Of a DNA stretch of 64,000 nt, positions 1-64,000 are shown piece after piece. The position numbers and the translations under genes are program-made. Under the pieces are notes generated by a model that ran no database searches, was not told where the DNA came from, and saw nothing but the letters and a program-made list of their open reading frames with translations. Each line of letters starts with the position of its first letter. The stretch's first letter is position 1. This DNA is from Candidatus Nanohalarchaeota archaeon. GTDB taxonomy: Archaea; Nanohalarchaeota; Nanosalinia; Nanosalinales; Nanosalinaceae. Location: the NCBI GenBank assembly GCA_022729235.1, contig JALDAJ010000001.1, positions 96,001 through 160,000 of the forward strand, in the 5' to 3' direction.

Positions 1-1133
1 TGACCTGTCGTGTGGACATCCATGTAGAGCCGGACACCTTTCTCCTTCAGCTTCTTCTCAAGGCTGTACCGGTTCGCCTCAGTGAGAGGTGTCGGGATAG
101 TCCTTGATGAGAAGATGACATGGTCATCCTTTGAAAGCTCGAACGGGTAAGTTCCAGATGCTAACTTGTCGAGCTGTGCGCCCGGTTCTCCCTGGTTACC
201 TGTGGCAACGACAAGCCATTCCTCTTTCTCGTTGTCAACACGGTTCATCAGCTGTTCGACCTCATCGAAGTATGAGACAACTTCAACATCTGAGAGGTCG
301 ATGAGCCCTAAATCTGCAGCGGCTTCAGTGTACTCCTTCAGCGAGCGACCGACGAACGCGACCTTCCTGCGACCATCGTTTGCCCTGAGCAGGGAATTAA
401 GCCTTGATATCTGGGATGAGAACGTGGTCACGATGACCGCGCCTCCCGCCTCGTAGCACGAGTTCAGGACTCCACGGAGTTCGACTTCCACTGATTCCTC
501 TGAACGTGCTCTACCCGGCGAACTTACCCTAGTAGTTCCCGGAATCATCAGTTTGACATTGTTGCTTCCTGCCTCTTTCAGCCGTTCTATATCGGTCGTC
601 TCCTCGATAACCGGTGAGAAATCGATTTTCATGTCGTTCCCGTAAACCACTTTTCCTTCAGGCGTGTCGAGAAGAGACAGTGTCGCCTGCGGAATCGAGT
701 GGTTAACGTGCATGAATTCGAGAGTGAGGTCGTCGTTAATCGCGTACTCATCTCCTTTCTCGACCGCGATAACGTCATTCTTGATGTTCTTCCGGTCGTC
801 CTCCAGGATACCCTGGATAACTCTCTTTGTGTACGGTGTACACAGAATCGGTGCATCGTACGCGCCCGCGAGTTTTGGAATCGCTCCGACGTGGTCAAGG
901 TGTCCGTGTCCTATGACGATCGCTTTGACATCTTTGTCCATTATCTGCTCGTCGAGAGGGATAGCCCCAGTCTCTAATGCATCATTGGTGGTCATCTCGT
1001 TGACTTCGCCATCAGCGTTGATGACCTCCTCCATTTCGAAACCCATGTCAAAAATAACTGTCTGATTTTGAACTTCAACTGCTGTCATGTTGCGGCCTAC
1101 TTCCTCGTAGCCGCCTAACGTATGTACTTTCAT
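1..1133 (-). CDS. rnj: Ribonuclease J (metallo-beta-lactamase/beta-CASP), running off the left edge of the window
   Basis: Read by hand from the ATG at 1133: MKVHTLGGYEEVGRNMTAVEV...VIFDMG...IVIGHGHLDHVGAIPKL...VNHSIP...DFKID...TTFSSQISR...TGNQGEP. It is absent from the ORF track because no stop codon lies in the window. Confidence 0.93.
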   Translation of the reverse strand, partial: MKVHTLGGYEEVGRNMTAVEVQNQTVIFDMGFEMEEVINADGEVNEMTTNDALETGAIPLDEQIMDKDVKAIVIGHGHLDHVGAIPKLAGAYDAPILCTPYTKRVIQGILEDDRKNIKNDVIAVEKGDEYAINDDLTLEFMHVNHSIPQATLSLLDTPEGKVVYGNDMKIDFSPVIEETTDIERLKEAGSNNVKLMIPGTTRVSSPGRARSEESVEVELRGVLNSCYEAGGAVIVTTFSSQISRLNSLLRANDGRRKVAFVGRSLKEYTEAAADLGLIDLSDVEVVSYFDEVEQLMNRVDNEKEEWLVVATGNQGEPGAQLDKLASGTYPFELSKDDHVIFSSRTIPTPLTEANRYSLEKKLKEKGVRLYMDVHTTG

Positions 1134-1197
1134 CTATTTTATCACGTTTCATACTTCTAGTTCAAAACAGGAACTCTTTTAAATAGAGAAGTCCGAT

Positions 1198-2118
1198 TTA
1201 GTAGACTTCCTGTATAAAGTTGTTAAACCGGTCGTAAGAGCCCGAACCCATAAATTCCCGGTATTCTCCGGTCTCCGTGTTGTAAATCAGGAATCCAGGA
1301 GTTCCTCTAACAAAGTCAGGGTTTCCTGGGTAATCAAAGGATTCCGCCTCCGCCTGGTCCTCTTCTACACTGTCAATGGTCTCCTGGTTGTCTATACAGC
1401 TCATAAGTTCCTCTGTATCCAGACCTGTTTGATCCGAGTACTGCTCTATCTCTGAACGGATAACTGCCGAGTTAAGCTCTCCCTGGTTCTGGTATATCCA
1501 GTTCTTCATATCCCAGAAAGCATCAGTGTCCTGTCTTAGAGCACACTGAACAGCTATATCCCCAGTGTCGCTGAGGGTGTGCATGGTGTTGAAGTGCTTG
1601 TAGAAGTACTGTACATCTCCTTCAGCCGCATACTCCTCGACTATCTTGTAGAAGTTCCCTGTGTTGTGTTCACCACAGAACCCGCAGTCAAAGTCTTCGT
1701 AAGTTACGATAACTATATCTGCTTCCTCGGAACCTATGTAAGGTTTACCCTGTAAACTCACGTCTCCGCCCGGCCATTCAAAGCTTCCTTCTCCCAGACC
1801 GGTGTTAAATTCTGATGCGTCGAACTCGTATTCTTCAGCAGGGGCGCCGTCAATCATCAGTTCATCGTCTTCTGTACCTGCGGTCGGTCGGTCCTGAGTT
1901 TGTTCTTCCTGCTGAGGCTGTTGTTCGGAATCTCCGGTTGGCGCAGCGTCACCTCCATCTTCTAGAGGGTTTTCTCCGAACTGGACGTATGTAGGCGGTT
2001 CATCATCTACAAAAACCGAGATAGCTACAGCACCTGCCAAGAAACCTGCCGCAAAAACCAGTACAAGCGCATTCCTGACAGTTAAAGTGATACTGACTGC
2101 ATTACCCTCTGTATCCAT
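1198..2118 (-). CDS. Membrane-anchored DsbA/thioredoxin-fold disulfide oxidoreductase
   Basis: N-terminal TM helix and acidic linker; YEDFDCGFC (CxxC) and VRGTPGF (cis-Pro loop). Confidence 0.88.
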   Translation of the reverse strand: MDTEGNAVSITLTVRNALVLVFAAGFLAGAVAISVFVDDEPPTYVQFGENPLEDGGDAAPTGDSEQQPQQEEQTQDRPTAGTEDDELMIDGAPAEEYEFDASEFNTGLGEGSFEWPGGDVSLQGKPYIGSEEADIVIVTYEDFDCGFCGEHNTGNFYKIVEEYAAEGDVQYFYKHFNTMHTLSDTGDIAVQCALRQDTDAFWDMKNWIYQNQGELNSAVIRSEIEQYSDQTGLDTEELMSCIDNQETIDSVEEDQAEAESFDYPGNPDFVRGTPGFLIYNTETGEYREFMGSGSYDRFNNFIQEVY

Positions 2119-2187
2119 ACCCGCAACTTGGAATCATACGCTTTTGTATCCTTCGAACTCGCCACAGAAAGACCTCTCAAGCATCTT

Positions 2188-3789
2188 TTACTGGAGCACT
2201 CTTTCATCCCCGAACTCGTCTACATAGTGAACATTTCCGTCGATCCAGGCTGTCCCGGTATTCGCCGATGGACTGCTTCCAGTGGCTGCTCCATGATATC
2301 TTCTCTTATCTCCGTTCTGGTCTATCCAGTAGAAGTATTCTCCATCTATCCATGCGTGACCCTTACTACCGGTGTGACCTGAAGACTCCACATTGTTCTC
2401 GTTTATTATCCAGTACTCGGTGCTTCCATCCGTCCAGTGGAACGCATCTCCTTCAATCCATGCCATCCCCGGATCAGCCTCGCTGTTGGATTTAGTATCA
2501 CGCTGCATGCATGGACAGTCGTTCGTTTCACATGGTTCAGACTCAGTATCTGTGTACGTGTCAGAGTCACAGCTACCGCCGCTGCAACCCTTATAATCAG
2601 TACACTCCCCGTCCCTAGACATGGAGCCGTCATCATCACAGTACCAGTCACCCCAGTCATCACACTCCTCATCGGTACGGCAGGTCTCTACTGTATAAGT
2701 GTTCGTTCCTGTACAGCTTGTCGAAGTACAATCACCACCGTCACACCCTGTGTAATCAGTGCCTGTGTTCTCCTCATCCTGGACAACATCATCACCATCA
2801 CAGTAAGGATCACCAGTATCCTCCCAACTACACGTATCACCAGTAGAACACGAAGAACCATCATCAACCCAACGAGTCTCAGTAGAAGTATCTTCCTGGC
2901 ATGACCCGCCGCTACAACCCTCATAATCAGTACAACTACGCTCCTGCTCCTTTATCGGCTGATCACCGTCACAACTTGTCGCACCCGTATCACTCCAGGA
3001 ACCACAGTCCTCACCTGTAGGACACGACTCTACAGTGATCGTCCTACTACCACTGCAGCTTGTCCAAGTACAACTACCGCCGCTGCAGCCCGTGTAATCA
3101 GTGCCTGACTCCTCTTGATCCTGGACAACATCATTACCATCACAGTACTCGCTACCATCATCCTCCCAACTACACGTATCACCAGTAGAACACGAAGAAC
3201 CATCATCAACCCAACGAGTCCCGCTGCAGCTTGTTGAAGTACAGCTACCGCTACTACAACCAGTGTAATCAGTACCTTCATACGACTGCTCCTTCTGAGG
3301 CTGATCACCGTCACACCTCGTCGCACCTGTATCCTCCCAACTACAAGTATCACCAGTAGGACATGACTCGCTGCTGTAATCGCAGTAGCCGCCGCTCGAA
3401 GAACAGCTCCAGTCCCCGTTATACAGCCGTGTATCTCCATCACACGTGTCATCACAGCTCTGATAGTCATCCGAACTACCCCATTCACAGGTCCAGCCGC
3501 TCGAGGTACAGTCAGCCGAGCCATCATAATAACAGGTACCCATACCATCCATCTGATAGTCGCAGTCAGGATAATCACTGTCCTGACCGCTGTAATCACA
3601 TTGCTCTTCCATCTGATTACAGACACCGTCGTAGTAACAGGTCATCGAACCATCGACGTAAGTATCACAATCATAATCTGAACCACAAGTATTACCCCAG
3701 CCTGCAGAAACACCGGAAACCAGAGATAGTACCAATAGAGACAGAAGTATTGCAGATATAAGTAGTCCGCCAGGCAACCTGGTTTTCAC
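2188..3789 (-). CDS. Secreted Cys-rich tandem-repeat protein with a C-terminal triple 'AWI(D/E)G' repeat
   Basis: Signal peptide; repeats of about 55 aa (CxTGDTCSWEDxG..CDG..TDYxGCSGGSC). The GTG at 3789 overlaps the upstream TGA (GTGA) and is more likely than the TTG at 3798. Confidence 0.8.
   Translation of the reverse strand: MKTRLPGGLLISAILLSLLVLSLVSGVSAGWGNTCGSDYDCDTYVDGSMTCYYDGVCNQMEEQCDYSGQDSDYPDCDYQMDGMGTCYYDGSADCTSSGWTCEWGSSDDYQSCDDTCDGDTRLYNGDWSCSSSGGYCDYSSESCPTGDTCSWEDTGATRCDGDQPQKEQSYEGTDYTGCSSGSCTSTSCSGTRWVDDGSSCSTGDTCSWEDDGSEYCDGNDVVQDQEESGTDYTGCSGGSCTWTSCSGSRTITVESCPTGEDCGSWSDTGATSCDGDQPIKEQERSCTDYEGCSGGSCQEDTSTETRWVDDGSSCSTGDTCSWEDTGDPYCDGDDVVQDEENTGTDYTGCDGGDCTSTSCTGTNTYTVETCRTDEECDDWGDWYCDDDGSMSRDGECTDYKGCSGGSCDSDTYTDTESEPCETNDCPCMQRDTKSNSEADPGMAWIEGDAFHWTDGSTEYWIINENNVESSGHTGSKGHAWIDGEYFYWIDQNGDKRRYHGAATGSSPSANTGTAWIDGNVHYVDEFGDERVLQ
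2818..3220. repeat. Intragenic direct repeat: identical 61-bp copies at 2818-2878 and 3160-3220
   Basis: atcctcccaactacacgtatcaccagtagaacacgaagaaccatcatcaacccaacgagtc occurs twice, 342 bp apart. Confidence 0.85.
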
Positions 3790-4463
3790 GGCTGCCAACC
3801 ACCTCCTTCAAAGGAAGCTACGCTCTCCTGCCCTGATGGGAACTCAAGCACCATGTGTTTATCCATGTTTTTACAGTCGTAACGAACATAGAACTCTCTC
3901 TCAGTCTTATTACATTCTTCCCCTAAATAAGAACTCACCAAATCAACTGCCTCGTTCCGGGACATATTATCAGGCAAAGCCAAGTGTACAAACCTATCGT
4001 TATATACTCCAATTTCAATTCCTTCCTCACAGTCACAGGAACTACCACCGCACTCACAGTCTAAAGCTTTTGAAACTCCTCTAGTGTAGTATGCGAACTT
4101 GGTGTTGTTAGAATACTCGCCCTCAAGAAACTTCGATCCAGAAGGATTGAACTTTGTTCCCGCCGTCCTGTTAACCTCAGCGTATCCGAAACACGCTGTC
4201 TGCTCACCGCATGGGAAACACGCGGTGTCAGTTCCGTTCATCTCGTCGAAGTAGAACTCTTCGCCTTCACAGCCGATAGCTGTCAGGCTCGAGTTGACTC
4301 TTTCATCCATGTACTCCGTTGAATTAGCATAGAACTCACTGCTATCCATCAAATCATCCTGTTCAGAGAGTAAAAGGTAAGAAGAGACGGCAGTTACCGA
4401 AATAATCACTACTAACAGGACTGCCAGCAAACCTTTTCTAGTTATCATATTATCGAGCCTCAA
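3786..4463 (-). CDS. Hypothetical secreted or membrane-anchored Cys-containing protein
   Basis: N-terminal hydrophobic segment (start may be 4448); several Cys and N-x-S/T sequons; co-oriented within the operon. Confidence 0.7.
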   Translation of the reverse strand: MRLDNMITRKGLLAVLLVVIISVTAVSSYLLLSEQDDLMDSSEFYANSTEYMDERVNSSLTAIGCEGEEFYFDEMNGTDTACFPCGEQTACFGYAEVNRTAGTKFNPSGSKFLEGEYSNNTKFAYYTRGVSKALDCECGGSSCDCEEGIEIGVYNDRFVHLALPDNMSRNEAVDLVSSYLGEECNKTEREFYVRYDCKNMDKHMVLEFPSGQESVASFEGGGWQP

Positions 4464-4475
4464 TCCAGCACCACG

Positions 4476-5582
4476 TCAGTACATGTTCGCTCCTACAGGG
4501 AATCGGAAGGTTTGTGAAGCCGATATGTCGTCCGCATTCACCTGTTCAGCGTTGTCTATGCTGTTACCGTTCATATCCACATCGCTGGCAGGGTCAAGGT
4601 TACCACTGCCGTCTAAATCATTCGCTCCGCTCCAGTCGTCGATATTCCCGCTAGAGTCAAAGTCATTTGCGGAACCAAGAACAGAGCCCTCATCAACGTT
4701 CAAAGTCGTGGACTCACCGAGAGAAACAGAGCCGCCACCAGTTAAATGGCTGCCAGAACTAACTGTGATGTCATCGTTAACTAGTTCGCTACTTCCTATA
4801 CTATTGGAAGCGACCGCAACATTATCACTGCTAATCGTTAAGGCATTACCTGTATTCACATCCAGCTCCTCGTTGGTTCCATCCCAGGAGAGACCTGAAC
4901 CACCCATCGATGACTGCGCGATATTCTCAACACTACCCAAACCAACATCTGAGGCAGAAACATCCGACTCATCAATATCAAGATTACCCCAGCTCAAATC
5001 ATACGTATCCGTCTCATCCAACTCAGAAGAAGAAACCGCGTTAGAAGCAATATTACCTGTGTTAACTATACCATCACCTCCAAGATTCCCAATATTAATG
5101 ATATCGTTTTCATGCATGTTGATGTCAGCATCCTCAGTGATATGCAAGGTACCAGTCATCGAATCACCATCAATGCTAACGTAGTCACCGGAAACCTCTC
5201 CTGATACATCCCTGCAGTTGTACGTACCGTCATCATCTACACCCGCAACCACCTCTCCCGGATCACAGTCAGCAGCAAAAAAGTTCTCAATACTCTGACC
5301 ACTCATATCCAGGTCCGAAAACATCCTTAACTCGAAAACATCCGGGTCATACATCATAATCTCCTGACCTGTCGCATCCCGTAGAGTTATGCTGCCCGGG
5401 TCCGGTCGGGCGGTGATGTTAGTCAGCTCCGCGTCTGACAGGTCCTGGATGCTATAACCTTCAAAGTTCAGGTCTTCATCAGCAGGTCCTATCTCGGAGA
5501 ACGGGTGGTGCTGCATCTGTGCAGCTGCTACCCCTATCAGCGCTATCACTGTAAGTATCAAGAATACCTTTCTGGTTTTCAC
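4476..5582 (-). CDS. Secreted acidic fibre-like protein 1 (phage tail-fibre-like motifs)
   Basis: Signal peptide; HPFSEIGPADEDL N-motif; YVSIDGDSMTGTL; IASNAVSSSEL repeats; C-terminus FRFPVGANMY. Confidence 0.75.
   Translation of the reverse strand: MKTRKVFLILTVIALIGVAAAQMQHHPFSEIGPADEDLNFEGYSIQDLSDAELTNITARPDPGSITLRDATGQEIMMYDPDVFELRMFSDLDMSGQSIENFFAADCDPGEVVAGVDDDGTYNCRDVSGEVSGDYVSIDGDSMTGTLHITEDADINMHENDIINIGNLGGDGIVNTGNIASNAVSSSELDETDTYDLSWGNLDIDESDVSASDVGLGSVENIAQSSMGGSGLSWDGTNEELDVNTGNALTISSDNVAVASNSIGSSELVNDDITVSSGSHLTGGGSVSLGESTTLNVDEGSVLGSANDFDSSGNIDDWSGANDLDGSGNLDPASDVDMNGNSIDNAEQVNADDISASQTFRFPVGANMY
5179..5315. repeat. 137-bp dispersed repeat, copy 1 (identical to 47741-47877)
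   Basis: Base-by-base comparison from acgtagtcaccggaaacc to ctcatatccaggtc. Confidence 0.9.
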
Positions 5583-5667
5583 GGCTTAAGCCCCTGACTT
5601 AATCCATAAGTTGTAGAGCTGGAATATAAAACCAGGTTTTTATTCTAGCGTCCGCAAATTCTGGGCA

Positions 5668-6606
5668 ATGAAGCGAGGAGTAGCTGCCATACTGTTTATC
5701 CTTGTGATGGCGTATTCCGCTCAGGCGATATCCGCTGATATCAAGGATGTAGGAGAAAGCTGCGACCCAGAGCAGGAGGCGTCACTAGTGTCGATAAACG
5801 ATACTGATGGCGGACACGTTGCAGAGCCCGGGTATTACGGACACGAGGTCTGTGTAGAAGGCGAGATAGAATACAACGTAAGGGAGAGCTGTACGGGCGG
5901 AGAGACACACGTTTTCTCTCTATTTGACAGGACTAACTCCCACCTGAGCATGTATTCAACATACAATTACGATGTGTGTTCACGGCAGACACGGGCATGG
6001 GTTGACAGCACTTGTAGCGAAAACGGTACAGCTGTCCTGTCAGTCGAATCGGATAACAATACTCACGTGGCAGAACCAAACCATGAAGATTTCTCCCAGC
6101 AGATTTGCATGTCATTTATAGAACCGGAAAACGTCACCGTGGAGCTTTCAGGTCTTTCCGGCGACGATTTCTACGTTGACGATCACGAGGAGACTGTCGA
6201 GCCGAGAGAGGAGTCCTGGAGACTTCTCGAGTACCCATACGTCGTTGCTGAAGAGAACAACCACGTCACAGGTCTTGTAAGCCAGGGTGACTTTGTCAAG
6301 CTATCCCATCCCGACGAGACCGTGATGTCCATGACTGTAAGCGAAGGAAGTATACTGGTACCTCACACAGAAGGCGGTGTAGAGAACATTGAGAGAAGGC
6401 AGGATATGGTGCTGGACAACGTGTTCCTGCGGCAGTTGAGCCCGAGCTTCGCATTCTTCATACCAGACCAGCCAACAGTGAGAGTGGTACTCCAGCCCGA
6501 TCAGGAAGTTGAGGGCTTCTCCAGCGTCCTCCGGCGCGATATCACGATCGGGGTAAGTAACGAGGGACTGCGAGACGGAGAGCTTGTGATAAATATAGAA
6601 GGTTGA
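5668..6606 (+). CDS. Secreted protein with three Cys/His repeats (paralogue of 49283-50206)
   Basis: Signal peptide; three units of C-x-S-x(5-8)-H(V/L)(A/S)-x-Y/F-x-C; shares ENVT, YPYVV/FPYIV, LVP(H/F)TxG and ERRQ..L.N.F..QL.PSF.FF.P with the paralogue. Confidence 0.8.
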   Translation: MKRGVAAILFILVMAYSAQAISADIKDVGESCDPEQEASLVSINDTDGGHVAEPGYYGHEVCVEGEIEYNVRESCTGGETHVFSLFDRTNSHLSMYSTYNYDVCSRQTRAWVDSTCSENGTAVLSVESDNNTHVAEPNHEDFSQQICMSFIEPENVTVELSGLSGDDFYVDDHEETVEPREESWRLLEYPYVVAEENNHVTGLVSQGDFVKLSHPDETVMSMTVSEGSILVPHTEGGVENIERRQDMVLDNVFLRQLSPSFAFFIPDQPTVRVVLQPDQEVEGFSSVLRRDITIGVSNEGLRDGELVINIEG

Positions 6607-6645
6607 AAGAAAAGCTGTTATTATTTTAGATAAGAACGCAGTACT

Positions 6646-7401
6646 ATGGAAGAATTCTCGGTTGTCATCCCAACGCTGAACGAAGAAGATAATATTGGAG
6701 AGGTTATCGACGCGATAAAAGGTATCAGCGACCCTGAGATAATAGTTATGGATGACGATTCCAGGGATAATACCAGAGATGAAGCCAGAAAGAGAGACGT
6801 CAAGGTCATCCACAGGAAGGAGAAAAGAGACCTGAGCAAGTCAGTGGTTGAGGGGTTGAAAGCCGCATCTTATGATAGAGTCGTGGTCATGGACGGCGAC
6901 GGCCAGCATCCGCCAAAGAAAGTACCTGAGATAGCTGAGAAGCTTGAAGAAGACGGACTAGTTATCGGCTGCCGTGAAGAAGTAATAGGCAACTGGGGGC
7001 TACACCGCCGATTGATGTCTCTTGGGGCAGAGCTACTGGTCAAGACGCTTTTCAAGAGCTGCAGAAGAACGAGAGACCCTTTATCAGGATTCTTCGGAAT
7101 CGATAGAGATGCTCTAGACCTAGGCAAGATGAGCCCAAGAGGTTACAAGATACTGGCAGAAATACTGGTTCTCACCGGCATCAGACCTCAAGAAGTCGCT
7201 TACAGTTTCCATCAGCGCCAGAGAGGGAGGTCATCAATCGGTATTTCTTCAATCGCAGATTTCCTTACTCACGTGCTAGAGCTAAAATATAGGCAACTAG
7301 GTAGCAGCCCTCAATACGCGTCCCTCCAGGAGTCACTGATAGATCCGGTTGACCGCCGTAGTACTTCACGGTCTCTAGCGTGTAACCCCCCTGAAACGTA
7401 G
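6646..7401 (+). CDS. GT2 polyprenol-phosphate glycosyltransferase (Dpm1-like)
   Basis: SVVIPTLNEEDNI, DDDSRD, VVMDGDGQHPP, DPLSGFF. Confidence 0.9.
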   Translation: MEEFSVVIPTLNEEDNIGEVIDAIKGISDPEIIVMDDDSRDNTRDEARKRDVKVIHRKEKRDLSKSVVEGLKAASYDRVVVMDGDGQHPPKKVPEIAEKLEEDGLVIGCREEVIGNWGLHRRLMSLGAELLVKTLFKSCRRTRDPLSGFFGIDRDALDLGKMSPRGYKILAEILVLTGIRPQEVAYSFHQRQRGRSSIGISSIADFLTHVLELKYRQLGSSPQYASLQESLIDPVDRRSTSRSLACNPPET

Positions 7402-8822
7402 AGTAGTCCTGCATAAAGAACTGTGAGAAACGCCCCGAGAAATGCGCTTTCTAGCGGACTAGGAGCTAAAAAGACCTTCAGACCGTAAACTACTCCCGAG
7501 GACAGCATTATAGCCGGAATTGCTTTCAGGTATTTACGGTTATACGGCAAACCACCGACCTCTCTCCTGGCAAATATCAGGAGTAAAGTATCGCCCAGGA
7601 AAAAGCCTATCGTGGTAGATATAGCTGCCCCCATTATACCGTAAACCGGTATCAGAAGGAGATTAAGCAGAACCGTGAACGTTGTTATAACCCCTATACC
7701 TAACATCTGTAGACGTGTTTTACCTGTCGAAAGAAGTATCATGCCTGCCGGTCCCTTGACAGCGTTGTAGAAAAAACCTATCGAAAGGACTGCCAGAGCG
7801 ACAGACCCTTCAACGTACGAAGACCCGAAAAGCAAGTGTATTATCTCTTCAGGGAAAATCAGCATCCCTGCCAGGAGCGGGAGTGTTAATGTAAATATCC
7901 AGCGAGTGGAAGTGCTATATACCTCCAGAATTCCGGACATATCCCTTTTTCCGTATAGCTCAGACACCACCGGCATGAACATGTAGCTCAGGGAGCTCAG
8001 CATGAAACCCATTATGCCCGCGATCGCATATGAGACATCGTAAATACCTGCCTGCGATGAGTCTATGAGCCACCCTAACATCAGGACGTCCACCCACCTG
8101 TTAACGATGAGCAGTATCGAGATCACGAACAGCGGCCAGGAGAAAGATATCAGACGCCTCACCGGAAAATCCGGATTAGAGAAAAGTCTGCCCTCAGACA
8201 CTTTCCTGCAGAAGTAGTACCCTGCAACCACTGCTATTGATGTCGCAATTATATACGCGTAGACCGCGCCCGTTACCCCGTAACCTGCCGATATGAAACT
8301 CGCTACTAACAGAAGTACCCCTCCTGACCATATAAAATCATCCATGTATATTTTGTGCTTGGCATCCTGCATACCTCTCAAGAGCGATTTGGCGAGTTTA
8401 AACAAAACCAGAGGAGTTATAGCAAGAGAAAACAATTTCAAAGGTTCTTCAAGAGCCGGTTCATCGAAAACCGAGACAGAGATCCATCCTGACAGGTAGA
8501 AGATGATCGCTGAGACCAGCAGTGATGAGGGAATGATAAGATACAGAGAGGTAGAAACTATACTGCCTGTAAGCTGTTCATCCTCACTGCCCGTGTAGAA
8601 AGACATGAAACGCGGTATGCTCATTGACAGACCAAGCAGAGATATCATGGCAGCAGCCTGGGCTATACCCATTCCTTGGACAAAAACACCGTAAGCCTCG
8701 GGACCGAGAAAACGTGCGAGAATGACCTTGACCAGATAGTAGAAAAAAGCCCCTACAAAAAAACCGGTTATGACTATAGCAGACCCAATACCCACCTTTG
8801 TGAGAGCTTCCTCTCCATCCAT
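7311..8822 (-). CDS. Wzx/MOP-family polysaccharide flippase
   Basis: Many TM helices; LARFLGPEAYG; DVLMLGW..AGIY. The ATG at 8822 is preferred as start. Confidence 0.9.
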   Translation of the reverse strand: MDGEEALTKVGIGSAIVITGFFVGAFFYYLVKVILARFLGPEAYGVFVQGMGIAQAAAMISLLGLSMSIPRFMSFYTGSEDEQLTGSIVSTSLYLIIPSSLLVSAIIFYLSGWISVSVFDEPALEEPLKLFSLAITPLVLFKLAKSLLRGMQDAKHKIYMDDFIWSGGVLLLVASFISAGYGVTGAVYAYIIATSIAVVAGYYFCRKVSEGRLFSNPDFPVRRLISFSWPLFVISILLIVNRWVDVLMLGWLIDSSQAGIYDVSYAIAGIMGFMLSSLSYMFMPVVSELYGKRDMSGILEVYSTSTRWIFTLTLPLLAGMLIFPEEIIHLLFGSSYVEGSVALAVLSIGFFYNAVKGPAGMILLSTGKTRLQMLGIGVITTFTVLLNLLLIPVYGIMGAAISTTIGFFLGDTLLLIFARREVGGLPYNRKYLKAIPAIMLSSGVVYGLKVFLAPSPLESAFLGAFLTVLYAGLLYVSGGLHARDREVLRRSTGSISDSWRDAY

Positions 8823-8913
8823 ACCAGAAAGTGTCGCACACCAATTTAAAACGGTATTCAACAGAGGTATAGGTACATACTATGGCTCAGAAAACCTTGC
8901 TCAGGAAGACAGT

Positions 8914-9612
8914 TCATCCTACCTTACGTAACCTCTGAAACATATCCTCCGTCAGGAGAAAGGTAAGTAGAACAATATTATCGAGTAAGTCCCCAAGAGA
9001 ATACTTTGAATTCCCGGACCTCCTTGGTAGGAACTCTATCGGAACCCCTACTACATCACAGTCCAGACTCATAAGAGATGCAGGAAGGAAGTGAAAGCCA
9101 TCCGGAAGATCATTTTCAAGTAATTTCAGAGCAACCTCCCTCTTATATGCTCTAAAACCACTTGTAATATCCTGGACTGGAGAACCAAGAAGATGAACGT
9201 ACAGATACACTCCTACAAGAGCCTGTACTCTCCTGTATAATGGATCTTTCCTTTTTCCATTATCAACGTATCTAGATCCTATTGCTATATCATGACCTTC
9301 ATTTATTGCATCAACAAGTTCCGGTATCTTTTCTACAGGATGAGAAAAATCAGCATCTAAATGAACTATGATCTCGCCTTTTGCAGCCGAGAAACCTTCC
9401 TTGTAAGCCGAACCTATACCTTTCCTGCTCTGTCTTTCGATCACCTTCAGGCTGTCCAGTCCCGTACTCCTTGCCTCTTCAACTGTTCTATCCTCAGAGT
9501 CGTCATCGATAACCAGTGCTTCGTACTCCTCCTCGATTATAGAGTCTATACGCTCAAGAAGCGGAGCAATGTTTCCCGCCTCATTATAGGTAGGGATAAT
9601 TACAGAAATCAT
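8914..9612 (-). CDS. GT2 polyprenol monophosphomannose synthase-like glycosyltransferase
   Basis: ISVIIPTYNEAGNI, DDDSED, LDADFSHP, IAIGSRYV, DITSGFRAY. Confidence 0.92.
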   Translation of the reverse strand: MISVIIPTYNEAGNIAPLLERIDSIIEEEYEALVIDDDSEDRTVEEARSTGLDSLKVIERQSRKGIGSAYKEGFSAAKGEIIVHLDADFSHPVEKIPELVDAINEGHDIAIGSRYVDNGKRKDPLYRRVQALVGVYLYVHLLGSPVQDITSGFRAYKREVALKLLENDLPDGFHFLPASLMSLDCDVVGVPIEFLPRRSGNSKYSLGDLLDNIVLLTFLLTEDMFQRLRKVG

Positions 9613-9696
9613 TCTTCTGCTCTATAAAGTGAAACTCAAAGATATTATTAAAACATGCGGAAAAGCAAAAAAGAGTACCCCTTAAAGTATAGATAG

Positions 9697-10662
9697 ATGC
9701 CTAAGACAGCGCTCATAACAGGGATCACTGGTCAGGACGGTTCTTACCTCGCCGAACTTCTGCTTGAGAAGAACTACGAAGTTTACGGGATGCTCAGAAG
9801 AACTTCCTCTCCTACTGATTGGAGGATAAAACACATCTCGGATGAGATAAACTTCGTGAACGGGAACCTCCGAGACCAGTACAGCCTTATCAGAACGCTG
9901 AAGGAGTCTGAACCAGACGAGATATACAATTTAGCGGCGCAGAGTGACGTGAGCGTTTCATGGGACATACCTCTGCAGACAGCGCAAATTACAGGAATGG
10001 GAACACTTAGAATTCTGGAGGCTTACAGAGAATTCGCTCCGGGTGCGAAGTTCTATCAGGCTTCCTCGAGCGAGATGTTCGGCAATATTGGCGAGGAGAC
10101 TAGAAACGAGAATACGAAGTTCAGACCACGGAGCCCTTACGCCTTCTCAAAGGTATTCGCTCACAACGCCGCGGTGAATTACCGTGAAAGCTTCGAACTG
10201 GATATCTCATGCGGTATTATGTTTAACCATGAATCGCCGAGGCGAGGAAAGGACTTTGTTACCCGAAAAGTGACTGACGCAGTTGCCCAGATACATCTCG
10301 GAAAGAAAGAGAAACTGACGCTCGGGAACATGGAGCCGGAGCGGGACTGGGGCTACGCACCGGACTACGTCAAGTCCATGTGGAGGATGCTCCAGCAGGA
10401 AAAAATGGATGACTACGTGATCTCAACCGGGGAAACTCACTCTGTCAGGGAGTTGGTCGAAACCGCTTTCTCTGTAGTAGGTATCGATAACTGGAAAGAG
10501 TATGTGGAGCAGGACCCGAAATACATGAGACCTGCCGATATCCAGAAACTGAAGGGAGACTACTCGAAGGCAAAAGAAGAACTAGACTGGGAGCCAGAGA
10601 CAGAATTCGAGGAGATGATAGAAGAGATGGTCAAAAAAGATATAGATCGACATAAAAGCTGA
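9697..10662 (+). CDS. gmd: GDP-mannose 4,6-dehydratase
   Basis: ALITGITGQDGSYLAE, YNLAAQS, FYQASSSEMFG, PRSPYAFSK, FNHESPRRG, FVTRK, RDWG. Confidence 0.97.
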   Translation: MPKTALITGITGQDGSYLAELLLEKNYEVYGMLRRTSSPTDWRIKHISDEINFVNGNLRDQYSLIRTLKESEPDEIYNLAAQSDVSVSWDIPLQTAQITGMGTLRILEAYREFAPGAKFYQASSSEMFGNIGEETRNENTKFRPRSPYAFSKVFAHNAAVNYRESFELDISCGIMFNHESPRRGKDFVTRKVTDAVAQIHLGKKEKLTLGNMEPERDWGYAPDYVKSMWRMLQQEKMDDYVISTGETHSVRELVETAFSVVGIDNWKEYVEQDPKYMRPADIQKLKGDYSKAKEELDWEPETEFEEMIEEMVKKDIDRHKS

Positions 10663-10733
10663 ATTTAGAAAGATTCTTTCCTCAATATTTTAACAGACCC
10701 TATTGTTTTTACTGTAGAGACCAATCCATCTAC

Positions 10734-12113
10734 ATGGAAGCCAACCGCAAATCTCTATACCTAGCTATCTTTCTCCTCGCAATTCTTTCTGGCGTCTTAG
10801 CTTCCGGTCTAGACCTTCATTCTGCAACATTGGAAAAAGGTGAAAATCTAGTTGAGAGATCTATTTTTTCAGTCTCGAGCCAAGAGGCAGAGACACCGGT
10901 TTTCCTAGTAACTATTGAGACACTGAGAGCTGACCATTTAGGACCGTGCTACGGCTATGAACGGGAAACCGCACCGAACATGTGCGAATTCGCGGAAGAC
11001 AGTATCAAGTTCAAAAACGCATACGCACCCGCATCCAATACGCACTCCACTATTCCCGCAATGTTTACCTCTACCCCTCCGAATGCGTTCGGAATAAATT
11101 TTGATGAAACTGTTGATCAGAAAGCCCCGGTGATGACCGAAACACTCAGGGAAGAAGGATACTATACTTCAGCGTATTCAGACACCCCAGAACTAAATGA
11201 AGAACACGGATTTCTACAAGGGTTTCAAGAGGTTCAAGAGACCAGTTACGCAGAAGACAAGAGCATGATCTTTAGACTTAGAGATATAGAAGAGAATCAT
11301 TTCTCTTTCATATTTTTCAGACACCAAGCGCACGCGCCATACGAACCTGAACCGGATTACGTGAAATGGGGAGACCCTCCCGAACAAGGAGTAGAGATAG
11401 ATCCCTTTGAAGACACCATCGAAACCCCGAACGCCACTCTTCAAGACGCTATCGATGCTTATGACGCCGAGATACGTCAAGCCGATTCACGCGTGGGGAA
11501 AGTGCTGACACATCTGAAAGAAGAGTCGCTATATGAAGAGTCACTGATAATCATCACTTCAGACCATGGAGAGGGGTTCATGGAGCGCGGTGAACTGAGT
11601 CACTCCACAACCCCCTACGAGGAACAAATCCGTGTTCCTCTGTTTGTAAAACCTCCTAACAACAAACATAGTGGAAAAGTAGTTGAAGACCCTGTAAGCC
11701 TCATAGATATCCCTCCAACTATCTATGGGATAACAGATACGGAACCCGAATCAGAGCAATACGGTGAATCTCTTCTTCCCGTAGAGAGGAAGTCTGAAGG
11801 TTTGGTTTACGCCACAGACCCTACCCACAGTGAATGGTCTATACGCAATAACTCGATGAAATACATGCTCCTGAATACAGGGAGGTACTGCACCCAGGAA
11901 AACGTCAACCCCCGGGAACGAATGTACGATTTGAAATACGACCCAAGCGAGACAGAGAACATGATTTACGAACATCCGGAGAAAGCCGGGAAGTTAAGAG
12001 AGGGTCTATGCAAGATATATCTGGATGGTAGAGACCTAGCGGCTCAGCCTGACGAAGCAGAACTGACGAACGAAATGGAAGAAAAACTACGTGAGCTAGG
12101 ATATATCGAATAA
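10734..12113 (+). CDS. Exported alkaline-phosphatase/sulfatase-fold protein with Thr at the nucleophile position
   Basis: TLRADHL, HAPY, YDAEI, TSDHGE, RVPL, LRELGY; the CxPxR motif is absent (ASNTHSTIP). Confidence 0.85.
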   Translation: MEANRKSLYLAIFLLAILSGVLASGLDLHSATLEKGENLVERSIFSVSSQEAETPVFLVTIETLRADHLGPCYGYERETAPNMCEFAEDSIKFKNAYAPASNTHSTIPAMFTSTPPNAFGINFDETVDQKAPVMTETLREEGYYTSAYSDTPELNEEHGFLQGFQEVQETSYAEDKSMIFRLRDIEENHFSFIFFRHQAHAPYEPEPDYVKWGDPPEQGVEIDPFEDTIETPNATLQDAIDAYDAEIRQADSRVGKVLTHLKEESLYEESLIIITSDHGEGFMERGELSHSTTPYEEQIRVPLFVKPPNNKHSGKVVEDPVSLIDIPPTIYGITDTEPESEQYGESLLPVERKSEGLVYATDPTHSEWSIRNNSMKYMLLNTGRYCTQENVNPRERMYDLKYDPSETENMIYEHPEKAGKLREGLCKIYLDGRDLAAQPDEAELTNEMEEKLRELGYIE

Positions 12114-12259
12114 TCTGTTACATAAACAAGAAGTAACGGAGAACGATATTTACCCTGTGATACACTATTCCCCTCCTTTCTGATAGTAACATCTAGGACA
12201 TCTCAAGTCCGTATTCGAACCCTGTAAAATAAAAAAATAAGAATTAAACACAAGCAAGC

Positions 12260-13621
12260 ATGGAGAAGCTGTTTTTATTCGCTGTTCTAGTATTGTCTAT
12301 CGCTACAGGGCTTACAATTGGTAATTCCTCCTCTGTCAATGATTTAATCTCTACAACTTTGGAAGAGATCAACAAAATGGATAAGGCGCCTATTATAGAC
12401 TGTCAGGGACAATATTTTACCTGCAATGAAGGAGCAATCGAAGAGCGTCCAGAATCCTGTAATCCATGGAGTCATTGGGAACCCGAAAGCAAACTGGAAT
12501 GTAATTATACATCAGAAAGTATTGAATCAATTTCGCTAGTTACAGACCCTGGGAACTATGTTAATATTCCTAAAAAAGATGATTCCTATAGAGTTAACAA
12601 ACCGATATCAGATACAGGAAGATCTCCGTGGGATATAGAATTTCTTCCCTCCGGTAAACCTATTTGGACTACGATTAGCGGAGAGCTGAGAAAATATCAG
12701 AACAATACCAAGGTAGCAGAACTGGAGGTAGTCCAAGTGACCAATACAGGTCTCCTAGGTCTAGCTATCGATCCTGACTATAGTGAAAACAATCTTGTTT
12801 ACATGTATTATACCTTTGAAGAGACCGCTAAAACAAATGACACGGAAGAACCTGTTTACTTGAATAGGATTTCAAGGTTCAAGTATGACGAAGGTCTAGA
12901 GAATGAAAAGGTTTTAGTGGATGAGATACCAGGAGGTAAACACCATTCCGGTGGGCGTCTGGACTTTGGTCCGGACGGAAAACTTTATGCGACCACAGGA
13001 GACGCAAATATACCTCATAAAGCCCAAAATCGCTCCTCCTTGGCTGGCAAAGTTCTGAGAATAAATACTAATGGAACTGTTCCTGATGATAACCCGTTTG
13101 AAGACAGTTATATATACTCACATGGACACCGGAATCCGCAAGGTCTAGACTGGCATCCTGATACAGAAGAGATGTTCATATCAGAACACGGAGAATACAA
13201 ACACGATGAAATTAACCGTATAAAACCTGGCGAGAACTATGGTTGGCCTGGTTATGAATGTGACAAAGAAAGAGAACCTCTAGAGCACCTGATCAGTAAA
13301 TATAGAGAATTATCGGAAAATTTTCAGGGTAATACTCTTCCCGTATACTGCTTCAAGGACTGGACTATAGCTCCTTCAGGAGCCACTTTTGTTGATGATT
13401 CCGATCATCCCTGGCATGGCGACATGTTCGTCGCGGGTCTAAGGGGCAAACAGATTTTCCGGCTTCAGTTCGATGATGGCGAACCCTCTACAGCAGAAGT
13501 TTTCTACGTTTCGAAAGACGAGCCTGAGATCAGTCTGAGACTCAGAGAAGTAGAATATCATGACGGCGCCTTATACGCGATCGGAGACCTTAAAGGATCA
13601 GTCAAGATTAAACCGGAGTAG
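12260..13621 (+). CDS. Secreted PQQ-dependent glucose/sorbosone dehydrogenase family protein
   Basis: PWDIEFLP, GLLGLAIDP, HHSGGRLDFGPDGKLY, GKVLRIN, GHRNPQG, SEHG, DEIN, NYGWP, APSG. Confidence 0.9.
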   Translation: MEKLFLFAVLVLSIATGLTIGNSSSVNDLISTTLEEINKMDKAPIIDCQGQYFTCNEGAIEERPESCNPWSHWEPESKLECNYTSESIESISLVTDPGNYVNIPKKDDSYRVNKPISDTGRSPWDIEFLPSGKPIWTTISGELRKYQNNTKVAELEVVQVTNTGLLGLAIDPDYSENNLVYMYYTFEETAKTNDTEEPVYLNRISRFKYDEGLENEKVLVDEIPGGKHHSGGRLDFGPDGKLYATTGDANIPHKAQNRSSLAGKVLRINTNGTVPDDNPFEDSYIYSHGHRNPQGLDWHPDTEEMFISEHGEYKHDEINRIKPGENYGWPGYECDKEREPLEHLISKYRELSENFQGNTLPVYCFKDWTIAPSGATFVDDSDHPWHGDMFVAGLRGKQIFRLQFDDGEPSTAEVFYVSKDEPEISLRLREVEYHDGALYAIGDLKGSVKIKPE

Positions 13622-13686
13622 CGATCTCAACTTAACCAGAAAATCATGAAGATTTTGAAACTATTCTTCCAAAGAAAGCTTATCAG

Positions 13687-14832
13687 ATGAAATTAGCAAT
13701 AGTTTCCACGTTTCCGCCAGAAGATGAGAGACATCCTGTAGGCAGTTATGGCGCATCTAGTTATACGAAAAATCTTGTTGATAATCTTTCTCAGAAAGCG
13801 GATGATTTAGAAGTGTTCTCGAACTGTGAATCTTACAGCACAGAAAATTATGACGTTATAGAAGCCTGGAACAAGGGGGTTCTGTATCCGTTGACTGTCC
13901 TAATATCTCTTAGAAAAAAAGAAGAAGTTGATACAGTTCATATCCAGCATGAGATGTTCCTCTACGGCGGAATACTGTCTGCTCTAGTTTTCCCGATTCT
14001 ACCTTTCTTATTGAAAGCTCAGGGCAAAAAAGTTGTTATAACACTGCATACAGTTCCTCAGAACATCGATGCAGGCTTCTGTGAAATCCACAGTCTTCCA
14101 AAACTGACCTCTATATGGAAAATCGGAGCAAAACTATATTTCAGGGTTATTTCCTTTACCTGCCACAAGATGATTGTACACGAAGAAATATTCAGGAAAA
14201 CCCTTTCCCACAACTACAACCTGAAGGAAGAGAAAATCGAGGTCATATCTCATGGTGTCGAGGAAAAGGAAAACACTGACAAAACGGAGAAAGAGAAGAA
14301 CACGATACTTTTCTTCGGATTTGTAGCGCCCTACAAAGGTGTAGAGAAACTGATTGACATAGAGGATGAGCTAAATTTCAGACACGAGACAGTTATTGCA
14401 GGAGGGAAACATCCTAGAACAGAGAAAGACGATATCTACGATATATACTATCAGAAGATCAAGGAAAGAGCATCAGAGTTCCCGGACATAGAAACCACTG
14501 GCTGGGTAGAGGAGGACGATATGCCCTACTATTTCAGAAAGGCAGATGTTCTCGTCCTGCCGTATAAAGATGTCTTCTCCGCTTCAGGACCTCTTCATCT
14601 AGCTCTTGCATACAGGACACACATCCTCGCCTCCCGACACTTCGACTGCAGTCTACCTCAGGAGCTAGTTTTCAAAGACAACGCGGAACTAATAGAGAAA
14701 CTGAATCGATTATTCGATAATCAGAAATCAGAAGAAATATTTAATCAGTATCTGGAACCTATAAGAGAAAAGCGGTTATGGTCAAAAGTCTCAGAGGAAA
14801 CTTACCATCTCTATGAAGAGTTACACAGTTAG
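13687..14832 (+). CDS. GT4 glycosyltransferase
   Basis: HIQHE, VITLHT, LFFGFVAPYKG, DVLVLPY...SASGPL. Confidence 0.88.
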   Translation: MKLAIVSTFPPEDERHPVGSYGASSYTKNLVDNLSQKADDLEVFSNCESYSTENYDVIEAWNKGVLYPLTVLISLRKKEEVDTVHIQHEMFLYGGILSALVFPILPFLLKAQGKKVVITLHTVPQNIDAGFCEIHSLPKLTSIWKIGAKLYFRVISFTCHKMIVHEEIFRKTLSHNYNLKEEKIEVISHGVEEKENTDKTEKEKNTILFFGFVAPYKGVEKLIDIEDELNFRHETVIAGGKHPRTEKDDIYDIYYQKIKERASEFPDIETTGWVEEDDMPYYFRKADVLVLPYKDVFSASGPLHLALAYRTHILASRHFDCSLPQELVFKDNAELIEKLNRLFDNQKSEEIFNQYLEPIREKRLWSKVSEETYHLYEELHS

Positions 14833-14874
14833 ACTGCGAAGAGAATTTAACTTCGTCCTTCATAATCGACTTAC

Positions 14875-17800
14875 GTGAATAAAGAGATTTGGAGAGGAAA
14901 TAGAAAGTATAAGATTGCTGGTCTGGGCATATTTTTAGCCTATGTTCTGCTTCATATAGTCTTCCAGCGCCACGAACTACTCGCTTATGACGTTTACACT
15001 TACATCTCATTTGCCGACCACTATTCGGAAAACTGGTTCTATACAATAATTCCTGAACAGGCTCACGGTCTGGAGATTGTGAGTTATCCGCCTCTGTTCT
15101 TCCAGGTATCCGCGCTACTATCCTTTCTACCTTTCATCAATGAAACTCTACTTTCTATCCTAGTAGCTAGCGCTGGCGCTACAGCGTTCTCCTTCGCATT
15201 TTTCTACCTATTCAAAACAATTTCAGGGATAGAGACAGACCATGACCTACTTATCATTCTCTTCATCGCGTTCTCACCTGGTTTACTGAGATTTATCCTC
15301 GTGCACGGACAGCTTACCCTGATATTCGGGACCACCTTTGGACTTCTAAGCACAACCTACTTCTACAAAATAATAAATGGCGAGGATTACGGAGTCTACC
15401 TGATAATAACGCTTATCATTACCGCCTTTATCCACCATTTCAGCTTCCTTATAACAGCCCTCATGTTTGCAATTATCTCTTTAGTTCAATTCCGAAAAGT
15501 CGTTTCGAGAATAGATTATCTTGTTCCCGTGTTTTCAGTATCTGGACTCATCGTTCTCCTTGGTATGTTCCCGATGGTTTATGAGATGCTTTTCGGAGTC
15601 ATCCAGGACGAAATCTACCACGGCTCAAGATATCCTCTCGAACATCACCTTGCATTTAATTCGTACATTACTAGTCTCTACGGAGCAAGTATCCTCGGAA
15701 TAGTGTTCGTCTTCAGGGACAAGATAAACCACATAGAACGACCGAACTCACTTACAATCAACCTGTTGACACTGATATTCTTGATACTGGGTCTGGGGCT
15801 AACCACGCCTCTACCCGAAGTACTGTTCGGAGATACCGCAACTAAGCTTGTCTATGATCGTTTCTCTCTTCTAGCATCACTGTTCCTGACCTCTCTCGTA
15901 GGCGTTTACGCAGCAACCTATCAAGGCTCGCTTTCCCGAAAAATACCGCTCAAAACAGTCCTTCTCACAGTTTTTGTGGTTCTCTCGCTTGGAGCAGCTT
16001 TCTGGACAAACAGCCTTCATCATGGCTCATACGTAGGTTACGGACATGAAAATCTAGGCTCTTACAATCAAACTCAGGCGCAAACGGCTTTGGACTTTCT
16101 TAACGAGGAGGCTTCAGAAGACTATCTCTACATGACCCACGGTCACGGTCTTCCGATCGGCGAAATCGAAAGGAACACTGAAATACCTACTCTAGATACA
16201 GGTTATTTCACAGGCAGAAAGATAGAGTTCGCCAGCTCTTATGACAAATTAGATAGGACAACTAGGTCAGAACTGGAAAACATAATACATCACGCCTCCA
16301 ACGTATCACTTAAATACGTACTTACGTTCGATGACCAGTCAGCATCCTGGATGAACGACACCGGATGGGATGAAGAAGAACTGGGAAATGATGTGAAAGT
16401 ATGGACTAATCCAGATCCTGGTTCAGAATATGAGCGAGACCTCGGTGAAAGACGTATTCTATTCGGAATTATACCTCCGATATTCCTAGTGATATCATTC
16501 GCATTTGTCTTATCAGAACGCCTCAGATCAAGAGCAGAAAAGGGAATAAAAACATCTCAACAGTTCTTAAACAGTTTTCTGAACTTATCAAGAGACTCTC
16601 TTAGTGGCTACAGCGCTTACGGCATAATACTTTTGCTACCGTTTTTAGCTGCCGCTCCTGCATTTCTAACATCAGGACTTCCTGCAGGAGTAGACTCGCC
16701 CTTACCATTATTCCGGGCTGAGCTCATGACCTCTTTAATAGAAGAGTACGGTCAGATATACTACTGGACTGATTTATGGTACAATGGATCTCCTCTCTTG
16801 GCGGTTTACTCACCTCTAGGAACCTATCTCCTGTATTATACCAACGTTCTTTTCCAAGATATCACCCTGTCATACAACACCCTCCGTCTTTTAACGCTGG
16901 TTCTGACAGCATCAGCAGTTTACACCATTTCAAGGGAGATTTCTGAAGATAAGAGAGTAAGACTATTTTCCGTTGTCCTAGTCACATTTTCCTATCCGCT
17001 ATACAGCAACTTGTTCACTGTTGGACGTTTCAGCTCGGCCTTAGCAGTTCCAGTATATCTTTTCCTGATCACACTCCTAGTTAGAGACGATTTATTTCAG
17101 CAAAGTATTTCTTCTACACATGTCCTTCTCGGATTAGGATCCGGAATTCTGTTTCTAATGCATACCATGATGGCGTATCTCTTCCTGTTCACAGGCACTA
17201 TATTCTTTTTAGTATACAGAGACAACCTGAGAGAACTCGGACTGGCTCCAATAGCAGCAATACTTTTCATACCTCTGCTTTTGGGAGCACCATATTTGAC
17301 CCGTTTTATCCAGCATATGAACGTACTAGGACCTGCCTGGAACGTTGCGCCTCTGGACTTCAGCCTAGTATCACATATAGACCGTAATTTTGCCGTCCAG
17401 CCCCCTCCATTACACATGGGATGGATCCATGCAGTACTTCTAGCGGTCGGAGTCATGAGCTATAGGCGTATGAAAAACAAGTTTCTGCAATTTTCCTTAC
17501 TGAATCTCTTACTCTTCTATATACTGTTCTGGTCCCGGAACTACGGTCTCAAAATAATACCCTTCATGAACCAATTTGACCTAGCGCGATTCGAGATTCT
17601 CTTCGCAACCTTCGGGGTTTTTATAGCAGTATATGGTCTAGATCACCTTCTAGAAAATAAGCTTTTAGGAATAGACCATTCAAAAATAACCTTATTCTTG
17701 ATTATTCTATCAGGACTGGTGATTCTGGATACAAGTCCGATGCTTACCCAGTCAGCCAACTGGAGCCCTGAATTCGAAGAGGAACTCAGCGAGTTGCCTC

Positions 17801-18585
17801 TAGATGATAACTACCGAGGTATGGGTATAGGTATGCGACACTGGGATGCCTACCTCCTTTGGGATGCTGGAGTTCCGAATGTATTCGGATGGTTCCCTCA
17901 AGCTAACCCTAACGAGGAATTCACAGAATTACTGCAAAAAACAGGAGGAAGGTGGTACGCAACAGATCTTTCAGAAAGAGAAGATGATCCAGAACTCCGT
18001 AAAAATCTAATGCACATCTCTAATACAAGATACATTATCTCACCTAAAGGACAATGGCTACCTTCTCACTACGAAACACAAACTATAGGACTGGAATCTA
18101 CTATACACCCTAGTGATAGACAGCTCAGAAATGAAACATTCCTAGACGAAGAGTTCAAACGAATACACTCATCAGAACACCTTGACGTGTATGAGCTTGA
18201 GCGGGAAATGTCTTACTGCGAGAGGATAGAGCCTGTCTGGATAGAGAACAACTATGCGGATACGGCGAAGGATTTCTTCAGAGAGGGTCAGCCTCTTCCC
18301 AAATTCCCTGTCGAGGGTACTCCTGCAGAAAAACCTGAAGGAGGCGATATCGAAGTCAGGTGTGATAAGAAAGATCCTTACACTATCTCTCTAGATGTTG
18401 ATGGTTCAGGATGGGTTCTGGTGAAGGAGTCATACTATCCGTTCTGGGAGCGGGTTGACGGCGGCGAGATCCACAACGGATTCGGGTTCATGGTTGTTTA
18501 CGTGGAAGAAGGCACGGAGCTTAAATATCAGCCTCGAGATTTATCCACATTCTCAATTGACGACCTGATAACATTTATTTCGTGA
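14875..18585 (+). CDS. Large polytopic GT-C-like membrane protein with two tandem units
   Basis: Two multi-TM units (YDVYTY..YPPLF..DRF and GVDSP..WYNGSPLLAVYSPL..RFE), each followed by an extracellular segment; C-terminal VLVKESYYPFW. Confidence 0.7.
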   Translation: MNKEIWRGNRKYKIAGLGIFLAYVLLHIVFQRHELLAYDVYTYISFADHYSENWFYTIIPEQAHGLEIVSYPPLFFQVSALLSFLPFINETLLSILVASAGATAFSFAFFYLFKTISGIETDHDLLIILFIAFSPGLLRFILVHGQLTLIFGTTFGLLSTTYFYKIINGEDYGVYLIITLIITAFIHHFSFLITALMFAIISLVQFRKVVSRIDYLVPVFSVSGLIVLLGMFPMVYEMLFGVIQDEIYHGSRYPLEHHLAFNSYITSLYGASILGIVFVFRDKINHIERPNSLTINLLTLIFLILGLGLTTPLPEVLFGDTATKLVYDRFSLLASLFLTSLVGVYAATYQGSLSRKIPLKTVLLTVFVVLSLGAAFWTNSLHHGSYVGYGHENLGSYNQTQAQTALDFLNEEASEDYLYMTHGHGLPIGEIERNTEIPTLDTGYFTGRKIEFASSYDKLDRTTRSELENIIHHASNVSLKYVLTFDDQSASWMNDTGWDEEELGNDVKVWTNPDPGSEYERDLGERRILFGIIPPIFLVISFAFVLSERLRSRAEKGIKTSQQFLNSFLNLSRDSLSGYSAYGIILLLPFLAAAPAFLTSGLPAGVDSPLPLFRAELMTSLIEEYGQIYYWTDLWYNGSPLLAVYSPLGTYLLYYTNVLFQDITLSYNTLRLLTLVLTASAVYTISREISEDKRVRLFSVVLVTFSYPLYSNLFTVGRFSSALAVPVYLFLITLLVRDDLFQQSISSTHVLLGLGSGILFLMHTMMAYLFLFTGTIFFLVYRDNLRELGLAPIAAILFIPLLLGAPYLTRFIQHMNVLGPAWNVAPLDFSLVSHIDRNFAVQPPPLHMGWIHAVLLAVGVMSYRRMKNKFLQFSLLNLLLFYILFWSRNYGLKIIPFMNQFDLARFEILFATFGVFIAVYGLDHLLENKLLGIDHSKITLFLIILSGLVILDTSPMLTQSANWSPEFEEELSELPLDDNYRGMGIGMRHWDAYLLWDAGVPNVFGWFPQANPNEEFTELLQKTGGRWYATDLSEREDDPELRKNLMHISNTRYIISPKGQWLPSHYETQTIGLESTIHPSDRQLRNETFLDEEFKRIHSSEHLDVYELEREMSYCERIEPVWIENNYADTAKDFFREGQPLPKFPVEGTPAEKPEGGDIEVRCDKKDPYTISLDVDGSGWVLVKESYYPFWERVDGGEIHNGFGFMVVYVEEGTELKYQPRDLSTFSIDDLITFIS

Positions 18586-21500
18586 AAGGACTCTTATGAG
18601 TCTCAAGGTCGAGAAACGTACGGTCATCGAATTCTAACGAGTTAATCATAAAGCTGAGGCACCGATTATCTTCGGATTCTGCCTCCTCCCTGACGGGCGC
18701 CTTGCATCCCTTTACACTCTCAAGTTCCAGAATGTTTACTCCTTCTTCCAAATGACTTCCGACACCGAAACTTCTGGTAAATCGCTCATCTGATTCAACT
18801 TTTTCCAGTATCTCCCCATTCAAAGACAGCTTCAGAACAGGATTATCAAGTTTGCTGTATGGTGTCGCCTGTAGAAACATTGAAGTATCCTCATTTCCAG
18901 ATAAGACCACTTTTGTCTCATTCGCCATCCATCTTCCGTCTTCCTCTTTTTCATACCAGCCCCCCAGGTACTTCTTCTCTTCTAAGCTTTCCACCAGTTC
19001 GTGTTCAACTTTGAAGCTCAGGCATCGTTCATCCGTCGAGTCTTCCTCATATTCTGCCGGAGTTATACATCCCTCCCTGCTCCTAAAGCGGACATAGTTG
19101 ATATCTCTGCCTGTCACAGGGACGAGGTGATGGTTATCTTCTCTTTCAGGAGTTATCGTCTCATGTTCTTCGCCGTTGACGTAGATTGTAAGCTCCGAGT
19201 CCTCGACGCCATGATAAGGTCTAGCCGTTACATTGAGGAGAGCTGAACGAGAACCGAGCATGACTTCTGATTCGTCTTCCATCCATCTGCCATCACTTTC
19301 TTTCCCGTGCCATCCCTTACCTAGAGTTTTCTCCGGCAGTTCATCCTTTGAGAATGTTGAGAAGCTTTCCAGAAGATAGCTGAGACAGCGCTCATCATCG
19401 GAGTCCTCTTTTTCTGCAGGTACGACACATCGATCAGCCTCAAGCTGTAACTCGTTCCATCCGCTATCCGGGACACTAGCATAAATCAAGGAGTCGGATG
19501 GCTCAAAGGTTTCCGCCCTTTCTCCGTTTAGGCTGACTTCAATATCGCTGTCTTCAAGATAGCCTGCTTCAGTCATGTTAAGCCGGACAAACTGGTCGCT
19601 ACCGTCCGAGTAGAACGCCAGTCCTGCCTCCTCCCGCATCCAGCCACCTTCTTCAGAAAGTGTACCCGAGTCATGCCATCCCTGAAGAAGAACAGGACCG
19701 TCTATCTCCTCTGGAGACCTCAGGGACATGTTTTCTATTCCGAAGGATAGACACCTTGTATCCGATGAGTTGCCGTGGAGCGCAGGTACCTGACAATCCC
19801 GGGATTCAAGCTTGATCTCATTTCTTCCCTCGCTCACAGATGGGAAGTAAAGCTCTTCGGAACCCCGGACCTCGTAAGTCCTTTGATTATTTCCGTTGAC
19901 AGCGACGTTCAATTCCAGTATTTCGTTCTGAGATACATCAAAGACCTCAATATGCGGTACCTCTCTCTCATCGGCGTAAAAGATAGTGGTCACGCTCCCG
20001 TTTACGCTGTCAAAGTACTCTCCGCTCGATCTGTATGTCTCCCCTGCAGCGTAAATGCTGGAAGTGCTTATCGAAGCAAGAATTAACAAGACTATTGCGC
20101 CTATACCTACAAACCGTAGTTTCTCAAGTTCCCTCCATAACAGACCTGTCAGGATAGCTACCGCCAGCATCACCGGCACGAGATTTGTCGAGAATAAAAG
20201 AGCTTCGTCACCTATAGCTCCCAGTTCAACGAACTCAGGTCCGTAAGGTGCTTCACGGGTGATGTCCATACCCTTGTAGCGACCAGTCAAGCTCATCATA
20301 ACTTCTGACTGAGGTCCGTACTCTTTGAACTCGCTCACAAGATGCGGGTAGAATTCGGGTTGAACAGCCGAAAAGCTGTGGAAGTTATCGCTATATTCAT
20401 CCTGATCCATGTCGATACTATGCCAGGCGTTAAATCCTAGCAGCATGCCGAATACAGAGAAAAGAAAAGTCAGTAGGACGAAAATCTGGATAGTACGTCC
20501 TTTCTCCATCATCTTTTCAAGCCCTAAAGCAACCGGCAGAATCAGGAAGGGAAGCCCGACTACGGTATAACGAGGTCCAAAGCTGACTCCTGCAAGCCAG
20601 TTCAGTTGAGATGCCTGGAAGAGCAGGAAAAGCAGGAATACTCCTGGGAACAGGATAAGAAGCTTTTTGTTCCTCTTGTAAAGCTCGTAGGTTCCCGGGA
20701 TTGCGAGCAGCAGGATGGGTGCGTAGAAGAACAACCCTCTAGTAGGGAAAAAGAGAAGACGAAATGCTGCATTTAAAGCCCTCACAGGGTCCGCAATAAA
20801 GAAAGCATTAATTCTTGAGTCAAGACTATAACACTCCACGTAAACTGCACACTCGGCTTCTAAAGGTCCTAGAAACATATCCGCAGCGAGTAACGGAGGT
20901 TTTAGAGGATTACCTGTAGTAAACCAGTTATAAAGGAGCAAAGGGATAGACCCTATTAGAACGCCTCCGATGAACCTCTTAACATCTTTCTTCTCTCCAG
21001 AGGCAAATAAGTATAAGATGAAAGGAACCAGAAGTAGACTGGCGTAGTACTCAGTAGCAAATGCTAAGGCAGATAATATACCTGAAACGTACATTAACAA
21101 TGAAGCCCCCGTGTTTATCGACCTCTGAAGCACAATATACGCTAAAAAACCGAAAAACGCTGCAGTTATGACTCCGAAAAAGCTTGTCGAATATACCATC
21201 AGAGGCGTTGAAATACCAGCTAAAACCGCAGTGTAAAGAGCTGCTCTCACATCAACATAATCTTGCAGATATCGATAGACAAGCACCAGAAGCAAGGCTC
21301 CCGGAAGAACGGAGAGAGCGAATACCATAAGAAACTGTCTGAATACCGTCTGGAAAGAAAGTTCTACAGGGGAATCAGAAGACTCGCTCTCCATCCACCT
21401 ATCTGCACCTTCATCGAAAAAGCCTCCTAGGATGTAAGCCGGTACAGCTAGAAAAGAAGACATAGGCGCTTTATCCGTATAAATCACTGAGGCATTCTCA

Positions 21501-21799
21501 AAGGATTGAAGCCTTAATCTCCTTACCATCTCTTCTCTCTTACCAGGAGGACCTTCCTCATAAATCTCCCAGTATTCAGATTCGTTGATTTCACCCCAAT
21601 GCACCTCAGGGCTTATCTTGTCCATCGTGTTATGCGAATACTCAGATATTTCAAGAGACCGATCTTCTACCATAGCTTGGGCAAGATTGTATCGAGACCA
21701 GGCGTTATCTCCGCCCCAACTGATGAACATCGTGAAGAGGAATAGGAACACGAGAAACAGCTTGATCTCGGTCCGGTCCATTTGAAACGGAATCTGCAT
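18575..21799 (-). CDS. GT-C-like membrane glycosyltransferase with four C-terminal extracellular repeats
   Basis: YTDKAP..SFLAVP, RGLFFYAP, FGPRY; repeats GW(H/Y)xxE..G.WM...C..P.......D.RCLS(F/Y). Confidence 0.72.
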   Translation of the reverse strand: MQIPFQMDRTEIKLFLVFLFLFTMFISWGGDNAWSRYNLAQAMVEDRSLEISEYSHNTMDKISPEVHWGEINESEYWEIYEEGPPGKREEMVRRLRLQSFENASVIYTDKAPMSSFLAVPAYILGGFFDEGADRWMESESSDSPVELSFQTVFRQFLMVFALSVLPGALLLVLVYRYLQDYVDVRAALYTAVLAGISTPLMVYSTSFFGVITAAFFGFLAYIVLQRSINTGASLLMYVSGILSALAFATEYYASLLLVPFILYLFASGEKKDVKRFIGGVLIGSIPLLLYNWFTTGNPLKPPLLAADMFLGPLEAECAVYVECYSLDSRINAFFIADPVRALNAAFRLLFFPTRGLFFYAPILLLAIPGTYELYKRNKKLLILFPGVFLLFLLFQASQLNWLAGVSFGPRYTVVGLPFLILPVALGLEKMMEKGRTIQIFVLLTFLFSVFGMLLGFNAWHSIDMDQDEYSDNFHSFSAVQPEFYPHLVSEFKEYGPQSEVMMSLTGRYKGMDITREAPYGPEFVELGAIGDEALLFSTNLVPVMLAVAILTGLLWRELEKLRFVGIGAIVLLILASISTSSIYAAGETYRSSGEYFDSVNGSVTTIFYADEREVPHIEVFDVSQNEILELNVAVNGNNQRTYEVRGSEELYFPSVSEGRNEIKLESRDCQVPALHGNSSDTRCLSFGIENMSLRSPEEIDGPVLLQGWHDSGTLSEEGGWMREEAGLAFYSDGSDQFVRLNMTEAGYLEDSDIEVSLNGERAETFEPSDSLIYASVPDSGWNELQLEADRCVVPAEKEDSDDERCLSYLLESFSTFSKDELPEKTLGKGWHGKESDGRWMEDESEVMLGSRSALLNVTARPYHGVEDSELTIYVNGEEHETITPEREDNHHLVPVTGRDINYVRFRSREGCITPAEYEEDSTDERCLSFKVEHELVESLEEKKYLGGWYEKEEDGRWMANETKVVLSGNEDTSMFLQATPYSKLDNPVLKLSLNGEILEKVESDERFTRSFGVGSHLEEGVNILELESVKGCKAPVREEAESEDNRCLSFMINSLEFDDRTFLDLETHKSPFTK

Positions 21800-21867
21800 A
21801 TGCTATCTCTGCTATCAGAAACTTTTATCAGTTCTCACAGGGTAAAAAAGAGCCGGTTTAGTACCGC

Positions 21868-23562
21868 TTATTTCTCTATAATAAAGTTCTCTAAAACCAA
21901 GATGTCCATACCTGTACCGTAGAAAGTTTTTATCGCCTCCTCCGGTCTATTAACTATAGGCTCTCCACGTATATTGAGCGAAGTATTGAGAGATGCCGGG
22001 ATGCCCGTTCTCTCTTTGAACCTCTTTATAACTCTATAAAGGCGGGGGTTAGTTTCCTCCGATACTGTCTGCGGTCTTACTGATCCATCGATATGCATTG
22101 CAGCAGGAATGTTCTCTTTTTTCTCAGATCTGACATCGAACGTTTGAACCATGTTAGGCGCTTCTGCAGCATCATACACATACTCCTCAAAATCTTCAAG
22201 AAGTATGACCGGAGCAAAAGGTCGAAATTCCTCGCGGAACTTAATTCTTCTATTAATCACATCCTTCATCCGTGCATCACGTGGATCTGCTAGAATCGAT
22301 CTGTTCCCAAGAGCACGCGGACCCATTTCCATCCTTCCACTAAAGTGCCCTACAATCTTCCTCTCTGAAAGCTCTTCGGCTATTATCTCCTCGACATTGT
22401 CGGCTCTAGTGTAATCTATCTTGTTTCTATTAAGCACGTCTTCTATATGCCCATCCGAATATTCTCTCCCTAGGTAAACACTTTCATAACCAGCCCTCCC
22501 TTGAAATTCCAGCATGCCTGCTCCTATCGAAGTTCCGGCATCGCTCGCAACGGGAAACGGATAAAAATCCTCTGTCTCGTCCATCCCTCTAAGTCTCTGA
22601 TTCATCTTACAATTAAGAGCTATACCTCCAGCGACTGCTAAATTTTCGTGTCCAAGTTCATCCAGGTACTTTCTAGCAATCGAGACAACAGTATCCTCAA
22701 GAAACTTCTGAACTTCAAAAGCCAAATCTTTGTGCCAATCTGTTATATCCTCTTCTCTTCTTCCTCTACCAAAAATCTCTTCCAGAATTTTGTATCTCTC
22801 TCCCAGACTTTGGTAAGTCAGCTTCTCAACATTATAATCTGATCCTCTCTTAAAATACTCATCTAATACGGATCTGATCTCTTTATTCGGACCTCCATAG
22901 GCTGCTAACCCCATCAACTTGCCTTCTCCATTTAATCTTCTGAAACCCAGGTACTCGGTAAAGACAGAGTAGAAATTTCCTAGACTATTTGGAAAACTAT
23001 AAGTTCTGACTCTCTCAAGCCCGTCTTCTGTTCCTTTCCAAACAACTGTAGAGTCATGTTCTCCCACCCAATCCATAGTCAAGACTATCGATGAATCAAA
23101 TTCAGATGAGTAAAAAGCGGTTGCAGCATGACACCGGTGGTGAGAGAACATCTTCACCTCCGGTACCTCACCAAACTTTTTCAACTCCTTAATTATTTCC
23201 CTATACGGCCAGTTTTTAGTGATCAGATATTTCTCTATAGCTCTTTCACACCTAAATATAAGCTGAGGTACACTGCAAGAACTCCTGAAAGCATTTTTCA
23301 GCTCAACTCCTGCCAAATGTCTAACTCGGGAAATATCGAAGGGAATTAAGATACGTTCTAACTCCTCAAACTCTATATCACAGAAATCCAGACACGCTTT
23401 GACAGAGTTCTCAGGAAACTGATCAAAAGCATGTTTATCACGCGTCAAACGCTCCTCCTCTACCCCGAAAACCAGTTCTCCATCCTGATAAATAACCGCG
23501 CTTAAGTCATTATAACCAGAATTATTTGTAGCAGGTACAACAGATAGAACGTACTGAGACAT
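21868..23562 (-). CDS. O-carbamoyltransferase (NodU/CmcH/TobZ family)
   Basis: EEERLTRDKH, HHRCHAA, EGKLMGLAAYG, AGGIALNC, DAGTSIG, EMGPRALGNRSILADP, KFREEFRPFAP, HIDGSVRPQTV, LNTSLN. Confidence 0.95.
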   Translation of the reverse strand: MSQYVLSVVPATNNSGYNDLSAVIYQDGELVFGVEEERLTRDKHAFDQFPENSVKACLDFCDIEFEELERILIPFDISRVRHLAGVELKNAFRSSCSVPQLIFRCERAIEKYLITKNWPYREIIKELKKFGEVPEVKMFSHHRCHAATAFYSSEFDSSIVLTMDWVGEHDSTVVWKGTEDGLERVRTYSFPNSLGNFYSVFTEYLGFRRLNGEGKLMGLAAYGGPNKEIRSVLDEYFKRGSDYNVEKLTYQSLGERYKILEEIFGRGRREEDITDWHKDLAFEVQKFLEDTVVSIARKYLDELGHENLAVAGGIALNCKMNQRLRGMDETEDFYPFPVASDAGTSIGAGMLEFQGRAGYESVYLGREYSDGHIEDVLNRNKIDYTRADNVEEIIAEELSERKIVGHFSGRMEMGPRALGNRSILADPRDARMKDVINRRIKFREEFRPFAPVILLEDFEEYVYDAAEAPNMVQTFDVRSEKKENIPAAMHIDGSVRPQTVSEETNPRLYRVIKRFKERTGIPASLNTSLNIRGEPIVNRPEEAIKTFYGTGMDILVLENFIIEK

Positions 23563-23626
23563 ATCCCGTATATACGCTCTAATCTATTTAATCTTTAATT
23601 CAAAGAGTTCAACAGAGTTCTAAATC

Positions 23627-24712
23627 ATGAAAAGGCAGCCTCAGAGGAAAATCAGAAGCACTCGTTACCCGATTTACAAGTCGCAACCTCTCTCAAGACA
23701 CAAACCTCTTTTCTTCGTAGAAGAAAAATCTTCCTCCTATATAGAGCTCCATGGACACAGCAGGTACGGTCTGAGGCGAGCCATAGAAATATTGGGGCTG
23801 GAGGAAGGTTCTGAAGTACTTTTACCCTCATATCTGTGCAGAGAGGCGGTAGAGGTATTTCAGGAGAAACATATTGACATAGAGTTTTATCAGGTAGAAA
23901 ACGATCTCGATCCTCGAATACCCGACCTAGTAGAGAAGATAAACGAGAAAACAGCCGCAATACTTGTGGTTAACCAGTTCGGGTTTCAACCAAATAACTT
24001 TGAACAAGTGGAAAAAATCGCCGATGAATATGATCTCTTTCTAATAGATGACTGTGCCCACTCTGCTTTGAGCACAAAGAAAGGTAAAATACTGGGTAGT
24101 TTCGGTGACATCGGTATTACAGGCCTTTACAAGTCTCTTCCTCTAACTGACGGATCTGTCCTCCATGTCGGTAAAGAAATTGACGTAGATTTGGAAGGGA
24201 TAGATACAAAATTCAAACCCCGAGATATTCTAAAAATAATGGGAGAGATCCTATCGAGAATAGAGCCGTACCATCCCGTCGCTGTACAGAAGATAAGGGA
24301 AGAATTCGGAGGAAACACAAGACGTCACAAGGGAGACCAAAAAATGTCTTCCATATCTTTTCTAAGAGCGACAACGCTGAATGTTGAAGATCTTAAAGCT
24401 GATAGGAGGGAAAAATTTCAAAAGTGGAAAGACATCTTCCCTCCCAAAAAGAAACTGGAGAAAGGAGTTTATCCTCTCTGCTATCCAACTTTTGTAGAAC
24501 AGCCTTCAAAGACAAAATCAATTCTGGAGAAAGAAGGTTTATACGGTGTTCAGACCTGGAACGATCTCCTTGCAGACGAGGTCACAGGCAATCCTGAGTT
24601 CAAGAATGCAAACAAGTATATCAAACATTTTATCGGATTGCCCGTCCACAGCGGAACACGGATCGAAACAGAGTATCTCAAAGAAGCCTTTTCCAGGGAT
24701 AGGATAACCTGA
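23627..24712 (+). CDS. DegT/DnrJ-family PLP aminotransferase-like protein
   Basis: EVLLPSYLC, IDDCAHS, GSFGD...LYKSLP (PLP Lys), LPVH. Confidence 0.8.
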   Translation: MKRQPQRKIRSTRYPIYKSQPLSRHKPLFFVEEKSSSYIELHGHSRYGLRRAIEILGLEEGSEVLLPSYLCREAVEVFQEKHIDIEFYQVENDLDPRIPDLVEKINEKTAAILVVNQFGFQPNNFEQVEKIADEYDLFLIDDCAHSALSTKKGKILGSFGDIGITGLYKSLPLTDGSVLHVGKEIDVDLEGIDTKFKPRDILKIMGEILSRIEPYHPVAVQKIREEFGGNTRRHKGDQKMSSISFLRATTLNVEDLKADRREKFQKWKDIFPPKKKLEKGVYPLCYPTFVEQPSKTKSILEKEGLYGVQTWNDLLADEVTGNPEFKNANKYIKHFIGLPVHSGTRIETEYLKEAFSRDRIT

Positions 24713-24768
24713 GCGACCGCAGTATAGACCCCCCCAATCTCTATAAAGAGATAAGAGAACACATATAC

Positions 24769-25491
24769 GTGAAACCAAAAAGTTTAGGCATAATAATCGC
24801 GCTAGGATTAATTACCGGATTTAGCTTCTCAGTACTTTACAGCCACAATCAGCTTCCTGATGATTTTAAGACGGATAACCATGAACTTGTTCTTGATGAT
24901 GCAGACTATTTTAACAGGTTTGAAAGAGAAATGGGCAGCGAGAATAAAACTGTTTATAGAGGGAGATTTAGCGGCGAGTTAAACGGTTGGCAGGGTTCTG
25001 GTTTTTACCTAAGTCATGGTTACTCTCAAGATGTTCCGCGTAATCATACCGCTGAAATATTCGAAAACGGAGAAAAAAGGACTACAGAAGGCTTTAATAC
25101 TAGTACCTATGACAGAGGATTAGTTTTCCTACTTGGATCTGATAGTGAACTAAAAAGGCAAGAGAAAATCCCTAATATAAACCTTGACTTGCAGATAGAA
25201 GCAGTCAACATGTATAGAGACGCCCTCCATCATGCAGGAGAAGTTGAGAACATATGCTTCGATCAGCCGATAGGCATCTTCAGAAACGGTAATCTCATCG
25301 CTGAGAAAAACATTACAAACACCAGAAACTACGAAAAAATCGTCGTTGAAGACTTTACCGACCCTTCAATCCTATCTCAGATAGTTAAACCGGAAAAATC
25401 TGCGGAGTTCAGTGTAGCAATGCTAGACGCTCCTTGGTGTGAAGAGAAAATAACGACCGTGGCTATCAAAGAGTTCTATATTAGCTCGTAA
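24769..25491 (+). CDS. Hypothetical membrane-anchored exported protein
   Basis: N-terminal TM helix; no recognisable motif. Confidence 0.6.
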   Translation: MKPKSLGIIIALGLITGFSFSVLYSHNQLPDDFKTDNHELVLDDADYFNRFEREMGSENKTVYRGRFSGELNGWQGSGFYLSHGYSQDVPRNHTAEIFENGEKRTTEGFNTSTYDRGLVFLLGSDSELKRQEKIPNINLDLQIEAVNMYRDALHHAGEVENICFDQPIGIFRNGNLIAEKNITNTRNYEKIVVEDFTDPSILSQIVKPEKSAEFSVAMLDAPWCEEKITTVAIKEFYISS

Positions 25492-25545
25492 ACCATATTG
25501 TATCTTTCAGGAACAGGCATAACTCTCAGAAAATAAAACATCCCG

Positions 25546-26262
25546 TCAAATTAACATCGCCGCAGTTTTCTTGTAAGTTTCTACCTCATGTTTCTGCAGA
25601 GGTTTTTCAAGACCATAGATGTCTCCCGCAACTACTTCTTTCTCCTCTCTTATTATCTCTATCAGGTCTTCAAGCTCATTCAAGTCAAGTACACCCTGAC
25701 CAAAACTTGTCTCCATAAGTGACTTGTCCAGTATATCAAGATCTATAGATACGTAGACTTTATCGGGGAAATCATCCAGTTTCTCCCGCAAAATCTCTCT
25801 CCAGTCTTCTTTCTCCATCACCTCATCAGATATACAGTCCAGACTGTGGTAGTATGCTCCTATCAATAAGATACTAGATACACTGTCAAGAGAACCTATA
25901 TCAGATACAAAGCTTGAGAACAGGAGGTTTTCCTCTCCTTTCTCCCGTAGATTAGCTGCGTCGTGATGGTTATCGATATGAATGTAACCTATATCCTCTT
26001 CTTCAACACCTTTGACAAGACCATAGGTGAGGTGGTGGTAGGTGTTCTCAGTGAGGAGTACCAGACTTCTATCAGGTAAATCAGCTTCCGCAACTAACTT
26101 TTCAACATCATCCTTCGATGCTTTTGCCTTATATTTGTGAAATAACTGGTTTACTATCAGAGAAGGTAACCCTGGTCTGACCAGGTTCCCGGGCATAGTC
26201 TCTCCCATATCCTTGGATAAGAAAAAGTCGATTTGAAACACGCATGGCTCAAGTTCTCGCAT
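25546..26262 (-). CDS. Arginase/ureohydrolase-fold metallohydrolase
   Basis: YHHLT, HIDNHHD (DxHxD), YVSIDLDILD (DxD). Confidence 0.8.
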   Translation of the reverse strand: MRELEPCVFQIDFFLSKDMGETMPGNLVRPGLPSLIVNQLFHKYKAKASKDDVEKLVAEADLPDRSLVLLTENTYHHLTYGLVKGVEEEDIGYIHIDNHHDAANLREKGEENLLFSSFVSDIGSLDSVSSILLIGAYYHSLDCISDEVMEKEDWREILREKLDDFPDKVYVSIDLDILDKSLMETSFGQGVLDLNELEDLIEIIREEKEVVAGDIYGLEKPLQKHEVETYKKTAAMLI

Positions 26263-26280
26263 TTTTCATCCCTCTACAAA

Positions 26281-26991
26281 TCATCCTGGAGAATAATCTT
26301 TCAGATAACCTCTGTGCAGAGCGGTTGAGACCAGAACTCCTGATATATTATGCTTTTCCAGTTTTTCGACATCATTAACATTCCTGACTCCTCCACCGGT
26401 TATGAACTCCTCCTCTCCATACTCATCAGCTTTTTCCAGTAAGTGTTCAGCCACACCTGACGCCGTTCCAACGTTACCGATATCCAGCAGAATAATCTCT
26501 TCTACATCCAAATCCTCTACATACTCCAACAACTCAGAAGCCGAGTCAAAATGCCCTATATCACCAGCCAGCTCTCCGTTATACATGTCTACGCTGAACA
26601 CAGCTCTTGAACCGAGACATTCCATGATATTTTCCATGTCGCCTACCGACCTCACTGTTTCAGACGCCACTATCACCTTGTCAGTTCTCTCAACGACCCT
26701 GCTTTCAAGACCTTCAGCGGTTTTTATTCCCCTATCCAAGTAGAACTGTAGGTCGAAAGTATCGAACAACTCTATTATACAGTCATCGTTGTCCCCGTTG
26801 TCCTCTAGAGAATCGATATCTGCTATATACACCTTCTTGAGCTCAAAATCGTCTTTTAAAGCCTCAAGAACGTCCACCGGTTCCGCAGAGTCAGTCAGAC
26901 AGGATTCGACAGGTTTGTAGGAGTCCCTGTCCCCTTCCACCCCTCGGACAACCTTACCTTCCTTTATGTCAAGTACAGGTATCAGCTCCAC
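26281..26991 (-). CDS. HisA/HisF-related TIM-barrel protein (MJ0703 / methylotroph Orf17 type)
   Basis: LIPVLDIKEGKVVRGVEGDRDSYKP, YIADIDSL, VIVASET, FSVD, ILLDIGNVGT, GGGVRN, VLVSTALHRG. Confidence 0.85.
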   Translation of the reverse strand: MELIPVLDIKEGKVVRGVEGDRDSYKPVESCLTDSAEPVDVLEALKDDFELKKVYIADIDSLEDNGDNDDCIIELFDTFDLQFYLDRGIKTAEGLESRVVERTDKVIVASETVRSVGDMENIMECLGSRAVFSVDMYNGELAGDIGHFDSASELLEYVEDLDVEEIILLDIGNVGTASGVAEHLLEKADEYGEEEFITGGGVRNVNDVEKLEKHNISGVLVSTALHRGYLKDYSPG

Positions 26992-27044
26992 AAAAGAATG
27001 TTTGCACCTTCAAAGGTAAAAAGTATTGTAATACTGTTCAGTCT

Positions 27045-27689
27045 ATGGAGACCGTTGTCAAGGTGGGCGGTTCAACAATCCGCGACCGAGAACGTTGTCG
27101 AAAAGTAGTTAACGCGTTAGAGGACATAGAAAGCAATATCTCAGTAATCGCAGGCGGCGGCGAGGCAGCGGACGTTGTCAGGGAACTAGATGAACGTTTC
27201 TCTATTTCAGATGAAGCTGCTCACTGGGCAGCCATAAAGGCGATGGATGTCAATGCCCACGTGCTATCCGGTATGTCGCCTGTATTCCAGTACGCAGAGG
27301 ATGAAGATGAAATCAGAGAAACAATGAGTAAAGACCATATACCAGTAACAGGCGTATACCAGCTACTCAGAAAAGACGATTCGCTGGATAAATCATGGGA
27401 TGTCACGTCTGACAGCATCACCGCACACCTAGGTAAAAAATTCGGCGTAGAAAAGATAGTGCTGGTAAAATCCGTTTCAGGGATCAAAGATGACGAAGGA
27501 AAACTCCATCAAGAGATAACTGCGGAGGAAGCCAAGAAATCAGCAGGCGAGGTAATAGATCCAATTCTACCTGAGATACTCCAGCAACACCAGCTATCCT
27601 GCACACTCGTCCACGGTGAATACCCGGAAAGAGTAAAATCGGCTATAGAAGGAGAGAGAACAACTGCGACCCAGATCTTGTCTAAGTAA
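27045..27689 (+). CDS. mfnE: Amino-acid-kinase-family protein, MfnE (MJ0458)-like
   Basis: VVKVGGS, IAGGGEAADVVR, AAHWAAIKAMD, SWDVTSDSI, LVKSVSGI. Confidence 0.8.
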   Translation: METVVKVGGSTIRDRERCRKVVNALEDIESNISVIAGGGEAADVVRELDERFSISDEAAHWAAIKAMDVNAHVLSGMSPVFQYAEDEDEIRETMSKDHIPVTGVYQLLRKDDSLDKSWDVTSDSITAHLGKKFGVEKIVLVKSVSGIKDDEGKLHQEITAEEAKKSAGEVIDPILPEILQQHQLSCTLVHGEYPERVKSAIEGERTTATQILSK

Positions 27690-27740
27690 TCAGGAGATCT
27701 CTACACCTCTATAAAAAGCCACAAATAGTAAGAGCATACT

Positions 27741-28574
27741 GTGAACCCTGTCAAGTTTTACAGGCTAGATACCTGGTACAAGAACATGGGGATGGCGCTG
27801 ATAGGAGTCTTCAGCGCCGGAGTTTCGCTGGACAACGCATTTGCAGCCGCGATAGGCTTTCTACAAGTATTTCTTGTTCAGCTGCACTCATTCAGCATGA
27901 ATGATTATTATGATCATCTAAGATGGGGTGAAGAGACCTACGTTGGAAAGCTTCTCTCTGAAGGATGGGATCTCTGGCAACTCCGGTTTCTTATGTTGGC
28001 GCCGCTTGCGTTAGCATTGATGTTTTATCCTGTTTCGCAAGAGTTCACCCTACTTCTTGTGCTTTACAGTCTTCTCTTCTACCTTTACCAGGGACCGATG
28101 CGTTTAAAACGGCATTGGGCGTTCTCCATACCCCTAAACGCGATCCCTCTCGGTCTTATAATCTACCTACATCCTTACCTAGTAACCGCAGGATCACTTG
28201 GAGCTACCGGATTATTCTTTTCTATACTTTTCACGTTCTATCTGGCGTTTTACGAGATAGCGCACCAGATCGAGCATCAGGAAGAGGAACGGGAAGTATT
28301 TTCGCTCATTGACCAAATAGGAGTCAAAAACAGTTTAATCGTCGCCACGCTTTTCCTAATAGTCCCTGTTGTAACAGGGATCTTCCTTGCTTGGTCAACC
28401 GGTGTTTGGCAACTGTATCTTATACCCGCATTCTTCTTTATAATTCGAGTTTTGCAGCTTCATAGAATAGAGGACTACGGGAGGATAAGAAAAAGTCGGC
28501 ACAAGTTCTACGCAGCACATGAAGGCATTTATTACTTAATTATACTCTCTCTAATTAGTGCAGGAATGCTATGA
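27741..28574 (+). CDS. UbiA-superfamily intramembrane transferase
   Basis: About 8 TM helices; R..TW.KN; first Asp-rich motif MNDYYD; Y...PMRLK; divergent second motif HQIEHQEEE. Confidence 0.8.
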   Translation: MNPVKFYRLDTWYKNMGMALIGVFSAGVSLDNAFAAAIGFLQVFLVQLHSFSMNDYYDHLRWGEETYVGKLLSEGWDLWQLRFLMLAPLALALMFYPVSQEFTLLLVLYSLLFYLYQGPMRLKRHWAFSIPLNAIPLGLIIYLHPYLVTAGSLGATGLFFSILFTFYLAFYEIAHQIEHQEEEREVFSLIDQIGVKNSLIVATLFLIVPVVTGIFLAWSTGVWQLYLIPAFFFIIRVLQLHRIEDYGRIRKSRHKFYAAHEGIYYLIILSLISAGML

Positions 28575-29287
28575 AATCACTGATAACGGTAACAGATGCG
28601 GACGAGGCAGAGGTTGTTTCTGATCAAAGACCTGAGATAGTGGACATCAAGAATCCTTCCGAAGGATCTCTCGGTGCTTCAAGACCCAGTAGAATAGAAG
28701 AGATCTGCGATGAAATAGCTGGCGACTCCGAAATCAGCATAGCAATCGGGGACTGCCCTCAACTTCCCGGAACCATAGGTCTGGCTGTGGAAGGCGCTCT
28801 GCGCTTTGATCCTGATTACATCAAGATAGGTCTGAAAGAGGCTGAAACAATTGAAGAAGGTGTAGAAATCATAAGGACAGCGGTGAAGACAGTAGATAGA
28901 AATAATACGGACACCAGCGTGGTCGTGGCAGGATACGGGGATTATAAAGCCTCTGGAACCCTTGAACCGAAAAATATCGTCGAAGTAGGTTCGAGAGCGG
29001 GCGCAGACACAGTTATGCTTGATACGTTATCCAAAGATAAGGGAAATCTGTTGGACATATTACCACGGAGCGAACTGGAAGGATTCACTAGATACGCCAG
29101 ACAGAACGGTATGGATGTGGCGCTCGCCGGCTCCCTCACGACAGAAGACATTAAGAAGGTGGACAACATAGGAGCGGACATAGCAGGCTTCAGAGGCGCT
29201 GTGTGCGAACAAGGGAGAGAGTCAAGTATAAACAGCGAAAAAGTCGAGAACATAGTCAAGAACTGCAAACTGAGGGAAAAACAATGA
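28571..29287 (+). CDS. mfnB: (5-formylfuran-3-yl)methyl phosphate synthase (4-HFC-P synthase, DUF556)
   Basis: DIKNPSEGSLGA (Schiff-base Lys), SIAIGD.P..PGT, DYIKIGL, VVVAGYGD, MLDTLSKD, ALAGSL, GFRGAVC..GR. Confidence 0.92.
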   Translation: MKSLITVTDADEAEVVSDQRPEIVDIKNPSEGSLGASRPSRIEEICDEIAGDSEISIAIGDCPQLPGTIGLAVEGALRFDPDYIKIGLKEAETIEEGVEIIRTAVKTVDRNNTDTSVVVAGYGDYKASGTLEPKNIVEVGSRAGADTVMLDTLSKDKGNLLDILPRSELEGFTRYARQNGMDVALAGSLTTEDIKKVDNIGADIAGFRGAVCEQGRESSINSEKVENIVKNCKLREKQ

Positions 29288-30534
29288 TGCTCAGGAAAGG
29301 GTTCTATCTTCATAGTTCATTCAAACATCTCGAACAAAGTCTGCCTCATATAAAAAAAACTCAAGAGGAACGACTAAGAGAAATCCTAGAGGAGGCATAC
29401 AAAAGACCTTTCTACTCTGATAAATGGTCTAAACACGGTTTCCATCCAAACCAGTTCGACAAGCTAGAGGATATAAAGAAAATCCCTATCATCGATCCGG
29501 ACAGAAACCAGATGGGAGATGTCAAGAAAAGTATAGACAAGGGCGGAAGTCTGTTAAGCTCAGGGTCTTCGGGAAGGCAGAGACTTAAAGTCAATTTCGG
29601 GAACCAGCCCTGGGACTGGGTCGAGGCAGTGTACCTCAGAAACCTGATTATCCAAGGCTACCGACCGTTCAGGAAACAGCATAATTACTGGTATGAGAAA
29701 AGGAAGAATAAAATCAGAAGAAACATTTTCGTTCCGAAAGAAAATATCCTGTATGAACGATCTTTCGAAGAACAACTGGAAGAGCTTGAAAGCACCTCCC
29801 ATGACTACATAATATACTACCCTATTGTTCTCTTCACGCTAGCCAAGAAAGCCTTGCAATCAGACAGGAATTACGACATCAGTCCTAAAGCAATATTCAC
29901 GCAGGGGGAGGTACTCACTCCTACCATGAGAGAAACTATCCAGGAAGCCTTCAAAGCACCCGTCCACGATAACTATGGTTGTACGGAGTTTCACCGGATA
30001 GCCTGGGAATGCCCTGAAGGAGACGGATATCATCTCTGTTCCAACTCAGTGCTTATCGAGATACTGGATGAAAATGGGGAAGAGGTATCAGCCGGAGAAA
30101 GAGGACGGTTAGTAGGTACAACACTGGTAAACCACGTGACACCTCTGGTAAGGTATGACCTGGGAGACGTAGTGATGAAGATGGAGAATAAATGTGCCTG
30201 TGGAAAGAGCTTCCCGAAGATCAAAAAGGTAGAAGGAAGAGCCAGAAACTTCTTCGACGCCAAGAATTCTGTCGTATCGCCCTACGAAATTATCGACACC
30301 CTTGCCAAGTACAGGGATTTGCTTGTCTTCCAGCTCGTAAAGCAGGACGGAGAAGTTACCCTGAAGTACGTTCCTAATTCTAACTTCCAGCAAGAAACAC
30401 TGAAGGATGTTGAAGGCGATCTCAAGGAGGTATTAGGAATCAGGGAGATAGAGTTCCATGAAGTTGGAGAACTAGATATTACAGAGGGAGGAAAGATCGT
30501 GTCCGTGAAGAACAGAGGTAAGAACGTTGTATAG
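29284..30534 (+). CDS. PaaK/CapK/F390-synthetase-like adenylate-forming ligase
   Basis: SSGSSG, QGEVL, DNYGCTE, IAWEC, PLVRYDLGD, EGR; ATGA overlap with the mfnB stop. Confidence 0.85.
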   Translation: MMLRKGFYLHSSFKHLEQSLPHIKKTQEERLREILEEAYKRPFYSDKWSKHGFHPNQFDKLEDIKKIPIIDPDRNQMGDVKKSIDKGGSLLSSGSSGRQRLKVNFGNQPWDWVEAVYLRNLIIQGYRPFRKQHNYWYEKRKNKIRRNIFVPKENILYERSFEEQLEELESTSHDYIIYYPIVLFTLAKKALQSDRNYDISPKAIFTQGEVLTPTMRETIQEAFKAPVHDNYGCTEFHRIAWECPEGDGYHLCSNSVLIEILDENGEEVSAGERGRLVGTTLVNHVTPLVRYDLGDVVMKMENKCACGKSFPKIKKVEGRARNFFDAKNSVVSPYEIIDTLAKYRDLLVFQLVKQDGEVTLKYVPNSNFQQETLKDVEGDLKEVLGIREIEFHEVGELDITEGGKIVSVKNRGKNVV

Positions 30535-30586
30535 GACAGATTTGTTTATTCAAAAAATTCTAAACTTTGCGAAATATAGGATACTC

Positions 30587-30592
30587 TTATAA
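30587..30592 (+). promoter_or_regulatory. Putative archaeal TATA box (TTATAA) for the small peptide ORF
   Basis: Lies about 25 bp upstream of the ATG at 30617, a spacing typical of leaderless archaeal transcripts. Confidence 0.4.
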
Positions 30593-30616
30593 CTTAGGCA
30601 GGTAATAGACTCTCTT

Positions 30617-30709
30617 ATGAGATACACCCAAAGCAGAGTCGAGGTACTCTTGAACTACATCGCAAGACTCACTTCAGGAGGCAACTCCTTCACACGCACG
30701 AGAGACTGA
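30617..30709 (+). CDS. 30-aa peptide MRYTQSRVEVLLNYIARLTSGGNSFTRTRD, candidate RiPP precursor
   Basis: Translated by hand (below the ORF-track cutoff); tandem TGA TAA stops; sits between the ligase and the radical SAM gene. Confidence 0.45.
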   Translation: MRYTQSRVEVLLNYIARLTSGGNSFTRTRD

Positions 30710-30869
30710 TAATCTGAGAAACCGTTAGAAATATCTTCTGAATAAAGAATATCTCTATCGTCACATCTATAGTTTTTGACAGTTCGTGAAGATTCGCCTA
30801 ACAGATCTCGGCACTGACTCTCTCTTCTAAAAGAGTAAAAAATATGGTACTTAAGGAATAATTCAAGGT

Positions 30870-32387
30870 ATGGGTAGCCCAGACATCCTGCTGTTCTCTC
30901 CTCCCGTGAAAGAAGATTCGTTCATGCCTATGATAAACGCCGGTCTCGGCGCCATTTCAGGCTGGCTGGACGAAGAAGGATATGAACATGATCAGAAGAG
31001 CCTCCTAGCAGACTGCCGCTTTCTGAACAAAAACAAGTTCCAGAAAGATATAGTTGAATTATCAGTCCTGAACCAAGAGGACGTCCTAGACTATCTAAGA
31101 GGCGAGAATAATGAGGAAATAACGAAAGTAGCTAACCAGTTAGGAGATATGCTTGACATCGACTCCTACGATGTGATTCTCATATCAGCCAAAAGCGATG
31201 ACTCTCTTATCAAAGGACTACCTGTACTGAAGGAAAGAGCTCAGGAAAAATTAGTGGTTATAGGCGGATCATGTACCTCCACAAACGATTTAGAGATAGT
31301 AAGGCTGCCGTTCATTGACTACGGAGTTATAGGTGACGGAGAAATACCTATCTCTAATATACTCAAACACGAGCTGGACGGCGAACCCTTGGAAAACGAT
31401 ACAGGTCTGGTATACGTTGAGAACGGCGAACTAATCCGAGGGAAACCCTATAAACACCCTCTCGATATGAAACCTAAGCCAGTTTTCAACCAAGATATTG
31501 TAGAGAAGCTAAGAGACATATCCTTCTTTGATGAGCCCATACTCCCGTATCAATTCGGCAGAGGCTGCACCCAGAAATGTAGTTTCTGTAATTACATTGA
31601 GAACCAGAAATTCCAGTATAAAAGTATAGATAAGGCTATAGAAGAACTCAGAGATTACAGAGACAGAGAAGGGGTTAGAAACATTTTCTTCACAGACTCC
31701 AACTTATTCAACAAACCGGATTACGTCAAAAAGTTTGCGGAAAGAGTTATTGAAGAGGAGCTAGATATTCGCTGGGGAAGCCAGGCAATCATACTACCGC
31801 GTAGACAGGAGTTCTTTGACACACTCGCAGAGGGAGGATGTGTCTGCCTAATGCATGGTATCGAGTCCGCTTCAAACAGCGTACTTCACAGGATGAGGAA
31901 AGCAGAAACGCGATCAATGATAGAAAACACCCTTGAAAAAGAGGCGAAAGCCGGTATAAAACCTCACGGGTTTTTTATAACAGATTTCCCTCATGAAACT
32001 CAAGAAGAATATTATGAGACAATCAATTTCCTTAGAAGCAATGATAACTTGTTGAGCGCCAGTGTAGGACCTCTTGGAATATATAAGGACAGAGAGGAGA
32101 GAATGTCTATTTATACGAACCCCGAGGAGTTTGGTCTCGAACTCGAAGAACCCGAACACGAAGACTTTATCGATGCAACTTTTAACAGAGCTGTAGAATA
32201 CTATATAGACGGAAAACCGCGCGATCACAGGCTAAAACAGCTGAAGTACAGGCACATGCAGAAAGCCGCAGACTATAATCTTCTTCTGAAAAACTTTGGT
32301 CGAAAAAAACCTGTACACTTCCTGAGCAGGATGTTTAAGAAACTGTACAGGAAGGATTACCGAGACTATTCTTTCCTATACGCTTAA
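30870..32387 (+). CDS. Radical SAM enzyme with an N-terminal B12-binding-like domain
   Basis: VVIGG..., GDGE, GRGCTQKCSFC (CxxxCxxC), FFTDSN, GIESASNSVLHRMRK, FPHET. Confidence 0.9.
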   Translation: MGSPDILLFSPPVKEDSFMPMINAGLGAISGWLDEEGYEHDQKSLLADCRFLNKNKFQKDIVELSVLNQEDVLDYLRGENNEEITKVANQLGDMLDIDSYDVILISAKSDDSLIKGLPVLKERAQEKLVVIGGSCTSTNDLEIVRLPFIDYGVIGDGEIPISNILKHELDGEPLENDTGLVYVENGELIRGKPYKHPLDMKPKPVFNQDIVEKLRDISFFDEPILPYQFGRGCTQKCSFCNYIENQKFQYKSIDKAIEELRDYRDREGVRNIFFTDSNLFNKPDYVKKFAERVIEEELDIRWGSQAIILPRRQEFFDTLAEGGCVCLMHGIESASNSVLHRMRKAETRSMIENTLEKEAKAGIKPHGFFITDFPHETQEEYYETINFLRSNDNLLSASVGPLGIYKDREERMSIYTNPEEFGLELEEPEHEDFIDATFNRAVEYYIDGKPRDHRLKQLKYRHMQKAADYNLLLKNFGRKKPVHFLSRMFKKLYRKDYRDYSFLYA

Positions 32388-32492
32388 TAGACAACAGGCG
32401 ACTCAGTATGAAAACACAAATATGACAGACCAATTTTGACCACACTAGGACATCCCCGGTCAGTATGCTGAAACGGCAGCTTAAGACATTCC

Positions 32493-32783
32493 TTATTCAG
32501 TTGATACTCTCTCAACCACTCTACAGCACGGCTCCACGAAAAACTTCCTTACTTTCTCCATTCTCGACTCACTTCTAGCGATGTAATCAGCTACAGGAGG
32601 ACTGAGGCGGTAGTAAGCCCTGGTAAAGAGACGACCGAAGTAGAACCTCTTCAGGTAGCTGTCCCGAAAATCCCTCAGAACATCTATCCGTGGATGTGTT
32701 TCTGTCCCGTAAGCCGCAGTCGCGATGAAACATCCTTCGGGAGAGTAAGGGTCAAGTTGCTGTACGTCCTTCATAATCTTCAT
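32493..32783 (-). CDS. Stand-alone CFI-box-CTERM domain protein
   Basis: [10 protein letters not shown]....[10 protein letters not shown]....GRLF..AYY..SPPVA. Confidence 0.85.
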
Positions 32784-32837
32784 CTTCGATCAGGATATTT
32801 TAAAACTTCAATAAGCCTCTCACGAAAACAGAGATAG

Positions 32838-34346
32838 ATGAATGACAGCGAGCTTGAGAACACTAGCAAGCTTTTCAACAGCGGTCTAGGTATAGCGATA
32901 GGAGCGGTTATAGCCGGAGTTGCCAGCCTCCTGACCCGCGTGGTTCTGGGCAGACTTTTGCAGCCGGAGAAATACGGAGTTCTCAACGAAGGTCTCGCCT
33001 TTATGAACTTCTTCATAATTTTCTCGTTGCTAGGACTGGGAAACACGCTGGCGCGTTTCATATCCCACGGAGAAGAAAAAGACGGTTATACGTCTCCAGT
33101 GTTAGCAGTCTCTCTGCCACTCTCCTTTTTATCCGGCGCTTTACTGTTCCTCTCATCAGGGCTTTTTGCGAGCTGGATGGGCTCGCCCGAACTTGAGACA
33201 GTTCTCAAACTGTTCTCTTTTAGCATCCCCGCAAGTGTAGCGGTCGCTGTATTTATATCGGATTTCCGGGGAAGAGAGAAAACACTGGAAAAGGTGGCTC
33301 TTGAAGACCTCCTACTCCCTCTATCAATACTAATCCTATCCGCGATTTTCACTCTTTACCGAACCGCTCCATCTTACGCCGCGGCAGGCTATGTTTTCTC
33401 AGCCTGGATAGTACTGGTCTCAGCTATCGTCCTCTACCGGATGAAAGGCTTACGATTTGTGAAGCCTTCGACAGATCGCGCGAAAAAACTCGTAAGGTTC
33501 TCGACACCTCTATGGTTCTCTGACCTCGCCCGGTTCGGAATAATATGGGCAAACATATTCATCCTCGGATTCTTCCTCACATCAAATGAAACCGGTCTAT
33601 ACAACGCAGCCTATCCTTTAACCTACACCACAGCCATGGTTCTTTCCTCCCTGGGCTATCTCTACCTGCCTCTTATCAGTTCGCTACATAGCAAGGGGCG
33701 TTTCGAAGAGATGAAGTCGCTGTACAACACGGTTGTGAGATGGGTGGTCACACTGATACTACCGGTTACGCTTGTTTTCATCCTAAAATCAGAGCCAATC
33801 CTCCATATACTATATGGACCCTCCTACGTAGCTGCATCCACACTGCTCACTATCCTGATACTGGGAAGATTTGTGCAGACCGCTATAGGTCCTGTAGGGA
33901 GAATGCTGATAGCGTTCGGAGAAACCCGGAAAGAAGCTCTTTCACAGATAACAGGTCTCGCCGTTATAGTCCTCGGTAGCATAGTACTGGTGCAAGAGGT
34001 AGGTCTACTTGGAGCAGGTATAGCGTACGCCGCAGGAGTATCGATCGCAAACATCATGAGGCTTAATTACAGCAGGAGATACGCCAGTTTCAACCCTCTA
34101 AAAATAGATCTCAAGAAACCAGTGATAGCAGCTATACCGGCGACATTCATACTTCTCATCCCTACGACAAGCTTGATAATCGACCTAGCTTTTATCGCTG
34201 GTTCCGGACTGATTTACGCCACAGCACTGTTAGCTCTTAAACCTCTGAAACATGAAGACATCCATTCTATCGAACAGATGCTTGGAAGAACACCGTTGTC
34301 CGGGACGGATAAAATAGTTGATAACCTTAGAAGATTCGAGGAATGA
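32838..34346 (+). CDS. Wzx/MOP-family flippase (second copy)
   Basis: Multi-TM; LGRLLQPEKYG; TGLYNAAY; paralogous to 7311-8822. Confidence 0.88.
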   Translation: MNDSELENTSKLFNSGLGIAIGAVIAGVASLLTRVVLGRLLQPEKYGVLNEGLAFMNFFIIFSLLGLGNTLARFISHGEEKDGYTSPVLAVSLPLSFLSGALLFLSSGLFASWMGSPELETVLKLFSFSIPASVAVAVFISDFRGREKTLEKVALEDLLLPLSILILSAIFTLYRTAPSYAAAGYVFSAWIVLVSAIVLYRMKGLRFVKPSTDRAKKLVRFSTPLWFSDLARFGIIWANIFILGFFLTSNETGLYNAAYPLTYTTAMVLSSLGYLYLPLISSLHSKGRFEEMKSLYNTVVRWVVTLILPVTLVFILKSEPILHILYGPSYVAASTLLTILILGRFVQTAIGPVGRMLIAFGETRKEALSQITGLAVIVLGSIVLVQEVGLLGAGIAYAAGVSIANIMRLNYSRRYASFNPLKIDLKKPVIAAIPATFILLIPTTSLIIDLAFIAGSGLIYATALLALKPLKHEDIHSIEQMLGRTPLSGTDKIVDNLRRFEE

Positions 34347-36001
34347 AACCAGAAACCCGCAACTACCTGCTACTTCTCTTCGCGAATCTTTCCCTGCTTC
34401 TCTACCATACCCGTTCATTCCTCACAGCAGAAAAACTGGCGGGACGAGACCTCATCGGCGCGTATTCGCTTGTAGAAGCGTTCGAGCTCGGCTGGAACAC
34501 ACAGTGGTTCCTTGGATTCCCGATGTTCCAGTTCTACCCTCCCGGATTCTTCGCAACGGTTAAAGGGCTTGGTTTCATAACCGGCGATCCGCTAGCATTC
34601 AGGATACTGGTGTTCTCAACCCTCTTAATCTTCCCAGTAGCAGCCTACTACGCTTTCTCCCGTATACATAACCAGGAAACAGGTCTTGTAGCAGGTCTAC
34701 TGGCGATTTCCCTGATTTTTCTCCGAGAACCTTTCTCCCTGGTTTACCAGACCTTGCAGGTCGGTCTCGTGGCACAGGGAGCCGCCTTTCTCACGTTCAT
34801 CCTCTTTATAGGAGTCCTTTGGCAGGATTCCAGAGATTCCGCCTATCTTTCCGCCGTCCTGCTGGGCATCACAATACTTCTCCACCCTTTCATAGGAACA
34901 GTAGCCCTTCTCTATCTTCTAATATACCTGATACTTGAAAGAAACCTTTATGGTATCTTCACAGCTCTTATCGGTCTCGCATTATCAGCCTGGTGGTGGC
35001 TTCCAGCGCTGGAGAACACCTGGTACATGCCGACCTACGTCGGACCAACAGGACAGCTACTGAACTGGCCCTGGTTGTTCCTTCCTTTCCTGTTACTGAA
35101 TCGAGGCAGGAAAGCAGTTTCACTCTCCTTACTTGGAATCTTACTGCTCTTCATCGGCACGTTTGATCTCGGCGTCGAGTTCCAGTTCTACCGGTTCTTC
35201 ATCTATGGCCAGATGATAACTGTTTTGGCGGCAGCACCCGGGTTCATGAAGGCTTTCAATACAATAGAGAAGTTCGATACCAGTTCTCTGATAGTTCTCT
35301 TCGGTATAAGCATCCTGTTACCCGCCGCCACAGTAGACATAGAACCACACTGGAAGTCTGACGTGGATCTTGAGGGCGTGATACCTGAAGACGGGCGTAT
35401 GATAGTGGAAACCTCTCACAGCGACCTGTACAACAGTTACGTGCCGATTCAGATGGCGCCGCTTGAATCGAATGTCTCTGTCGTCAACGGTCTCTACGCC
35501 GACTCCTCTATCTCGTCACCCTACCTACTCGGGCTGGAGAAAGCTATAGCCAAGGAACCTGTCCCTAACCCATTGGCGGTCGAGGCAGAACTGACAGAGG
35601 AACAATTACAGGAAAGGATGGAGTACTTCAACATCTCATACGCGCTGGTCAGGACCGATCACGCCCGTGAGAGACTCGGCTTCATGGAGTTAGAAGCGGA
35701 GAACAACGACTTCCAGCTTCTCTCATGGCAGCCGGAGCCTGATAGAGAGGTCGAGGCTGCGAAAGTGTGCCTGACCCGGGAAGACTGGAGGGAACTTAAC
35801 CGGCATATCTTCCAGAACAATCTAACTTCAACTCCAGTACTTGACTGTGAAACCGGTACAGCGATAAGCGCTGTAGACCCAGCCGGCATCCTCGAAGAAA
35901 CCGAACAGTTAGAGAAAGATAATGTTGAAATCGAGGATGAAAGCATCAGACCTAATGACAAAGTTGAAGCTGTTTTCAGCCTGGAAGTCAGGAACCGCTG
36001 A
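34343..36001 (+). CDS. GT-C-like membrane protein
   Basis: GRDL..., GWNTQWFLGFPMFQFYPPG, AWWWLP, FYRF; ATGA-coupled to the flippase. Confidence 0.7.
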   Translation: MKPETRNYLLLLFANLSLLLYHTRSFLTAEKLAGRDLIGAYSLVEAFELGWNTQWFLGFPMFQFYPPGFFATVKGLGFITGDPLAFRILVFSTLLIFPVAAYYAFSRIHNQETGLVAGLLAISLIFLREPFSLVYQTLQVGLVAQGAAFLTFILFIGVLWQDSRDSAYLSAVLLGITILLHPFIGTVALLYLLIYLILERNLYGIFTALIGLALSAWWWLPALENTWYMPTYVGPTGQLLNWPWLFLPFLLLNRGRKAVSLSLLGILLLFIGTFDLGVEFQFYRFFIYGQMITVLAAAPGFMKAFNTIEKFDTSSLIVLFGISILLPAATVDIEPHWKSDVDLEGVIPEDGRMIVETSHSDLYNSYVPIQMAPLESNVSVVNGLYADSSISSPYLLGLEKAIAKEPVPNPLAVEAELTEEQLQERMEYFNISYALVRTDHARERLGFMELEAENNDFQLLSWQPEPDREVEAAKVCLTREDWRELNRHIFQNNLTSTPVLDCETGTAISAVDPAGILEETEQLEKDNVEIEDESIRPNDKVEAVFSLEVRNR

Positions 36002-36007
36002 AATCAT

Positions 36008-37441
36008 TTACTCCACAATGTTATCTCCCAAGTATCTCTCTCCTCCAAATTCATCAATGTAGTGCAGGTGACCCTCATTCGGATCGATCCATGCAGAACC
36101 AGGACTTCCTTCTGCTTCCTCTGCTACCTCCCATTCTATCTCGACTTTCCCGTGTCCATCGTTAGCAGCGTACTCGTTGTCCACCAGCTCGCCGTACTCA
36201 GGGTTAACGTAGCTTCCTCCACCTCCTCCAGGAGCGTCATCGCTATCTGAGTCAGCATAGGTTCCTCCACCGCCGGAGTATCCCCCACCTCCTCCCGTAG
36301 CTCCCCACCCTGTGGACTGGTCAGTCGCTCCTCCTGCTCCGAAGCCACCGTCATTGTTTCCATGTCCATCTCCACCGAGACCCCCGTCCAGGAAGTTTTC
36401 ACCCCCTGAACCAGAGTTAGACCCGTCACCTCCATCAGTGTACCATCCTCCGCCACCAGCACCCCTGTTACCGGTACCTCCTCCACCGTCTCCATTCGTT
36501 CCTCCGCTCCCTGGAGAGGATGCGCAGCTGTTCATACATGTTCCGTCCCCGCCGTCTTCTTCCATCCTACCATGAGAGTAGCCCGGACTATCCGAGTTAG
36601 TACCGATAGCGTATCCGGCACCACCACCCGCAACTACAAGAGGAACCACGTTCTCCCCATCAAACATCTGGTCGCCACTGCTGTCAACCTTTGCTACGAA
36701 TGTACCTCCTCCCCCTGAAGGAGCATCAGAGTTACCGCTCGTGGTACCCATTTGCCCTATAAGTATCCTTAATTCGTCTCCAGCCTCCAGACTCACTTCG
36801 GCCTCGTATCTCGCTCCCTGTCCTCCATCTCCAGAGCGACTACCTTTCGGAGCCGCAGCCCCGTAAGCATTAAACCGGTATGTTCCATCTTCAGGAGCGG
36901 TCCATTCCTGTATACCGTCTCCTACAACAGTTACCTCGCCTTCAAGATCAGTACCGCTGTACTCCGAGTCACAGTCAGTCTGTGAAGGACCGGAACGACC
37001 CGTCGAACCACAGGTCGTGAAAGTTACCTCTCCCGACGCGGTTCCCGAACCTCTCAACCATCTCCTATTTTGTTCCTCATCTATGTAGTATACCCGAGCA
37101 CCATCAATCCATAAAGAACCTATCGGACCAGAAACAGAACTACCTCCTCCGGTCCGTGGATCATCTCCATCCATCAGCACCCTGTACTCAGTACCGTCAT
37201 AAGCCCAGAGCAGGTTGTCGTCGTGGATCCACGCCGAGCCGTCGGGAGCAGTAGTACTATCGGTCTGTATGTAAGGCGCCCAGGCTGGGTCGGCCATGAA
37301 GGACATCCCGCCGATACTCACAACGATATAGAAAGCAGCGTAGAGCAGTAACGAAGCAGTTATAACAGACTCCTTGTTCTGCTCCGCCATCCTAACAAGC
37401 TCAAACCCCATCTGGTTGAATCCCTTCCTCCTACCCATCAC
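36008..37441 (-). CDS. Exported protein with an ALK/LTK-like glycine-rich domain inserted into a triple 'WI(D/H)' repeat
   Basis: FTTCGSTGRSGPSQTDC...GIQEWTAP..GTYRF.AYGA...LRILIGQMG...GGGGTFV...PLVVAGGGAG...GGGGGYSGG...GGGGSY...GHGKVEI. Confidence 0.8.
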   Translation of the reverse strand: MMGRRKGFNQMGFELVRMAEQNKESVITASLLLYAAFYIVVSIGGMSFMADPAWAPYIQTDSTTAPDGSAWIHDDNLLWAYDGTEYRVLMDGDDPRTGGGSSVSGPIGSLWIDGARVYYIDEEQNRRWLRGSGTASGEVTFTTCGSTGRSGPSQTDCDSEYSGTDLEGEVTVVGDGIQEWTAPEDGTYRFNAYGAAAPKGSRSGDGGQGARYEAEVSLEAGDELRILIGQMGTTSGNSDAPSGGGGTFVAKVDSSGDQMFDGENVVPLVVAGGGAGYAIGTNSDSPGYSHGRMEEDGGDGTCMNSCASSPGSGGTNGDGGGGTGNRGAGGGGWYTDGGDGSNSGSGGENFLDGGLGGDGHGNNDGGFGAGGATDQSTGWGATGGGGGYSGGGGTYADSDSDDAPGGGGGSYVNPEYGELVDNEYAANDGHGKVEIEWEVAEEAEGSPGSAWIDPNEGHLHYIDEFGGERYLGDNIVE

Positions 37442-37444
37442 ACG

Positions 37445-40400
37445 TCACCACGCGTCAGTCCCCACCGGGAGCCGGAAACTATCAGTAGCCTCTATCTCAT
37501 CTGAAGTTGTTTTACCTCCCACACTCAAGTCAGAGTCAACTCCTACCTCCCCCTCCGGCCTCATAACGATATCAGTCGGTGACCCGGCAGACGTCTCAAG
37601 GTACATAGTAGAGTGAGAGTCGATAGTGTTTCCAGAAGTACCAGTGAGCTCCACACCGTTCTGGACGGAAAGCGGACCAGAAGACTCGACACTTAGAGGC
37701 TGATGCATCCTTACCTGTGACTCGGTGAACTCTGCTATCTGTTCATCAGTACCGGAAACTTCAAAATTAGCATTAACAACTTCTACAGGTCCTCCTTCGT
37801 TGAAGCGCATCAGGTCTTGATTATTGGCGTCATCGTAGATCCTGAACCTATCACTTCCTCCTCCCGGAGTTCTTATGACGGGGGTAGTGCTAGCTGCTCC
37901 CGTGAAGTCGATATGTCCGTCAAGTGCAAGTGAATTTGTAGAGCCATCAGAACCAGCGATCGTGAGCTTCCCATTCATCGTATCCCCGTCTTCGTCCACC
38001 CAGTTGTCCTGTACGTTGTACTGGCTGCCGTCCCAGTTCAGGTGAGACCCGTCAGTACCTGAAAGGTCAACATTACCATCACTATCCAAGTCGACAGCAT
38101 CACCCCAAGCAACGTTTACCGTGTCACCGTCTGTGATACTGTCCGGGCTGATACCGTCACCACCTGTCAAATCAGTTGGGTCGCTGCCGATACTGTCGCT
38201 ATCGATACAGACCCAGTTCGTACCGTCGAACTCCAGGATCTGGTCGCTACCACACATCGCATCGGACAGCTCAGAAGTACCTATACTGTCAGCATCTATT
38301 TCACCTGAACCAACGGTATCCCTACCAGCTAAATCACCAGAATCACTGATACTGGACAACGAGATACTATCAACCTCGGAATCACTTACAACACCGCTCC
38401 CCAGAGAACCACCACTACCTAGATCATTAGCATCACCCCAAGCAACAGAGATAGTATCACCGTCAGTAATACTCGAAGGATCGATACCCTCGCCACCTGT
38501 AAAGGAGGCGTAATCATAATCGTACTGGTAATCATAATCGTAAGCATCAATACAGCTACCATCACCAGCTAGAACCTCAGAACTAGAACATCCTGTTAAA
38601 CCTGAGACATCAAGATTTCCTTGTACTTCTAGATTTGTTTTCATACTAGCATCCGCTATCTCACTACTTGTTCTTTCTATCCAGAATCTATCGTGCTCAT
38701 ATGATACATCGTAAATATTGTACCCCCAACCACCTAGCTCTGAATCCGAAGTATATTCTGTTATCCATCGATCTCCACCGGAAGTATCACTTGGATGTCG
38801 TATAACTATACCTCCTCTCGTCTTCAGGTTGTTAGGTGAACCTTGAACATCGAGGTAATCTATATCATCACCACTGGTCTCAACATAACGGCTGTCAGTA
38901 CTACCAGTGTCAAGACTCACAGATCCCGTACCTCCAAGACTCGCACCACTAGCACTGATGTAACTATCACCGCTTAAACCTATAGAATCATCAACCAGCT
39001 CACTACTACCCACAGAACTACTCTGGATCTCACTACTACCCACACTGTCCAGCGCAGCCAGATCACCGCTATCAGTAATATCAGAAAGACCATGGTCATG
39101 ATCCAAGTTAGTGCTGATATCGCTGGTACCGCTCATCGTGATATCTAACGAACCATCGCCACTACCACTTACATCAGTCGCATAGTAGTTCTCCTGATCA
39201 ATGTCTGACTGACTGATATCTAAATCATCCCAACCGCTTCCGTGGATATTACCCGCAACGGTCAAGTCTCCTGCCATAGAGGCATCTCCCTGACGGTCAA
39301 TGTCGAAATGGGCTTCATCGCTTCCAACAACCATCAGTTTATCTGTTATGTCGTATTCGTGAACATTATGCCCCTCCGGTACATTACCAGGCTCCCAGTC
39401 AACAGGTTCCCACTGGTTACTGCCTTCGAGATCCTTTAACTGATATTCTACGGATTGAGTATCTCCCTCTCCATCTCTTGGTTCAACCCAGACCTCCAAG
39501 TACTTGTCATCATATGTATCTCCTCTCACAATTCTTGCTCTCTCGAAAACCGTCGAACTATGGATAGTATTCTGTAATAACGTGAAACTGAGTCCGTCAC
39601 CACCGCTATTATCCCCAAAAGATGCACCGGCCCTGAAATTAATGCTTGAATGACCACAGCAACTTGTATCCATCAGAGTGAACTCTCCGCTCATCCTACC
39701 ATCCCCCTTCGCAATCCTATGCCATCCTTGACCAGCACTGGCAGAATTCTCATATACATTTTCATACCTGTTATCTACGTCTCCAGTATCAAGCTCGGTT
39801 TGACCCACAGCACTGCTCTGGATACTACCGCCAGAAGTCAAATCGTTAGCGTTACCAAAGTCATCCGCATAACCACTAGAAGTCAAACCGCCAGCACTAC
39901 CCCACTGAACATTACCACTAGAATCCAGATCATTACCCGAGTCTAAAACAGAACCCGCATCAACGTCCAGCGTCCTGCTGGAAGATAAACTTCCTCCACC
40001 TGTCAGATGATTACCGGAATTTACAGAAACATGATTACTTAAACGCCCCCAGGGTACAGTACCGGAAGTCAGAGTACCGTCAAGATCTAAATCATTATAG
40101 AACCTTGCATCTCCGTCGTCGTAAAGGCGGAAGGAGACACTGTCGGAGTCATCGTAGAAGTAATGGCTGCGCTCACCCAGTATCCGGTAGGCTAAATTGT
40201 TATCATCGTTGTATACCTCAAGAATTTCTCCACCTGCATTGTTATCCCCCTGAAGAACCACAGAGTCACTATGCCCCCAGTCAAGATCTGAGCGCGTATA
40301 GAACTTATGACCAGGACCTCCCGAAGGAGCTCTGGCATCTATCCTACCGTCAATGTTAAGATCACCTGACGCAGTTATCTCGCCAACATCCTCGATGTCA

Positions 40401-40801
40401 TGTCCACCCATGTCAATGTCTGCGCCTTCCCTCATGTTCAGGTCGCCGGTCATCGTGTCTCCGTCAGTACTCACGTAGTCACCGGATACTTCCCCTGATA
40501 CATCTCTGCAGGTGTAAGAGCCGTCATCGTCGACACCCGCGACCACCTGTCCATCGTCACAGTCCGAAGCGAAGAAACTCTGGATCTGCTGCCCCTGCAT
40601 GTCCAGGTCTCCATAAGCGGTGATGTCTCCTGCGGTGTCAACCTCGAACTCTAGGTCGCCATCGTTGTAGTATTGAAGCGGATGAGAAGAATTGATGTCT
40701 AGAGCCGCTGAGAAAGCTGTGAACAGTAGCGTTGCTGCTAGCAGTACAGTTAATTTGCTGGTTTTCTTCACGCCGGTACCGACCTTGGAAAACAGTTGCA
40801 T
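37445..40801 (-). CDS. Secreted acidic fibre-like protein 2
   Basis: Signal peptide; SHPLQ N-motif; YVSTDGDTMTGDL and WVDEDGDTMNGKL; Ser/Gly/Asp repeats; C-terminus FRLPVGTDAW. Confidence 0.78.
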   Translation of the reverse strand: MQLFSKVGTGVKKTSKLTVLLAATLLFTAFSAALDINSSHPLQYYNDGDLEFEVDTAGDITAYGDLDMQGQQIQSFFASDCDDGQVVAGVDDDGSYTCRDVSGEVSGDYVSTDGDTMTGDLNMREGADIDMGGHDIEDVGEITASGDLNIDGRIDARAPSGGPGHKFYTRSDLDWGHSDSVVLQGDNNAGGEILEVYNDDNNLAYRILGERSHYFYDDSDSVSFRLYDDGDARFYNDLDLDGTLTSGTVPWGRLSNHVSVNSGNHLTGGGSLSSSRTLDVDAGSVLDSGNDLDSSGNVQWGSAGGLTSSGYADDFGNANDLTSGGSIQSSAVGQTELDTGDVDNRYENVYENSASAGQGWHRIAKGDGRMSGEFTLMDTSCCGHSSINFRAGASFGDNSGGDGLSFTLLQNTIHSSTVFERARIVRGDTYDDKYLEVWVEPRDGEGDTQSVEYQLKDLEGSNQWEPVDWEPGNVPEGHNVHEYDITDKLMVVGSDEAHFDIDRQGDASMAGDLTVAGNIHGSGWDDLDISQSDIDQENYYATDVSGSGDGSLDITMSGTSDISTNLDHDHGLSDITDSGDLAALDSVGSSEIQSSSVGSSELVDDSIGLSGDSYISASGASLGGTGSVSLDTGSTDSRYVETSGDDIDYLDVQGSPNNLKTRGGIVIRHPSDTSGGDRWITEYTSDSELGGWGYNIYDVSYEHDRFWIERTSSEIADASMKTNLEVQGNLDVSGLTGCSSSEVLAGDGSCIDAYDYDYQYDYDYASFTGGEGIDPSSITDGDTISVAWGDANDLGSGGSLGSGVVSDSEVDSISLSSISDSGDLAGRDTVGSGEIDADSIGTSELSDAMCGSDQILEFDGTNWVCIDSDSIGSDPTDLTGGDGISPDSITDGDTVNVAWGDAVDLDSDGNVDLSGTDGSHLNWDGSQYNVQDNWVDEDGDTMNGKLTIAGSDGSTNSLALDGHIDFTGAASTTPVIRTPGGGSDRFRIYDDANNQDLMRFNEGGPVEVVNANFEVSGTDEQIAEFTESQVRMHQPLSVESSGPLSVQNGVELTGTSGNTIDSHSTMYLETSAGSPTDIVMRPEGEVGVDSDLSVGGKTTSDEIEATDSFRLPVGTDAW

Positions 40802-40890
40802 CAGGGTAAATAAAAAAACTCCTATTTTGCGGTCATAATCGATTCTCAGCTGATATCAGAGAAAGAGCATAGCAAACAGGAACCCTTATG

Positions 40891-41412
40891 TTACTGGATG
40901 TTTACTCCTGCACTGATATCCCTGAACTCCACGTCTTCAACCGGTGTAGCTGTGTAGTAGTCAGGTGCGGAGAGATCCTTTACAATCCTGGAGTCTCCCT
41001 GTTCAAGAACAAATTCTTCATCCGCTATCCGGAAAGTGAATTCAAGGCCGTAGCTAGCCTCGTTTACAAATCTAACTGCGTCTTCCGGAGCTATCTCCGG
41101 TCTATGAGGCGAGGCTCTCTCATCGTCCACGACAACCTCTACTATTTCTCCTTCGACCTCGCTTGCATCCGGACCTCCAGATGTACTTGCCTGTGAGACC
41201 TGTTCACCGGCGTCAGAAATCCGCTCGCCTAAATCATCAGGCGCGAACGAGTATGCCAAAACTCCGACAAGTAGAACACCGATTACACCTATAACTGCGA
41301 GACGTCTCTTTCTATCCATCTTCCAGGAGAGCTTATCCTTCTTACCAGAAAGCTTGTCTCTTATATCCTCAGTATCTGCATCGATACCTTCAAACTCTTC
41401 ATCATCTCCCAT
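40891..41412 (-). CDS. Membrane-anchored cupredoxin-like beta-sandwich without obvious Cu ligands
   Basis: TM helix, then P.RPEIAPEDAVRFVN; no Cys/His/Met ligand set. Confidence 0.55.
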   Translation of the reverse strand: MGDDEEFEGIDADTEDIRDKLSGKKDKLSWKMDRKRRLAVIGVIGVLLVGVLAYSFAPDDLGERISDAGEQVSQASTSGGPDASEVEGEIVEVVVDDERASPHRPEIAPEDAVRFVNEASYGLEFTFRIADEEFVLEQGDSRIVKDLSAPDYYTATPVEDVEFRDISAGVNIQ

Positions 41413-41448
41413 TAGATGGGCTTTGGACTCGATTGTTTAAAACATTGA

Positions 41449-44400
41449 TCAGCCGACAGCCGCGCCGCCCTGGTTCATAACCTGCTTCACCTGCTTCTCT
41501 GAAAGAGCATAAGGATAGATACGGACATCATCTATCTTCCCACCAAAAGGCCTGGTACCCTCATCATCCTGTATACCAAATAGAGGTCCTCCCCCCGCAC
41601 CGAAGTCAATAGAGCTGATATCAGCATCTTCTCTTGTAACGACAGGTTCTCCATCCAGATAAACCGTCAAATCTGTACCATCAAAGCTGTAAACGTAGTG
41701 ATGCCACTGGTCGAAGCTCCATCCTACGGTCTCACCATCCTGTGAACCATCGACTGATACATACGCTCTTCCCTCCGAACTACCATCCACTAGCATCCTT
41801 ACGTTCTCCGAGCCGGTATTTCCACTGGACACTATACTACCCCATCCACTAGGATGAAGATCCGAATCAGCATAGAACCAAGTACTTAAGGCGAACTCAT
41901 AGTCCGGAATCTGTTCACCAGCTACATGAACACTATCTCCTTCTCCATCGAACTCCAGTGCAGCGCCGCGTTTGTCATCCATAATGAACTCCGCATCGTA
42001 ATTAGTTCCATGATTATCTTCACCGGACGTATCAAAAACAGGACTTGAAAAACTTAAGCTGTCGAACCATTCATAAACATGTCCATCGTTGTAACCCACT
42101 GAGCTGCATCCCGCATCACAGTTCTGAACTCTTATCCTTTCAATATTTGTATCATGCCGTAAAGTTCTCGTTCCTGTATGCGTGCTGTCTCCGTCCGCTG
42201 TTTCAAAGACGTAATCGTAAGTACCTTCCTCCCAGTTGAACTCCACATAGTATCTCGTCCAAGTGTCGTAATATCCTCCATAAAGTCTTTCACAAGTTTC
42301 TGGCGATTCGTCATCGAATACGCACCACTGCGGGTTATCATTATTGAGACCTAAAATCTCATTACCATAGCTATCATATAGGGCGATACCCGCACCTCTG
42401 CTTGAACTATCCGCCTGCCAGTAATACTCAAAGCTTTCTGGTCTTACACCACCTTCAAATCCTTCAGGAGTCTTGGACGCGAGAGCTATCGTACCGTCCT
42501 CAGGTAACTCGTCATCCATCCCGTATCCATCATCTTCCTCGGAAAATGTCTCAGTCATACCTGCCGAATAACCTTCAGCGTGCACCCGGTCAGTACGAAT
42601 CTCAAAATCATCATTGTGAACCTCCCAACCCTCTAAATTACCGACTTCAAAGACCTCATTCCACCTAGGCTCAAACCGCCAGTGACCGGCAGGACCCGCG
42701 TCTTCAGTTGGACCGAGGTTGTCTCGTCCCTGAGAGTAGAGATGCCAGATCTCTTCCTCAGATAGGGAGCGGTCGTGGATGCGGAAATCATCTATTTTTT
42801 GAGGATACTGCCAGTCTCTACCGTCCATCCGCCCTATCCAGTTTGAATCAGAAGTGGTCGTAGCAGATGAAGGCGCTGAATCACAGCCTAATTCTCTACC
42901 ATCCACATGTATACACATCTCACTTCCTCCTTCAAGAGTAGCTACTACATGCCGCCATTCATCTACTCGAACGGTACCCCCTCTTATGTAGCTACCATCT
43001 ACTGTCCATGAGAATTGCTCTCCTTCAGACTGATGAGGTCTCAAATAGAAGCTGTAACCGTCATCATTCCAGGTTCCCTCAGTAGCGTCAAGTATCGCCA
43101 CAAAATCACTATCAAATTCCGGTTTCACCCAGAAGGAAAGACTTAACTCAGTCATCTCTGAATTAATAGAATCATCGTTTTCAATCTCAACATAGCCGCC
43201 AGAACTCCCATCTCCATCAAACTCCAGGCATCTCCCGCTGACGCATTCATTACCTGTTTTCTCAACCGGTCCGTTCACGAGTTCACCGTGGTTCTCGCCC
43301 CCACTTTCATCGACCGCTATATCTCCGGTCATCCTATGCAACGCTTGAACTTCCGCCGACGCGAGGGCGCGATCGTAGATACGGACTTCGTCCATTTTAC
43401 CATCGAACCGGCGTACATCACCATATTGACCGAACTCTAAATCACCACTCAAGTCTAATTCTGTATCCACATCGTCAAAATAAGCGATCTCATTACCATC
43501 TACGTAAATAGAAGCCTCGCCATTATCTATTACAGCGGAAATATGTTTCCATTGTCCTTCAAGAGCATCATGAGGATAGGGCCATTGATGATTGTCATCA
43601 CCTATTCTTAATCTATGGTTGTCCTCATCCTCTCTTAAGTAAAGTGTTACATATTCATCCCAAGTTCCCCAAGTTACCAAAGATTTGTGTTCTTCTGACA
43701 ATGTGTTTTCTGAGGCTTTAATCCATAACGAAATAGTTAACTCGTTTGTATCCGGATCCAAACTCCCTATATCTATATAGTTATCATCGCCATCAAAACG
43801 AAGAGCCTTACCTAATCTTCCATCGGTCCACTGCGCGTCATTCATTATGGTTCCGTCATAATCATTCAACGAGGTATCGTACGCCGTATCACCCGAGCCC
43901 TCCTCAAAAGCCCAGTATCCTACAAGAGATGTATCCGAACAGCTCATGGTATCCGGTCTACCGCATAGCTCGACACGGTCAAAGGACTGATGAAGCACTA
44001 GACTCTCGTCATCGGGTCTCTGCGGCGGTTTACTGTCGCTGCCGAAACGGGAGGCTCCCTGCGCGTACTTCTGTTTGACTTCGTTCTCAGAAAGGCTATA
44101 AGGGTAGATAATGATATCATCAAGTATTCCTGGAAACGTTTCATACCCGTGATATCTGCCTACATATAGGTTTTCGTAGACAAGGTCATAGGAATTAGAT
44201 CCTGAATTAACCTCTTCACCATTCTTATACCAGGTCCACGTATCATCAACCATTACAAAAGTCCAATGAGTAAACTCAGTAGTATCTACACTTTCAGAGC
44301 TGGTAAATGTCTCTTGACCGAAAACCCGGAACTGCATCTCGCCATCATTATTTCTTACGCTCCAAGTATCAGTCACTCCGCCTGTAGATGCTACTCCCTG

Positions 44401-46068
44401 AAGACCGGTCCCCTCCTCAAAAGGTTTAGACCAGAAACTAACAGAGAATCTCTGCCCCATATCAAGACTACTTCCGTCCTCTATATCACCAACTTCTACA
44501 CGGGCATCATCACCATCAAACTCTAGAGCTGTTCCTCTATCCGTTTCAACCCACTCAGGACCGTTAACCAGTTCACCATGATTCTCATACATCGAAAGGT
44601 CACGGGCGATGTCTCCCCCTCCCTCGTTGAAACGCATGTCGAGTACTGCTCCACCGCGAGGCAGACCTGCCTCCCGGATGATCTCTTCCTGGGATAGAGC
44701 TTGGTCATAAATTCTGACGTTGTCTATCTTCCCGTTTAGGTAGTAACCACTACTGGAGTCAGAACCGATCCGAAGACTATTACCATGGTCTATAGACTTC
44801 CCTGCATAACTGTCTGTTTCGCCTATTAGTCGACCATTTAAGTAAGCTCTTGCTGTGGTCCCATCCCAGGTCATCATCGCATGATACCATTCGCCTTCTT
44901 CTATCTCATTGAAACGTAAGTCATCATGAATTCTTGAACCATCTTCAAAACCGATATTGTAAGATATATCTCTTTCACCGCTTTCCTCGTTAACGAATAT
45001 CCAATAACCTTCACCACTGTCCCTCGAGGACATAACCGAGTGCCACGAATCGCTATTATCCTCTTCAATCTTGAACCACCCTCCAAAGGCCAGTTCCGAG
45101 GGCTGAGGTGTCGCTGAAAAGTCTATATAATCATCGTTACCGTCAAAACTGTAACACCTCTCGACCTTGCAGTAAAGAGCGGTTTCCTGACTGGCGCCGT
45201 TCTGAGGCATACCATGGTTCTCGTTGCCGGACCGGTCGATTACTTCTCCGTTCTCGATGATGTTGAAGTCCATGTCAAGGACGGGTTGAGGGGAGTCATC
45301 CTCTTCAGCGCCAGAGATCGCTACTGATCCTTCGTTGTAGAGGGATTTTATCTCGTCCTCTGATAGGGCGCGGCTGTAGAGTTGAACGTTGTCTAAACTT
45401 CCTTCATAGGATGTATGAGCTCCTGAACTGTATGCGTTACCGATGTTGTTGAAAGTGAGACCTGTTGCTATTCCTCCTTCCTCCCCTATAAGCTCCCCGT
45501 TGTGGAAGGCAGCCATACTTCCATCGCCGTAAGACACCCAGGTAATCTTCTTGTATGTTCCATCAAATAAGCCGGGAGCTGATCCGAACGTCGTATAATC
45601 GCCGTCAGCGTCTCTTATGCGAACAGTCTCATCTGATCGCAGTAAAAGAGATTCTCCAACCGAACCTCTATCACCAAACCAGAAATGCCAAGAATCGCCA
45701 TGGTCTGAAGGATTAAACCATGCGGTGGCAGTCCACTCTTCACCGGAATCAAAGGATAAATCCGAATCGAGACTTACGTATTCTTCGTAGTCGCTACCTC
45801 CTTCAAACTCGAGCACCACTCCCCTCTGCGAGTCTTCGATCCATTGCGGGTCGTTGGCGAGGTTTCCATCATTATCTCCGGCGGAGTCATAAGCGGTGTC
45901 TCCGCCTCCCTCGTCAAACCTGTACTCCGCGACGAGGTCGCCGGAGCTCCCTGCCTGGAGTACCCCGGATGCCTGTATAAGACCTATGGATAAAACAACT
46001 AAGACAGCTAGTAACGCAGCTAGTTCGGTCTTTCTTTCCAGCAGCTTCCTGTAGTGTTGTTCAATCAC
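41449..46068 (-). CDS. Multi-LamG (concanavalin A-like) surface protein with six LamG domains
   Basis: Repeated LV.(Y/W).FDEG.G..A.D.S...NHG ... W.H ... G.(I/L/M)D(D/E/N)VRIY..ALS..E(I/V). Confidence 0.9.
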   Translation of the reverse strand: MIEQHYRKLLERKTELAALLAVLVVLSIGLIQASGVLQAGSSGDLVAEYRFDEGGGDTAYDSAGDNDGNLANDPQWIEDSQRGVVLEFEGGSDYEEYVSLDSDLSFDSGEEWTATAWFNPSDHGDSWHFWFGDRGSVGESLLLRSDETVRIRDADGDYTTFGSAPGLFDGTYKKITWVSYGDGSMAAFHNGELIGEEGGIATGLTFNNIGNAYSSGAHTSYEGSLDNVQLYSRALSEDEIKSLYNEGSVAISGAEEDDSPQPVLDMDFNIIENGEVIDRSGNENHGMPQNGASQETALYCKVERCYSFDGNDDYIDFSATPQPSELAFGGWFKIEEDNSDSWHSVMSSRDSGEGYWIFVNEESGERDISYNIGFEDGSRIHDDLRFNEIEEGEWYHAMMTWDGTTARAYLNGRLIGETDSYAGKSIDHGNSLRIGSDSSSGYYLNGKIDNVRIYDQALSQEEIIREAGLPRGGAVLDMRFNEGGGDIARDLSMYENHGELVNGPEWVETDRGTALEFDGDDARVEVGDIEDGSSLDMGQRFSVSFWSKPFEEGTGLQGVASTGGVTDTWSVRNNDGEMQFRVFGQETFTSSESVDTTEFTHWTFVMVDDTWTWYKNGEEVNSGSNSYDLVYENLYVGRYHGYETFPGILDDIIIYPYSLSENEVKQKYAQGASRFGSDSKPPQRPDDESLVLHQSFDRVELCGRPDTMSCSDTSLVGYWAFEEGSGDTAYDTSLNDYDGTIMNDAQWTDGRLGKALRFDGDDNYIDIGSLDPDTNELTISLWIKASENTLSEEHKSLVTWGTWDEYVTLYLREDEDNHRLRIGDDNHQWPYPHDALEGQWKHISAVIDNGEASIYVDGNEIAYFDDVDTELDLSGDLEFGQYGDVRRFDGKMDEVRIYDRALASAEVQALHRMTGDIAVDESGGENHGELVNGPVEKTGNECVSGRCLEFDGDGSSGGYVEIENDDSINSEMTELSLSFWVKPEFDSDFVAILDATEGTWNDDGYSFYLRPHQSEGEQFSWTVDGSYIRGGTVRVDEWRHVVATLEGGSEMCIHVDGRELGCDSAPSSATTTSDSNWIGRMDGRDWQYPQKIDDFRIHDRSLSEEEIWHLYSQGRDNLGPTEDAGPAGHWRFEPRWNEVFEVGNLEGWEVHNDDFEIRTDRVHAEGYSAGMTETFSEEDDGYGMDDELPEDGTIALASKTPEGFEGGVRPESFEYYWQADSSSRGAGIALYDSYGNEILGLNNDNPQWCVFDDESPETCERLYGGYYDTWTRYYVEFNWEEGTYDYVFETADGDSTHTGTRTLRHDTNIERIRVQNCDAGCSSVGYNDGHVYEWFDSLSFSSPVFDTSGEDNHGTNYDAEFIMDDKRGAALEFDGEGDSVHVAGEQIPDYEFALSTWFYADSDLHPSGWGSIVSSGNTGSENVRMLVDGSSEGRAYVSVDGSQDGETVGWSFDQWHHYVYSFDGTDLTVYLDGEPVVTREDADISSIDFGAGGGPLFGIQDDEGTRPFGGKIDDVRIYPYALSEKQVKQVMNQGGAAVG

Positions 46069-46077
46069 TTATCACCT

Positions 46078-48537
46078 TCACGTACATTGATCACCTATAC
46101 ACATCTCGCCACCGCTGCTTGTTACGGAGTTACCCTGTGTATCTATGTTGCTACTCGTGGTAAGTCCGTCCATCGTGAAGGAGTCAGAGTTATCTAGTTC
46201 GGTATCGGTGACCGAGTCAGACGCCAGTTCAGTAGTCCTTACCGCTCCGGAATCTATCTCCGAAGAACTTACACTGTCCATACCGGCTAAATCACCGGAA
46301 TCACTTATACTGGACAAGGAAATACTATCAACCTCAGAATCAGTAACAACCCCGCTCTCCAGAGAACCACCAGTAGTCAGATCATTAGCATCCACCCAGT
46401 CCACATTTATCGTGTCACCATCAGTAATACTTTCAGGATCAATACCGTCACCACCAGAAAGATCAGTATCACCACCAGCAGCCTCAATATCCGTACAAAC
46501 CCAGTTAGTACCGTCAAACCTCAAAATCTCATCACTACCACACATAGCATCAGACAACTCACTATCCGTGACGGAATCAGAGGCAAGCTCAGTACTTCCT
46601 ACCGCTCCTGACGCGATTTCGTTACTTCCTATACTTTCAGAGGCTACAGCAACATTATCACTGCTAATAGTTAAGGCATTACCTGTATTAACCTCCAGTT
46701 CTTCGTTGGTTCCGTCCCAGGAAAGACCTGAACCGTCCATCGAAGACTGAGCGATGTTCTCAACATTACCAAGCCCTACATCACTAGCAGAAACATCACT
46801 CTGATCAACACCGTCAAGATCTCCCCATCCGACACCAGTCAGACTGCCGTCCTCGCTAAGGTGAACGGCGCCACTGAAATCACTGATATCGCCGTCCGTA
46901 CCGAGGTCGTTTGCATCACTCCAGACAACCGTTAAAGTGTCACCGTCCGTGATACTGTCCGGATCAATACCGCTGCCTCCAGTCAAATCAGTATCACCAC
47001 CAGCAGCCTCGATATCGACACACCCCCAGTTAGTACCATCGAATTCCAGTATTTCGTCCTCATTACACATGGCGTCAGAAAGCTCGGAGGTACCTATACT
47101 GTCAGCATCGATCTCCGACGAACCTACAGTATCTAAAGCCGCTAAATCACCGGAATCACTGATGCTTGATAGTGAAATACTATCGACCTCAGTGTCAGTT
47201 ACCACGCCCGAGTCCAGGCTACCTCCTGTAGATAAATCGTTTGCATCAGTCCAGTCAACGCTCCACGTCTCCGCGGAACTACCATCATAACTGGAACCGG
47301 TCAGACCTGAGTCAGGACTCAAGGAACTCAGACTGACATCGTACTCCTCATTAGTACCGTCCCAAACCAGTTCATCACCGGCATGGTCACTGAGCGGTAT
47401 ATCATCCGCGTTAACCTCGCTCTGATCCATCGATGTGTCATCCCAGTCGATACCAGAGGGATCGACGTTCAACGTCGTGGAACCTCCTAACGCAACTTCA
47501 CCGCCACCAGTCAGGTGATCTCCTGAAGAATAAGTCACCGAGTCATCAACCAGTTCATCACTACCAACCTCATTACTCCCGATCTCACTAGAACCGACAG
47601 CACCACTAGAAATCTGACCAGAATCAACAATACCGGTTCCCGTAAGATCGCCTATATCAATAATATCGTTTCCACCCATGTCGATGTCGGCGCCTTCTCT
47701 CATGTTCAAGTCACCGGTCATCGTGTCTCCGTCAGTACTCACGTAGTCACCGGAAACCTCTCCTGATACATCCCTGCAGTTGTACGTACCGTCATCATCT
47801 ACACCCGCAACCACCTCTCCCGGATCACAGTCAGCAGCAAAAAAGTTCTCAATACTCTGACCACTCATATCCAGGTCAGCATTAGTCATTTCAAGTGTTC
47901 CTGGGAGATCTTCGGAAGTTCGGTAATTTATAGCCCCATAATCACCTTCCATATCCCGTATTTGAACAGGCTCATCTGGGTATGCTCGAATGCGATGCCC
48001 AACCCCTGAAACAAGATTAACGCCGATGATCCCCGCGTCATTGAAAATTTGCGTAGCGTCCGAATGCATACGGACTCGTTGTATCCCGCTACCATCCTCG
48101 ATAGACTGCCCTGTGCCAAGACGGAGATCACCACTAGGGATCTCAACGTCTCCACCTTCCTGGAACCGGGCGATGTCAACCGGGTCATCTCCAGATGTAT
48201 CGACTATCTCCAGGTCTCGTCCCTCGGTCTCTATCTGGTCGAGTTCTTTAAGTTCGCTGCCGGACATGTCGATGCCGTCGAATACCCTCCACTCGACCTC
48301 ACCAGAGTCCCAGAGCATGATGTCCTCTCCAACAGAGTCCTGGAAGACCAGATCTGATCCATCTGCTATCAGTGCATCAGTATGAACTCCGGAAATGTTG
48401 AAAATCTCTCTTTCAGACATGTTGAGATCCTTGTCTACCGGATCTATATGGCTGAGAGGGTGTCTAGGCTCTTCCTGCGCAACTGCCAGAGGTACGGCTA
48501 AAATTACTACAGCCAGGGTTACAGCTATCTTATTCAT
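46078..48537 (-). CDS. Secreted acidic fibre-like protein 3
   Basis: Signal peptide; RHPLSHIDPVDKDL; YVSTDGDTMTGDL; internal repeats LSDAMC..DEIL.FDGTNW.C; C-terminus MCIGDQCT. Confidence 0.78.
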   Translation of the reverse strand: MNKIAVTLAVVILAVPLAVAQEEPRHPLSHIDPVDKDLNMSEREIFNISGVHTDALIADGSDLVFQDSVGEDIMLWDSGEVEWRVFDGIDMSGSELKELDQIETEGRDLEIVDTSGDDPVDIARFQEGGDVEIPSGDLRLGTGQSIEDGSGIQRVRMHSDATQIFNDAGIIGVNLVSGVGHRIRAYPDEPVQIRDMEGDYGAINYRTSEDLPGTLEMTNADLDMSGQSIENFFAADCDPGEVVAGVDDDGTYNCRDVSGEVSGDYVSTDGDTMTGDLNMREGADIDMGGNDIIDIGDLTGTGIVDSGQISSGAVGSSEIGSNEVGSDELVDDSVTYSSGDHLTGGGEVALGGSTTLNVDPSGIDWDDTSMDQSEVNADDIPLSDHAGDELVWDGTNEEYDVSLSSLSPDSGLTGSSYDGSSAETWSVDWTDANDLSTGGSLDSGVVTDTEVDSISLSSISDSGDLAALDTVGSSEIDADSIGTSELSDAMCNEDEILEFDGTNWGCVDIEAAGGDTDLTGGSGIDPDSITDGDTLTVVWSDANDLGTDGDISDFSGAVHLSEDGSLTGVGWGDLDGVDQSDVSASDVGLGNVENIAQSSMDGSGLSWDGTNEELEVNTGNALTISSDNVAVASESIGSNEIASGAVGSTELASDSVTDSELSDAMCGSDEILRFDGTNWVCTDIEAAGGDTDLSGGDGIDPESITDGDTINVDWVDANDLTTGGSLESGVVTDSEVDSISLSSISDSGDLAGMDSVSSSEIDSGAVRTTELASDSVTDTELDNSDSFTMDGLTTSSNIDTQGNSVTSSGGEMCIGDQCT
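47741..47877. repeat. 137-bp dispersed repeat, copy 2 (identical to 5179-5315)
   Basis: Direct comparison; a more diverged third copy lies at about 40473-40609. Confidence 0.9.
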
Positions 48538-48595
48538 CTATAGGCGCCTAATCTAGGTTCCTGAGGCTTGAATAAAAAGATTCAGGAAAACACAA

Positions 48596-49204
48596 TCATT
48601 CCTCGATATCATAGTTACAACCGGTGAACTCCTCTATATCCTCGATCTCGTTGACTCCTTCAAGCACCGATCCTCCGAGATAGAATCCCGGTATACGTTC
48701 AACTCCTCTATCCTGCGCCTCCTGGAGGTTTTCTTCATCGTTGATATCACGGTAGATATCAGAGACTACCTGTGTTCCACCAAGAAGCTGGATCTGTAGC
48801 TGTGTCTCCTGCTGCGCGATGTTTCCATACATCACAACGTTGTTCTCATCAAGGCATTCCGCAAAATCCTCCTGAGCAGCCATGACCTGTGTCGCCCTGT
48901 CGATATCGGTCAGAGCGTTCTCCGGTGCAAGCATCGAACCATCGCGTGTCACATAGAAAGTGGATAAACGGTCGTCAGGCGTCCTGACATCGACCCGGTA
49001 AAGCTCGTTCTCCGACTCTACTCTGATAAGCTCTAGCTCTTGATCAGTCTGCTGCTCCAGTGTTGAAATCACTTTTTCACCTGCCTGGTCTTCGGATATA
49101 CTGTCGAGACCTGTGAGGGCATAAGTAGCTGCTGCACCTATAGCAAGCCCGACAACAAGAAACGTGGCGAGCATCTGGCGTTGAGAAAAGTTTAGGTCAG
49201 GCAT
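48596..49204 (-). CDS. Membrane-anchored thioredoxin-like protein lacking CxxC
   Basis: LY.V....FYVTRDG (DsbC N-terminus-like); FAECL....VVMYG, with QQET where CxxC is expected; GVERIPGF. Confidence 0.6.
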   Translation of the reverse strand: MPDLNFSQRQMLATFLVVGLAIGAAATYALTGLDSISEDQAGEKVISTLEQQTDQELELIRVESENELYRVDVRTPDDRLSTFYVTRDGSMLAPENALTDIDRATQVMAAQEDFAECLDENNVVMYGNIAQQETQLQIQLLGGTQVVSDIYRDINDEENLQEAQDRGVERIPGFYLGGSVLEGVNEIEDIEEFTGCNYDIEE

Positions 49205-49282
49205 AACGCAACCTTGGGTAACAGTATTTTTAACACCTGTGTATACTTCGATTTTAATAACGAGCCCAGCCGATTTTTAGAC

Positions 49283-50206
49283 ATGTGGAAAATCCCTGTC
49301 GCAGTAACCATCATCTTCCTGCTGATGCCATTAGCCGCATCTGAATCCAGCCTTGATTCGATGATAGCAGAGTCCTGCCCGGATGATTACGAACCGGTTA
49401 TCTCGATGGCTGCGCCAGACAAGACTTATAGCCATCCTGGACCACCAGACTTCTTCCAGTACAATTTATGCGTCCAGGGGATAACAGAGACCAGAATCGC
49501 ACACGAGTGCACGGGAAATGAAGGATTCTACCTACACAGCAACAATACCGATTACGCGCACTTCTCAATGCACTCTACCTACAACATACCTGTATGTACA
49601 GACCAGATGGTTACACAGGTAAGAGACTCTTGCCAGCAAAACCAGACCTCTCTTTTCTCAGTTTCAAGCGAGCATAACGCCCACGTTGCCTCTCCAGGAG
49701 TATTCGATAACGAGGTGTGCGGGTTCTTCCAGCCTCCGGAAAACGTGACGCTGAGCATGGAGTTCAACCTGACATCAAGCGACGATGTGTACTTTGATGA
49801 ACAGACTGTAGATGAGGGAGAACAGTACCTGGCCGAATTCCCCTACATAGTCTCGGAAGGCGATAATCACGTCGCAGGGATAGTTGCGGACGACATGATA
49901 AAAGTCGAGAGACGTGTCGGACAGGAAAACAGAATCTCGATGGAACGCGACACAGGAGAATTCCTGGTGCCTTTCACACATGGGGACCATCTTAACGTAG
50001 AGAGACGGCAAGAACTTATACTAGAAAACGAGTTCATGGAGCAACTGCTTCCAAGTTTCGGGTTCTTCATGCCAGAACAGGCACGGATAAAGACAGCTCT
50101 TGACACCGAGGTCATCATAGACTCAGGTATAGAGCTTGACCGGGGTTCCCACACCATCGAAATCACCAAAACCGGTGAGAACCAGGTAACTATAGAACAG
50201 AAATGA
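49283..50206 (+). CDS. Secreted triple Cys/His-repeat protein (paralogue of 5668-6606), first gene of the pilin operon
   Basis: Signal peptide from the ATG at 49283; YSHPG, YAHFS and NAHVAS repeats; ATGA overlap with the next gene. Confidence 0.8.
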   Translation: MWKIPVAVTIIFLLMPLAASESSLDSMIAESCPDDYEPVISMAAPDKTYSHPGPPDFFQYNLCVQGITETRIAHECTGNEGFYLHSNNTDYAHFSMHSTYNIPVCTDQMVTQVRDSCQQNQTSLFSVSSEHNAHVASPGVFDNEVCGFFQPPENVTLSMEFNLTSSDDVYFDEQTVDEGEQYLAEFPYIVSEGDNHVAGIVADDMIKVERRVGQENRISMERDTGEFLVPFTHGDHLNVERRQELILENEFMEQLLPSFGFFMPEQARIKTALDTEVIIDSGIELDRGSHTIEITKTGENQVTIEQK

Positions 50207-52455
50207 ACTCTTTCCGTAAGGGTCAGGGCGTCAACATCGACTGGACAGTGGGTCTCGCTGTCTTTCTAGTAAGCATGCTTTCAGGCATGATACTGGCAGC
50301 CGCGATGAACGTTGACCATGGCGCAGTAGACGAGACCCGGCAGGCAGCATCGCTTGTCCAGCAGGCTCTGGAGGAAGAAACATATGTAACTGGCAGACAG
50401 GCACCGCTCATCGTCCATACCCCTTCAGAAACAGGGAAGATACCCATCGACCGCGACTATATCTTTCCAGAAGAAGCCTATCCAGGATCAGGCGCGATGG
50501 ACACCCCCGCCGACATCGACATACCAGATCAACGCGTCACAACCGTAGTTGGAGGGAAAAACACGACTCACAGCCTGAGTTACTTCTTCGAGGATAACGC
50601 CAATATTAGTTATCAGGAAGAGAACGACATAGAAACTGGCGACCGGATGGAGAACACATATATCTCCGTTAAACCAGAAAGTCCCGGTCTTCAGTCCCTG
50701 CAGATAAACGGTAACGAAATCCTGAACGATAACGCGGACCTCAACGGCGGCGACTTCTCGATAGAAGAGCACGAGATACACGCATCCACACTTGACGGAG
50801 ACCTCAAACTGTACAACGGTTCCACCGAACTCATACTTGAAGACGCGGGAGATGTAGAGTTCTACCTGAAAGACTTTGACGATCTTTACTGGTACGCCGA
50901 CGAATCCACGACCACACTCGACACAACCAGCACATACAAGTCAGGAGAGACGAAAGGGTTCACCATCGCCTCGGACTACGGCATCACGTTCATGGGTGAA
51001 GACCTGGAAGCCACGGTTTCCAAAACCGATAGCTCAACCGTAGAAGCTGACATAACAGACGCTTCCCGCCTGAGAATCTACCTGCACGACTCCGGGACAG
51101 AAGCAGGCGAGGACAGGATAGAGTTCTTCGATGAAGGCGACATAGTATTCGGAGCCGAGGAAGTAATCGAAGGCGCGGACCAGGAAAAAGTCGAAGAACT
51201 GGCAGAAACCTCTGAAAGAAACTTCGAGAACAGGCTTGACCTGGACGACGTAAGTTACAACATCGCCTTCGGACCCTGGCTCAAAGACCTCGTCGCGGAG
51301 CAGCAGGACTGGAACACAGGAAGCTTCGAAGGAACCTCCGCGGACAGGAAAGACAACTCCGGCGACCTCGGACTCGGATACAGGAACGGTACCGCCGGAG
51401 ACTCACTAGTCGGATACTGGAGACTTGACAGAGAGGTCGCGGGAGATGGAGGAACAGTAATTGATTATTCAGGAGAAAAAAATGACGGCGCAACAGTTAA
51501 TGATGTGGAAACAGGAGCACCAGGCGTATTCGGGACGAACGCATTCGAGTTTGATGGTGAAGACAGTAAGGTAGATATTGATTCTCCTCTACTCGGCACA
51601 GAGGAAGCCACAATATGCTCTTGGATGCGTAGAGAACGAACTGATTTATCCCACGACTGGGGTCATGGAATCGTTAATGACTATGAAAATACAGATGGAG
51701 AAAGAAACTTTTTGTTCAGAGAATATCCAGCTGGTTCCGTACGTTATGGGTTTGGTGATGGTTCGTCGATAGATACCGGAACAATAGATATGGGGATTGA
51801 AGCTTTCAAATGGCATCACGTGTGTATACGGTTCCAAGGTTCCGATAGCAAATCGGCATGTGTTGATGGTGACTGTGTCTCAAGTTCGACTAGTATCAGC
51901 TCACTAGGAGAAAACGACAATGATAATGCTGAGATCGGGCAATACAGAGGTACTGCTCCTATGGATGGTAAAATCGATGAAATCAAAATCTACGACCGCG
52001 CTCTCTCGGAGGAGGAGATCAAGGAGCTTTACTTCCATGGTGAGCCTTTCAAGGGCAACTATACGCGCTCTGAAAGCTTTGATACGCTGCAGAGTTGGGA
52101 GTCTGTAAGGGCGGATGCGAGTGTTCCTGCGGATACCAGTCTGGAGATGGAGTTCGAGGCGGTAAGGTTCGGGAGCGTTGTTGACAGCCAGACATTCGGA
52201 ATTCAGGACGGAGAGGAGGAGTACCAGCTCTCTCTTGAGGAGACTGATGAGTACAGGGTTGTCTTCAGGGGAGAGTCAGAGGATGTCGAAAAGTCGTGGG
52301 AGGTAAAGGAGTTTGAGGTAGAGCACGGGCCTATGGTCAAGCGAGGTCAGACATTGCCGTTCCGTGACGTGGTTGTCTCTGATAGTCCGTCCGTTATGCT
52401 CGGGCGTTATGGAAACTTTTCTATAATCGACAGCAGGGTGGCGGTATGGCGGTAG
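50203..52455 (+). CDS. Class III signal peptide (pilin-like) protein with an inserted LamG domain
   Basis: RKG|QGVNIDWTVGLAVF; LamG from SLVGYWRLD to GKIDEIKIYDRALS. Confidence 0.8.
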   Translation: MNSFRKGQGVNIDWTVGLAVFLVSMLSGMILAAAMNVDHGAVDETRQAASLVQQALEEETYVTGRQAPLIVHTPSETGKIPIDRDYIFPEEAYPGSGAMDTPADIDIPDQRVTTVVGGKNTTHSLSYFFEDNANISYQEENDIETGDRMENTYISVKPESPGLQSLQINGNEILNDNADLNGGDFSIEEHEIHASTLDGDLKLYNGSTELILEDAGDVEFYLKDFDDLYWYADESTTTLDTTSTYKSGETKGFTIASDYGITFMGEDLEATVSKTDSSTVEADITDASRLRIYLHDSGTEAGEDRIEFFDEGDIVFGAEEVIEGADQEKVEELAETSERNFENRLDLDDVSYNIAFGPWLKDLVAEQQDWNTGSFEGTSADRKDNSGDLGLGYRNGTAGDSLVGYWRLDREVAGDGGTVIDYSGEKNDGATVNDVETGAPGVFGTNAFEFDGEDSKVDIDSPLLGTEEATICSWMRRERTDLSHDWGHGIVNDYENTDGERNFLFREYPAGSVRYGFGDGSSIDTGTIDMGIEAFKWHHVCIRFQGSDSKSACVDGDCVSSSTSISSLGENDNDNAEIGQYRGTAPMDGKIDEIKIYDRALSEEEIKELYFHGEPFKGNYTRSESFDTLQSWESVRADASVPADTSLEMEFEAVRFGSVVDSQTFGIQDGEEEYQLSLEETDEYRVVFRGESEDVEKSWEVKEFEVEHGPMVKRGQTLPFRDVVVSDSPSVMLGRYGNFSIIDSRVAVWR

Positions 52456-53099
52456 TTTCCTTACTCGAAGAGTTAGCGCACCTCAAGAAAATCTCCGATT
52501 TTCGCCGCAAAGGCTTTGTCTACACGCTTGAGGCTGTGATCGCTGCGACCCTCTTCATGACTATTATACTAGTTGTCCTCCCGGGGATCCAGGATCAGTC
52601 ACTGGATAGAGGTCTGCAGGAGTCGGTTCACGCCTCTATGGAGTCTCTTGACATGGCTGGAGAACTTGAAGCCGGGATGTCTGCTTCTGAGATAGAAGCC
52701 GAGCTAGACCCTTATATCCCTCCAGGAATCAGTTACTCGGTCAAACTGTCAGAGCTGGATACAGAGACCCGGCGTTTCAACGCGCCAGAGGAGTTTTCTT
52801 TCAGTGAAGAAGGTGACCGGGCAGAACTAAAGCTGTGGATAGATTACGCGGACGACCTTACCGTTACATTCCAGGACGAGACCATTGTAGAAAACCACGA
52901 CTCCCCGGATTATATCCAGGGAGAGCTCTCTGGGGCAGATGGTGACCTGAGCTTTACAGGGGACGGAGAGGGCAGGTTCGACTTTGATGTGTATACTTCG
53001 AGCGGTGAAACACCAGATACAGAGAACCTGAGGTCGGTTAACTACATCATCTCAGGGGAGAAAATAACAGAGATACAGGTGTTCCTATGGCAGGAATAA
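52446..53099 (+). CDS. Archaeal minor pilin-like protein
   Basis: RRKG|FVYTLEAVIA followed by a hydrophobic helix. Confidence 0.8.
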   Translation: MAVVSLLEELAHLKKISDFRRKGFVYTLEAVIAATLFMTIILVVLPGIQDQSLDRGLQESVHASMESLDMAGELEAGMSASEIEAELDPYIPPGISYSVKLSELDTETRRFNAPEEFSFSEEGDRAELKLWIDYADDLTVTFQDETIVENHDSPDYIQGELSGADGDLSFTGDGEGRFDFDVYTSSGETPDTENLRSVNYIISGEKITEIQVFLWQE

Positions 53100-53653
53100 C
53101 CAGTTATACCGGTAGAAAAGGGCAGACATTTATCCTCGGGTCAATAATTTTCTCACTGTTCCTTGTCATCGCGTTTATCGCGACAGGACCTGTTATCCTT
53201 ACTCCAGAGACAGGTGTGTCAACTTATTTCTCGCAGACACTGGGAGAATCCAGCAATGTCTTCAACCATGCATTAGAAAAAGAGCGTTCTGCAGAGCATA
53301 TCAGCACACGCATACACCGCTACGACCGTTTTGTGGAGCGTAGGGCGCTGGAGAAAGGCATAACTTACGAGACATACACTCTTGTGGTTCTCCCGCAGGA
53401 GGGAGAGGCAAGATTCACCAACCTGATGGATGAAGACCTGGATGTAAGTCTTTACACCGGCAGCTGGGAGGACTATGAAATCGAACAGGGTCAGAACCTC
53501 TCCACGACCTTCGAGCCCGGAACTGTATCGGTCGAGCTCGTGGTAGATAACCTCGACAAAGAGCACTCTTTCGATGCTTCAACACCTAGATTACTCAAGC
53601 ATTCAGTGATGGAGTCTGAAGGCGAGAGATGGGAGAACACGCTTCTAGGGTAA
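53087..53653 (+). CDS. Archaeal minor pilin-like protein
   Basis: RKG|QTFILGSIIF followed by a hydrophobic helix. Confidence 0.78.
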   Translation: MAGITSYTGRKGQTFILGSIIFSLFLVIAFIATGPVILTPETGVSTYFSQTLGESSNVFNHALEKERSAEHISTRIHRYDRFVERRALEKGITYETYTLVVLPQEGEARFTNLMDEDLDVSLYTGSWEDYEIEQGQNLSTTFEPGTVSVELVVDNLDKEHSFDASTPRLLKHSVMESEGERWENTLLG

Positions 53654-53684
53654 TCATTTAAGCCGGCGAGGAAAAAATGCCTGT

Positions 53685-54413
53685 ATGAGCAAGGGCTTAT
53701 CCCAGATAGCGACCGCCGCCCTGTACGTAGGTGTTACCATTACCGCGATCTCGGTAGCTCTCACCGCTGGTCTTCCTGCGCTCGAAAACATACAGGATGC
53801 CGCCGCGATATCACAGGCGGAGACCTTTATGCACGAACTCGACTCCAACATACAGGAAGTGGTCTCCGAGGGAGAAGGCTCTACGCGAACGCTTGAGGTA
53901 AGCTTTGAACGCGGAGAGATGTACTTTGAAAACGAGACAGACTCATTGATATACGAGCTTCAAACAGACGCAGAAGTTATCTCGCCGCAGTCATCCCAGA
54001 GAACAGGAAACGTTATCCTGAGCTCTAACGCCGAGGTGGAAGTATTTGAAACAGAAGTAGGTGGCGAGGACTGCTACATGATGAGAAACGAACACATAAC
54101 AGCATGTATCAACAATACCGGTAGCCCGGACAGCTTTGAGGACATAGACACTTCTGACCTCCTAGTAACCTATAACTTCACCGGTACAGAGCCAGACAAG
54201 GCTCTCGACGCCGAGATGAGCGTAGAACTTAATGAAATAGAAGAGACGTCCTGGGGAGAAGGGTATATCGAAGCTGAAACCACTGGCGACTTCATAGGTA
54301 CCGGGCGCGTCCGGGCAACTGTAATCAGCGAGTACGGCTACACTTACGATATAATATTCTCACTACCTACCGGCGCGGATTTCCTCCAGGTAGATGTCCA
54401 GAATTTCCGGTAA
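53685..54413 (+). CDS. Archaeal pilin-like protein
   Basis: MSKG|LSQIATAALYVGV..., LDSNIQEVVSEGEGSTR. Confidence 0.8.
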   Translation: MSKGLSQIATAALYVGVTITAISVALTAGLPALENIQDAAAISQAETFMHELDSNIQEVVSEGEGSTRTLEVSFERGEMYFENETDSLIYELQTDAEVISPQSSQRTGNVILSSNAEVEVFETEVGGEDCYMMRNEHITACINNTGSPDSFEDIDTSDLLVTYNFTGTEPDKALDAEMSVELNEIEETSWGEGYIEAETTGDFIGTGRVRATVISEYGYTYDIIFSLPTGADFLQVDVQNFR

Positions 54414-54770
54414 TCAAGTCCCGGGAACTCCTATAGCCGTAAAGGCTGTGACTTCAAACAGGGCAAGTATGTAAAGGACTACAAGCACCGATACCCACGC
54501 GATCAGCCCTATACCGGCTGCTTCAGTCCATCCTCCAGGATACATCATATTGATTACAGCAATCCATGCCAGGAGCGCCAATAAAGGTCCTACAAGAGGT
54601 ATGACTCCGAGAAAAAAGCCTACAACCGCCCAGACAATAGCGCCTATCAACGCGGTCACAACTGCATCAGAGTACTCTGACTCCTCAACTATAGCCATGG
54701 CTCCCAGGTGAATACCGAGTGCGCCTATCGCCAGGCTTACGAGGAAAACAACTATAGAGGCTAGTACCAT
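54414..54770 (-). CDS. Small 4-TM membrane protein
   Basis: Almost entirely hydrophobic; YPGGW motif. Confidence 0.75.
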   Translation of the reverse strand: MVLASIVVFLVSLAIGALGIHLGAMAIVEESEYSDAVVTALIGAIVWAVVGFFLGVIPLVGPLLALLAWIAVINMMYPGGWTEAAGIGLIAWVSVLVVLYILALFEVTAFTAIGVPGT

Positions 54771-54898
54771 GTCCCAAACCGTCTTATCCAGTTTAAAATC
54801 GTTATGCTCACCGGAACAAATGTTTTCATCGACCTAAATCCATGGTAACCGCTAATTACACCCGATAACCATCGCAACCCGAGACCTAATACACCTCC

Positions 54899-55618
54899 TT
54901 ACTCCATCTCCTCTGTCTCTTCCCTGGCTCTCCGAGCCCATTCATCGATGTTATCATCCACGTAATCTCTCATACCCAGTCCGAAACCAAGACCTATGGC
55001 GAGCGCGATTCCGAGACCTAGCCCCAGCGCTGCAGCGCCGGCGAAGATATACAGGAACCCTACGTCGACACCCATCGTGTCGAGACCTATCGCGATAACC
55101 AGGAAGTAAAGGAATACACGGACACCGTCCGCGAACCAGCCGGTGTAGCGCATATGAGTAACTGCCCTGGTACGCTCTATCACATCTCCTAGAAAGTCGG
55201 CGAGTATGAACCCGATTATGATTATCAACAACCCGGCTATAAACGCAGGTAAATACGCGACAGCCATTGACATCCACTGTGAAAGCATCGGGATCGCAAG
55301 CACGTCGACCGCGGCGAAAATAGCAAGGATGTAGATGAACCATTTCACCAGTTTCCCGAAGAACAATGAGACCGCGTCCTCGGTCTCCCCTATCATCCTT
55401 CCTATGGGAGTACCCACTATCCTGGCATCAAGCTCTGTTCTCGCCAGTAGCCTCCTTACAAAGGACCCTACAAATATACCTACAGCCCATCCTATCAGGA
55501 GTATTACCAGTGCGGCAAAGATACGTGGAAAAACAACAATCAGAGACTGTAGCGGGTCCTGCATCCATGCAGGCATCTGGTTTATAAACTGTTCTTCCTG
55601 TACCTGTAAAGCAGTCAT
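54899..55618 (-). CDS. TM-helix-repeat (CmpX/MscS-associated) membrane protein
   Basis: Duplicated PRIFAALVILLIGW / PAFIAGLLIIIIG units; ALAIGLGFGLG. Confidence 0.8.
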   Translation of the reverse strand: MTALQVQEEQFINQMPAWMQDPLQSLIVVFPRIFAALVILLIGWAVGIFVGSFVRRLLARTELDARIVGTPIGRMIGETEDAVSLFFGKLVKWFIYILAIFAAVDVLAIPMLSQWMSMAVAYLPAFIAGLLIIIIGFILADFLGDVIERTRAVTHMRYTGWFADGVRVFLYFLVIAIGLDTMGVDVGFLYIFAGAAALGLGLGIALAIGLGFGLGMRDYVDDNIDEWARRAREETEEME

Positions 55619-55808
55619 AGATTACCACGGGACAGGGAACCCAGTTACGGCGATTTTTAAACCCATTACTTCACTCTCCCGCAATATTTCCGCTAGAAAA
55701 CCGGTTTGAAACTGTCAAACCTGCCTAAAACATCTTCTACAACCTCAAAACCACTGTAAATAACTACCCTAGTAATTTAACAGGAAGGTCAAAAATATCC
55801 AGTAAACC

Positions 55809-56273
55809 GTGAAAAAACACATCGCTCTACTTCTAACCCTGGCACTGCTATTCGCGGGCGTCGCTGCGTATCAAGCGGACCGAGATATGTCGCAGGCATC
55901 CAATATTTCTTCTTTCGAAGAGGAGACCATCAACATCTCCCACGTAAAAGATGAGATTCCCGGACCAGTAGAGCTTCTGATCCCCGGTCAGAGAATCAAC
56001 ACCAATATCGAAGGCGTGCACGAAAATGCCACAACCCAGTTTCCCCGGAATCTATCCGTAGAGGTAGACTCATCTCTTGAAGAGGTTACGGTAAGCAAAA
56101 ACCATACGGAAGACCCGACGCTTGAGATATGGTTGGATATCAGCGTTCTAGCAGAGGATCCGTCACAAAGCGGGATTGTAGACCACATAAAGGAAGGAAA
56201 TATAGAAATCAAAGCCCACGGATTACTGAACAACGCGCTGCTTTTCACCGCGGAGAGAACCTTCCTGAGGTAG
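55809..56273 (+). CDS. Hypothetical secreted protein (SCP2-like pattern)
   Basis: Signal peptide; DPTLEI...IKEGNIEIKAHG. Confidence 0.55.
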   Translation: MKKHIALLLTLALLFAGVAAYQADRDMSQASNISSFEEETINISHVKDEIPGPVELLIPGQRINTNIEGVHENATTQFPRNLSVEVDSSLEEVTVSKNHTEDPTLEIWLDISVLAEDPSQSGIVDHIKEGNIEIKAHGLLNNALLFTAERTFLR

Positions 56274-56326
56274 TCTATACGCATCTGATACAAACTAATT
56301 AATATCGAAAACCTATTTTACAGCTT

Positions 56327-56839
56327 ATGAGAGTCTTAAAAACCTCTATAATTGTTTTATCGCTAATCATAATCGCCTCAGGTTGTATAGACAGTAAAAA
56401 AATCGATCAACGCCCAGTAGAAGAGGTAATCGATGCTGACACAGTAAGAGTTAAAGACGCTCCAGGAACGGAGACCATCCGGATAATAGGTGCGGATGCA
56501 CCTGAAACCTTTGGTCAGAACCAGCCAGAGTTCTTCAACCTTGAAGATACAGAGGAAAACCGGCAGTGCCTGGATGAAAAAGCCAAAGAAGCCGATGACT
56601 ACGTTAGAGAGTTACTGGAAAACGAGACGGTCAGGCTGGAAACAGACCCGCTTGAAGGACCACGAGACCAGTACGACCGGAAACTGGCGTACGTCTTCAT
56701 CGACGGCAAAACCATTGGAGAAAAGTTAATGGAGAACGGCTACGCTACTGTTTTTCCCACAGACTTCAGGTACGAGAGGAAATACCAGGAGTTAGAGGTA
56801 GAAGCAAAGCACCACGAGATAGGGGTGTGGAGCTGTTAG
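56327..56839 (+). CDS. Thermonuclease (SNase-family) lipoprotein
   Basis: Lipobox IASGC; VIDADT, IRIIGADAPE, DQYDRKLAYV, L...GYA, GVW. Confidence 0.9.
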   Translation: MRVLKTSIIVLSLIIIASGCIDSKKIDQRPVEEVIDADTVRVKDAPGTETIRIIGADAPETFGQNQPEFFNLEDTEENRQCLDEKAKEADDYVRELLENETVRLETDPLEGPRDQYDRKLAYVFIDGKTIGEKLMENGYATVFPTDFRYERKYQELEVEAKHHEIGVWSC

Positions 56840-56849
56840 AAACGATGTA

Positions 56850-57194
56850 CTATAGTAAGTTAATCGTTATCGGATAGTCCCAGGCTTCTCCTTCAGAAGC
56901 CTTGACAGCAGCCACTATACAGAATATCAGGTCAAGTAGCCCCAGTATAACTACGAAGAGAAATCCTATCAGGACAACCATCAGTACAGCGGATATAACC
57001 ATATAGATGGAGAATGAAATCTGCCAGTTAAGCGCATTAGCCGCATTCTCCTTGACAAACTCGTCATCAGTGAAAACATAAACCAGAAGAGGACCCAAAA
57101 TCCAGGTAAAAAGAGCCAATATATGCGTTAGAGCCGCCAAACCCGCATCATTCTCGGTCTGACCTGAACTCTGCTCTCCGTTTTCCTCTTCCAT
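56850..57194 (-). CDS. DUF4870-like membrane protein
   Basis: AALTH...GPLLVY...FVKENA.NALNWQI...ASEGE.W.YP; ATG at 57194. Confidence 0.85.
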   Translation of the reverse strand: MEEENGEQSSGQTENDAGLAALTHILALFTWILGPLLVYVFTDDEFVKENAANALNWQISFSIYMVISAVLMVVLIGFLFVVILGLLDLIFCIVAAVKASEGEAWDYPITINLL

Positions 57195-57367
57195 AACTAA
57201 AACCTCTCCACCATATTTAATAGTCCTGCGATTCTTTGACAGCTTCTTAACCTGAATCAGTCCGAAATAGTTTCGTGGAGTAAAGACCTCTTGGTTGAGA
57301 GAGTCCTGAAAATTAGAGGCAAACACTTTATATCAGCTCATAAAAAACATCTCCAGGAGAGATAAAC

Positions 57368-59374
57368 ATGGACCTATTCTCGGCGATACTGCTGGCACAC
57401 TTCATGGGCTTCATCATGGGTGTCGGCGGCGCCACGGCGAGTGATGCACTGTTTTTCAAGACCATCAAGAACCGTCAGATAAGCCGGGACGAGTACAAAC
57501 TCCTGCACGAGGCTGGCAAAGTGGTTATGGGCGGACTGTCCCTGGCGATTATCTCGGGCATAGGTCTGCTACTTTACCAGTACTCCCAGATCGGTGAGAT
57601 AACTTACTGGGAGAACGCGTACTTCCAGGCAAAGCTTGTCCTCGTATCCCTGGTAGCTCTCAACGGTATCGCGTTCCACAGGAAAGTCTTGCCTTTCATG
57701 GAGAACCACCTTGGAGAAGACATGAGAGAGGAAGAGTTCAGCTCCCGTTTCTGGCTGTTCTCACTTACCGGCGCGGTTTCCATCACTTCCTGGTGGGGAG
57801 TGATATTCCTAGCAGTACTGGCTCCAACGCTACCGCTGCTGTACATCCTTAATATCTATCTACTCGTAATCGCGTCCGGCGCGCTGTTCGGCTACCTGAT
57901 GATGACACACGAGATATTTGCCGATAGGGAAATCCGAGAAGACTTCTCCGAAATCCCACATCGCTCCCTGGGAATCGCCGGCCTATTATTCGCAGGACTG
58001 GTTGTTCTGGGAGGAGCCTACCACGTAGCAAGTGCGGATGAGGCACACCATACTGTTTGTATAGTTGAAGATCCGCCATGGTTTGACTCGCCGGTTCTAG
58101 AAATAGAGCCGGGAGACACCGTTGAATGGGTTTACTGTGACGGCGACCACGGCATCCACACCCATCCTATCGAATCTATAAGCGGTCCTGAAGAGTTCAG
58201 CAGCGGTTTTGGTCTTGTTGGGAAAGGCGAGGAGCGTGATACCTTCCAGCATACCTTTGAAGAGGAAGGAGTCTACGAGTATATCTGTCCGACACACCCC
58301 TACATGATGGGTGTTATAGCTGTCGGCAGCGACTACCATGACGAGGTTGGAAAAGAAGATGTGTGGCCGAAAGAGTCGATGGTAGCGGAAGAAGAAATAC
58401 TTGACGAACCCGATGTTCCAGGAGTTGGAGAGATATGGGTGAACACGCAGTATGAGGACATCGATGGTCAGGAAAATCCTGGCTCGATAACTGTTATCGA
58501 TGCGGAGACCTGGGAAATAACGGATACTATCACCCACGAATCATTCAACAACCCTCACAACCTGTGGAACGAGTACGAGGAAGAGTACGTTTTCCAGACA
58601 CAGTGGCACTCAAACGTCATAAACAAGATAGATGTAGCGAATCGCGAAGTGATAGAGACTCAAGAAGTCGGAAATGCTCCCGCCCACCTGTTCGTACATC
58701 CTGAAGAGGACAGGCTTTACACCACGCTCAACAACGAGAACCGTGTGGTTGTTACAGACCTTGACCTGAACATACTCGGAGAGATAGACAGCAGTTTTGG
58801 AGCACACGGCATATGGATGGATCCCTCGGGCGAGCATATGAGCGTCGCCGCCACGCTCAACGAGAAACTTGACATAATAGACCTTGAAGAGGAAGAAGTG
58901 GTTGAAACATTTGACGCTCCAGGCTTCCCGCTCGCAACACAGGTAACACATGACGGACAGTACGCGATGATAAGCCTGCTTTTCGAAGGAAAGGTAAGAT
59001 TTGTAGACCTTGACACGATGGAAATCGAGAAAGACGTGGAGGTCGGCGAACTACCTATCTGGGCGATGCCTGGTCCGAAAGGCGATTACGTCTTCGTCCC
59101 TAACACAGGTACTGCAGACATCTCCGTGATAGACTTGGAAACATTGGAAGTCGTGGAGACCCTTGACGCAGGCGCAGGCGCTCACGGAATCAGCTTCGGC
59201 GAGAAACAGGGAGGTGGCTATTACGGATACACCAGCAACAAGTATGAACACGTTGTAACAGTTATAGACTACGAGAACATGGAGACACTGGGTCACATAG
59301 ATATTGAAGAGGAAAAAATCGGCGGAAACGGCATATTGACGATTCCTAACCCTTACACGGAGATGGTAGAATGA
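57368..59374 (+). CDS. Fusion of a multi-TM domain, a type-1 cupredoxin and a YVTN/YncE-type beta-propeller
   Basis: About 6 TM helices; LEIEPGDTVEW...H...YEYICPTHPYMMG; propeller blades NPHN, APAH, GAHG. Confidence 0.8.
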   Translation: MDLFSAILLAHFMGFIMGVGGATASDALFFKTIKNRQISRDEYKLLHEAGKVVMGGLSLAIISGIGLLLYQYSQIGEITYWENAYFQAKLVLVSLVALNGIAFHRKVLPFMENHLGEDMREEEFSSRFWLFSLTGAVSITSWWGVIFLAVLAPTLPLLYILNIYLLVIASGALFGYLMMTHEIFADREIREDFSEIPHRSLGIAGLLFAGLVVLGGAYHVASADEAHHTVCIVEDPPWFDSPVLEIEPGDTVEWVYCDGDHGIHTHPIESISGPEEFSSGFGLVGKGEERDTFQHTFEEEGVYEYICPTHPYMMGVIAVGSDYHDEVGKEDVWPKESMVAEEEILDEPDVPGVGEIWVNTQYEDIDGQENPGSITVIDAETWEITDTITHESFNNPHNLWNEYEEEYVFQTQWHSNVINKIDVANREVIETQEVGNAPAHLFVHPEEDRLYTTLNNENRVVVTDLDLNILGEIDSSFGAHGIWMDPSGEHMSVAATLNEKLDIIDLEEEEVVETFDAPGFPLATQVTHDGQYAMISLLFEGKVRFVDLDTMEIEKDVEVGELPIWAMPGPKGDYVFVPNTGTADISVIDLETLEVVETLDAGAGAHGISFGEKQGGGYYGYTSNKYEHVVTVIDYENMETLGHIDIEEEKIGGNGILTIPNPYTEMVE

Positions 59375-59808
59375 GTGAAGAGCAGAGCTTTCCAGGACTG
59401 AGATTCCCGATTGCGATGCTGGCGGTCGCAGGTGTACTGGCAGCAACGCTGACAGTTCAAACAGTCTTCCTGATAGACTCAGGGGAGTTTCTTGCGGAAA
59501 CGGCAGCGGAGGAAACAGACCTGAGTCCTGAAGACGCTGACGTGCATGTAGCAGTCGGAGACGGCTACTTCATCCAGGATGACAGCGACCTGCCGGACGA
59601 TGTTGTCGAGGCAGAGGTAGGAGACGTGATCTACTTCTACAACGAGGGAGACATCAGGCACACCGCCACAGTACCAGAATTCGGATTTGACAGAGAGCTT
59701 GATCCAGGAGAAGAAGCTTTCCTCGAGGTCGACGAGCCAGCAGAAGAAACAGTCCTGGACTGCACACTGCACGCGCACCACGAGGCAGTTCTGACAGTCA
59801 GGGAGTAA
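59371..59808 (+). CDS. Membrane-anchored cupredoxin
   Basis: TM helix; VGDVIYFYNEGDIRHT...DCTLHAHH; ATGA-coupled to the upstream gene. Confidence 0.75.
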   Translation: MSEEQSFPGLRFPIAMLAVAGVLAATLTVQTVFLIDSGEFLAETAAEETDLSPEDADVHVAVGDGYFIQDDSDLPDDVVEAEVGDVIYFYNEGDIRHTATVPEFGFDRELDPGEEAFLEVDEPAEETVLDCTLHAHHEAVLTVRE

Positions 59809-59818
59809 GTAGAGAAAA

Positions 59819-59867
59819 TGGCAGGAACCCTGATTCGAAACTCGAAGATTCTCTAGGATCTGAACCG
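59819..59867 (-). repeat. Degenerate tRNA-Pro 3' remnant with a short insertion
   Basis: tggcaggaaccctgattcgaaa...ggatctgaaccg compared with the tRNA's tggcagggcccggatttgaaccg. Confidence 0.65.
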
Positions 59868-59921
59868 AAATTACAGAGGGGTGCGGGAAAAGATAAAAAT
59901 ATTCAATACACACATCTGTGT

Positions 59922-60134
59922 ATGTCAACAAAAACAGTTTCACTCAGAGAAAGTGCTTACGAAAAATTGAGGAATTTGAAAAGAGAGAACGAAAGTTTCT
60001 CTGATGTAGTTGAAAGAATCTCGGAGGAACAAGAGCAGAACTTAGAAAAATTCAGCGGCTCATTCCCAGAAATCGGAGAGGTCGAAGAACAGTTGAAAAA
60101 AGAAAGGGAAGAGTTTGAAATGAGGAAGGATTAA
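59922..60134 (+). CDS. vapB: VapB-type antitoxin (DUF217-like)
   Basis: KTVSLRESAYEKL..LK...ESFSDVVER. Confidence 0.88.
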   Translation: MSTKTVSLRESAYEKLRNLKRENESFSDVVERISEEQEQNLEKFSGSFPEIGEVEEQLKKEREEFEMRKD

Positions 60135-60136
60135 AC

Positions 60137-60508
60137 TTGAAACTATTAGATACCTCTGTGATAATAGGACTTCTGCGAGGAGAAGAGAAGATAGAAGAAC
60201 TAGTGGCAGCTGAAGAAGAAACTTTATGTAGCTGCTTTCCTGTCCAGTGTGAGCTGTATCGGGGAACCAGAATAGCTAGAAGAACTGAAGACGGAGAGAA
60301 AGAAGTTGAATCGCTGCTGGATGAGCTTGAAAATCTAGAAACAGACAGAGAATCAGCGAAAAAAGTAGCGGAGCTCATAGAAAAATATTCGGAGATAAAC
60401 ATTTTTGATCTGATGATCGCAGGAAGTTGTTTGGCAAATGATGCCAAAATAATTACAAAAGACCGAGACTTCGAAAAGATAGAGGAGTTAGATGCTCAAA
60501 TAGTTTAG
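60137..60508 (+). CDS. vapC: VapC PIN-domain toxin
   Basis: LLDTSVII, EL..G, FDLMIAG, IITKDRDF. Confidence 0.9.
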   Translation: MKLLDTSVIIGLLRGEEKIEELVAAEEETLCSCFPVQCELYRGTRIARRTEDGEKEVESLLDELENLETDRESAKKVAELIEKYSEINIFDLMIAGSCLANDAKIITKDRDFEKIEELDAQIV

Positions 60509-60520
60509 CTCAGAAAGATG

Positions 60521-60545
60521 ATGGCAGAGCCCGGATTTGAACTGG
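60521..60545 (-). repeat. tRNA-Pro 3' remnant (23/25 identical)
   Basis: atggcagagcccggatttgaactgg compared with atggcagggcccggatttgaaccgg (63626-63650). Confidence 0.85.
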
Positions 60546-60674
60546 CAAGGGAAATCTATAATCATTCAATCTAGCGCGGAATAAAACAGAAGAAAACAAA
60601 TCGAAGTCTAAAAACCCTCCTTTCTCCATATTTAACAAACATTTAAAGAAATATAGTTTCTTAACAAATTTCAA

Positions 60675-61376
60675 ATGAGCCTCAAGGACCTGCTTGAGCG
60701 CATACTACCGGTAGAGCTAGAATTACTTTCCGAGACAGCTTTATTTCTGACTTATACCATATTGGTTTTTTCTCTGGTTCAACGCCTATTAGTTGTTATT
60801 TTCGGTCCTGAAACCTTAGGATTAACCCCGCAGTCACTTATAATCATCGAGACCATCATCGTCCTAGGATCACTCGGACCATTTATTCCGTTGGAAGGTA
60901 TCTTCTTGGCAGCATCAATAGTTTTACTCGCTGTTTCAGCTCTATTTGTCTATTTCATAGATTCCAGAGAGTTACGTTTCGTGGAGAAAATAAAGAGACT
61001 TAGATTTTTGGGCGCCTACCTGTCTTTGTATACTGGTCTATGGATATACACTACTCTTTACGATTTAACAGTGTCTCGTTTTGGCAGTACTATCGATGCA
61101 GATGTCGTAGTAACCCTGTTTGAATTTAATCTCCTCTCAGTCATGTTAACTCTTCTAGGGCTTTCGATCGCTCTACTCTTTCTTAGCCCTATCCTAGTAT
61201 CAGATAAGTCGAGAATAGTGAAGATGATTTCCGCGCGAGCTTATATCTTCGCGATCTCAGTTGTAAGCAGTATTATAGGGTTCGGAGAATTTGGTGCGTT
61301 GATTCTTATCCCATTAATATCAGTACTTATGATAATAGAGTTCATCATATCACTTCTTAGAATCCGACTGAAGTAA
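60675..61376 (+). CDS. Orphan polytopic membrane protein
   Basis: About 7 hydrophobic helices; AT-rich DNA. Confidence 0.65.
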   Translation: MSLKDLLERILPVELELLSETALFLTYTILVFSLVQRLLVVIFGPETLGLTPQSLIIIETIIVLGSLGPFIPLEGIFLAASIVLLAVSALFVYFIDSRELRFVEKIKRLRFLGAYLSLYTGLWIYTTLYDLTVSRFGSTIDADVVVTLFEFNLLSVMLTLLGLSIALLFLSPILVSDKSRIVKMISARAYIFAISVVSSIIGFGEFGALILIPLISVLMIIEFIISLLRIRLK

Positions 61377-61487
61377 ATAACACTGTACTTGAACCGATTT
61401 ACCTGTAAAAAAGCGATAGAGCATGGTTTCACCGACCGTTAGATTTATTACTATAGTAGCACCATAGAATACTTAGGTGAAACATGC

Positions 61488-61721
61488 ATGGCTTCAGTAT
61501 CCGTCAAACTGCCAGACAAATTGAAGAAGCAGATAGAGGACAGAACAGAAGAAGAAGGCTACATGAACAGTTCCGAGTATATTCGACAGGCTGTGCGAGA
61601 GAAAATTAAAGAGGAGACTCAACTTTATCCTGACGAACTCAGAAGGCTGATTAAGCAGGGAGAGAACCCAGAAAAAGGAGAGAACCACAGCCTGGAAGAA
61701 GTAAAAGAAGAGTTCCGATAG
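61488..61721 (+). CDS. Ribbon-helix-helix (CopG-like) antitoxin
   Basis: VSVKLPDKL...GY.NSSEYIRQAVRE...SLEEVK. Confidence 0.85.
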   Translation: MASVSVKLPDKLKKQIEDRTEEEGYMNSSEYIRQAVREKIKEETQLYPDELRRLIKQGENPEKGENHSLEEVKEEFR

Positions 61722-61724
61722 AAA

Positions 61725-62030
61725 ATGGAAGTTATTTTAAAGGAAGAAGCTCGCCAAGACTTGGCCGAGCTAGATGAAGAAATCAGAAATAGAATTCTAG
61801 ACGAGATAGGGAAACTAGAGAAAAACGCAACGCCCGACAAGTCAACATTCATAGAAATCGGCGATATGGAACTTTTCCGGCTTAAGTTACAGAAGAGAGA
61901 CAGAAACTCCCCGCTCAATCACCGCATATTCTACCAGATTGAAGACAAAAAAGTCTACATTAGAGGAATTTTCCACCGACAGAAAGGATACGGGACAGAA
62001 ACTGAAGAAGAATTAGAAGAAAGGATTTGA
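61725..62030 (+). CDS. RelE/ParE-family toxin
   Basis: ARQDLAELDEEIRNRI..., FRLK...HRIFY.I....VYI..IFHR...Y. Confidence 0.82.
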   Translation: MEVILKEEARQDLAELDEEIRNRILDEIGKLEKNATPDKSTFIEIGDMELFRLKLQKRDRNSPLNHRIFYQIEDKKVYIRGIFHRQKGYGTETEEELEERI

Positions 62031-62109
62031 ACCGAGTCATAGACAAACAAGATTGGAGTAATTTGGATTTCGCTATATTCTTTAATAATTTTAGTTAATA
62101 TGATAGGTC

Positions 62110-62643
62110 ATGATATTTAGATTAAAATCAAATTATGAAGGGCAAGACGTTGTTCTATTAGAAGATATTCATCCTAACTATGGGGAAACTGCAGTCTCTT
62201 CATTCAAGATAAGCGAGACTAGAAGAGCAAGAGAACTTCAAGCAGAGGCTGTGGAATATCTACAGCCGGATATTGTTTTGCATGAAGGCCTTCGTCACGA
62301 GGAAAGCGTGGCTCCTGTTAGAGAAGCTGTTGAGAATCTGAATGGCGATAAGGATTGTCAGCTCTTAATGTGGGGTACAGATTATGAGGAACTTGAAAAA
62401 TCCAAGTTGAGCCAATACATGGAAGATGCGAAAGGAAGAGAATTAGATGACAAAGGATGTTTTCAATATTCTCTACTTGATTTTGAAAGAGATGCAGCGA
62501 GACTAGAAATGATTGATGGAATACTCTCAGAATCTCCTGATACGCCAGTAGTGGCTGCTGCCGGAAATGCCCACATACATACTCTTGAGTACGGAATCTC
62601 TATGGAGGGCTATACAGTTTACAAACAGATGCTCGATGTATAG
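62110..62643 (+). CDS. Hypothetical acidic protein, weakly TraB/ChaN-like
   Basis: LLEDIH, PDIVLHEG, ERD, VVAAAGNAH. Confidence 0.55.
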   Translation: MIFRLKSNYEGQDVVLLEDIHPNYGETAVSSFKISETRRARELQAEAVEYLQPDIVLHEGLRHEESVAPVREAVENLNGDKDCQLLMWGTDYEELEKSKLSQYMEDAKGRELDDKGCFQYSLLDFERDAARLEMIDGILSESPDTPVVAAAGNAHIHTLEYGISMEGYTVYKQMLDV

Positions 62644-62729
62644 TGAAGGACTTTTGGAAATAGAACCTTTTGAAATCAAAGAAAACCGTTGGCAGTTCCA
62701 CATTTCTATTAAATCTGGGTAAAAGCAAT

Positions 62730-62836
62730 TGGCAGGACCCGGATTCGAAACCCGTAGGGTTTCTGCATCCTCAGAAAATCGCGCGGATTTTCGATGGACT
62801 TGAACCGGGGTCCAGGCGTCCCAAACGCCCGATGAT
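62730..62836 (-). pseudogene. Partial tRNA-Pro copy interrupted in the T-arm by a double-hairpin insertion
   Basis: 62800-62836 is identical (37 bp) to 63642-63678; 62730-62745 matches the 3' end; the 5' end and most of the D arm are missing. Confidence 0.85.
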
Positions 62837-62884
62837 TATCAGAAGGAGAAATTCATAAAATCCTTGAGGGCTAAACAGGTACAT

Positions 62885-63211
62885 ATGAGCGATTACAAAC
62901 ATCAAGAAATTTTAGAAGATTTTACGGAGAAAGTTAACAAGAACCTAAATGGTAGAGTAGAGGAAGTCATACTCTTCGGTTCATACGCCCGAAACGAACA
63001 ACTACCAGGAAGCGATGTGGACTTGTTAATAGTTCTCAGCGATATCAAGAAGAATGATCAGTCAAAGATTTCTCAGATAGCTGGCAACTACTTCTTAGAA
63101 GATCAACTAGTTCTCTCGCCTAAAATCATTACCTCAGATGACTTGGCAGAGAAGTCAGACTACAGCTTCTTTCAGGAAATACAGGAAGAAGGTGTACAGA
63201 TATATGGATGA
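62885..63211 (+). CDS. Minimal nucleotidyltransferase (MNT antitoxin)
   Basis: VILFGSYAR......SDVDLLIV. Confidence 0.9.
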   Translation: MSDYKHQEILEDFTEKVNKNLNGRVEEVILFGSYARNEQLPGSDVDLLIVLSDIKKNDQSKISQIAGNYFLEDQLVLSPKIITSDDLAEKSDYSFFQEIQEEGVQIYG

Positions 63212-63575
63212 AGAACAAAAAGAACTCTTGAAAGCAGCAAAAAAGAAGCTATCCGTCGCAGAAAAACTATTGAAGGAAGAAGAACTGGCAGACTCTGTCT
63301 CACGAGCATATTATGGAATGTTCCACGCAGCACGCGCATTACTTCTAGAGAAGGATTCTAACCCAAAAACACACCAAGGAGTGATATCAGAACTTGGAAA
63401 ACTATTCCGAAACCAAATAGATCCTGAACTAATATCACAAATGTCCCAAATACAATCTCTTAGAGAAGACGCAGACTACGAACCCTATTTCACAATACAG
63501 AGAGAAAGAGCAGAAGAAGTCATAGAATACTCATCCACCTTCATTGAACAAGTAGAAAACCAAATAGAAGAATAA
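63204..63575 (+). CDS. HEPN-domain protein (MNT partner)
   Basis: SRAYYGMFHAARALL, KTHQGV, REDADY (Rx4Y). Confidence 0.9.
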   Translation: MDEEQKELLKAAKKKLSVAEKLLKEEELADSVSRAYYGMFHAARALLLEKDSNPKTHQGVISELGKLFRNQIDPELISQMSQIQSLREDADYEPYFTIQRERAEEVIEYSSTFIEQVENQIEE

Positions 63576-63626
63576 CTAAGAACTCAAAATTGAATATTCG
63601 CTGATTCTACCTCTAAGACAAAAATA

Positions 63627-63699
63627 TGGCAGGGCCCGGATTTGAACCGGGGTCCAGGCGTCCCAAACGCCCGATGATAGTCCACTACACCACCCCGCC
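63627..63699 (-). tRNA. tRNA-Pro (TGG)
   Basis: GGCGGGG TG GTGTAGTGGACTATCAT C GGGCG TTTGGGA CGCCT GGAC CCCGG TTCAAAT CCGGG CCCTGCC A folds as a cloverleaf. Confidence 0.95.
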
Positions 63700-63772
63700 G
63701 CTACACTCTGGGATGGTTCGAAAACCGTTAAAACGATTTTCTTATCCTCCGAATCCTAGACAGATTCATCGG

Positions 63773-63793
63773 TACACCACCCTCGCCGCTACA
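63773..63793 (-). repeat. Duplicated tRNA-Pro 5' end plus leader
   Basis: tacaccaccctcgccgctaca compared with 63686-63705 tacaccaccccgccgctaca. Confidence 0.75.
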
Positions 63794-64000
63794 AAAGGTC
63801 TATTGGAAGGGTTAACTCATAATGTTTTAAACTTGAACTACACGAAATCATGTTTACGTATTACAAAATTAGCACATAAGCCAATATTAACGTATTTTGT
63901 ATTACAATATTCTATGCTGGTGTAGATTCTTAAGGTTTGGAATCCTGGGAAAACATATGTACTCGGAGGAAATCCAGCAAGAACTGGAGGACAAAGATAT

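Follow-up and report, generated by a model that had tools for sequence, protein, structure and literature searches.

A conserved fibre tail and a three-repeat domain paired in Nanohalarchaeota and uncultured tailed phages, with a predicted socket for adhesins at the fibre tip

The range of cells that a phage can bind is decided by the tips of its fibres, and so is that of a cell living attached to other cells. One described solution is that of the T-even-type phages, where, according to a study on phage S16, a single gp38 monomer caps the tip of the homotrimeric gp37 fibre at three equivalent sites that lie 120 degrees apart, each with a Trp (PMC6851490). In the same study, gp38 is held by a three-helix bundle whose helix apices bear three conserved Trp residues, its gene adjoins the fibre gene, and its variable binding domain is rich in polyglycine-II helices (PMC6851490). 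Fibres with varied tips are also found outside viruses: the mosaic adhesive trimer (MAT) fibres of Bdellovibrio are reported to be phage-fibre-like chimeric fibres whose varied tips serve recognition of the prey or host (PMC10769870).

The locus considered here comes from Candidatus Nanohalarchaeota archaeon (assembly GCA_022729235.1, contig JALDAJ010000001.1). The stretch of DNA that was analysed, positions 96,001 to 160,000 of the contig, is 64,000 nucleotides long and is called the window. By analogy with gp37 and gp38, it had been proposed from the letters alone that fibres ending in FR(F/L)PVG are matched to a protein with three Trp-containing repeats (the three-repeat or TR domain).

Fibres and three-repeat proteins of the window

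The features of the window on which the comparison rests are as follows.

1198-2118, minus strand: DsbA-like thioredoxin with a membrane helix (Pfam Thioredoxin_4 E 3.5e-19, DSBA E 1e-4)
2188-3798, minus strand: TR protein 1, 536 aa; signal peptide, about 400 aa of Cys-rich repeats (the passenger) and a C-terminal TR domain
2191-2493, minus strand: TR domain of 2188-3798 (P0001), its last 101 residues; three contiguous repeats
3786-4463, minus strand: 225-aa protein between fibre 1 and TR protein 1; N-terminal hydrophobic helix and Cys-rich domain
4476-5582, minus strand: fibre 1, 368 aa, secreted, from ORF and translation; C-terminal end FRFPVGANMY
4479-4511, minus strand: tail of fibre 1, TFRFPVGANMY, the final 11 residues
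36008-37441, minus strand: TR protein 2, 477 aa; repeats 1 and 2, Gly-rich domain, repeat 3
36011-36121, minus strand: TR repeat 3 of 36008-37441, residues 441-477, GSAWID...HYIDEFGGER; profile match E 9.3e-7
36122-37036, minus strand: passenger insert of 36008-37441, residues 136-440, between repeats 2 and 3
37037-37264, minus strand: TR repeats 1 and 2 of 36008-37441, about residues 60-135; profile match E 4.3e-23
37445-40801, minus strand: fibre 2, 1118 aa, secreted; C-terminal end FRLPVGTDAW
37448-37480, minus strand: predicted docking tail of fibre 2, SFRLPVGTDAW, the final 11 residues
46078-48537, minus strand: fibre 3, 819 aa, the contrast case; C-terminal end GEMCIGDQCT

The ORF translations agree with the fibre ends first read, FRFPVGANMY and FRLPVGTDAW for fibres 1 and 2 and MCIGDQCT for fibre 3. 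All three fibres share N-terminal blocks and diverge at their C-termini, and fibre 3 belongs to the family of fibres 1 and 2 with another class of tail. None of them matched a Pfam, PHROG or NCBIfam family or a phage fibre family, the protein atlas gave a weak viral lead (score 0.87, under the 0.9 mark), and fibre 2, which is acidic and rich in Gly, Ser, Thr and Asn, had no match in the PDB. The fibres may be homotrimers, judging from the three-site model described below and from their viral counterparts. Within the 1,027,595-base genome the tail is confined to these two proteins: FR[FLIVM]PVG is present in 2 of 8978 stop-to-stop frames of at least 50 aa, fibres 1 and 2, and a stricter C-terminal tail pattern picked out the same pair from 6567 frames of at least 60 aa.

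Both operons do encode a three-repeat protein, at coordinates that the original prediction had placed to within a few codons. Each protein contains three repeats of the form GxxWI...HY/WxD...GxER. In 2188-3798 these read, in order, GMAWIE.., GHAWID.. and GTAWID..HYVDEFGDER; in 36008-37441 they start at residues 68, 108 and 448 (about 37240, 37120 and 36100), following a conserved leader with a hydrophobic helix at about residues 26-50. The latter has an insert-free homologue, P0077, whose residues 1-105 are 55% identical to the region of repeats 1 and 2 and whose third repeat aligns with repeat 3. Among the 8978 frames, H[YF][IV]DE[FY]G is found in two, both of them TR proteins, while G.[ALVIM]W[IV][DEHNQ] is found three times over in these proteins only and as a single copy in 4 other frames; a TR profile search of the genome (G000) returned the same two proteins as its sole matches. 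The protein after fibre 3 (41449-46068, minus strand) is made up of six Laminin_G_3 domains and has no match to the TR repeat profile, in line with the first description. The pairing of fibre 3 with a LamG protein did not recur in relatives with this class of tail, which adjoin other genes.

The passengers of the two TR proteins differ as first described, with Cys-rich repeats in 2188-3798 and a Gly-rich domain in 36008-37441. The latter is a homologue of the TNF-like and glycine-rich domain of ALK and LTK. A phmmer search of the PDB with 36008-37441 matched LTK (7nx0_C, E 2.4e-15, query 136-440 to chain 3-318) and ALK (E 5e-12). The AlphaFold2 (AF2) model, in which pLDDT across the passenger is mostly 80-95, matched the LTK TG domain in Foldseek (7nx1, E 4.4e-16, TM 0.69 normalised to the target), one of 21 PDB chains at E<=1e-3, and all of the matches listed are LTK or ALK. 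Pfam ALK_LTK_GRD (PF12810) gave E 0.0093 at 16.4 bits, under its 24.5-bit cut-off, and the passenger also matched PHROGs 22713 and 7388. The family is large in microbes: in proteins 262-835 aa long, 1296 homologues were counted at E<=1e-5. A gp38-like polyglycine sandwich was considered for this passenger and rejected, as both the sequence and the fold matches go to LTK and ALK.

The whole locus sits within a cell-surface glycan-synthesis island. The gene at 1198-2118 is the next one downstream of 2188-3798, and the thioredoxin that it encodes is possibly a disulfide helper of this Cys-rich TR protein. The 225-aa protein at 3786-4463 has no significant Pfam family.

Predicted fold and complex

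Searches for the TR domain in Pfam, NCBIfam and the PDB found no family, the TR profile had no match in the PDB, and PHROGs yielded one weak unnamed match (phrog_29957, E 0.0011, to P0097). The AF2 model of the TR domain of 2188-3798 (pLDDT 89.8, pTM 0.81) is all-beta, with nine strands arranged three by three and no helix. The full-length model of 36008-37441 has three strands in each of repeats 1 and 2 and three in repeat 3, at a pLDDT of only about 57-73 for the TR strands. Foldseek found nothing for the TR model in the PDB at E<=1e-3. The best VIA-align match was the beta-prism II lectin LlpA (3m7h_A, Z 4.4, rmsd 3.7 A, 84 residues aligned), which lies within the noise range of the tool, and other weak beta-prism II matches, down to Z 2.6, were to a Marasmius oreades lectin, curculin, pyocin L1 and UmbA4.

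Three copies of the last 50 residues of fibre 1 were modelled with one TR domain of 2188-3798. The resulting complex has an ipSAE, that is the model's own confidence, of 0.76 (0.73, 0.76 and 0.77 across three runs), against 0.37, 0.01 and 0.00 for the controls. Of 157 solved complexes 116 reached the score mark used, as did 2 of 215 mismatched pairs; these counts apply only roughly here, since the model was built from our own alignments and with one chain in triplicate. The three runs have at least 94% of contacts in common, and partner pLDDT is at least 84. It is unlikely that the complex passed from the memory of the model, because neither side has a solved relative that we found. A confident complex of three cognate tails with one TR domain, which had been set as a check, was obtained, the best control reaching 0.37.

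In the modelled complex, every one of the three tails meets the TR domain with residues 40-50, each against a different repeat, and the set of contacts is cyclic and pseudo-threefold. Pro44 contacts W12/I13, W48/I49 and W83 in the three copies, respectively, and Arg42 of two copies contacts G45-A47 and G80-A82. The predicted interface takes in 49 of the 101 TR residues, including seven of the nine invariant or near-invariant columns (G9, W12, G45, W48, G80, W83 and Y90).

Coupling across genomes, metagenomes and viruses

The TR profile is present in 9 of 70 genomes of the phylum. An independent DNA pattern for the tail, PVGx(D/N)x(W/Y/C) followed by a stop, gave 15 matches in these 70 genomes, against 1 for the reversed control, and 9 of the 15 are of fibre type. 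A fibre-type PVG tail is found in 6 of the 9 genomes with TR and in 1 of the 61 without it, the latter at a contig end (G033); the resulting table (6/3/1/60) has a Fisher p of 4e-6, which is overstated because related genomes are not independent. The TR gene follows directly after five of the nine fibre-type tails (fibre 2 of G000, G001, G027, the second fibre of G045, and G068) and after one intervening gene in two more (fibre 1 of G000 and the first fibre of G045). In G055, 4.5 kb of toxin-antitoxin-like cassettes separate the tail fibre from the TR gene. An exception is G008, where the fibre before the TR protein ends in NTGNQY.

The same association is seen well outside the phylum. Of 41 metagenome loci selected by TR, with GC contents of 32-68%, 24 have a tail ORF upstream, defined by h-x-h-PVG-x-(D/N)-x-(W/Y/F) at the ORF end, 4 are testable and lack it (L080, L082, L098 and L099), and 13 are truncated by the edge of the contig. 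The tail was found in 31 of 1322 closed ORFs of TR loci, all of them on the TR strand and upstream of TR, and in all seven of the clear viral-contig matches to TR. In the reverse direction, 12 viral loci were picked by the tail alone, and in 10 of them the tail ORF is followed immediately by one with TR (E 1e-30 to 9e-12); of the remainder, one lacks TR and has a changed tail, RLKCPVG, and one is cut by the contig end. The exceptions include L123, where the tail is present and the TR gene absent. The tail ORFs of viral loci either have matches among the tail-fibre PHROGs, some of these collagen-like, or are positioned after the tape measure gene. Co-occurrence of the two motifs, chosen beforehand as a check, holds in most testable loci in both search directions as well as between genomes of the phylum. 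Far from being a local peculiarity, the pair is a module that recurs widely in DPANN archaea and in tailed phages that are uncultured. Y/F-D tails are mostly accompanied by C-terminal TR domains and W-A-T tails by N-terminal ones.

The TR domain is common to 238 representative clusters at E<=1e-3. In the best 150 representatives it is C-terminal in 75, N-terminal in 19, alone in 19 and internal in 4, while 9 are clearly split by inserts of at least 80 aa, 22 are partial or register-shifted and 2 are unmatched by the profile. Passengers elsewhere include H-type lectin, LamG, PKD-like, GLUG-like and His-rich domains, for example H_lectin in P0027 and Laminin_G_3-like inserts in G055.

The role of the pair and described systems

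We consider it probable that the TR domain serves as a pseudo-threefold socket by which variable adhesins are docked onto the tips of trimeric fibres, as the original prediction suggested; the coupling and the modelled complex both support this, with binding itself being a prediction. Most likely, the nine-strand beta socket would bind the C-terminal tails (h-x-h-P-V-G-x-D/N-x-W/Y/F) from all three chains of a homotrimeric fibre. Every tail would lie between two adjacent repeats and have its Pro packed on the Trp that is conserved in a GxxW strand, so that one monomeric TR protein would cap the tip at a stoichiometry of three to one. Passengers are found before the socket, after it or within the loops between repeats, and they are presumably exchangeable adhesins. 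In uncultured tailed phages the tail and TR pair is located at the tail-fibre locus. In the Nanohalarchaeota genome, the pair in the glycan island probably arms cell-surface fibres for holding a host archaeon.

Alternatively, the TR protein may be mainly a chaperone of fibre assembly, or a transient cap that aids C-terminal trimerisation and perhaps leaves later, in which case the passengers would be secondary. Chaperones of phage fibres are usually encoded by a small gene right after the fibre gene, which is the gene order seen here. Related work includes that on "transient chaperone caps" (PMC10579305). The predicted contacts at the extreme C-terminus of the fibre fit such a role, as do the TR-only proteins (19 of the best 150 representatives), which have nothing to display, such as the 100-aa ORFs in L069 and L071 and the 167-aa protein in G008. 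However, 98 of these 150 carry large extra domains (TR being C-terminal in 75, N-terminal in 19 and internal in 4), those identified are of binding type (H_lectin, Laminin_G_3-like and ALK/LTK GRD), and TR proteins match no chaperone family in Pfam (E<=0.1), PHROGs (0.01) or NCBIfam (0.01). A chaperone in place of a socket is unlikely on this evidence, and the two roles are compatible, one not excluding the other.

It is also conceivable, if improbable, that TR proteins with a leader helix (36008-37441, that of G008 and others) anchor the fibre to the membrane by its tail, making TR the base and not the tip. The leader, RKGF..NKE.. followed by a long hydrophobic helix, is conserved in P0007, P0008, P0009, P0013, P0018, P0027 and 36008-37441, and TR begins about 10-20 residues past that helix. 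Many nanohaloarchaeal TR proteins have such a helix, which if uncleaved would tether the socket to the membrane, away from the distal tip; the G008 protein consists of the leader and TR alone, and such an anchor would account for the attachment of fibre to cell. Yet 2188-3798 has an ordinary, cleavable-looking signal peptide with TR at its far C-terminus, viral homologues have no membrane to sit in, and an A-x-A-like site (AWA|PY) past the helix of 36008-37441 makes cleavage possible. The fibres themselves are alike at the N-terminus and divergent at the C-terminus, and in phage fibres a shared N-terminus with a variable C-terminus marks the N-terminus as the attached end.

Finally, it is very improbable that TR is a beta-prism II-type lectin for host or fibre glycans whose coupling to PVG reflects operon organisation without tail binding: its closest structural matches are such lectins (LlpA 3m7h at Z 4.4) and the locus lies among glycan-synthesis genes, but these Z scores are in a range that the tool calls common for unrelated folds, Foldseek is empty at E<=1e-3, Pfam B_lectin has no match to TR proteins, the mannose-binding motif of these lectins (QxDxNxVxY) is absent from the 101 residues of P0001, and both the co-presence of a strictly C-terminal tail with TR across GC 32-68% and the confident predicted tail contacts would be left unexplained.

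If the socket reading is true, it adds a third way to mount a monomer on a trimer, beside the helical gp38 bundle and tips that are integral to the fibre. A recurring tail followed by a socket of about 100 residues would flag receptor-binding proteins among the "hypothetical" genes of uncultured phages, would give a defined module for studying the natural swapping of binding domains, and names candidate host-attachment molecules in nanohaloarchaea, where attachment is poorly understood. A broader proposal, which we hold with somewhat more doubt than belief, is that many uncultured tailed phages and DPANN archaea share an undescribed plug-and-socket that mounts a single exchangeable adhesin on the threefold tip, gains new binding domains at either end or in its loops, and follows a co-diversified pairing code of tail and socket subtypes. 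Nanohaloarchaea would in that case have put a phage tail-fibre device on their own surface to capture their host.

The known systems each share part of this arrangement. Phage tail-fibre assembly proteins act on the C-terminal tip of the fibre, the site predicted here, and their genes likewise come directly after the fibre gene; TR proteins differ in matching no such family and in mostly having large extra domains. Related work on these assembly proteins and caps includes PMC10579305 and PMC9608196. Beta-prism II lectins are also small all-beta domains with three similar sheets about a pseudo-threefold axis, but they have four strands per repeat where the TR model has three, and Z scores of this size do not suffice for claiming a common fold. 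The ALK/LTK domain is alike at the level of a passenger, the alignment to residues 136-440 of 36008-37441 spanning nearly the whole domain and the AF2 model superposing on LTK and ALK structures, with E values of about 1e-15 to 1e-16; there it is part of a receptor kinase, whereas the archaeal copy belongs to a secreted protein and interrupts another domain as an insert. The Bdellovibrio MAT fibres offer the likeness of a non-viral cell that lives on other cells and reportedly displays fibres with varied tips. The MAT tip domain is reportedly part of the fibre polypeptide, whereas the tip proposed for the present pair would be encoded apart from the fibre and plugged onto a conserved tail.

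As in T-even gp37-gp38 with its three Trp sites, the model places three tails on three repeats with a conserved Trp at each. The attachment of gp38 is helical, whereas the TR socket is modelled as an all-beta domain of nine strands that grips the extreme C-terminal peptides. Descent from gp38 was rejected, there being no three-helix bundle and no relation in sequence or fold: phmmer with 36008-37441 against all PDB chains at E<=10 gave LTK, ALK and two chance rows and no gp38, and Foldseek on its full model gave LTK and ALK and not gp38 (6F45). The likeness to gp38 would be one of function and not of homology, the TR domain being predicted all-beta and the Gly-rich passenger of ALK/LTK type, and the best reading of the models is that the TR socket would work like T-even gp37-gp38 without sharing its ancestry.

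Fibres and triple-repeat proteins of the window

The stretch 36008-37500 is made up of a single gene, 36008-37441(-), encoding 477 residues, together with the last codons of the preceding gene, 37445-40801(-), which encodes the 1118 residues of fibre 2. This fibre is a secreted, very acidic protein (D+E 19%, K+R 4%) rich in Gly, Ser, Thr and Asn, and it is one of three paralogues that have blocks in common (BLASTP E 1e-52 to 1e-62). Two of the three end in what is here called the PVG tail, of the type h-x-h-PVG-x-(D/N)-x-(W/Y/F) with h hydrophobic, and two further proteins carry a domain of three GxxW-type repeats, termed the TR domain.

Fibres and TR proteins of the window
4476-5582 (-), fibre 1, C-terminal end FRFPVGANMY
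37445-40801 (-), fibre 2, C-terminal end FRLPVGTDAW
46078-48537 (-), fibre 3, C-terminal end GEMCIGDQCT
2188-3798 (-), TR protein of 536 residues, Cys-rich repeats, then three contiguous repeats in the last 101 residues
36008-37441 (-), TR protein of 477 residues, two N-terminal-side repeats, a Gly-rich domain and a third repeat at the C-terminus (HYIDEFGGER)

The Cys-rich TR protein sits two genes downstream of fibre 1, and repeats 1 and 2 of the 477-residue protein are of the type GxxWI(D/H)...(W/Y)x(D/Y)...G/QxxR. The original prediction paired PVG-ended fibres with a triple-repeat cap protein, and the motifs that it placed at the fibre ends and in the repeats are real as described. The genome is a single contig of 1,027,595 bases (48.5% GC), and among its 8978 stop-to-stop frames of at least 50 residues FR[FLIVM]PVG is found only in the two fibres, while the HYxDEFG ending and the GxxWI motif in three copies are each found only in the two TR proteins. 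With a more stringent pattern for the C-terminal tail, 2 of 6567 frames of at least 60 residues match.

Several other features of these genes were observed. A letter-identical block of 47 residues, DLDMSGQSIENFF...GDYVS, is present in fibres 1 (about 5180-5320(-)) and 3 (about 47750-47890(-)), and long near-identical blocks are also common to fibres 2 and 3; this sharing suggests that the fibre genes recently recombined among themselves. Fibre 3 displays a second conserved ending, C-(I/V)-G-x-x-C plus zero or one residue (46078-46110(-)), which recurs in three relatives (L047, G001:C2, 6510-10271; L014, G017, 193-570; L043, G068, 6828-7361). The neighbours downstream of such fibres vary among relatives, and a LamG partner like that in the window is therefore no general feature. 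The six Cys that this ending would bring to a trimer tip might be joined in disulfides or bind a metal. Divergently transcribed paralogous secreted proteins with no family match, 5668-6606(+) and 49214-50206(+), adjoin fibre operons 1 and 3, and look-alikes stand beside fibre genes in two relatives (L015, 7037-7576; L047, 669-1592). They are candidates for a base or partner role in the fibres. The gene immediately following that of the Cys-rich TR protein encodes a membrane-anchored DsbA-like thioredoxin (1198-2118(-); Thioredoxin_4, E 3.5e-19), which may be a dedicated disulfide helper.

Coupling of tail and TR domain across genomes

Tail and TR domain had been expected to co-occur across genomes, and this is borne out in phylum, metagenome and viral loci. 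The TR profile was found in 9 of the 70 genomes of the phylum in the collection. An independent, TR-blind search with a DNA pattern for PVG-x-(D/N)-x-(W/Y/C) plus stop gave 15 matches in 11 genomes, against 1 for the reversed control; nine are ends of fibre-like ORFs and six are not. The TR gene comes directly after five of the nine fibre-type tails (fibre 2 of this genome, G001, G027, the second of two tandem fibres in G045, and G068), and in two cases one gene lies between, namely for fibre 1 and for the first G045 fibre, where the second fibre intervenes. The G055 tail is separated from its TR gene by 4.5 kb holding four nucleotidyltransferase/HEPN-like gene pairs, and the G033 tail is 131 bases from the contig end. 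Variant fibre ends beyond the reach of the DNA pattern, PVGEDAYQ (G017) and IPVGTDAGL (G010), precede two more TR genes. The exception is G008, in which the TR gene follows a fibre ending NTGNQY. Counted per genome, six have both elements, three the TR domain only, one the tail only and 60 neither (Fisher p 4e-6, a value that overstates the case because the genomes are related). At the G055 locus (L045, G055:C76, 3620-8148), the four nucleotidyltransferase-like/HEPN-like pairs are in tandem and are accompanied by a PIN-like gene; a HEPN gene is also present in the window, at 63138-63575.

Conserved-stretch locus scans made use of narrower alignments (A2 and A5), and a single peptide pattern run on the genome collection yielded 6 loci. 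The narrower TR alignment gave 41 loci in metagenome contigs, with GC from 32% to 68%. In 24 of these, an upstream ORF on the same strand ends in h-x-h-P-V/I-G-x-D/N/G-x-W/Y/F plus 0-3 residues (e.g., RLQIPVGTNLYD, RMVLPVGTNLWAT and RVVLPVGTDKWATE), lying at most about 50 bases from the TR frame in 20 and 250-900 bases from it in 4. Four loci have no tail despite at least 400 bases upstream (L080, L082, L098 and L099), and in 13 the contig end is too close to judge. On viral contigs the tail ORF is directly upstream in all 7 clear TR matches; three further viral matches at E 4e-4, none with a tail, are apparently spurious. Taking the 51 metagenome and viral loci together, the tail is carried by 31 of 1322 closed ORFs, and all 31 are on the TR strand and upstream of TR. 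The reverse test, with viral loci selected only on the tail (pattern PVGT[DN][ML][YF]D, with tblastn confirmation), places a TR ORF immediately downstream in 10 of 12 loci (HMM, E 1e-30 to 9e-12), one of them on the same contig as L108; L123 has an altered tail (RLKCPVGTDMYD) and no TR gene, and the L124 contig ends 363 bases after the tail. Some loci are near-duplicates (L083/L105/L106, L096/L110, L127-L129 and L095/L118), so there are fewer independent cases than these counts. Across loci, Y/F-D tails go mostly with C-terminal TR domains and W-A-T tails mostly with N-terminal ones, which may reflect co-diversification or mere shared ancestry. One tail and TR locus (L095, the same as L118) is on a 34-kb contig filed as a Candidatus Micrarchaeota MAG, a second DPANN lineage; the contig may be cellular or a virus binned with the MAG.

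The tail bearers of viral loci are tail fibres. The 1292-residue protein of L083 matches many tail-fibre PHROGs, collagen-like ones included, and in L107 and L109 the tape measure gene is upstream of the tail ORF, one or two further structural genes separating them. The window fibres have no phage family match, and the 35 other large window ORFs scanned contain no phage structural family, being made up of glycosyltransferases, flippases, sugar-nucleotide enzymes, a sulfatase and housekeeping genes. As the surroundings are glycan-synthesis and housekeeping ORFs, a provirus or tail cluster was rejected, and from gene content we read the archaeal fibres as cell-surface fibres with the same tip system as the viral ones.

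A search with the last 100 residues of fibre 2 returned relatives that match the first 80 residues only and not the tail, which confines the shared element to roughly the final 11 residues. The tail was also considered as a C-terminal sorting signal, but no hydrophobic helix lies behind it and it is not taken as one. A related motif, QFRVPVGEKAY, is present inside the chain of a 147-residue protein (L015, G008:C21, 7592-8035(-)), encoded by the gene after the TR-only protein of G008, the relative noted above for its fibre without a PVG tail, where it stands between one hydrophobic helix and a region resembling a small beta domain; the tail motif may thus also work as an internal tag.

Predicted complex of tails and TR domain

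For the complex, the C-terminal 50 residues of fibre 1 (32-tail alignment) were modelled in three copies with the TR domain of 2188-3798 (alignment A1). The original prediction anticipated a confident complex of three tails and one TR domain, and the model agrees, with ipSAE of 0.73, 0.76 and 0.77 in three runs of this one pair and stoichiometry, against 0.37 and 0.01 when the partner was replaced and 0.00 when the tail was replaced. At least 94% of contacts are common to the runs, and partner pLDDT is at least 84. The model passes the tool's mark, as do 116 of 157 solved complexes but also 2 of 215 mismatched pairs; for alignments of our own and a three-copy chain these rates apply only approximately. 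No related complex has been solved, so the pass is unlikely to be recall.

In each of the three tails, residues 40-50 make confident contacts. Pro44 is placed on W12/I13, on W48/I49 and on W83 in the respective copies, these Trp being the nearly invariant ones of the repeats, while Arg42 of two copies is placed on the GxA start of the next repeat (G45-A47 and G80-A82). The modelled arrangement is therefore cyclic, each tail lying between two neighbouring repeats as a pseudo-threefold socket requires. The predicted interface includes 7 of 9 invariant or nearly invariant TR columns, and on the tail side the P and G, which are invariant, and the V, which nearly is. Binding of PVG tails by the TR domain is a prediction that we somewhat favour; we hold the 3:1 geometry and the adhesin role with less confidence, and we infer that the archaeal fibres are trimeric.

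TR proteins, their passengers and the comparison with gp38

With the last 101 residues of 2188-3798 as query, a full HMMER search of 1.84 billion representative proteins gave 238 TR clusters at the E<=1e-3 cut-off, of which 58 also pass E<=1e-10.

Position of the TR domain in the best 150 of 238 representatives
C-terminus, 75
N-terminus, preceded by no more than a leader, 19
Nearly all of the protein, 19
Internal, 4
Clearly interrupted by inserts, 9
Matched in part or out of register, 22
Without a match to the TR profile used, 2

Pfam, PHROGs and NCBIfam hold no family for the TR domain or the window fibres, the sole exception being a weak match of one TR-related protein, P0097, to a PHROG of unknown function (E 0.0011). 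A PDB sequence search gave no match for 2188-3798, fibre 2, the tail profile A3 or the TR profile A1. P0097, the sole tblastn query, had no match in 50,697 records of cultured phages, and 9 of 10 proteins looked up carry no database name. P0023, a Flavobacterium "beta strand repeat-containing protein", has 12 single-repeat matches and is not counted as having a TR domain. A keyword search of open-access full texts found no paper describing the PVG tail or the TR domain. The two-part fibre-tip module is absent from the family libraries, solved structures and literature searched.

Residues 136-440 of 36008-37441, which hold its Gly-rich domain, match LTK at E 2.4e-15 over nearly the entire solved domain and ALK at E 5e-12 (sequence against PDB). 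The AlphaFold2 model of the whole protein (mean pLDDT 77.2, pTM 0.69; residues 136-440 mostly pLDDT 80-95) retrieves LTK and ALK structures in Foldseek at E of about 1e-15 to 1e-16, although Pfam ALK_LTK_GRD stays below threshold. This region is homologous to the TNF-like and glycine-rich ligand-binding domain of the LTK/ALK receptor kinases; on these sequence and fold matches it is of a known kind and no relative of the gp38 polyglycine sandwich. The passenger also matches two PHROGs of unknown function, and among proteins of comparable length 1296 homologues reach E<=1e-5. In the Foldseek list, LTK and ALK are followed next by a Pam3 cyanophage fibre (7ypx_A) and the mycobacteriophage Bxb1 tail tip (9d93_Qa), both at E 0.015, a weak hint that such domains may also serve at solved phage fibre tips. 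In P0077, a 142-residue metagenome protein, 55% identity with residues 32-136 is followed directly by the third repeat (about 440-471), and by this alignment the ALK/LTK-type domain is an insertion between repeats. Inserts between repeats are also present in a same-genus protein of 973 residues (G001) and in a G055 protein of 719 residues, and reach at least 80 residues in 9 of the 150 best representatives.

Other passengers, read from the sequences, are Cys-rich repeats, PKD-like arrays, GLUG-like repeats and LamG-like regions, with an H-type lectin domain in P0027 and a DNRLRE domain in P0100. Many proteins with an N-terminal TR domain continue in His-rich repeats of H-(T/S)-D type. Some phage spikes and fibre tips have HxH metal sites; should these repeats form trimers, the TR proteins concerned would not be monomers.

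Proteins with His-rich H-(T/S)-D-type repeats
L105/L106, 1161-1865
L107, 5617-6597
L109, 5578-6627
L016 (G010), 5726-6415
P0093 and P0124, representative proteins

It is possible that the TR protein is chiefly a folding chaperone or transient cap, as would fit the proteins that consist of the TR domain only; the many large binding-type passengers fit this less well, and both roles can coexist. A different orientation would follow if the leader were uncleaved, the TR domain then being a membrane-bound base for the C-terminus of the fibre rather than a distal cap. A conserved leader and long hydrophobic helix do start 36008-37441 and many nanohaloarchaeal TR relatives, but three points weigh against such a base, though not decisively: 2188-3798 has an ordinary signal peptide and a C-terminal TR domain, viral homologues exist, and the common blocks of the fibres are N-terminal. 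The leader itself (37300-37441(-); also in P0007, P0008, P0009, P0013, P0018 and P0027) runs from a basic RKGF-type start through ..AE.NKE.. and a hydrophobic helix of about 22 residues to an AWA|PY or Q-P-x-x-G-Y site. Its length and conservation exceed those of an ordinary signal peptide, and it could be a signal anchor or dedicated targeting signal.

The AlphaFold2 model of the TR domain (36-row alignment; pLDDT 89.8, pTM 0.81) is compact, with nine strands, three per repeat. Foldseek gave no PDB match at E<=1e-3; choline- or glucan-binding repeats and propeller blades, appearing only at E>=0.37, were rejected as its fold. The one clear match in BFVD is an unnamed viral protein, A0A451ED92 (E 1.6e-8, TM 0.78). 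A plain lectin is suggested only by the weak scores of a Foldseek-independent search that put beta-prism II lectins first (LlpA, Z 4.4, in the unreliable range; rmsd 3.7 A, 84 residues aligned). From these searches the model is described only as a pseudo-threefold all-beta domain without a clear solved relative.

As described for S16 in the CASP13 target paper (PMC6851490), gp38 is a single chain on the gp37 trimer, attached by an N-terminal three-helix bundle whose apical Trp enter gp37 beta-helix pockets every 120 degrees, and its far end is a receptor-binding polyglycine-II sandwich. The proposed analogy holds for the job, since in the TR model, too, a single monomer offers three equivalent sites, each centred on a Trp, and carries a variable domain distally. 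It does not hold for descent: unlike gp38, the TR domain is an unrelated all-beta domain that would hold terminal peptides. The kind of module is already known, a fibre with a separately encoded tip protein, and in the model the TR protein works like gp38 without belonging to its family.

Follow-up and report, generated by a model that had tools for sequence, protein, structure and literature searches.

The window, a 64,000-nucleotide stretch of the genome of a tiny salt-lake archaeon (Candidatus Nanohalarchaeota; 1.03 Mb of genome searched), contains a 3.8 kb low-GC island (59819-63626) that lies 3′ of an intact tRNA-Pro(TGG) gene and comprises five units whose cargo consists mostly of toxin-antitoxin (TA) pairs. 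ARAGORN and Rfam both identified a single intact tRNA-Pro(TGG) at the island. All island genes are on the + strand, antisense to this tRNA, and the units are separated by copies of the tRNA-Pro T-loop/acceptor end on the same strand as the tRNA. The composition of the island is foreign, given that its GC content is 0.37-0.43 (about 0.40), compared to 0.48-0.56 (about 0.50) in the left flank. ARAGORN, Rfam, Pfam and the gene frames bear out a preliminary description of this DNA that had placed five small co-oriented units 3′ of the tRNA; the features are the following.

59819-59867, - strand: outermost composite remnant, with a T-loop copy, a short hairpin and a degenerate 3′ end (repeat search and homologous position in relatives)
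59868-60520, + strand: cassette 1, VapBC (Pfam; 70-78% DNA homologues in G052, G021, G010 and G044)
59922-60134, + strand: VapB antitoxin, PF02697 (Pfam, 2.8e-15)
60137-60508, + strand: VapC/PIN toxin, PF01850 (Pfam, 9e-21; NCBIfam VapC match below its cut-off)
60521-60545, - strand: tRNA 3′-end copy (23/25; blastn-short 60522-60542, 20/21, E = 1e-3)
60675-61376, + strand: cassette 2, 233-aa multi-pass membrane protein without known family
61387-61396, - strand: degenerate T-loop core (9/10, weak alone)
61397-62022, + strand: cassette 3, RHH antitoxin and ParE/RelE toxin (Pfam; 72-85% DNA homologues over ~600 nt in 7 genomes)
61488-61721, + strand: RHH antitoxin, PF01402 (Pfam, 3.2e-8)
61725-62030, + strand: ParE/RelE toxin, PF05016 (Pfam, 1.7e-7)
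62023-62034, - strand: T-loop core copy (12/12; E = 4.2 genome-wide, weak alone)
62110-62643, + strand: cassette 4, 177-aa protein, function not assigned (81% DNA homologue in G064)
62685-62729, - strand: ‘type A’ flank, the sequence directly 3′ of live tRNA-Pro(TGG) in six relatives
62730-62749, - strand: tRNA 3′-end copy, T-loop to discriminator (18/20, blastn-short E = 0.29)
62750-62795, - strand: two-hairpin module between two T-loop copies (homologous modules, 79-90% DNA matches)
62796-62836, - strand: partial tRNA-Pro copy, tRNA positions 22-62 (40/41, blastn-short E = 4e-15)
62837-63626, + strand: cassette 5, MNT nucleotidyltransferase and HEPN (Pfam)
62864 (or 62885)-63211, + strand: MNT, PF01909 (Pfam, 5.4e-13; PADLOC PDC-S09)
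63138/63204-63575, + strand: HEPN, PF05168 (Pfam, 7.3e-20)
63627-63699, - strand: intact tRNA-Pro(TGG), the array anchor, its 3′ end facing the island (ARAGORN; Rfam RF00005, 50.8 bits)

The VapBC, RHH-ParE/RelE and MNT-HEPN pairs are predicted TA cargo: they resemble known type II and type VII modules in matching the respective families above the curated Pfam cut-offs, whereas their NCBIfam matches fall below the curated cut-offs. VapB lies directly upstream of the PIN-domain gene (2 nt apart), the layout of type II VapBC modules, and the RHH gene lies directly upstream of the ParE/RelE-fold gene (3 nt apart), a ParDE/RelBE-like type II layout; the toxin stop codon falls within the T-loop core copy at 62023-62034. 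Type VII MNT-HEPN modules are marked by a nucleotidyltransferase gene that overlaps the HEPN gene and by an Rx4-6H motif in HEPN. In cassette 5, the HEPN start (63204) overlaps the MNT stop and both domains are present; the MntA equivalog score is 27.6 bits vs. a cut-off of 60 (NCBIfam). Neither the 233-aa membrane protein of cassette 2 nor the 177-aa protein of cassette 4 had a Pfam or NCBIfam match; for the latter, a weak Atlas lead points to the TraB/PrgY/GumN family (0.81). Each of the five units carries 60-130 nt of its own upstream DNA, and all are co-oriented within the window.

The preliminary description had also claimed tRNA remnants at the unit boundaries. Searching the whole genome with tRNA-Pro (blastn-short) upheld this claim for the 41-nt and 21-nt matches (E = 4e-15 and 1e-3), whereas the remnants at 61387-61396 (about 0.1 same-strand chance matches estimated in 4 kb) and 62023-62034 are not significant alone and are supported by positional homology in other genomes. 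The former sits where the copy of cassette 3 in G011 has a longer remnant with a junction motif; the latter comes after a junction motif that has homologues at junctions of G052 and G064, and in G051 and G017, too, the end of RelE adjoins such a core. The outermost remnant begins 11 nt past the stop codon of the flanking cupredoxin-like gene and coincides in position with the remnant at the distal end of the VapBC cassette in G021 and G044. Homologues of the two-hairpin module occur in G007, G001 and G008, and 3′ of tRNA-Gly(GCC) in the genome of the window. The type A flank is found directly 3′ of live tRNA-Pro(TGG) in G001, G005, G046, G052, G061 and G064, and in the last of these the tRNA, flank and homologue are collinear with the 3′ end, type A flank and 177-aa gene of the island. 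The fold of the junction at 60515-60590 was no better than those of shuffles, and the open frames across the remnants are mere translations of the tRNA antisense strand.

As a compartment control, we searched for the 17-nt 3′ ends of all 35 ARAGORN tRNAs (up to 3 mismatches, within 8 kb). On the same strand, 16 matches lay downstream and 1 upstream; on the opposite strand, 0 lay downstream and 1 upstream. Neighbouring tRNA genes account for one of the downstream matches and one of the upstream ones. Thus, tRNA 3′-end copies are strongly side- and strand-specific genome-wide. A 32-nt junction pattern had 17 matches, always with 12-nt spacing, in 12 of 49 family genomes, vs. 0 for the reversed-pattern controls and 0 in 20 genomes of other families of the same order. 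Eighteen junctions were aligned. In all 15 T-loop-type junctions (13 genomes), tRNA identity begins at the same 12-nt T-loop core. Over ~30-45 nt, a degenerate 3′-end copy is followed by a 19-nt trailer and finally by the core, and the bases immediately ahead of the latter are no more than loosely palindromic. The boundaries are not uniform, since some remnants start at the T-loop core and others (G002, G005, G021 and G044) only at the 3′ strand of the T-stem. The hand-compiled unit spacings are narrowly distributed, with 25 of 27 gene-sized spacings between 563 and 956 nt (median about 690). That the tRNA similarities reflect chance or the universal T-loop and the island is an ordinary TA gene cluster, as the two individually non-significant remnants among the five listed earlier might suggest, is hardly credible: remnants matching no better than chance, which the preliminary description had named as grounds for abandoning its reading, are contradicted by the compartment control, the BLAST E-values, the junction pattern and the positional homology of both weak remnants.

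The pattern is also present at other tRNA loci. At tRNA-Pro(GGG) in the same genome, the architecture is the same, with an RHH-ParE/RelE pair and two small membrane proteins between four remnants; the pair is a paralogue of cassette 3 (32% and 48% identity). A tRNA-Pro(TGG) match is present in 44 relatives; of the 20 downstream loci that we fetched from these, 8 have a same-strand remnant (that of G061 is weak, 12/12), 11 have none and 1 was too short; the sister genome of the same genus, G001, has four remnants at this tRNA. A fixed gene order in distant relatives, which would have spoken against the earlier reading, was not seen: gene order varies, the cargo differs from locus to locus (GNAT, HD-domain, NIF3, membrane proteins and hypotheticals), and cassette orientation differs in G046 and G063, so that co-orientation is not kept in relatives. 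As a separate observation, cargo-less units of 40-130 nt follow a quarter or more of the tRNA genes and share hairpin modules with tRNA introns of the family; at tRNA-Lys and tRNA-Phe, the duplicated segment includes ~12 nt of trailer.

Three of the five cassettes (VapBC, RHH-RelE and the 177-aa unit) have homologues with 70-85% DNA identity in other genera, whereas the DNA identity of the core gene gatD to 8 of the homologue-bearing genera is only 66-70%; in G014 and G020, cassette identity exceeds that of gatD by only about 3-5 points. The same-genus genome G001 had no match to the RelE of cassette 3. The 7 genomes with cassette 3 represent 7 genera, and the homology starts at the core and ends just before the next remnant. 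The copies in G051 and G053 have junctions on both sides and that in G011 is located 1.2 kb 3′ of tRNA-Pro(TGG); 4 of the 7 homologue loci (G017, G063, G014 and G020) are without a distal junction, and ARAGORN found no tRNA near 6 of the 7. Cassette 1 is bracketed by tRNA-Pro tails in two of its four genomes (G021 and G044), and the G064 homologue of cassette 4 begins 62 nt 3′ of tRNA-Pro(TGG) and is followed by a junction. Cassettes 1, 3 and 4 are found individually, with unchanged boundaries, in other genera and in other array contexts. No close DNA relatives of cassettes 2 and 5 were found in the family genomes, with no DNA relative at all for the membrane protein and only weak ones (65-74%) for cassette 5. 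On sequence grounds, it is apparently the units themselves, and not larger parent elements, that are common to several genera. Distant relatives carry the same cassettes at sites of this kind, which suggests that the cassettes travel as units although they encode no recombination enzyme themselves.

The units encode no recombinase, as had been claimed: Pfam, a six-frame PF00589 search and tblastn with five recombinase queries were all negative in the array, no recombinase was found in the arrays of 8 further loci, and no integrase fragment was detected in any array (six-frame PF00589 and tblastn). The tyrosine recombinases that the preliminary description had proposed to seek elsewhere in the genome are present at two loci only (841 and 862 kb), outside the array, and share only about 23-24% identity with the two recombinases located at tRNA-Pro in relatives. 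Among the family genomes, only 30 of 50 have a PF00589 match at E = 1e-5, and no conserved host Xer was found. G002 contains a roughly 20 kb integrase-bearing element at the same tRNA, and in G063 a recombinase lies about 0.5 kb beyond a junction. Circular junction reads, also proposed earlier as a check, were not seen, nor was an empty-site form, in the only run holding the locus, the probable source metagenome, in which contigs break at the 41-nt repeat. Exact-pattern scans of IMG/VR gave 0 matches, that is, no free element with such a site.

We favour the interpretation, with a probability of roughly 0.55, that small cassettes lacking a recombinase were inserted through recombination at the T-loop core and now form the island as a tandem array. 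Cassettes of 0.6-0.9 kb would have built up 3′ of tRNA-Pro(TGG), with recombination taking place at a short core that comprises the last bases of the 5′ T-stem strand and the T-loop and often reaches as far as the discriminator base. With each unit would come one or two genes, the upstream region belonging to them, and a junction of ~30-45 nt on the side far from the tRNA; each insertion would leave a tRNA-tail copy, thereby keeping the live tRNA intact and displacing older tails away from it. The TA pairs would be selfish cargo that probably makes the array hard to lose. We infer a site-specific reaction in which a tyrosine integrase acts in trans, provided by an element that is either resident or visiting, and an array stabilised by TA modules. 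Of the earlier reading of serial capture of minimal cassettes at the T-loop by a recombinase acting in trans, the capture part agrees with the shared 12-nt core, the separate occurrence of cassettes 1, 3 and 4 and the variable gene order, but no trans recombinase could be linked to the arrays. Repeated duplication and decay, the alternative considered in the same description, may account only for the short units without cargo and for the degenerate remnants of this genome.

The units could instead be what is left of larger integrative elements, as in ‘gene capture’ or CIMEs: ordinary plasmids or proviruses with an integrase would have integrated serially at tRNA-Pro and lost their integrase and backbone genes by deletion, with addictive TA pairs near the att sites being kept. 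The element in G002 and the recombinase in G063 fit this view, as do the long 41-nt tRNA copy bounding cassette 5, which is typical of a conventional attP, and the degenerate state of the remnants in this genome, from which it follows that the events are old; in the relevant passages of a review on recombinases of archaea (PMC8371274), integrase-less integrated elements are ascribed to gene loss, and tandem integration is described. We nevertheless consider such an origin unlikely: random deletion should not keep the same small units with the same ends in several genera, the arrays are free of detectable integrase fragments, unit sizes are narrow (0.56-0.96 kb), and no intermediate-sized decayed element was present among the loci examined. 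Also improbable, in our judgement, is a process without a dedicated recombinase, in which the ~30-45 nt repeats (tRNA tail and trailer) serve as portable homology, homologous recombination following DNA uptake or contact between cells adds, removes or exchanges cassettes, and unequal crossing-over yields tandem tails. Up to about 31-45 nt of near-identical sequence does lie on both sides of a cassette, the trailer included in the tRNA-Lys and tRNA-Phe duplications is what unequal exchange would give, remnant start points vary, and many family genomes are without a detected tyrosine recombinase; however, tRNA identity starts at one and the same base in 15 of 15 T-loop-type junctions, as would rather be expected of a fixed crossover point, some VapBC-type cassettes are flanked by repeats that share little beyond 12-23 nt, and integrase-bearing elements target the same site.

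A broader proposition, which we put forward tentatively, is that this small-genome halophilic family possesses an independent tRNA-based cassette platform, a functional analogue of the integron. The ~40 nt repeat (T-loop, acceptor tail and 19-nt trailer) could then be the recombination site of free 0.6-0.9 kb cassettes, an enzyme encoded elsewhere could capture and stack these cassettes and exchange them between genera, the spare tails could be safe landing sites, and the cargo-less units could be empty sites or scars. Under such a platform, tail copies 3′ of the tRNA would take the insertions and the tRNA itself would be spared.

IMEXs are recombinase-less elements that exploit host Xer recombinases at dif and occur in tandem at one chromosomal site. 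The units described here are likewise recombinase-less and arranged in tandem at one site, with the enzyme presumably encoded elsewhere, but their site is the tRNA T-loop/3′ end, not dif, and the family is without a detectable conserved Xer. Integrons contain arrays of small, mostly single-gene, recombinase-less cassettes with repeat ends, shared between hosts and frequently carrying TA cargo, all of which is paralleled here. In integrons, a gene for an IntI-type tyrosine recombinase is next to the array, the attC sites are imperfect palindromes with conserved R″/L″-L′/R′ boxes, and the cassettes are promoterless, co-oriented and expressed from a common Pc. In contrast, no IntI gene adjoins the array described here (NCBIfam integron-integrase models scored far below the cut-off at best), a live tRNA gene serves as the anchor, and the junctions consist of tRNA tail, trailer and T-loop core and lack the attC signature. 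The five units of the window are co-oriented, but each has upstream DNA of its own, and relatives do not keep to one orientation. The earlier label ‘integron-like’ therefore holds as an analogy only.

According to the passages of PMC5704250 devoted to them, CIMEs are att-flanked elements without integration genes, that is, decayed ICEs or IMEs of bacteria, several kb in size, which are mobilised in cis by a neighbouring ICE. As in CIMEs and the tandem accretion of integrative elements at tRNA genes in Streptococcus (ICESt1/ICESt3 and relatives), each unit here has tRNA-derived direct repeats on both sides, corresponding to attL/attR, and carries no integration genes of its own; the units are in tandem at a tRNA 3′ end, beside or replacing integrase-bearing elements. 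They differ in being only 0.6-0.9 kb long, in holding one or two genes, in having ends that are the same from one archaeal genus to another, and in that most arrays are without an integrase-bearing partner. That identical small units recur in several genera speaks against a CIME-type origin by decay. SSV-type integrase ‘gene capture’ (She et al. 2001, as cited in PMC8371274), which we compared alongside the ‘suicidal integrases’ of Thermococcales (as outlined in PMC7253208), likewise involves archaeal elements trapped in the chromosome, with tRNA genes as targets and tRNA-fragment direct repeats at the ends. As portrayed in those accounts, however, the elements are many kb long and have split integrase halves at their ends, whereas no N- or C-terminal integrase part was detected in the island by six-frame PF00589 search or tblastn. 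The best reading is that the array works like integron cassettes or CIMEs and belongs to neither class.

The source genome (a single contig of 1,027,595 bp, of which the window covers bases 96001-160000; 48% GC, estimated completeness 95%), in which most tRNA genes have long introns, encodes very acidic proteins in the window, and 3' of its tRNA-Pro(TGG) we identified eight plus-strand genes that make up five units. The introns and the acidic proteins, together with the soda-lake label of the one public run containing the locus, suggest a halophilic archaeon of DPANN type with a small genome, probably a nanohaloarchaeon.

Features of the island (59819-63626) and its anchor; units are referred to as cassettes 1 to 5
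63627-63699, minus strand: tRNA-Pro(TGG), intact and single, anchor of the array
plus strand: unit of VapB and PIN/VapC (cassette 1)
plus strand: unit of a 233-aa membrane protein without family match (cassette 2)
plus strand: unit of an RHH antitoxin and a ParE/RelE toxin (cassette 3)
plus strand: unit of a 177-aa protein without family match (cassette 4)
plus strand: unit of MNT and HEPN (cassette 5)

GC content is 37-43% in the island vs. 48-56% in the cupredoxin and beta-propeller genes on its left; the right side of the tRNA is occupied by core genes, namely gatD, gatE and the gene of a thermosome subunit. An Rfam search of positions 59000-64000 (E up to 10) returned nothing credible except the tRNA, PADLOC matched MNT alone to a candidate defence family, and an Atlas search with the 177-aa protein gave unnamed clusters at 0.91-0.92 and a TraB/PrgY/GumN lead at 0.81.

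BLAST of tRNA-Pro(TGG) against the whole source genome located four copies of its 3' end or T-loop (remnants) within the island; a fifth, weak match (61387-61396) is listed with them.

Remnants of tRNA-Pro(TGG) in the island
62796-62836, tRNA strand: remnant, 40/41 identical, tRNA positions 22-62, E 4e-15
60522-60542, tRNA strand: remnant, 20/21, E 1e-3
62730-62749, tRNA strand: remnant, 18/20, E 0.29
62023-62034, tRNA strand: remnant, 12/12, E 4.2, not significant alone
61387-61396: weak remnant, 9/10, not significant alone

Among the remnants claimed in the preliminary description, those at 60521-60545 (20/21 by BLAST) and 62730-62836 stood, the latter through the match at 62796-62836 and, more weakly, that at 62730-62749; the matches at 61387-61396 and 62023-62034 did not stand by themselves and gain support because of matching sites in other genomes. 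As a control, the 17-nt 3' ends of the 35 tRNAs called by ARAGORN in the source genome were searched for within 8 kb of each gene (≤3 mismatches). Downstream tail copies numbered 16 on the same strand and 0 on the opposite strand, and upstream copies 1 and 1, respectively (two of the control hits are neighbouring tRNA genes). This compartment control indicates that tRNA-tail copies are a real side- and strand-specific feature of the genome, and the pattern, for which a check of other tRNA loci had been proposed, recurs at a second locus: tRNA-Pro(GGG) (555625-555699) is followed by four remnants (+41, +102, +830 and +1786), among which lie two small membrane proteins and a second RHH-ParE/RelE pair (32% and 48% identity to the window pair).

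Across 13 genomes, 15 non-tRNA junctions share the base at which identity to the tRNA begins: the identical stretch opens with the final three bases of the T-stem's 5' strand and runs on into the T-loop. Upstream of this core, the acceptor tail in degenerate copy and a 19-nt trailer are present in most junctions; the trailer is also the sequence after the live tRNA in six genomes. A 32-nt junction pattern had 17 matches in 12 of the 49 family genomes, with a 12-nt spacing every time; the reversed pattern had 0 matches, and the pattern had 0 matches in 20 genomes from the order's other families. Hand-compiled core-to-core spacings are gene-sized in 27 cases, 25 of them between 563 and 956 nt and the other two 1444 and 1722 nt, and a separate class without cargo spans 26-133 nt. 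The six bases before the core tend towards complementarity with the end of the T-loop, and a palindrome at the core may be a lead, its 8+6+8 form, which is like a simple recombinase site, being perfect in only 2 of the 15 junctions. In four genomes (G002, G005, G021 and G044) some remnants start no earlier than the T-stem's 3' strand, so that crossover may be of more than one type or involve more than one enzyme. A junction scan of JGI metagenomes gave two contigs, one of which contains tRNA-Pro(TGG) with a junction ~0.6 kb downstream; exact-pattern scans of IMG/VR with the junction and with the tRNA tail gave 0 matches each and no free element with such a site.

tRNA-Pro(TGG) was matched in 45 of the 50 family genomes, the source genome included. 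Because only the same-genus genome G001 keeps tRNA-Pro beside gatD among the relatives compared, the relatives' loci were sought by the tRNA itself, and downstream DNA was compared for 20 of the 44 relatives with tRNA-Pro(TGG). Same-strand remnants were present in 8 of the 20 (G005, G007, G009, G012, G046, G052, G061, where they are weak, and G011, recognised later via its RelE cassette) and absent in 11; one locus was too short. G001, in which tRNA and gatD have stayed syntenic, contains four remnants, and its cargo is wholly different; G046 and G047 each have three consecutive single-gene units (0.67-0.86 kb). Cargo in relatives comprises a GNAT acetyltransferase, an HD-domain protein, a NIF3 homologue, membrane proteins and hypothetical proteins, and no recombinase. 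Many draft-genome contigs end at or within ~100 nt of tRNA-Pro(TGG), as a strain-variable site would give. The previously described array of tRNA-Pro-anchored cassettes without a recombinase is real and extends to the whole family.

Synteny with G001 (locus L008) also holds on the far side of the island, up to ~54413, and is regained at the tRNA. The intervening 5.4 kb (54414-59808), which are replaced in G001 and include a copper-binding/beta-propeller protein (57368-59374) and a cupredoxin-like protein (59371-59808) among others, yielded no tRNA remnants.

Whole-island BLAST against the 50 genomes recovered three of the five units, each by itself and in different genomes. Cassette 3 has 72-85% identity over ~600 nt in seven genomes (G053, G051, G017, G011, G063, G014 and G020), and its homology opens precisely with the 12-nt T-loop core, which overlaps the stop codon of RelE, and stops 20-40 nt short of the next remnant. 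The same junction flanks it on both sides in G051 and G053; in G011, where its orientation is the same, it sits 1.2 kb 3' of tRNA-Pro(TGG), and the junction that comes next contains a longer remnant at the position of the weak 61387-61396 match. Cassette 1 has 70-78% identity in G052, G021, G010 and G044, with tRNA-Pro tails on both sides in G021 and G044. By contrast with these values, gatD DNA is only 66-70% identical between the source genome and eight of these genera, and RelE had no match at all in the same-genus G001. Cassette 4 (81% identity in G064) is there preceded by the live tRNA-Pro(TGG) and a 45-nt flank, the same flank that follows the window remnant 62730-62749, and succeeded by a closing junction; this collinearity indicates that a later insertion of MNT-HEPN in the window lineage separated the tRNA body from its former tail. 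Against the sharing argument count the missing distal junction at 4 of the 7 RelE loci, the lack of an ARAGORN tRNA near 6 of the 7, and the absence of close DNA relatives of cassettes 2 and 5 in the 50 genomes. Comparison of cassette order and content, which the preliminary description suggested across strains, showed differing cargo and units shared singly among genomes, with 11 of the 20 loci devoid of remnants.

No recombinase is encoded in the island, where tblastn with five recombinase queries found none, and tblastn detected none in eight further array loci (~57 kb in total). Integrase-bearing elements do use the tRNA-Pro site, as two relatives indicate. In G002, a ~20 kb element lies directly 3' of tRNA-Pro(TGG), with a tyrosine recombinase of 473 aa at a distance of 64 nt from the tRNA. 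The element also has replication-type genes and, at its far end, a 12-nt tail copy; the flank after this copy also follows one remnant of G046. On contig C37 of G063 the order is tRNA-Pro, one cassette, a junction and a recombinase gene. The tyrosine recombinases sought elsewhere in the source genome amount to two PF00589 loci (841 and 862 kb), both with only 23-24% identity to these tRNA-Pro-site recombinases of G002 and G063, and only 30 of the 50 family genomes have any PF00589 match at E 1e-5. Spindle viruses of nanohaloarchaea that encode integrases have been described, in passages that do not mention att sites (10.1101/2025.02.15.638363).

Both recombinase loci of the source genome touch a low-GC stretch of ~26 kb (~836000-862000, 37-45% GC), which is probably one or two integrated elements: a 461-aa tyrosine recombinase (862442-863827) lies 78 nt 3' of tRNA-Thr(GGT) (863906-864053), and a second recombinase frame is at 840531-841662. 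A tail copy of tRNA-Thr was not found at the far end of the stretch. A 453-aa 'integrase' overlapping tRNA-Pro(CGG) in G009 was rejected, as its recombinase match is below cut-off, it has an 80% identical homologue elsewhere in the source genome, and the overlap is an ORF-calling artefact.

Several tRNA genes of the source genome (9 of 35, and several more by eye) have a same-strand copy of their own T-loop-to-discriminator sequence ≤150 nt 3'.

Examples of downstream units in the source genome
728069-728213: Lys
921855-921927: Trp
280944-281013: Phe
236020-236043: Leu-TAA
41325-41423: Gly-GCC
555500-555624: Pro-GGG

The 40-110 nt between the tRNA and the second tail are composed of words that recur across tRNAs and across genera: one or two hairpins, a further small hairpin in the trailer, and the T-loop plus 3' T-stem strand in inverted copy. 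Folding of these units is better than that of shuffled sequences (z -2.4 to -3.8); they could represent vacant cassette sites, scars or signals at the RNA level. Their hairpins and those of the two-hairpin module at 62750-62795 resemble canonical tRNA-intron hairpins of the family (G063:C37, locus L050, 2242-2376; tRNA-Lys, Leu(TAA) and Trp introns of the source genome), a likeness that suggests a common mobile or exchangeable module. In the stretch 822713-822790, 3' of tRNA-Gly(TCC), the tail copy matches the 3' end of tRNA-Gly(GCC) (41424-41492) and not that of the adjacent tRNA, which hints at exchange between the two loci, and the introns of tRNA-Cys(GCA) (259729-259878) and tRNA-Thr(GGT) (863906-864053) share 86% identity over 97 nt. 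At six loci from several genera (L031, L032, L041, L042, L045 and L048), tRNA-Pro(TGG), tRNA-Pro(CGG) and tRNA-Tyr are co-oriented within 3-7 kb; in the source genome ARAGORN gave no match for tRNA-Pro(CGG), and tRNA-Tyr is elsewhere.

The stretch was found in one public DNA run only, the probable source metagenome (labelled soda-lake), whose contigs break at the 41-nt repeat. The cassette 5 unitig (865 nt) has a depth of 13 vs. 15.1 in its neighbours, which is not counted as evidence, and one reported joint in this run was discarded because it came from another organism's contig.

We interpret the small units, with a probability of roughly 0.55, as mobile cassettes. Each would be inserted by site-specific recombination at the T-loop core, through an enzyme supplied in trans, and successive cassettes would stack behind tRNA-Pro(TGG), with the toxin-antitoxin pairs possibly acting as selfish cargo that resists loss and so stabilises the array. 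Observed directly are the anatomy and its statistics, the recurrence, the sharing of single cassettes whose ends are conserved, and the lack of a recombinase, from which the site-specific chemistry, the enzyme in trans and the stabilising role are inferred. Alternatively, the units might be stumps of larger integrative elements, loss being the standard view of archaeal integrated elements without an integrase in the relevant passages of PMC8371274 and decay that of bacterial CIMEs in those of PMC5704250; the finding is more cassette-like than ordinary island decay would predict, and we consider this origin unlikely. Exchange of the units by homologous recombination via the 30-45-nt repeats, in place of a dedicated site, appears similarly doubtful. 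Chance matches are scarcely credible for tail copies with the observed side and strand specificity.

Genomes of ~1 Mb in host-dependent archaea are thought to leave little room for accessory DNA. The finding points to compact site-specific uptake and exchange of single genes across genera, the exchanged genes being toxin-antitoxin and possibly defence genes, and we found no account of such arrays in the nanohaloarchaea literature. If the cassettes move as units, they would add to integrons a second cassette-capture system of independent origin, define a short (~40 nt) recombination site, and tie the architecture of tRNA genes, with its spare 3' ends and intron-like hairpins, to mobile-element pressure; if they are stumps, the locus would still be a clear archaeal case of tandem accretion with toxin-antitoxin-driven retention. 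With neither the IntI nor the attC that define an integron, and without the split integrase that defines SSV-type gene capture, the window locus belongs to neither system, but by analogy it may work in the manner of integron arrays or of CIMEs strung together.
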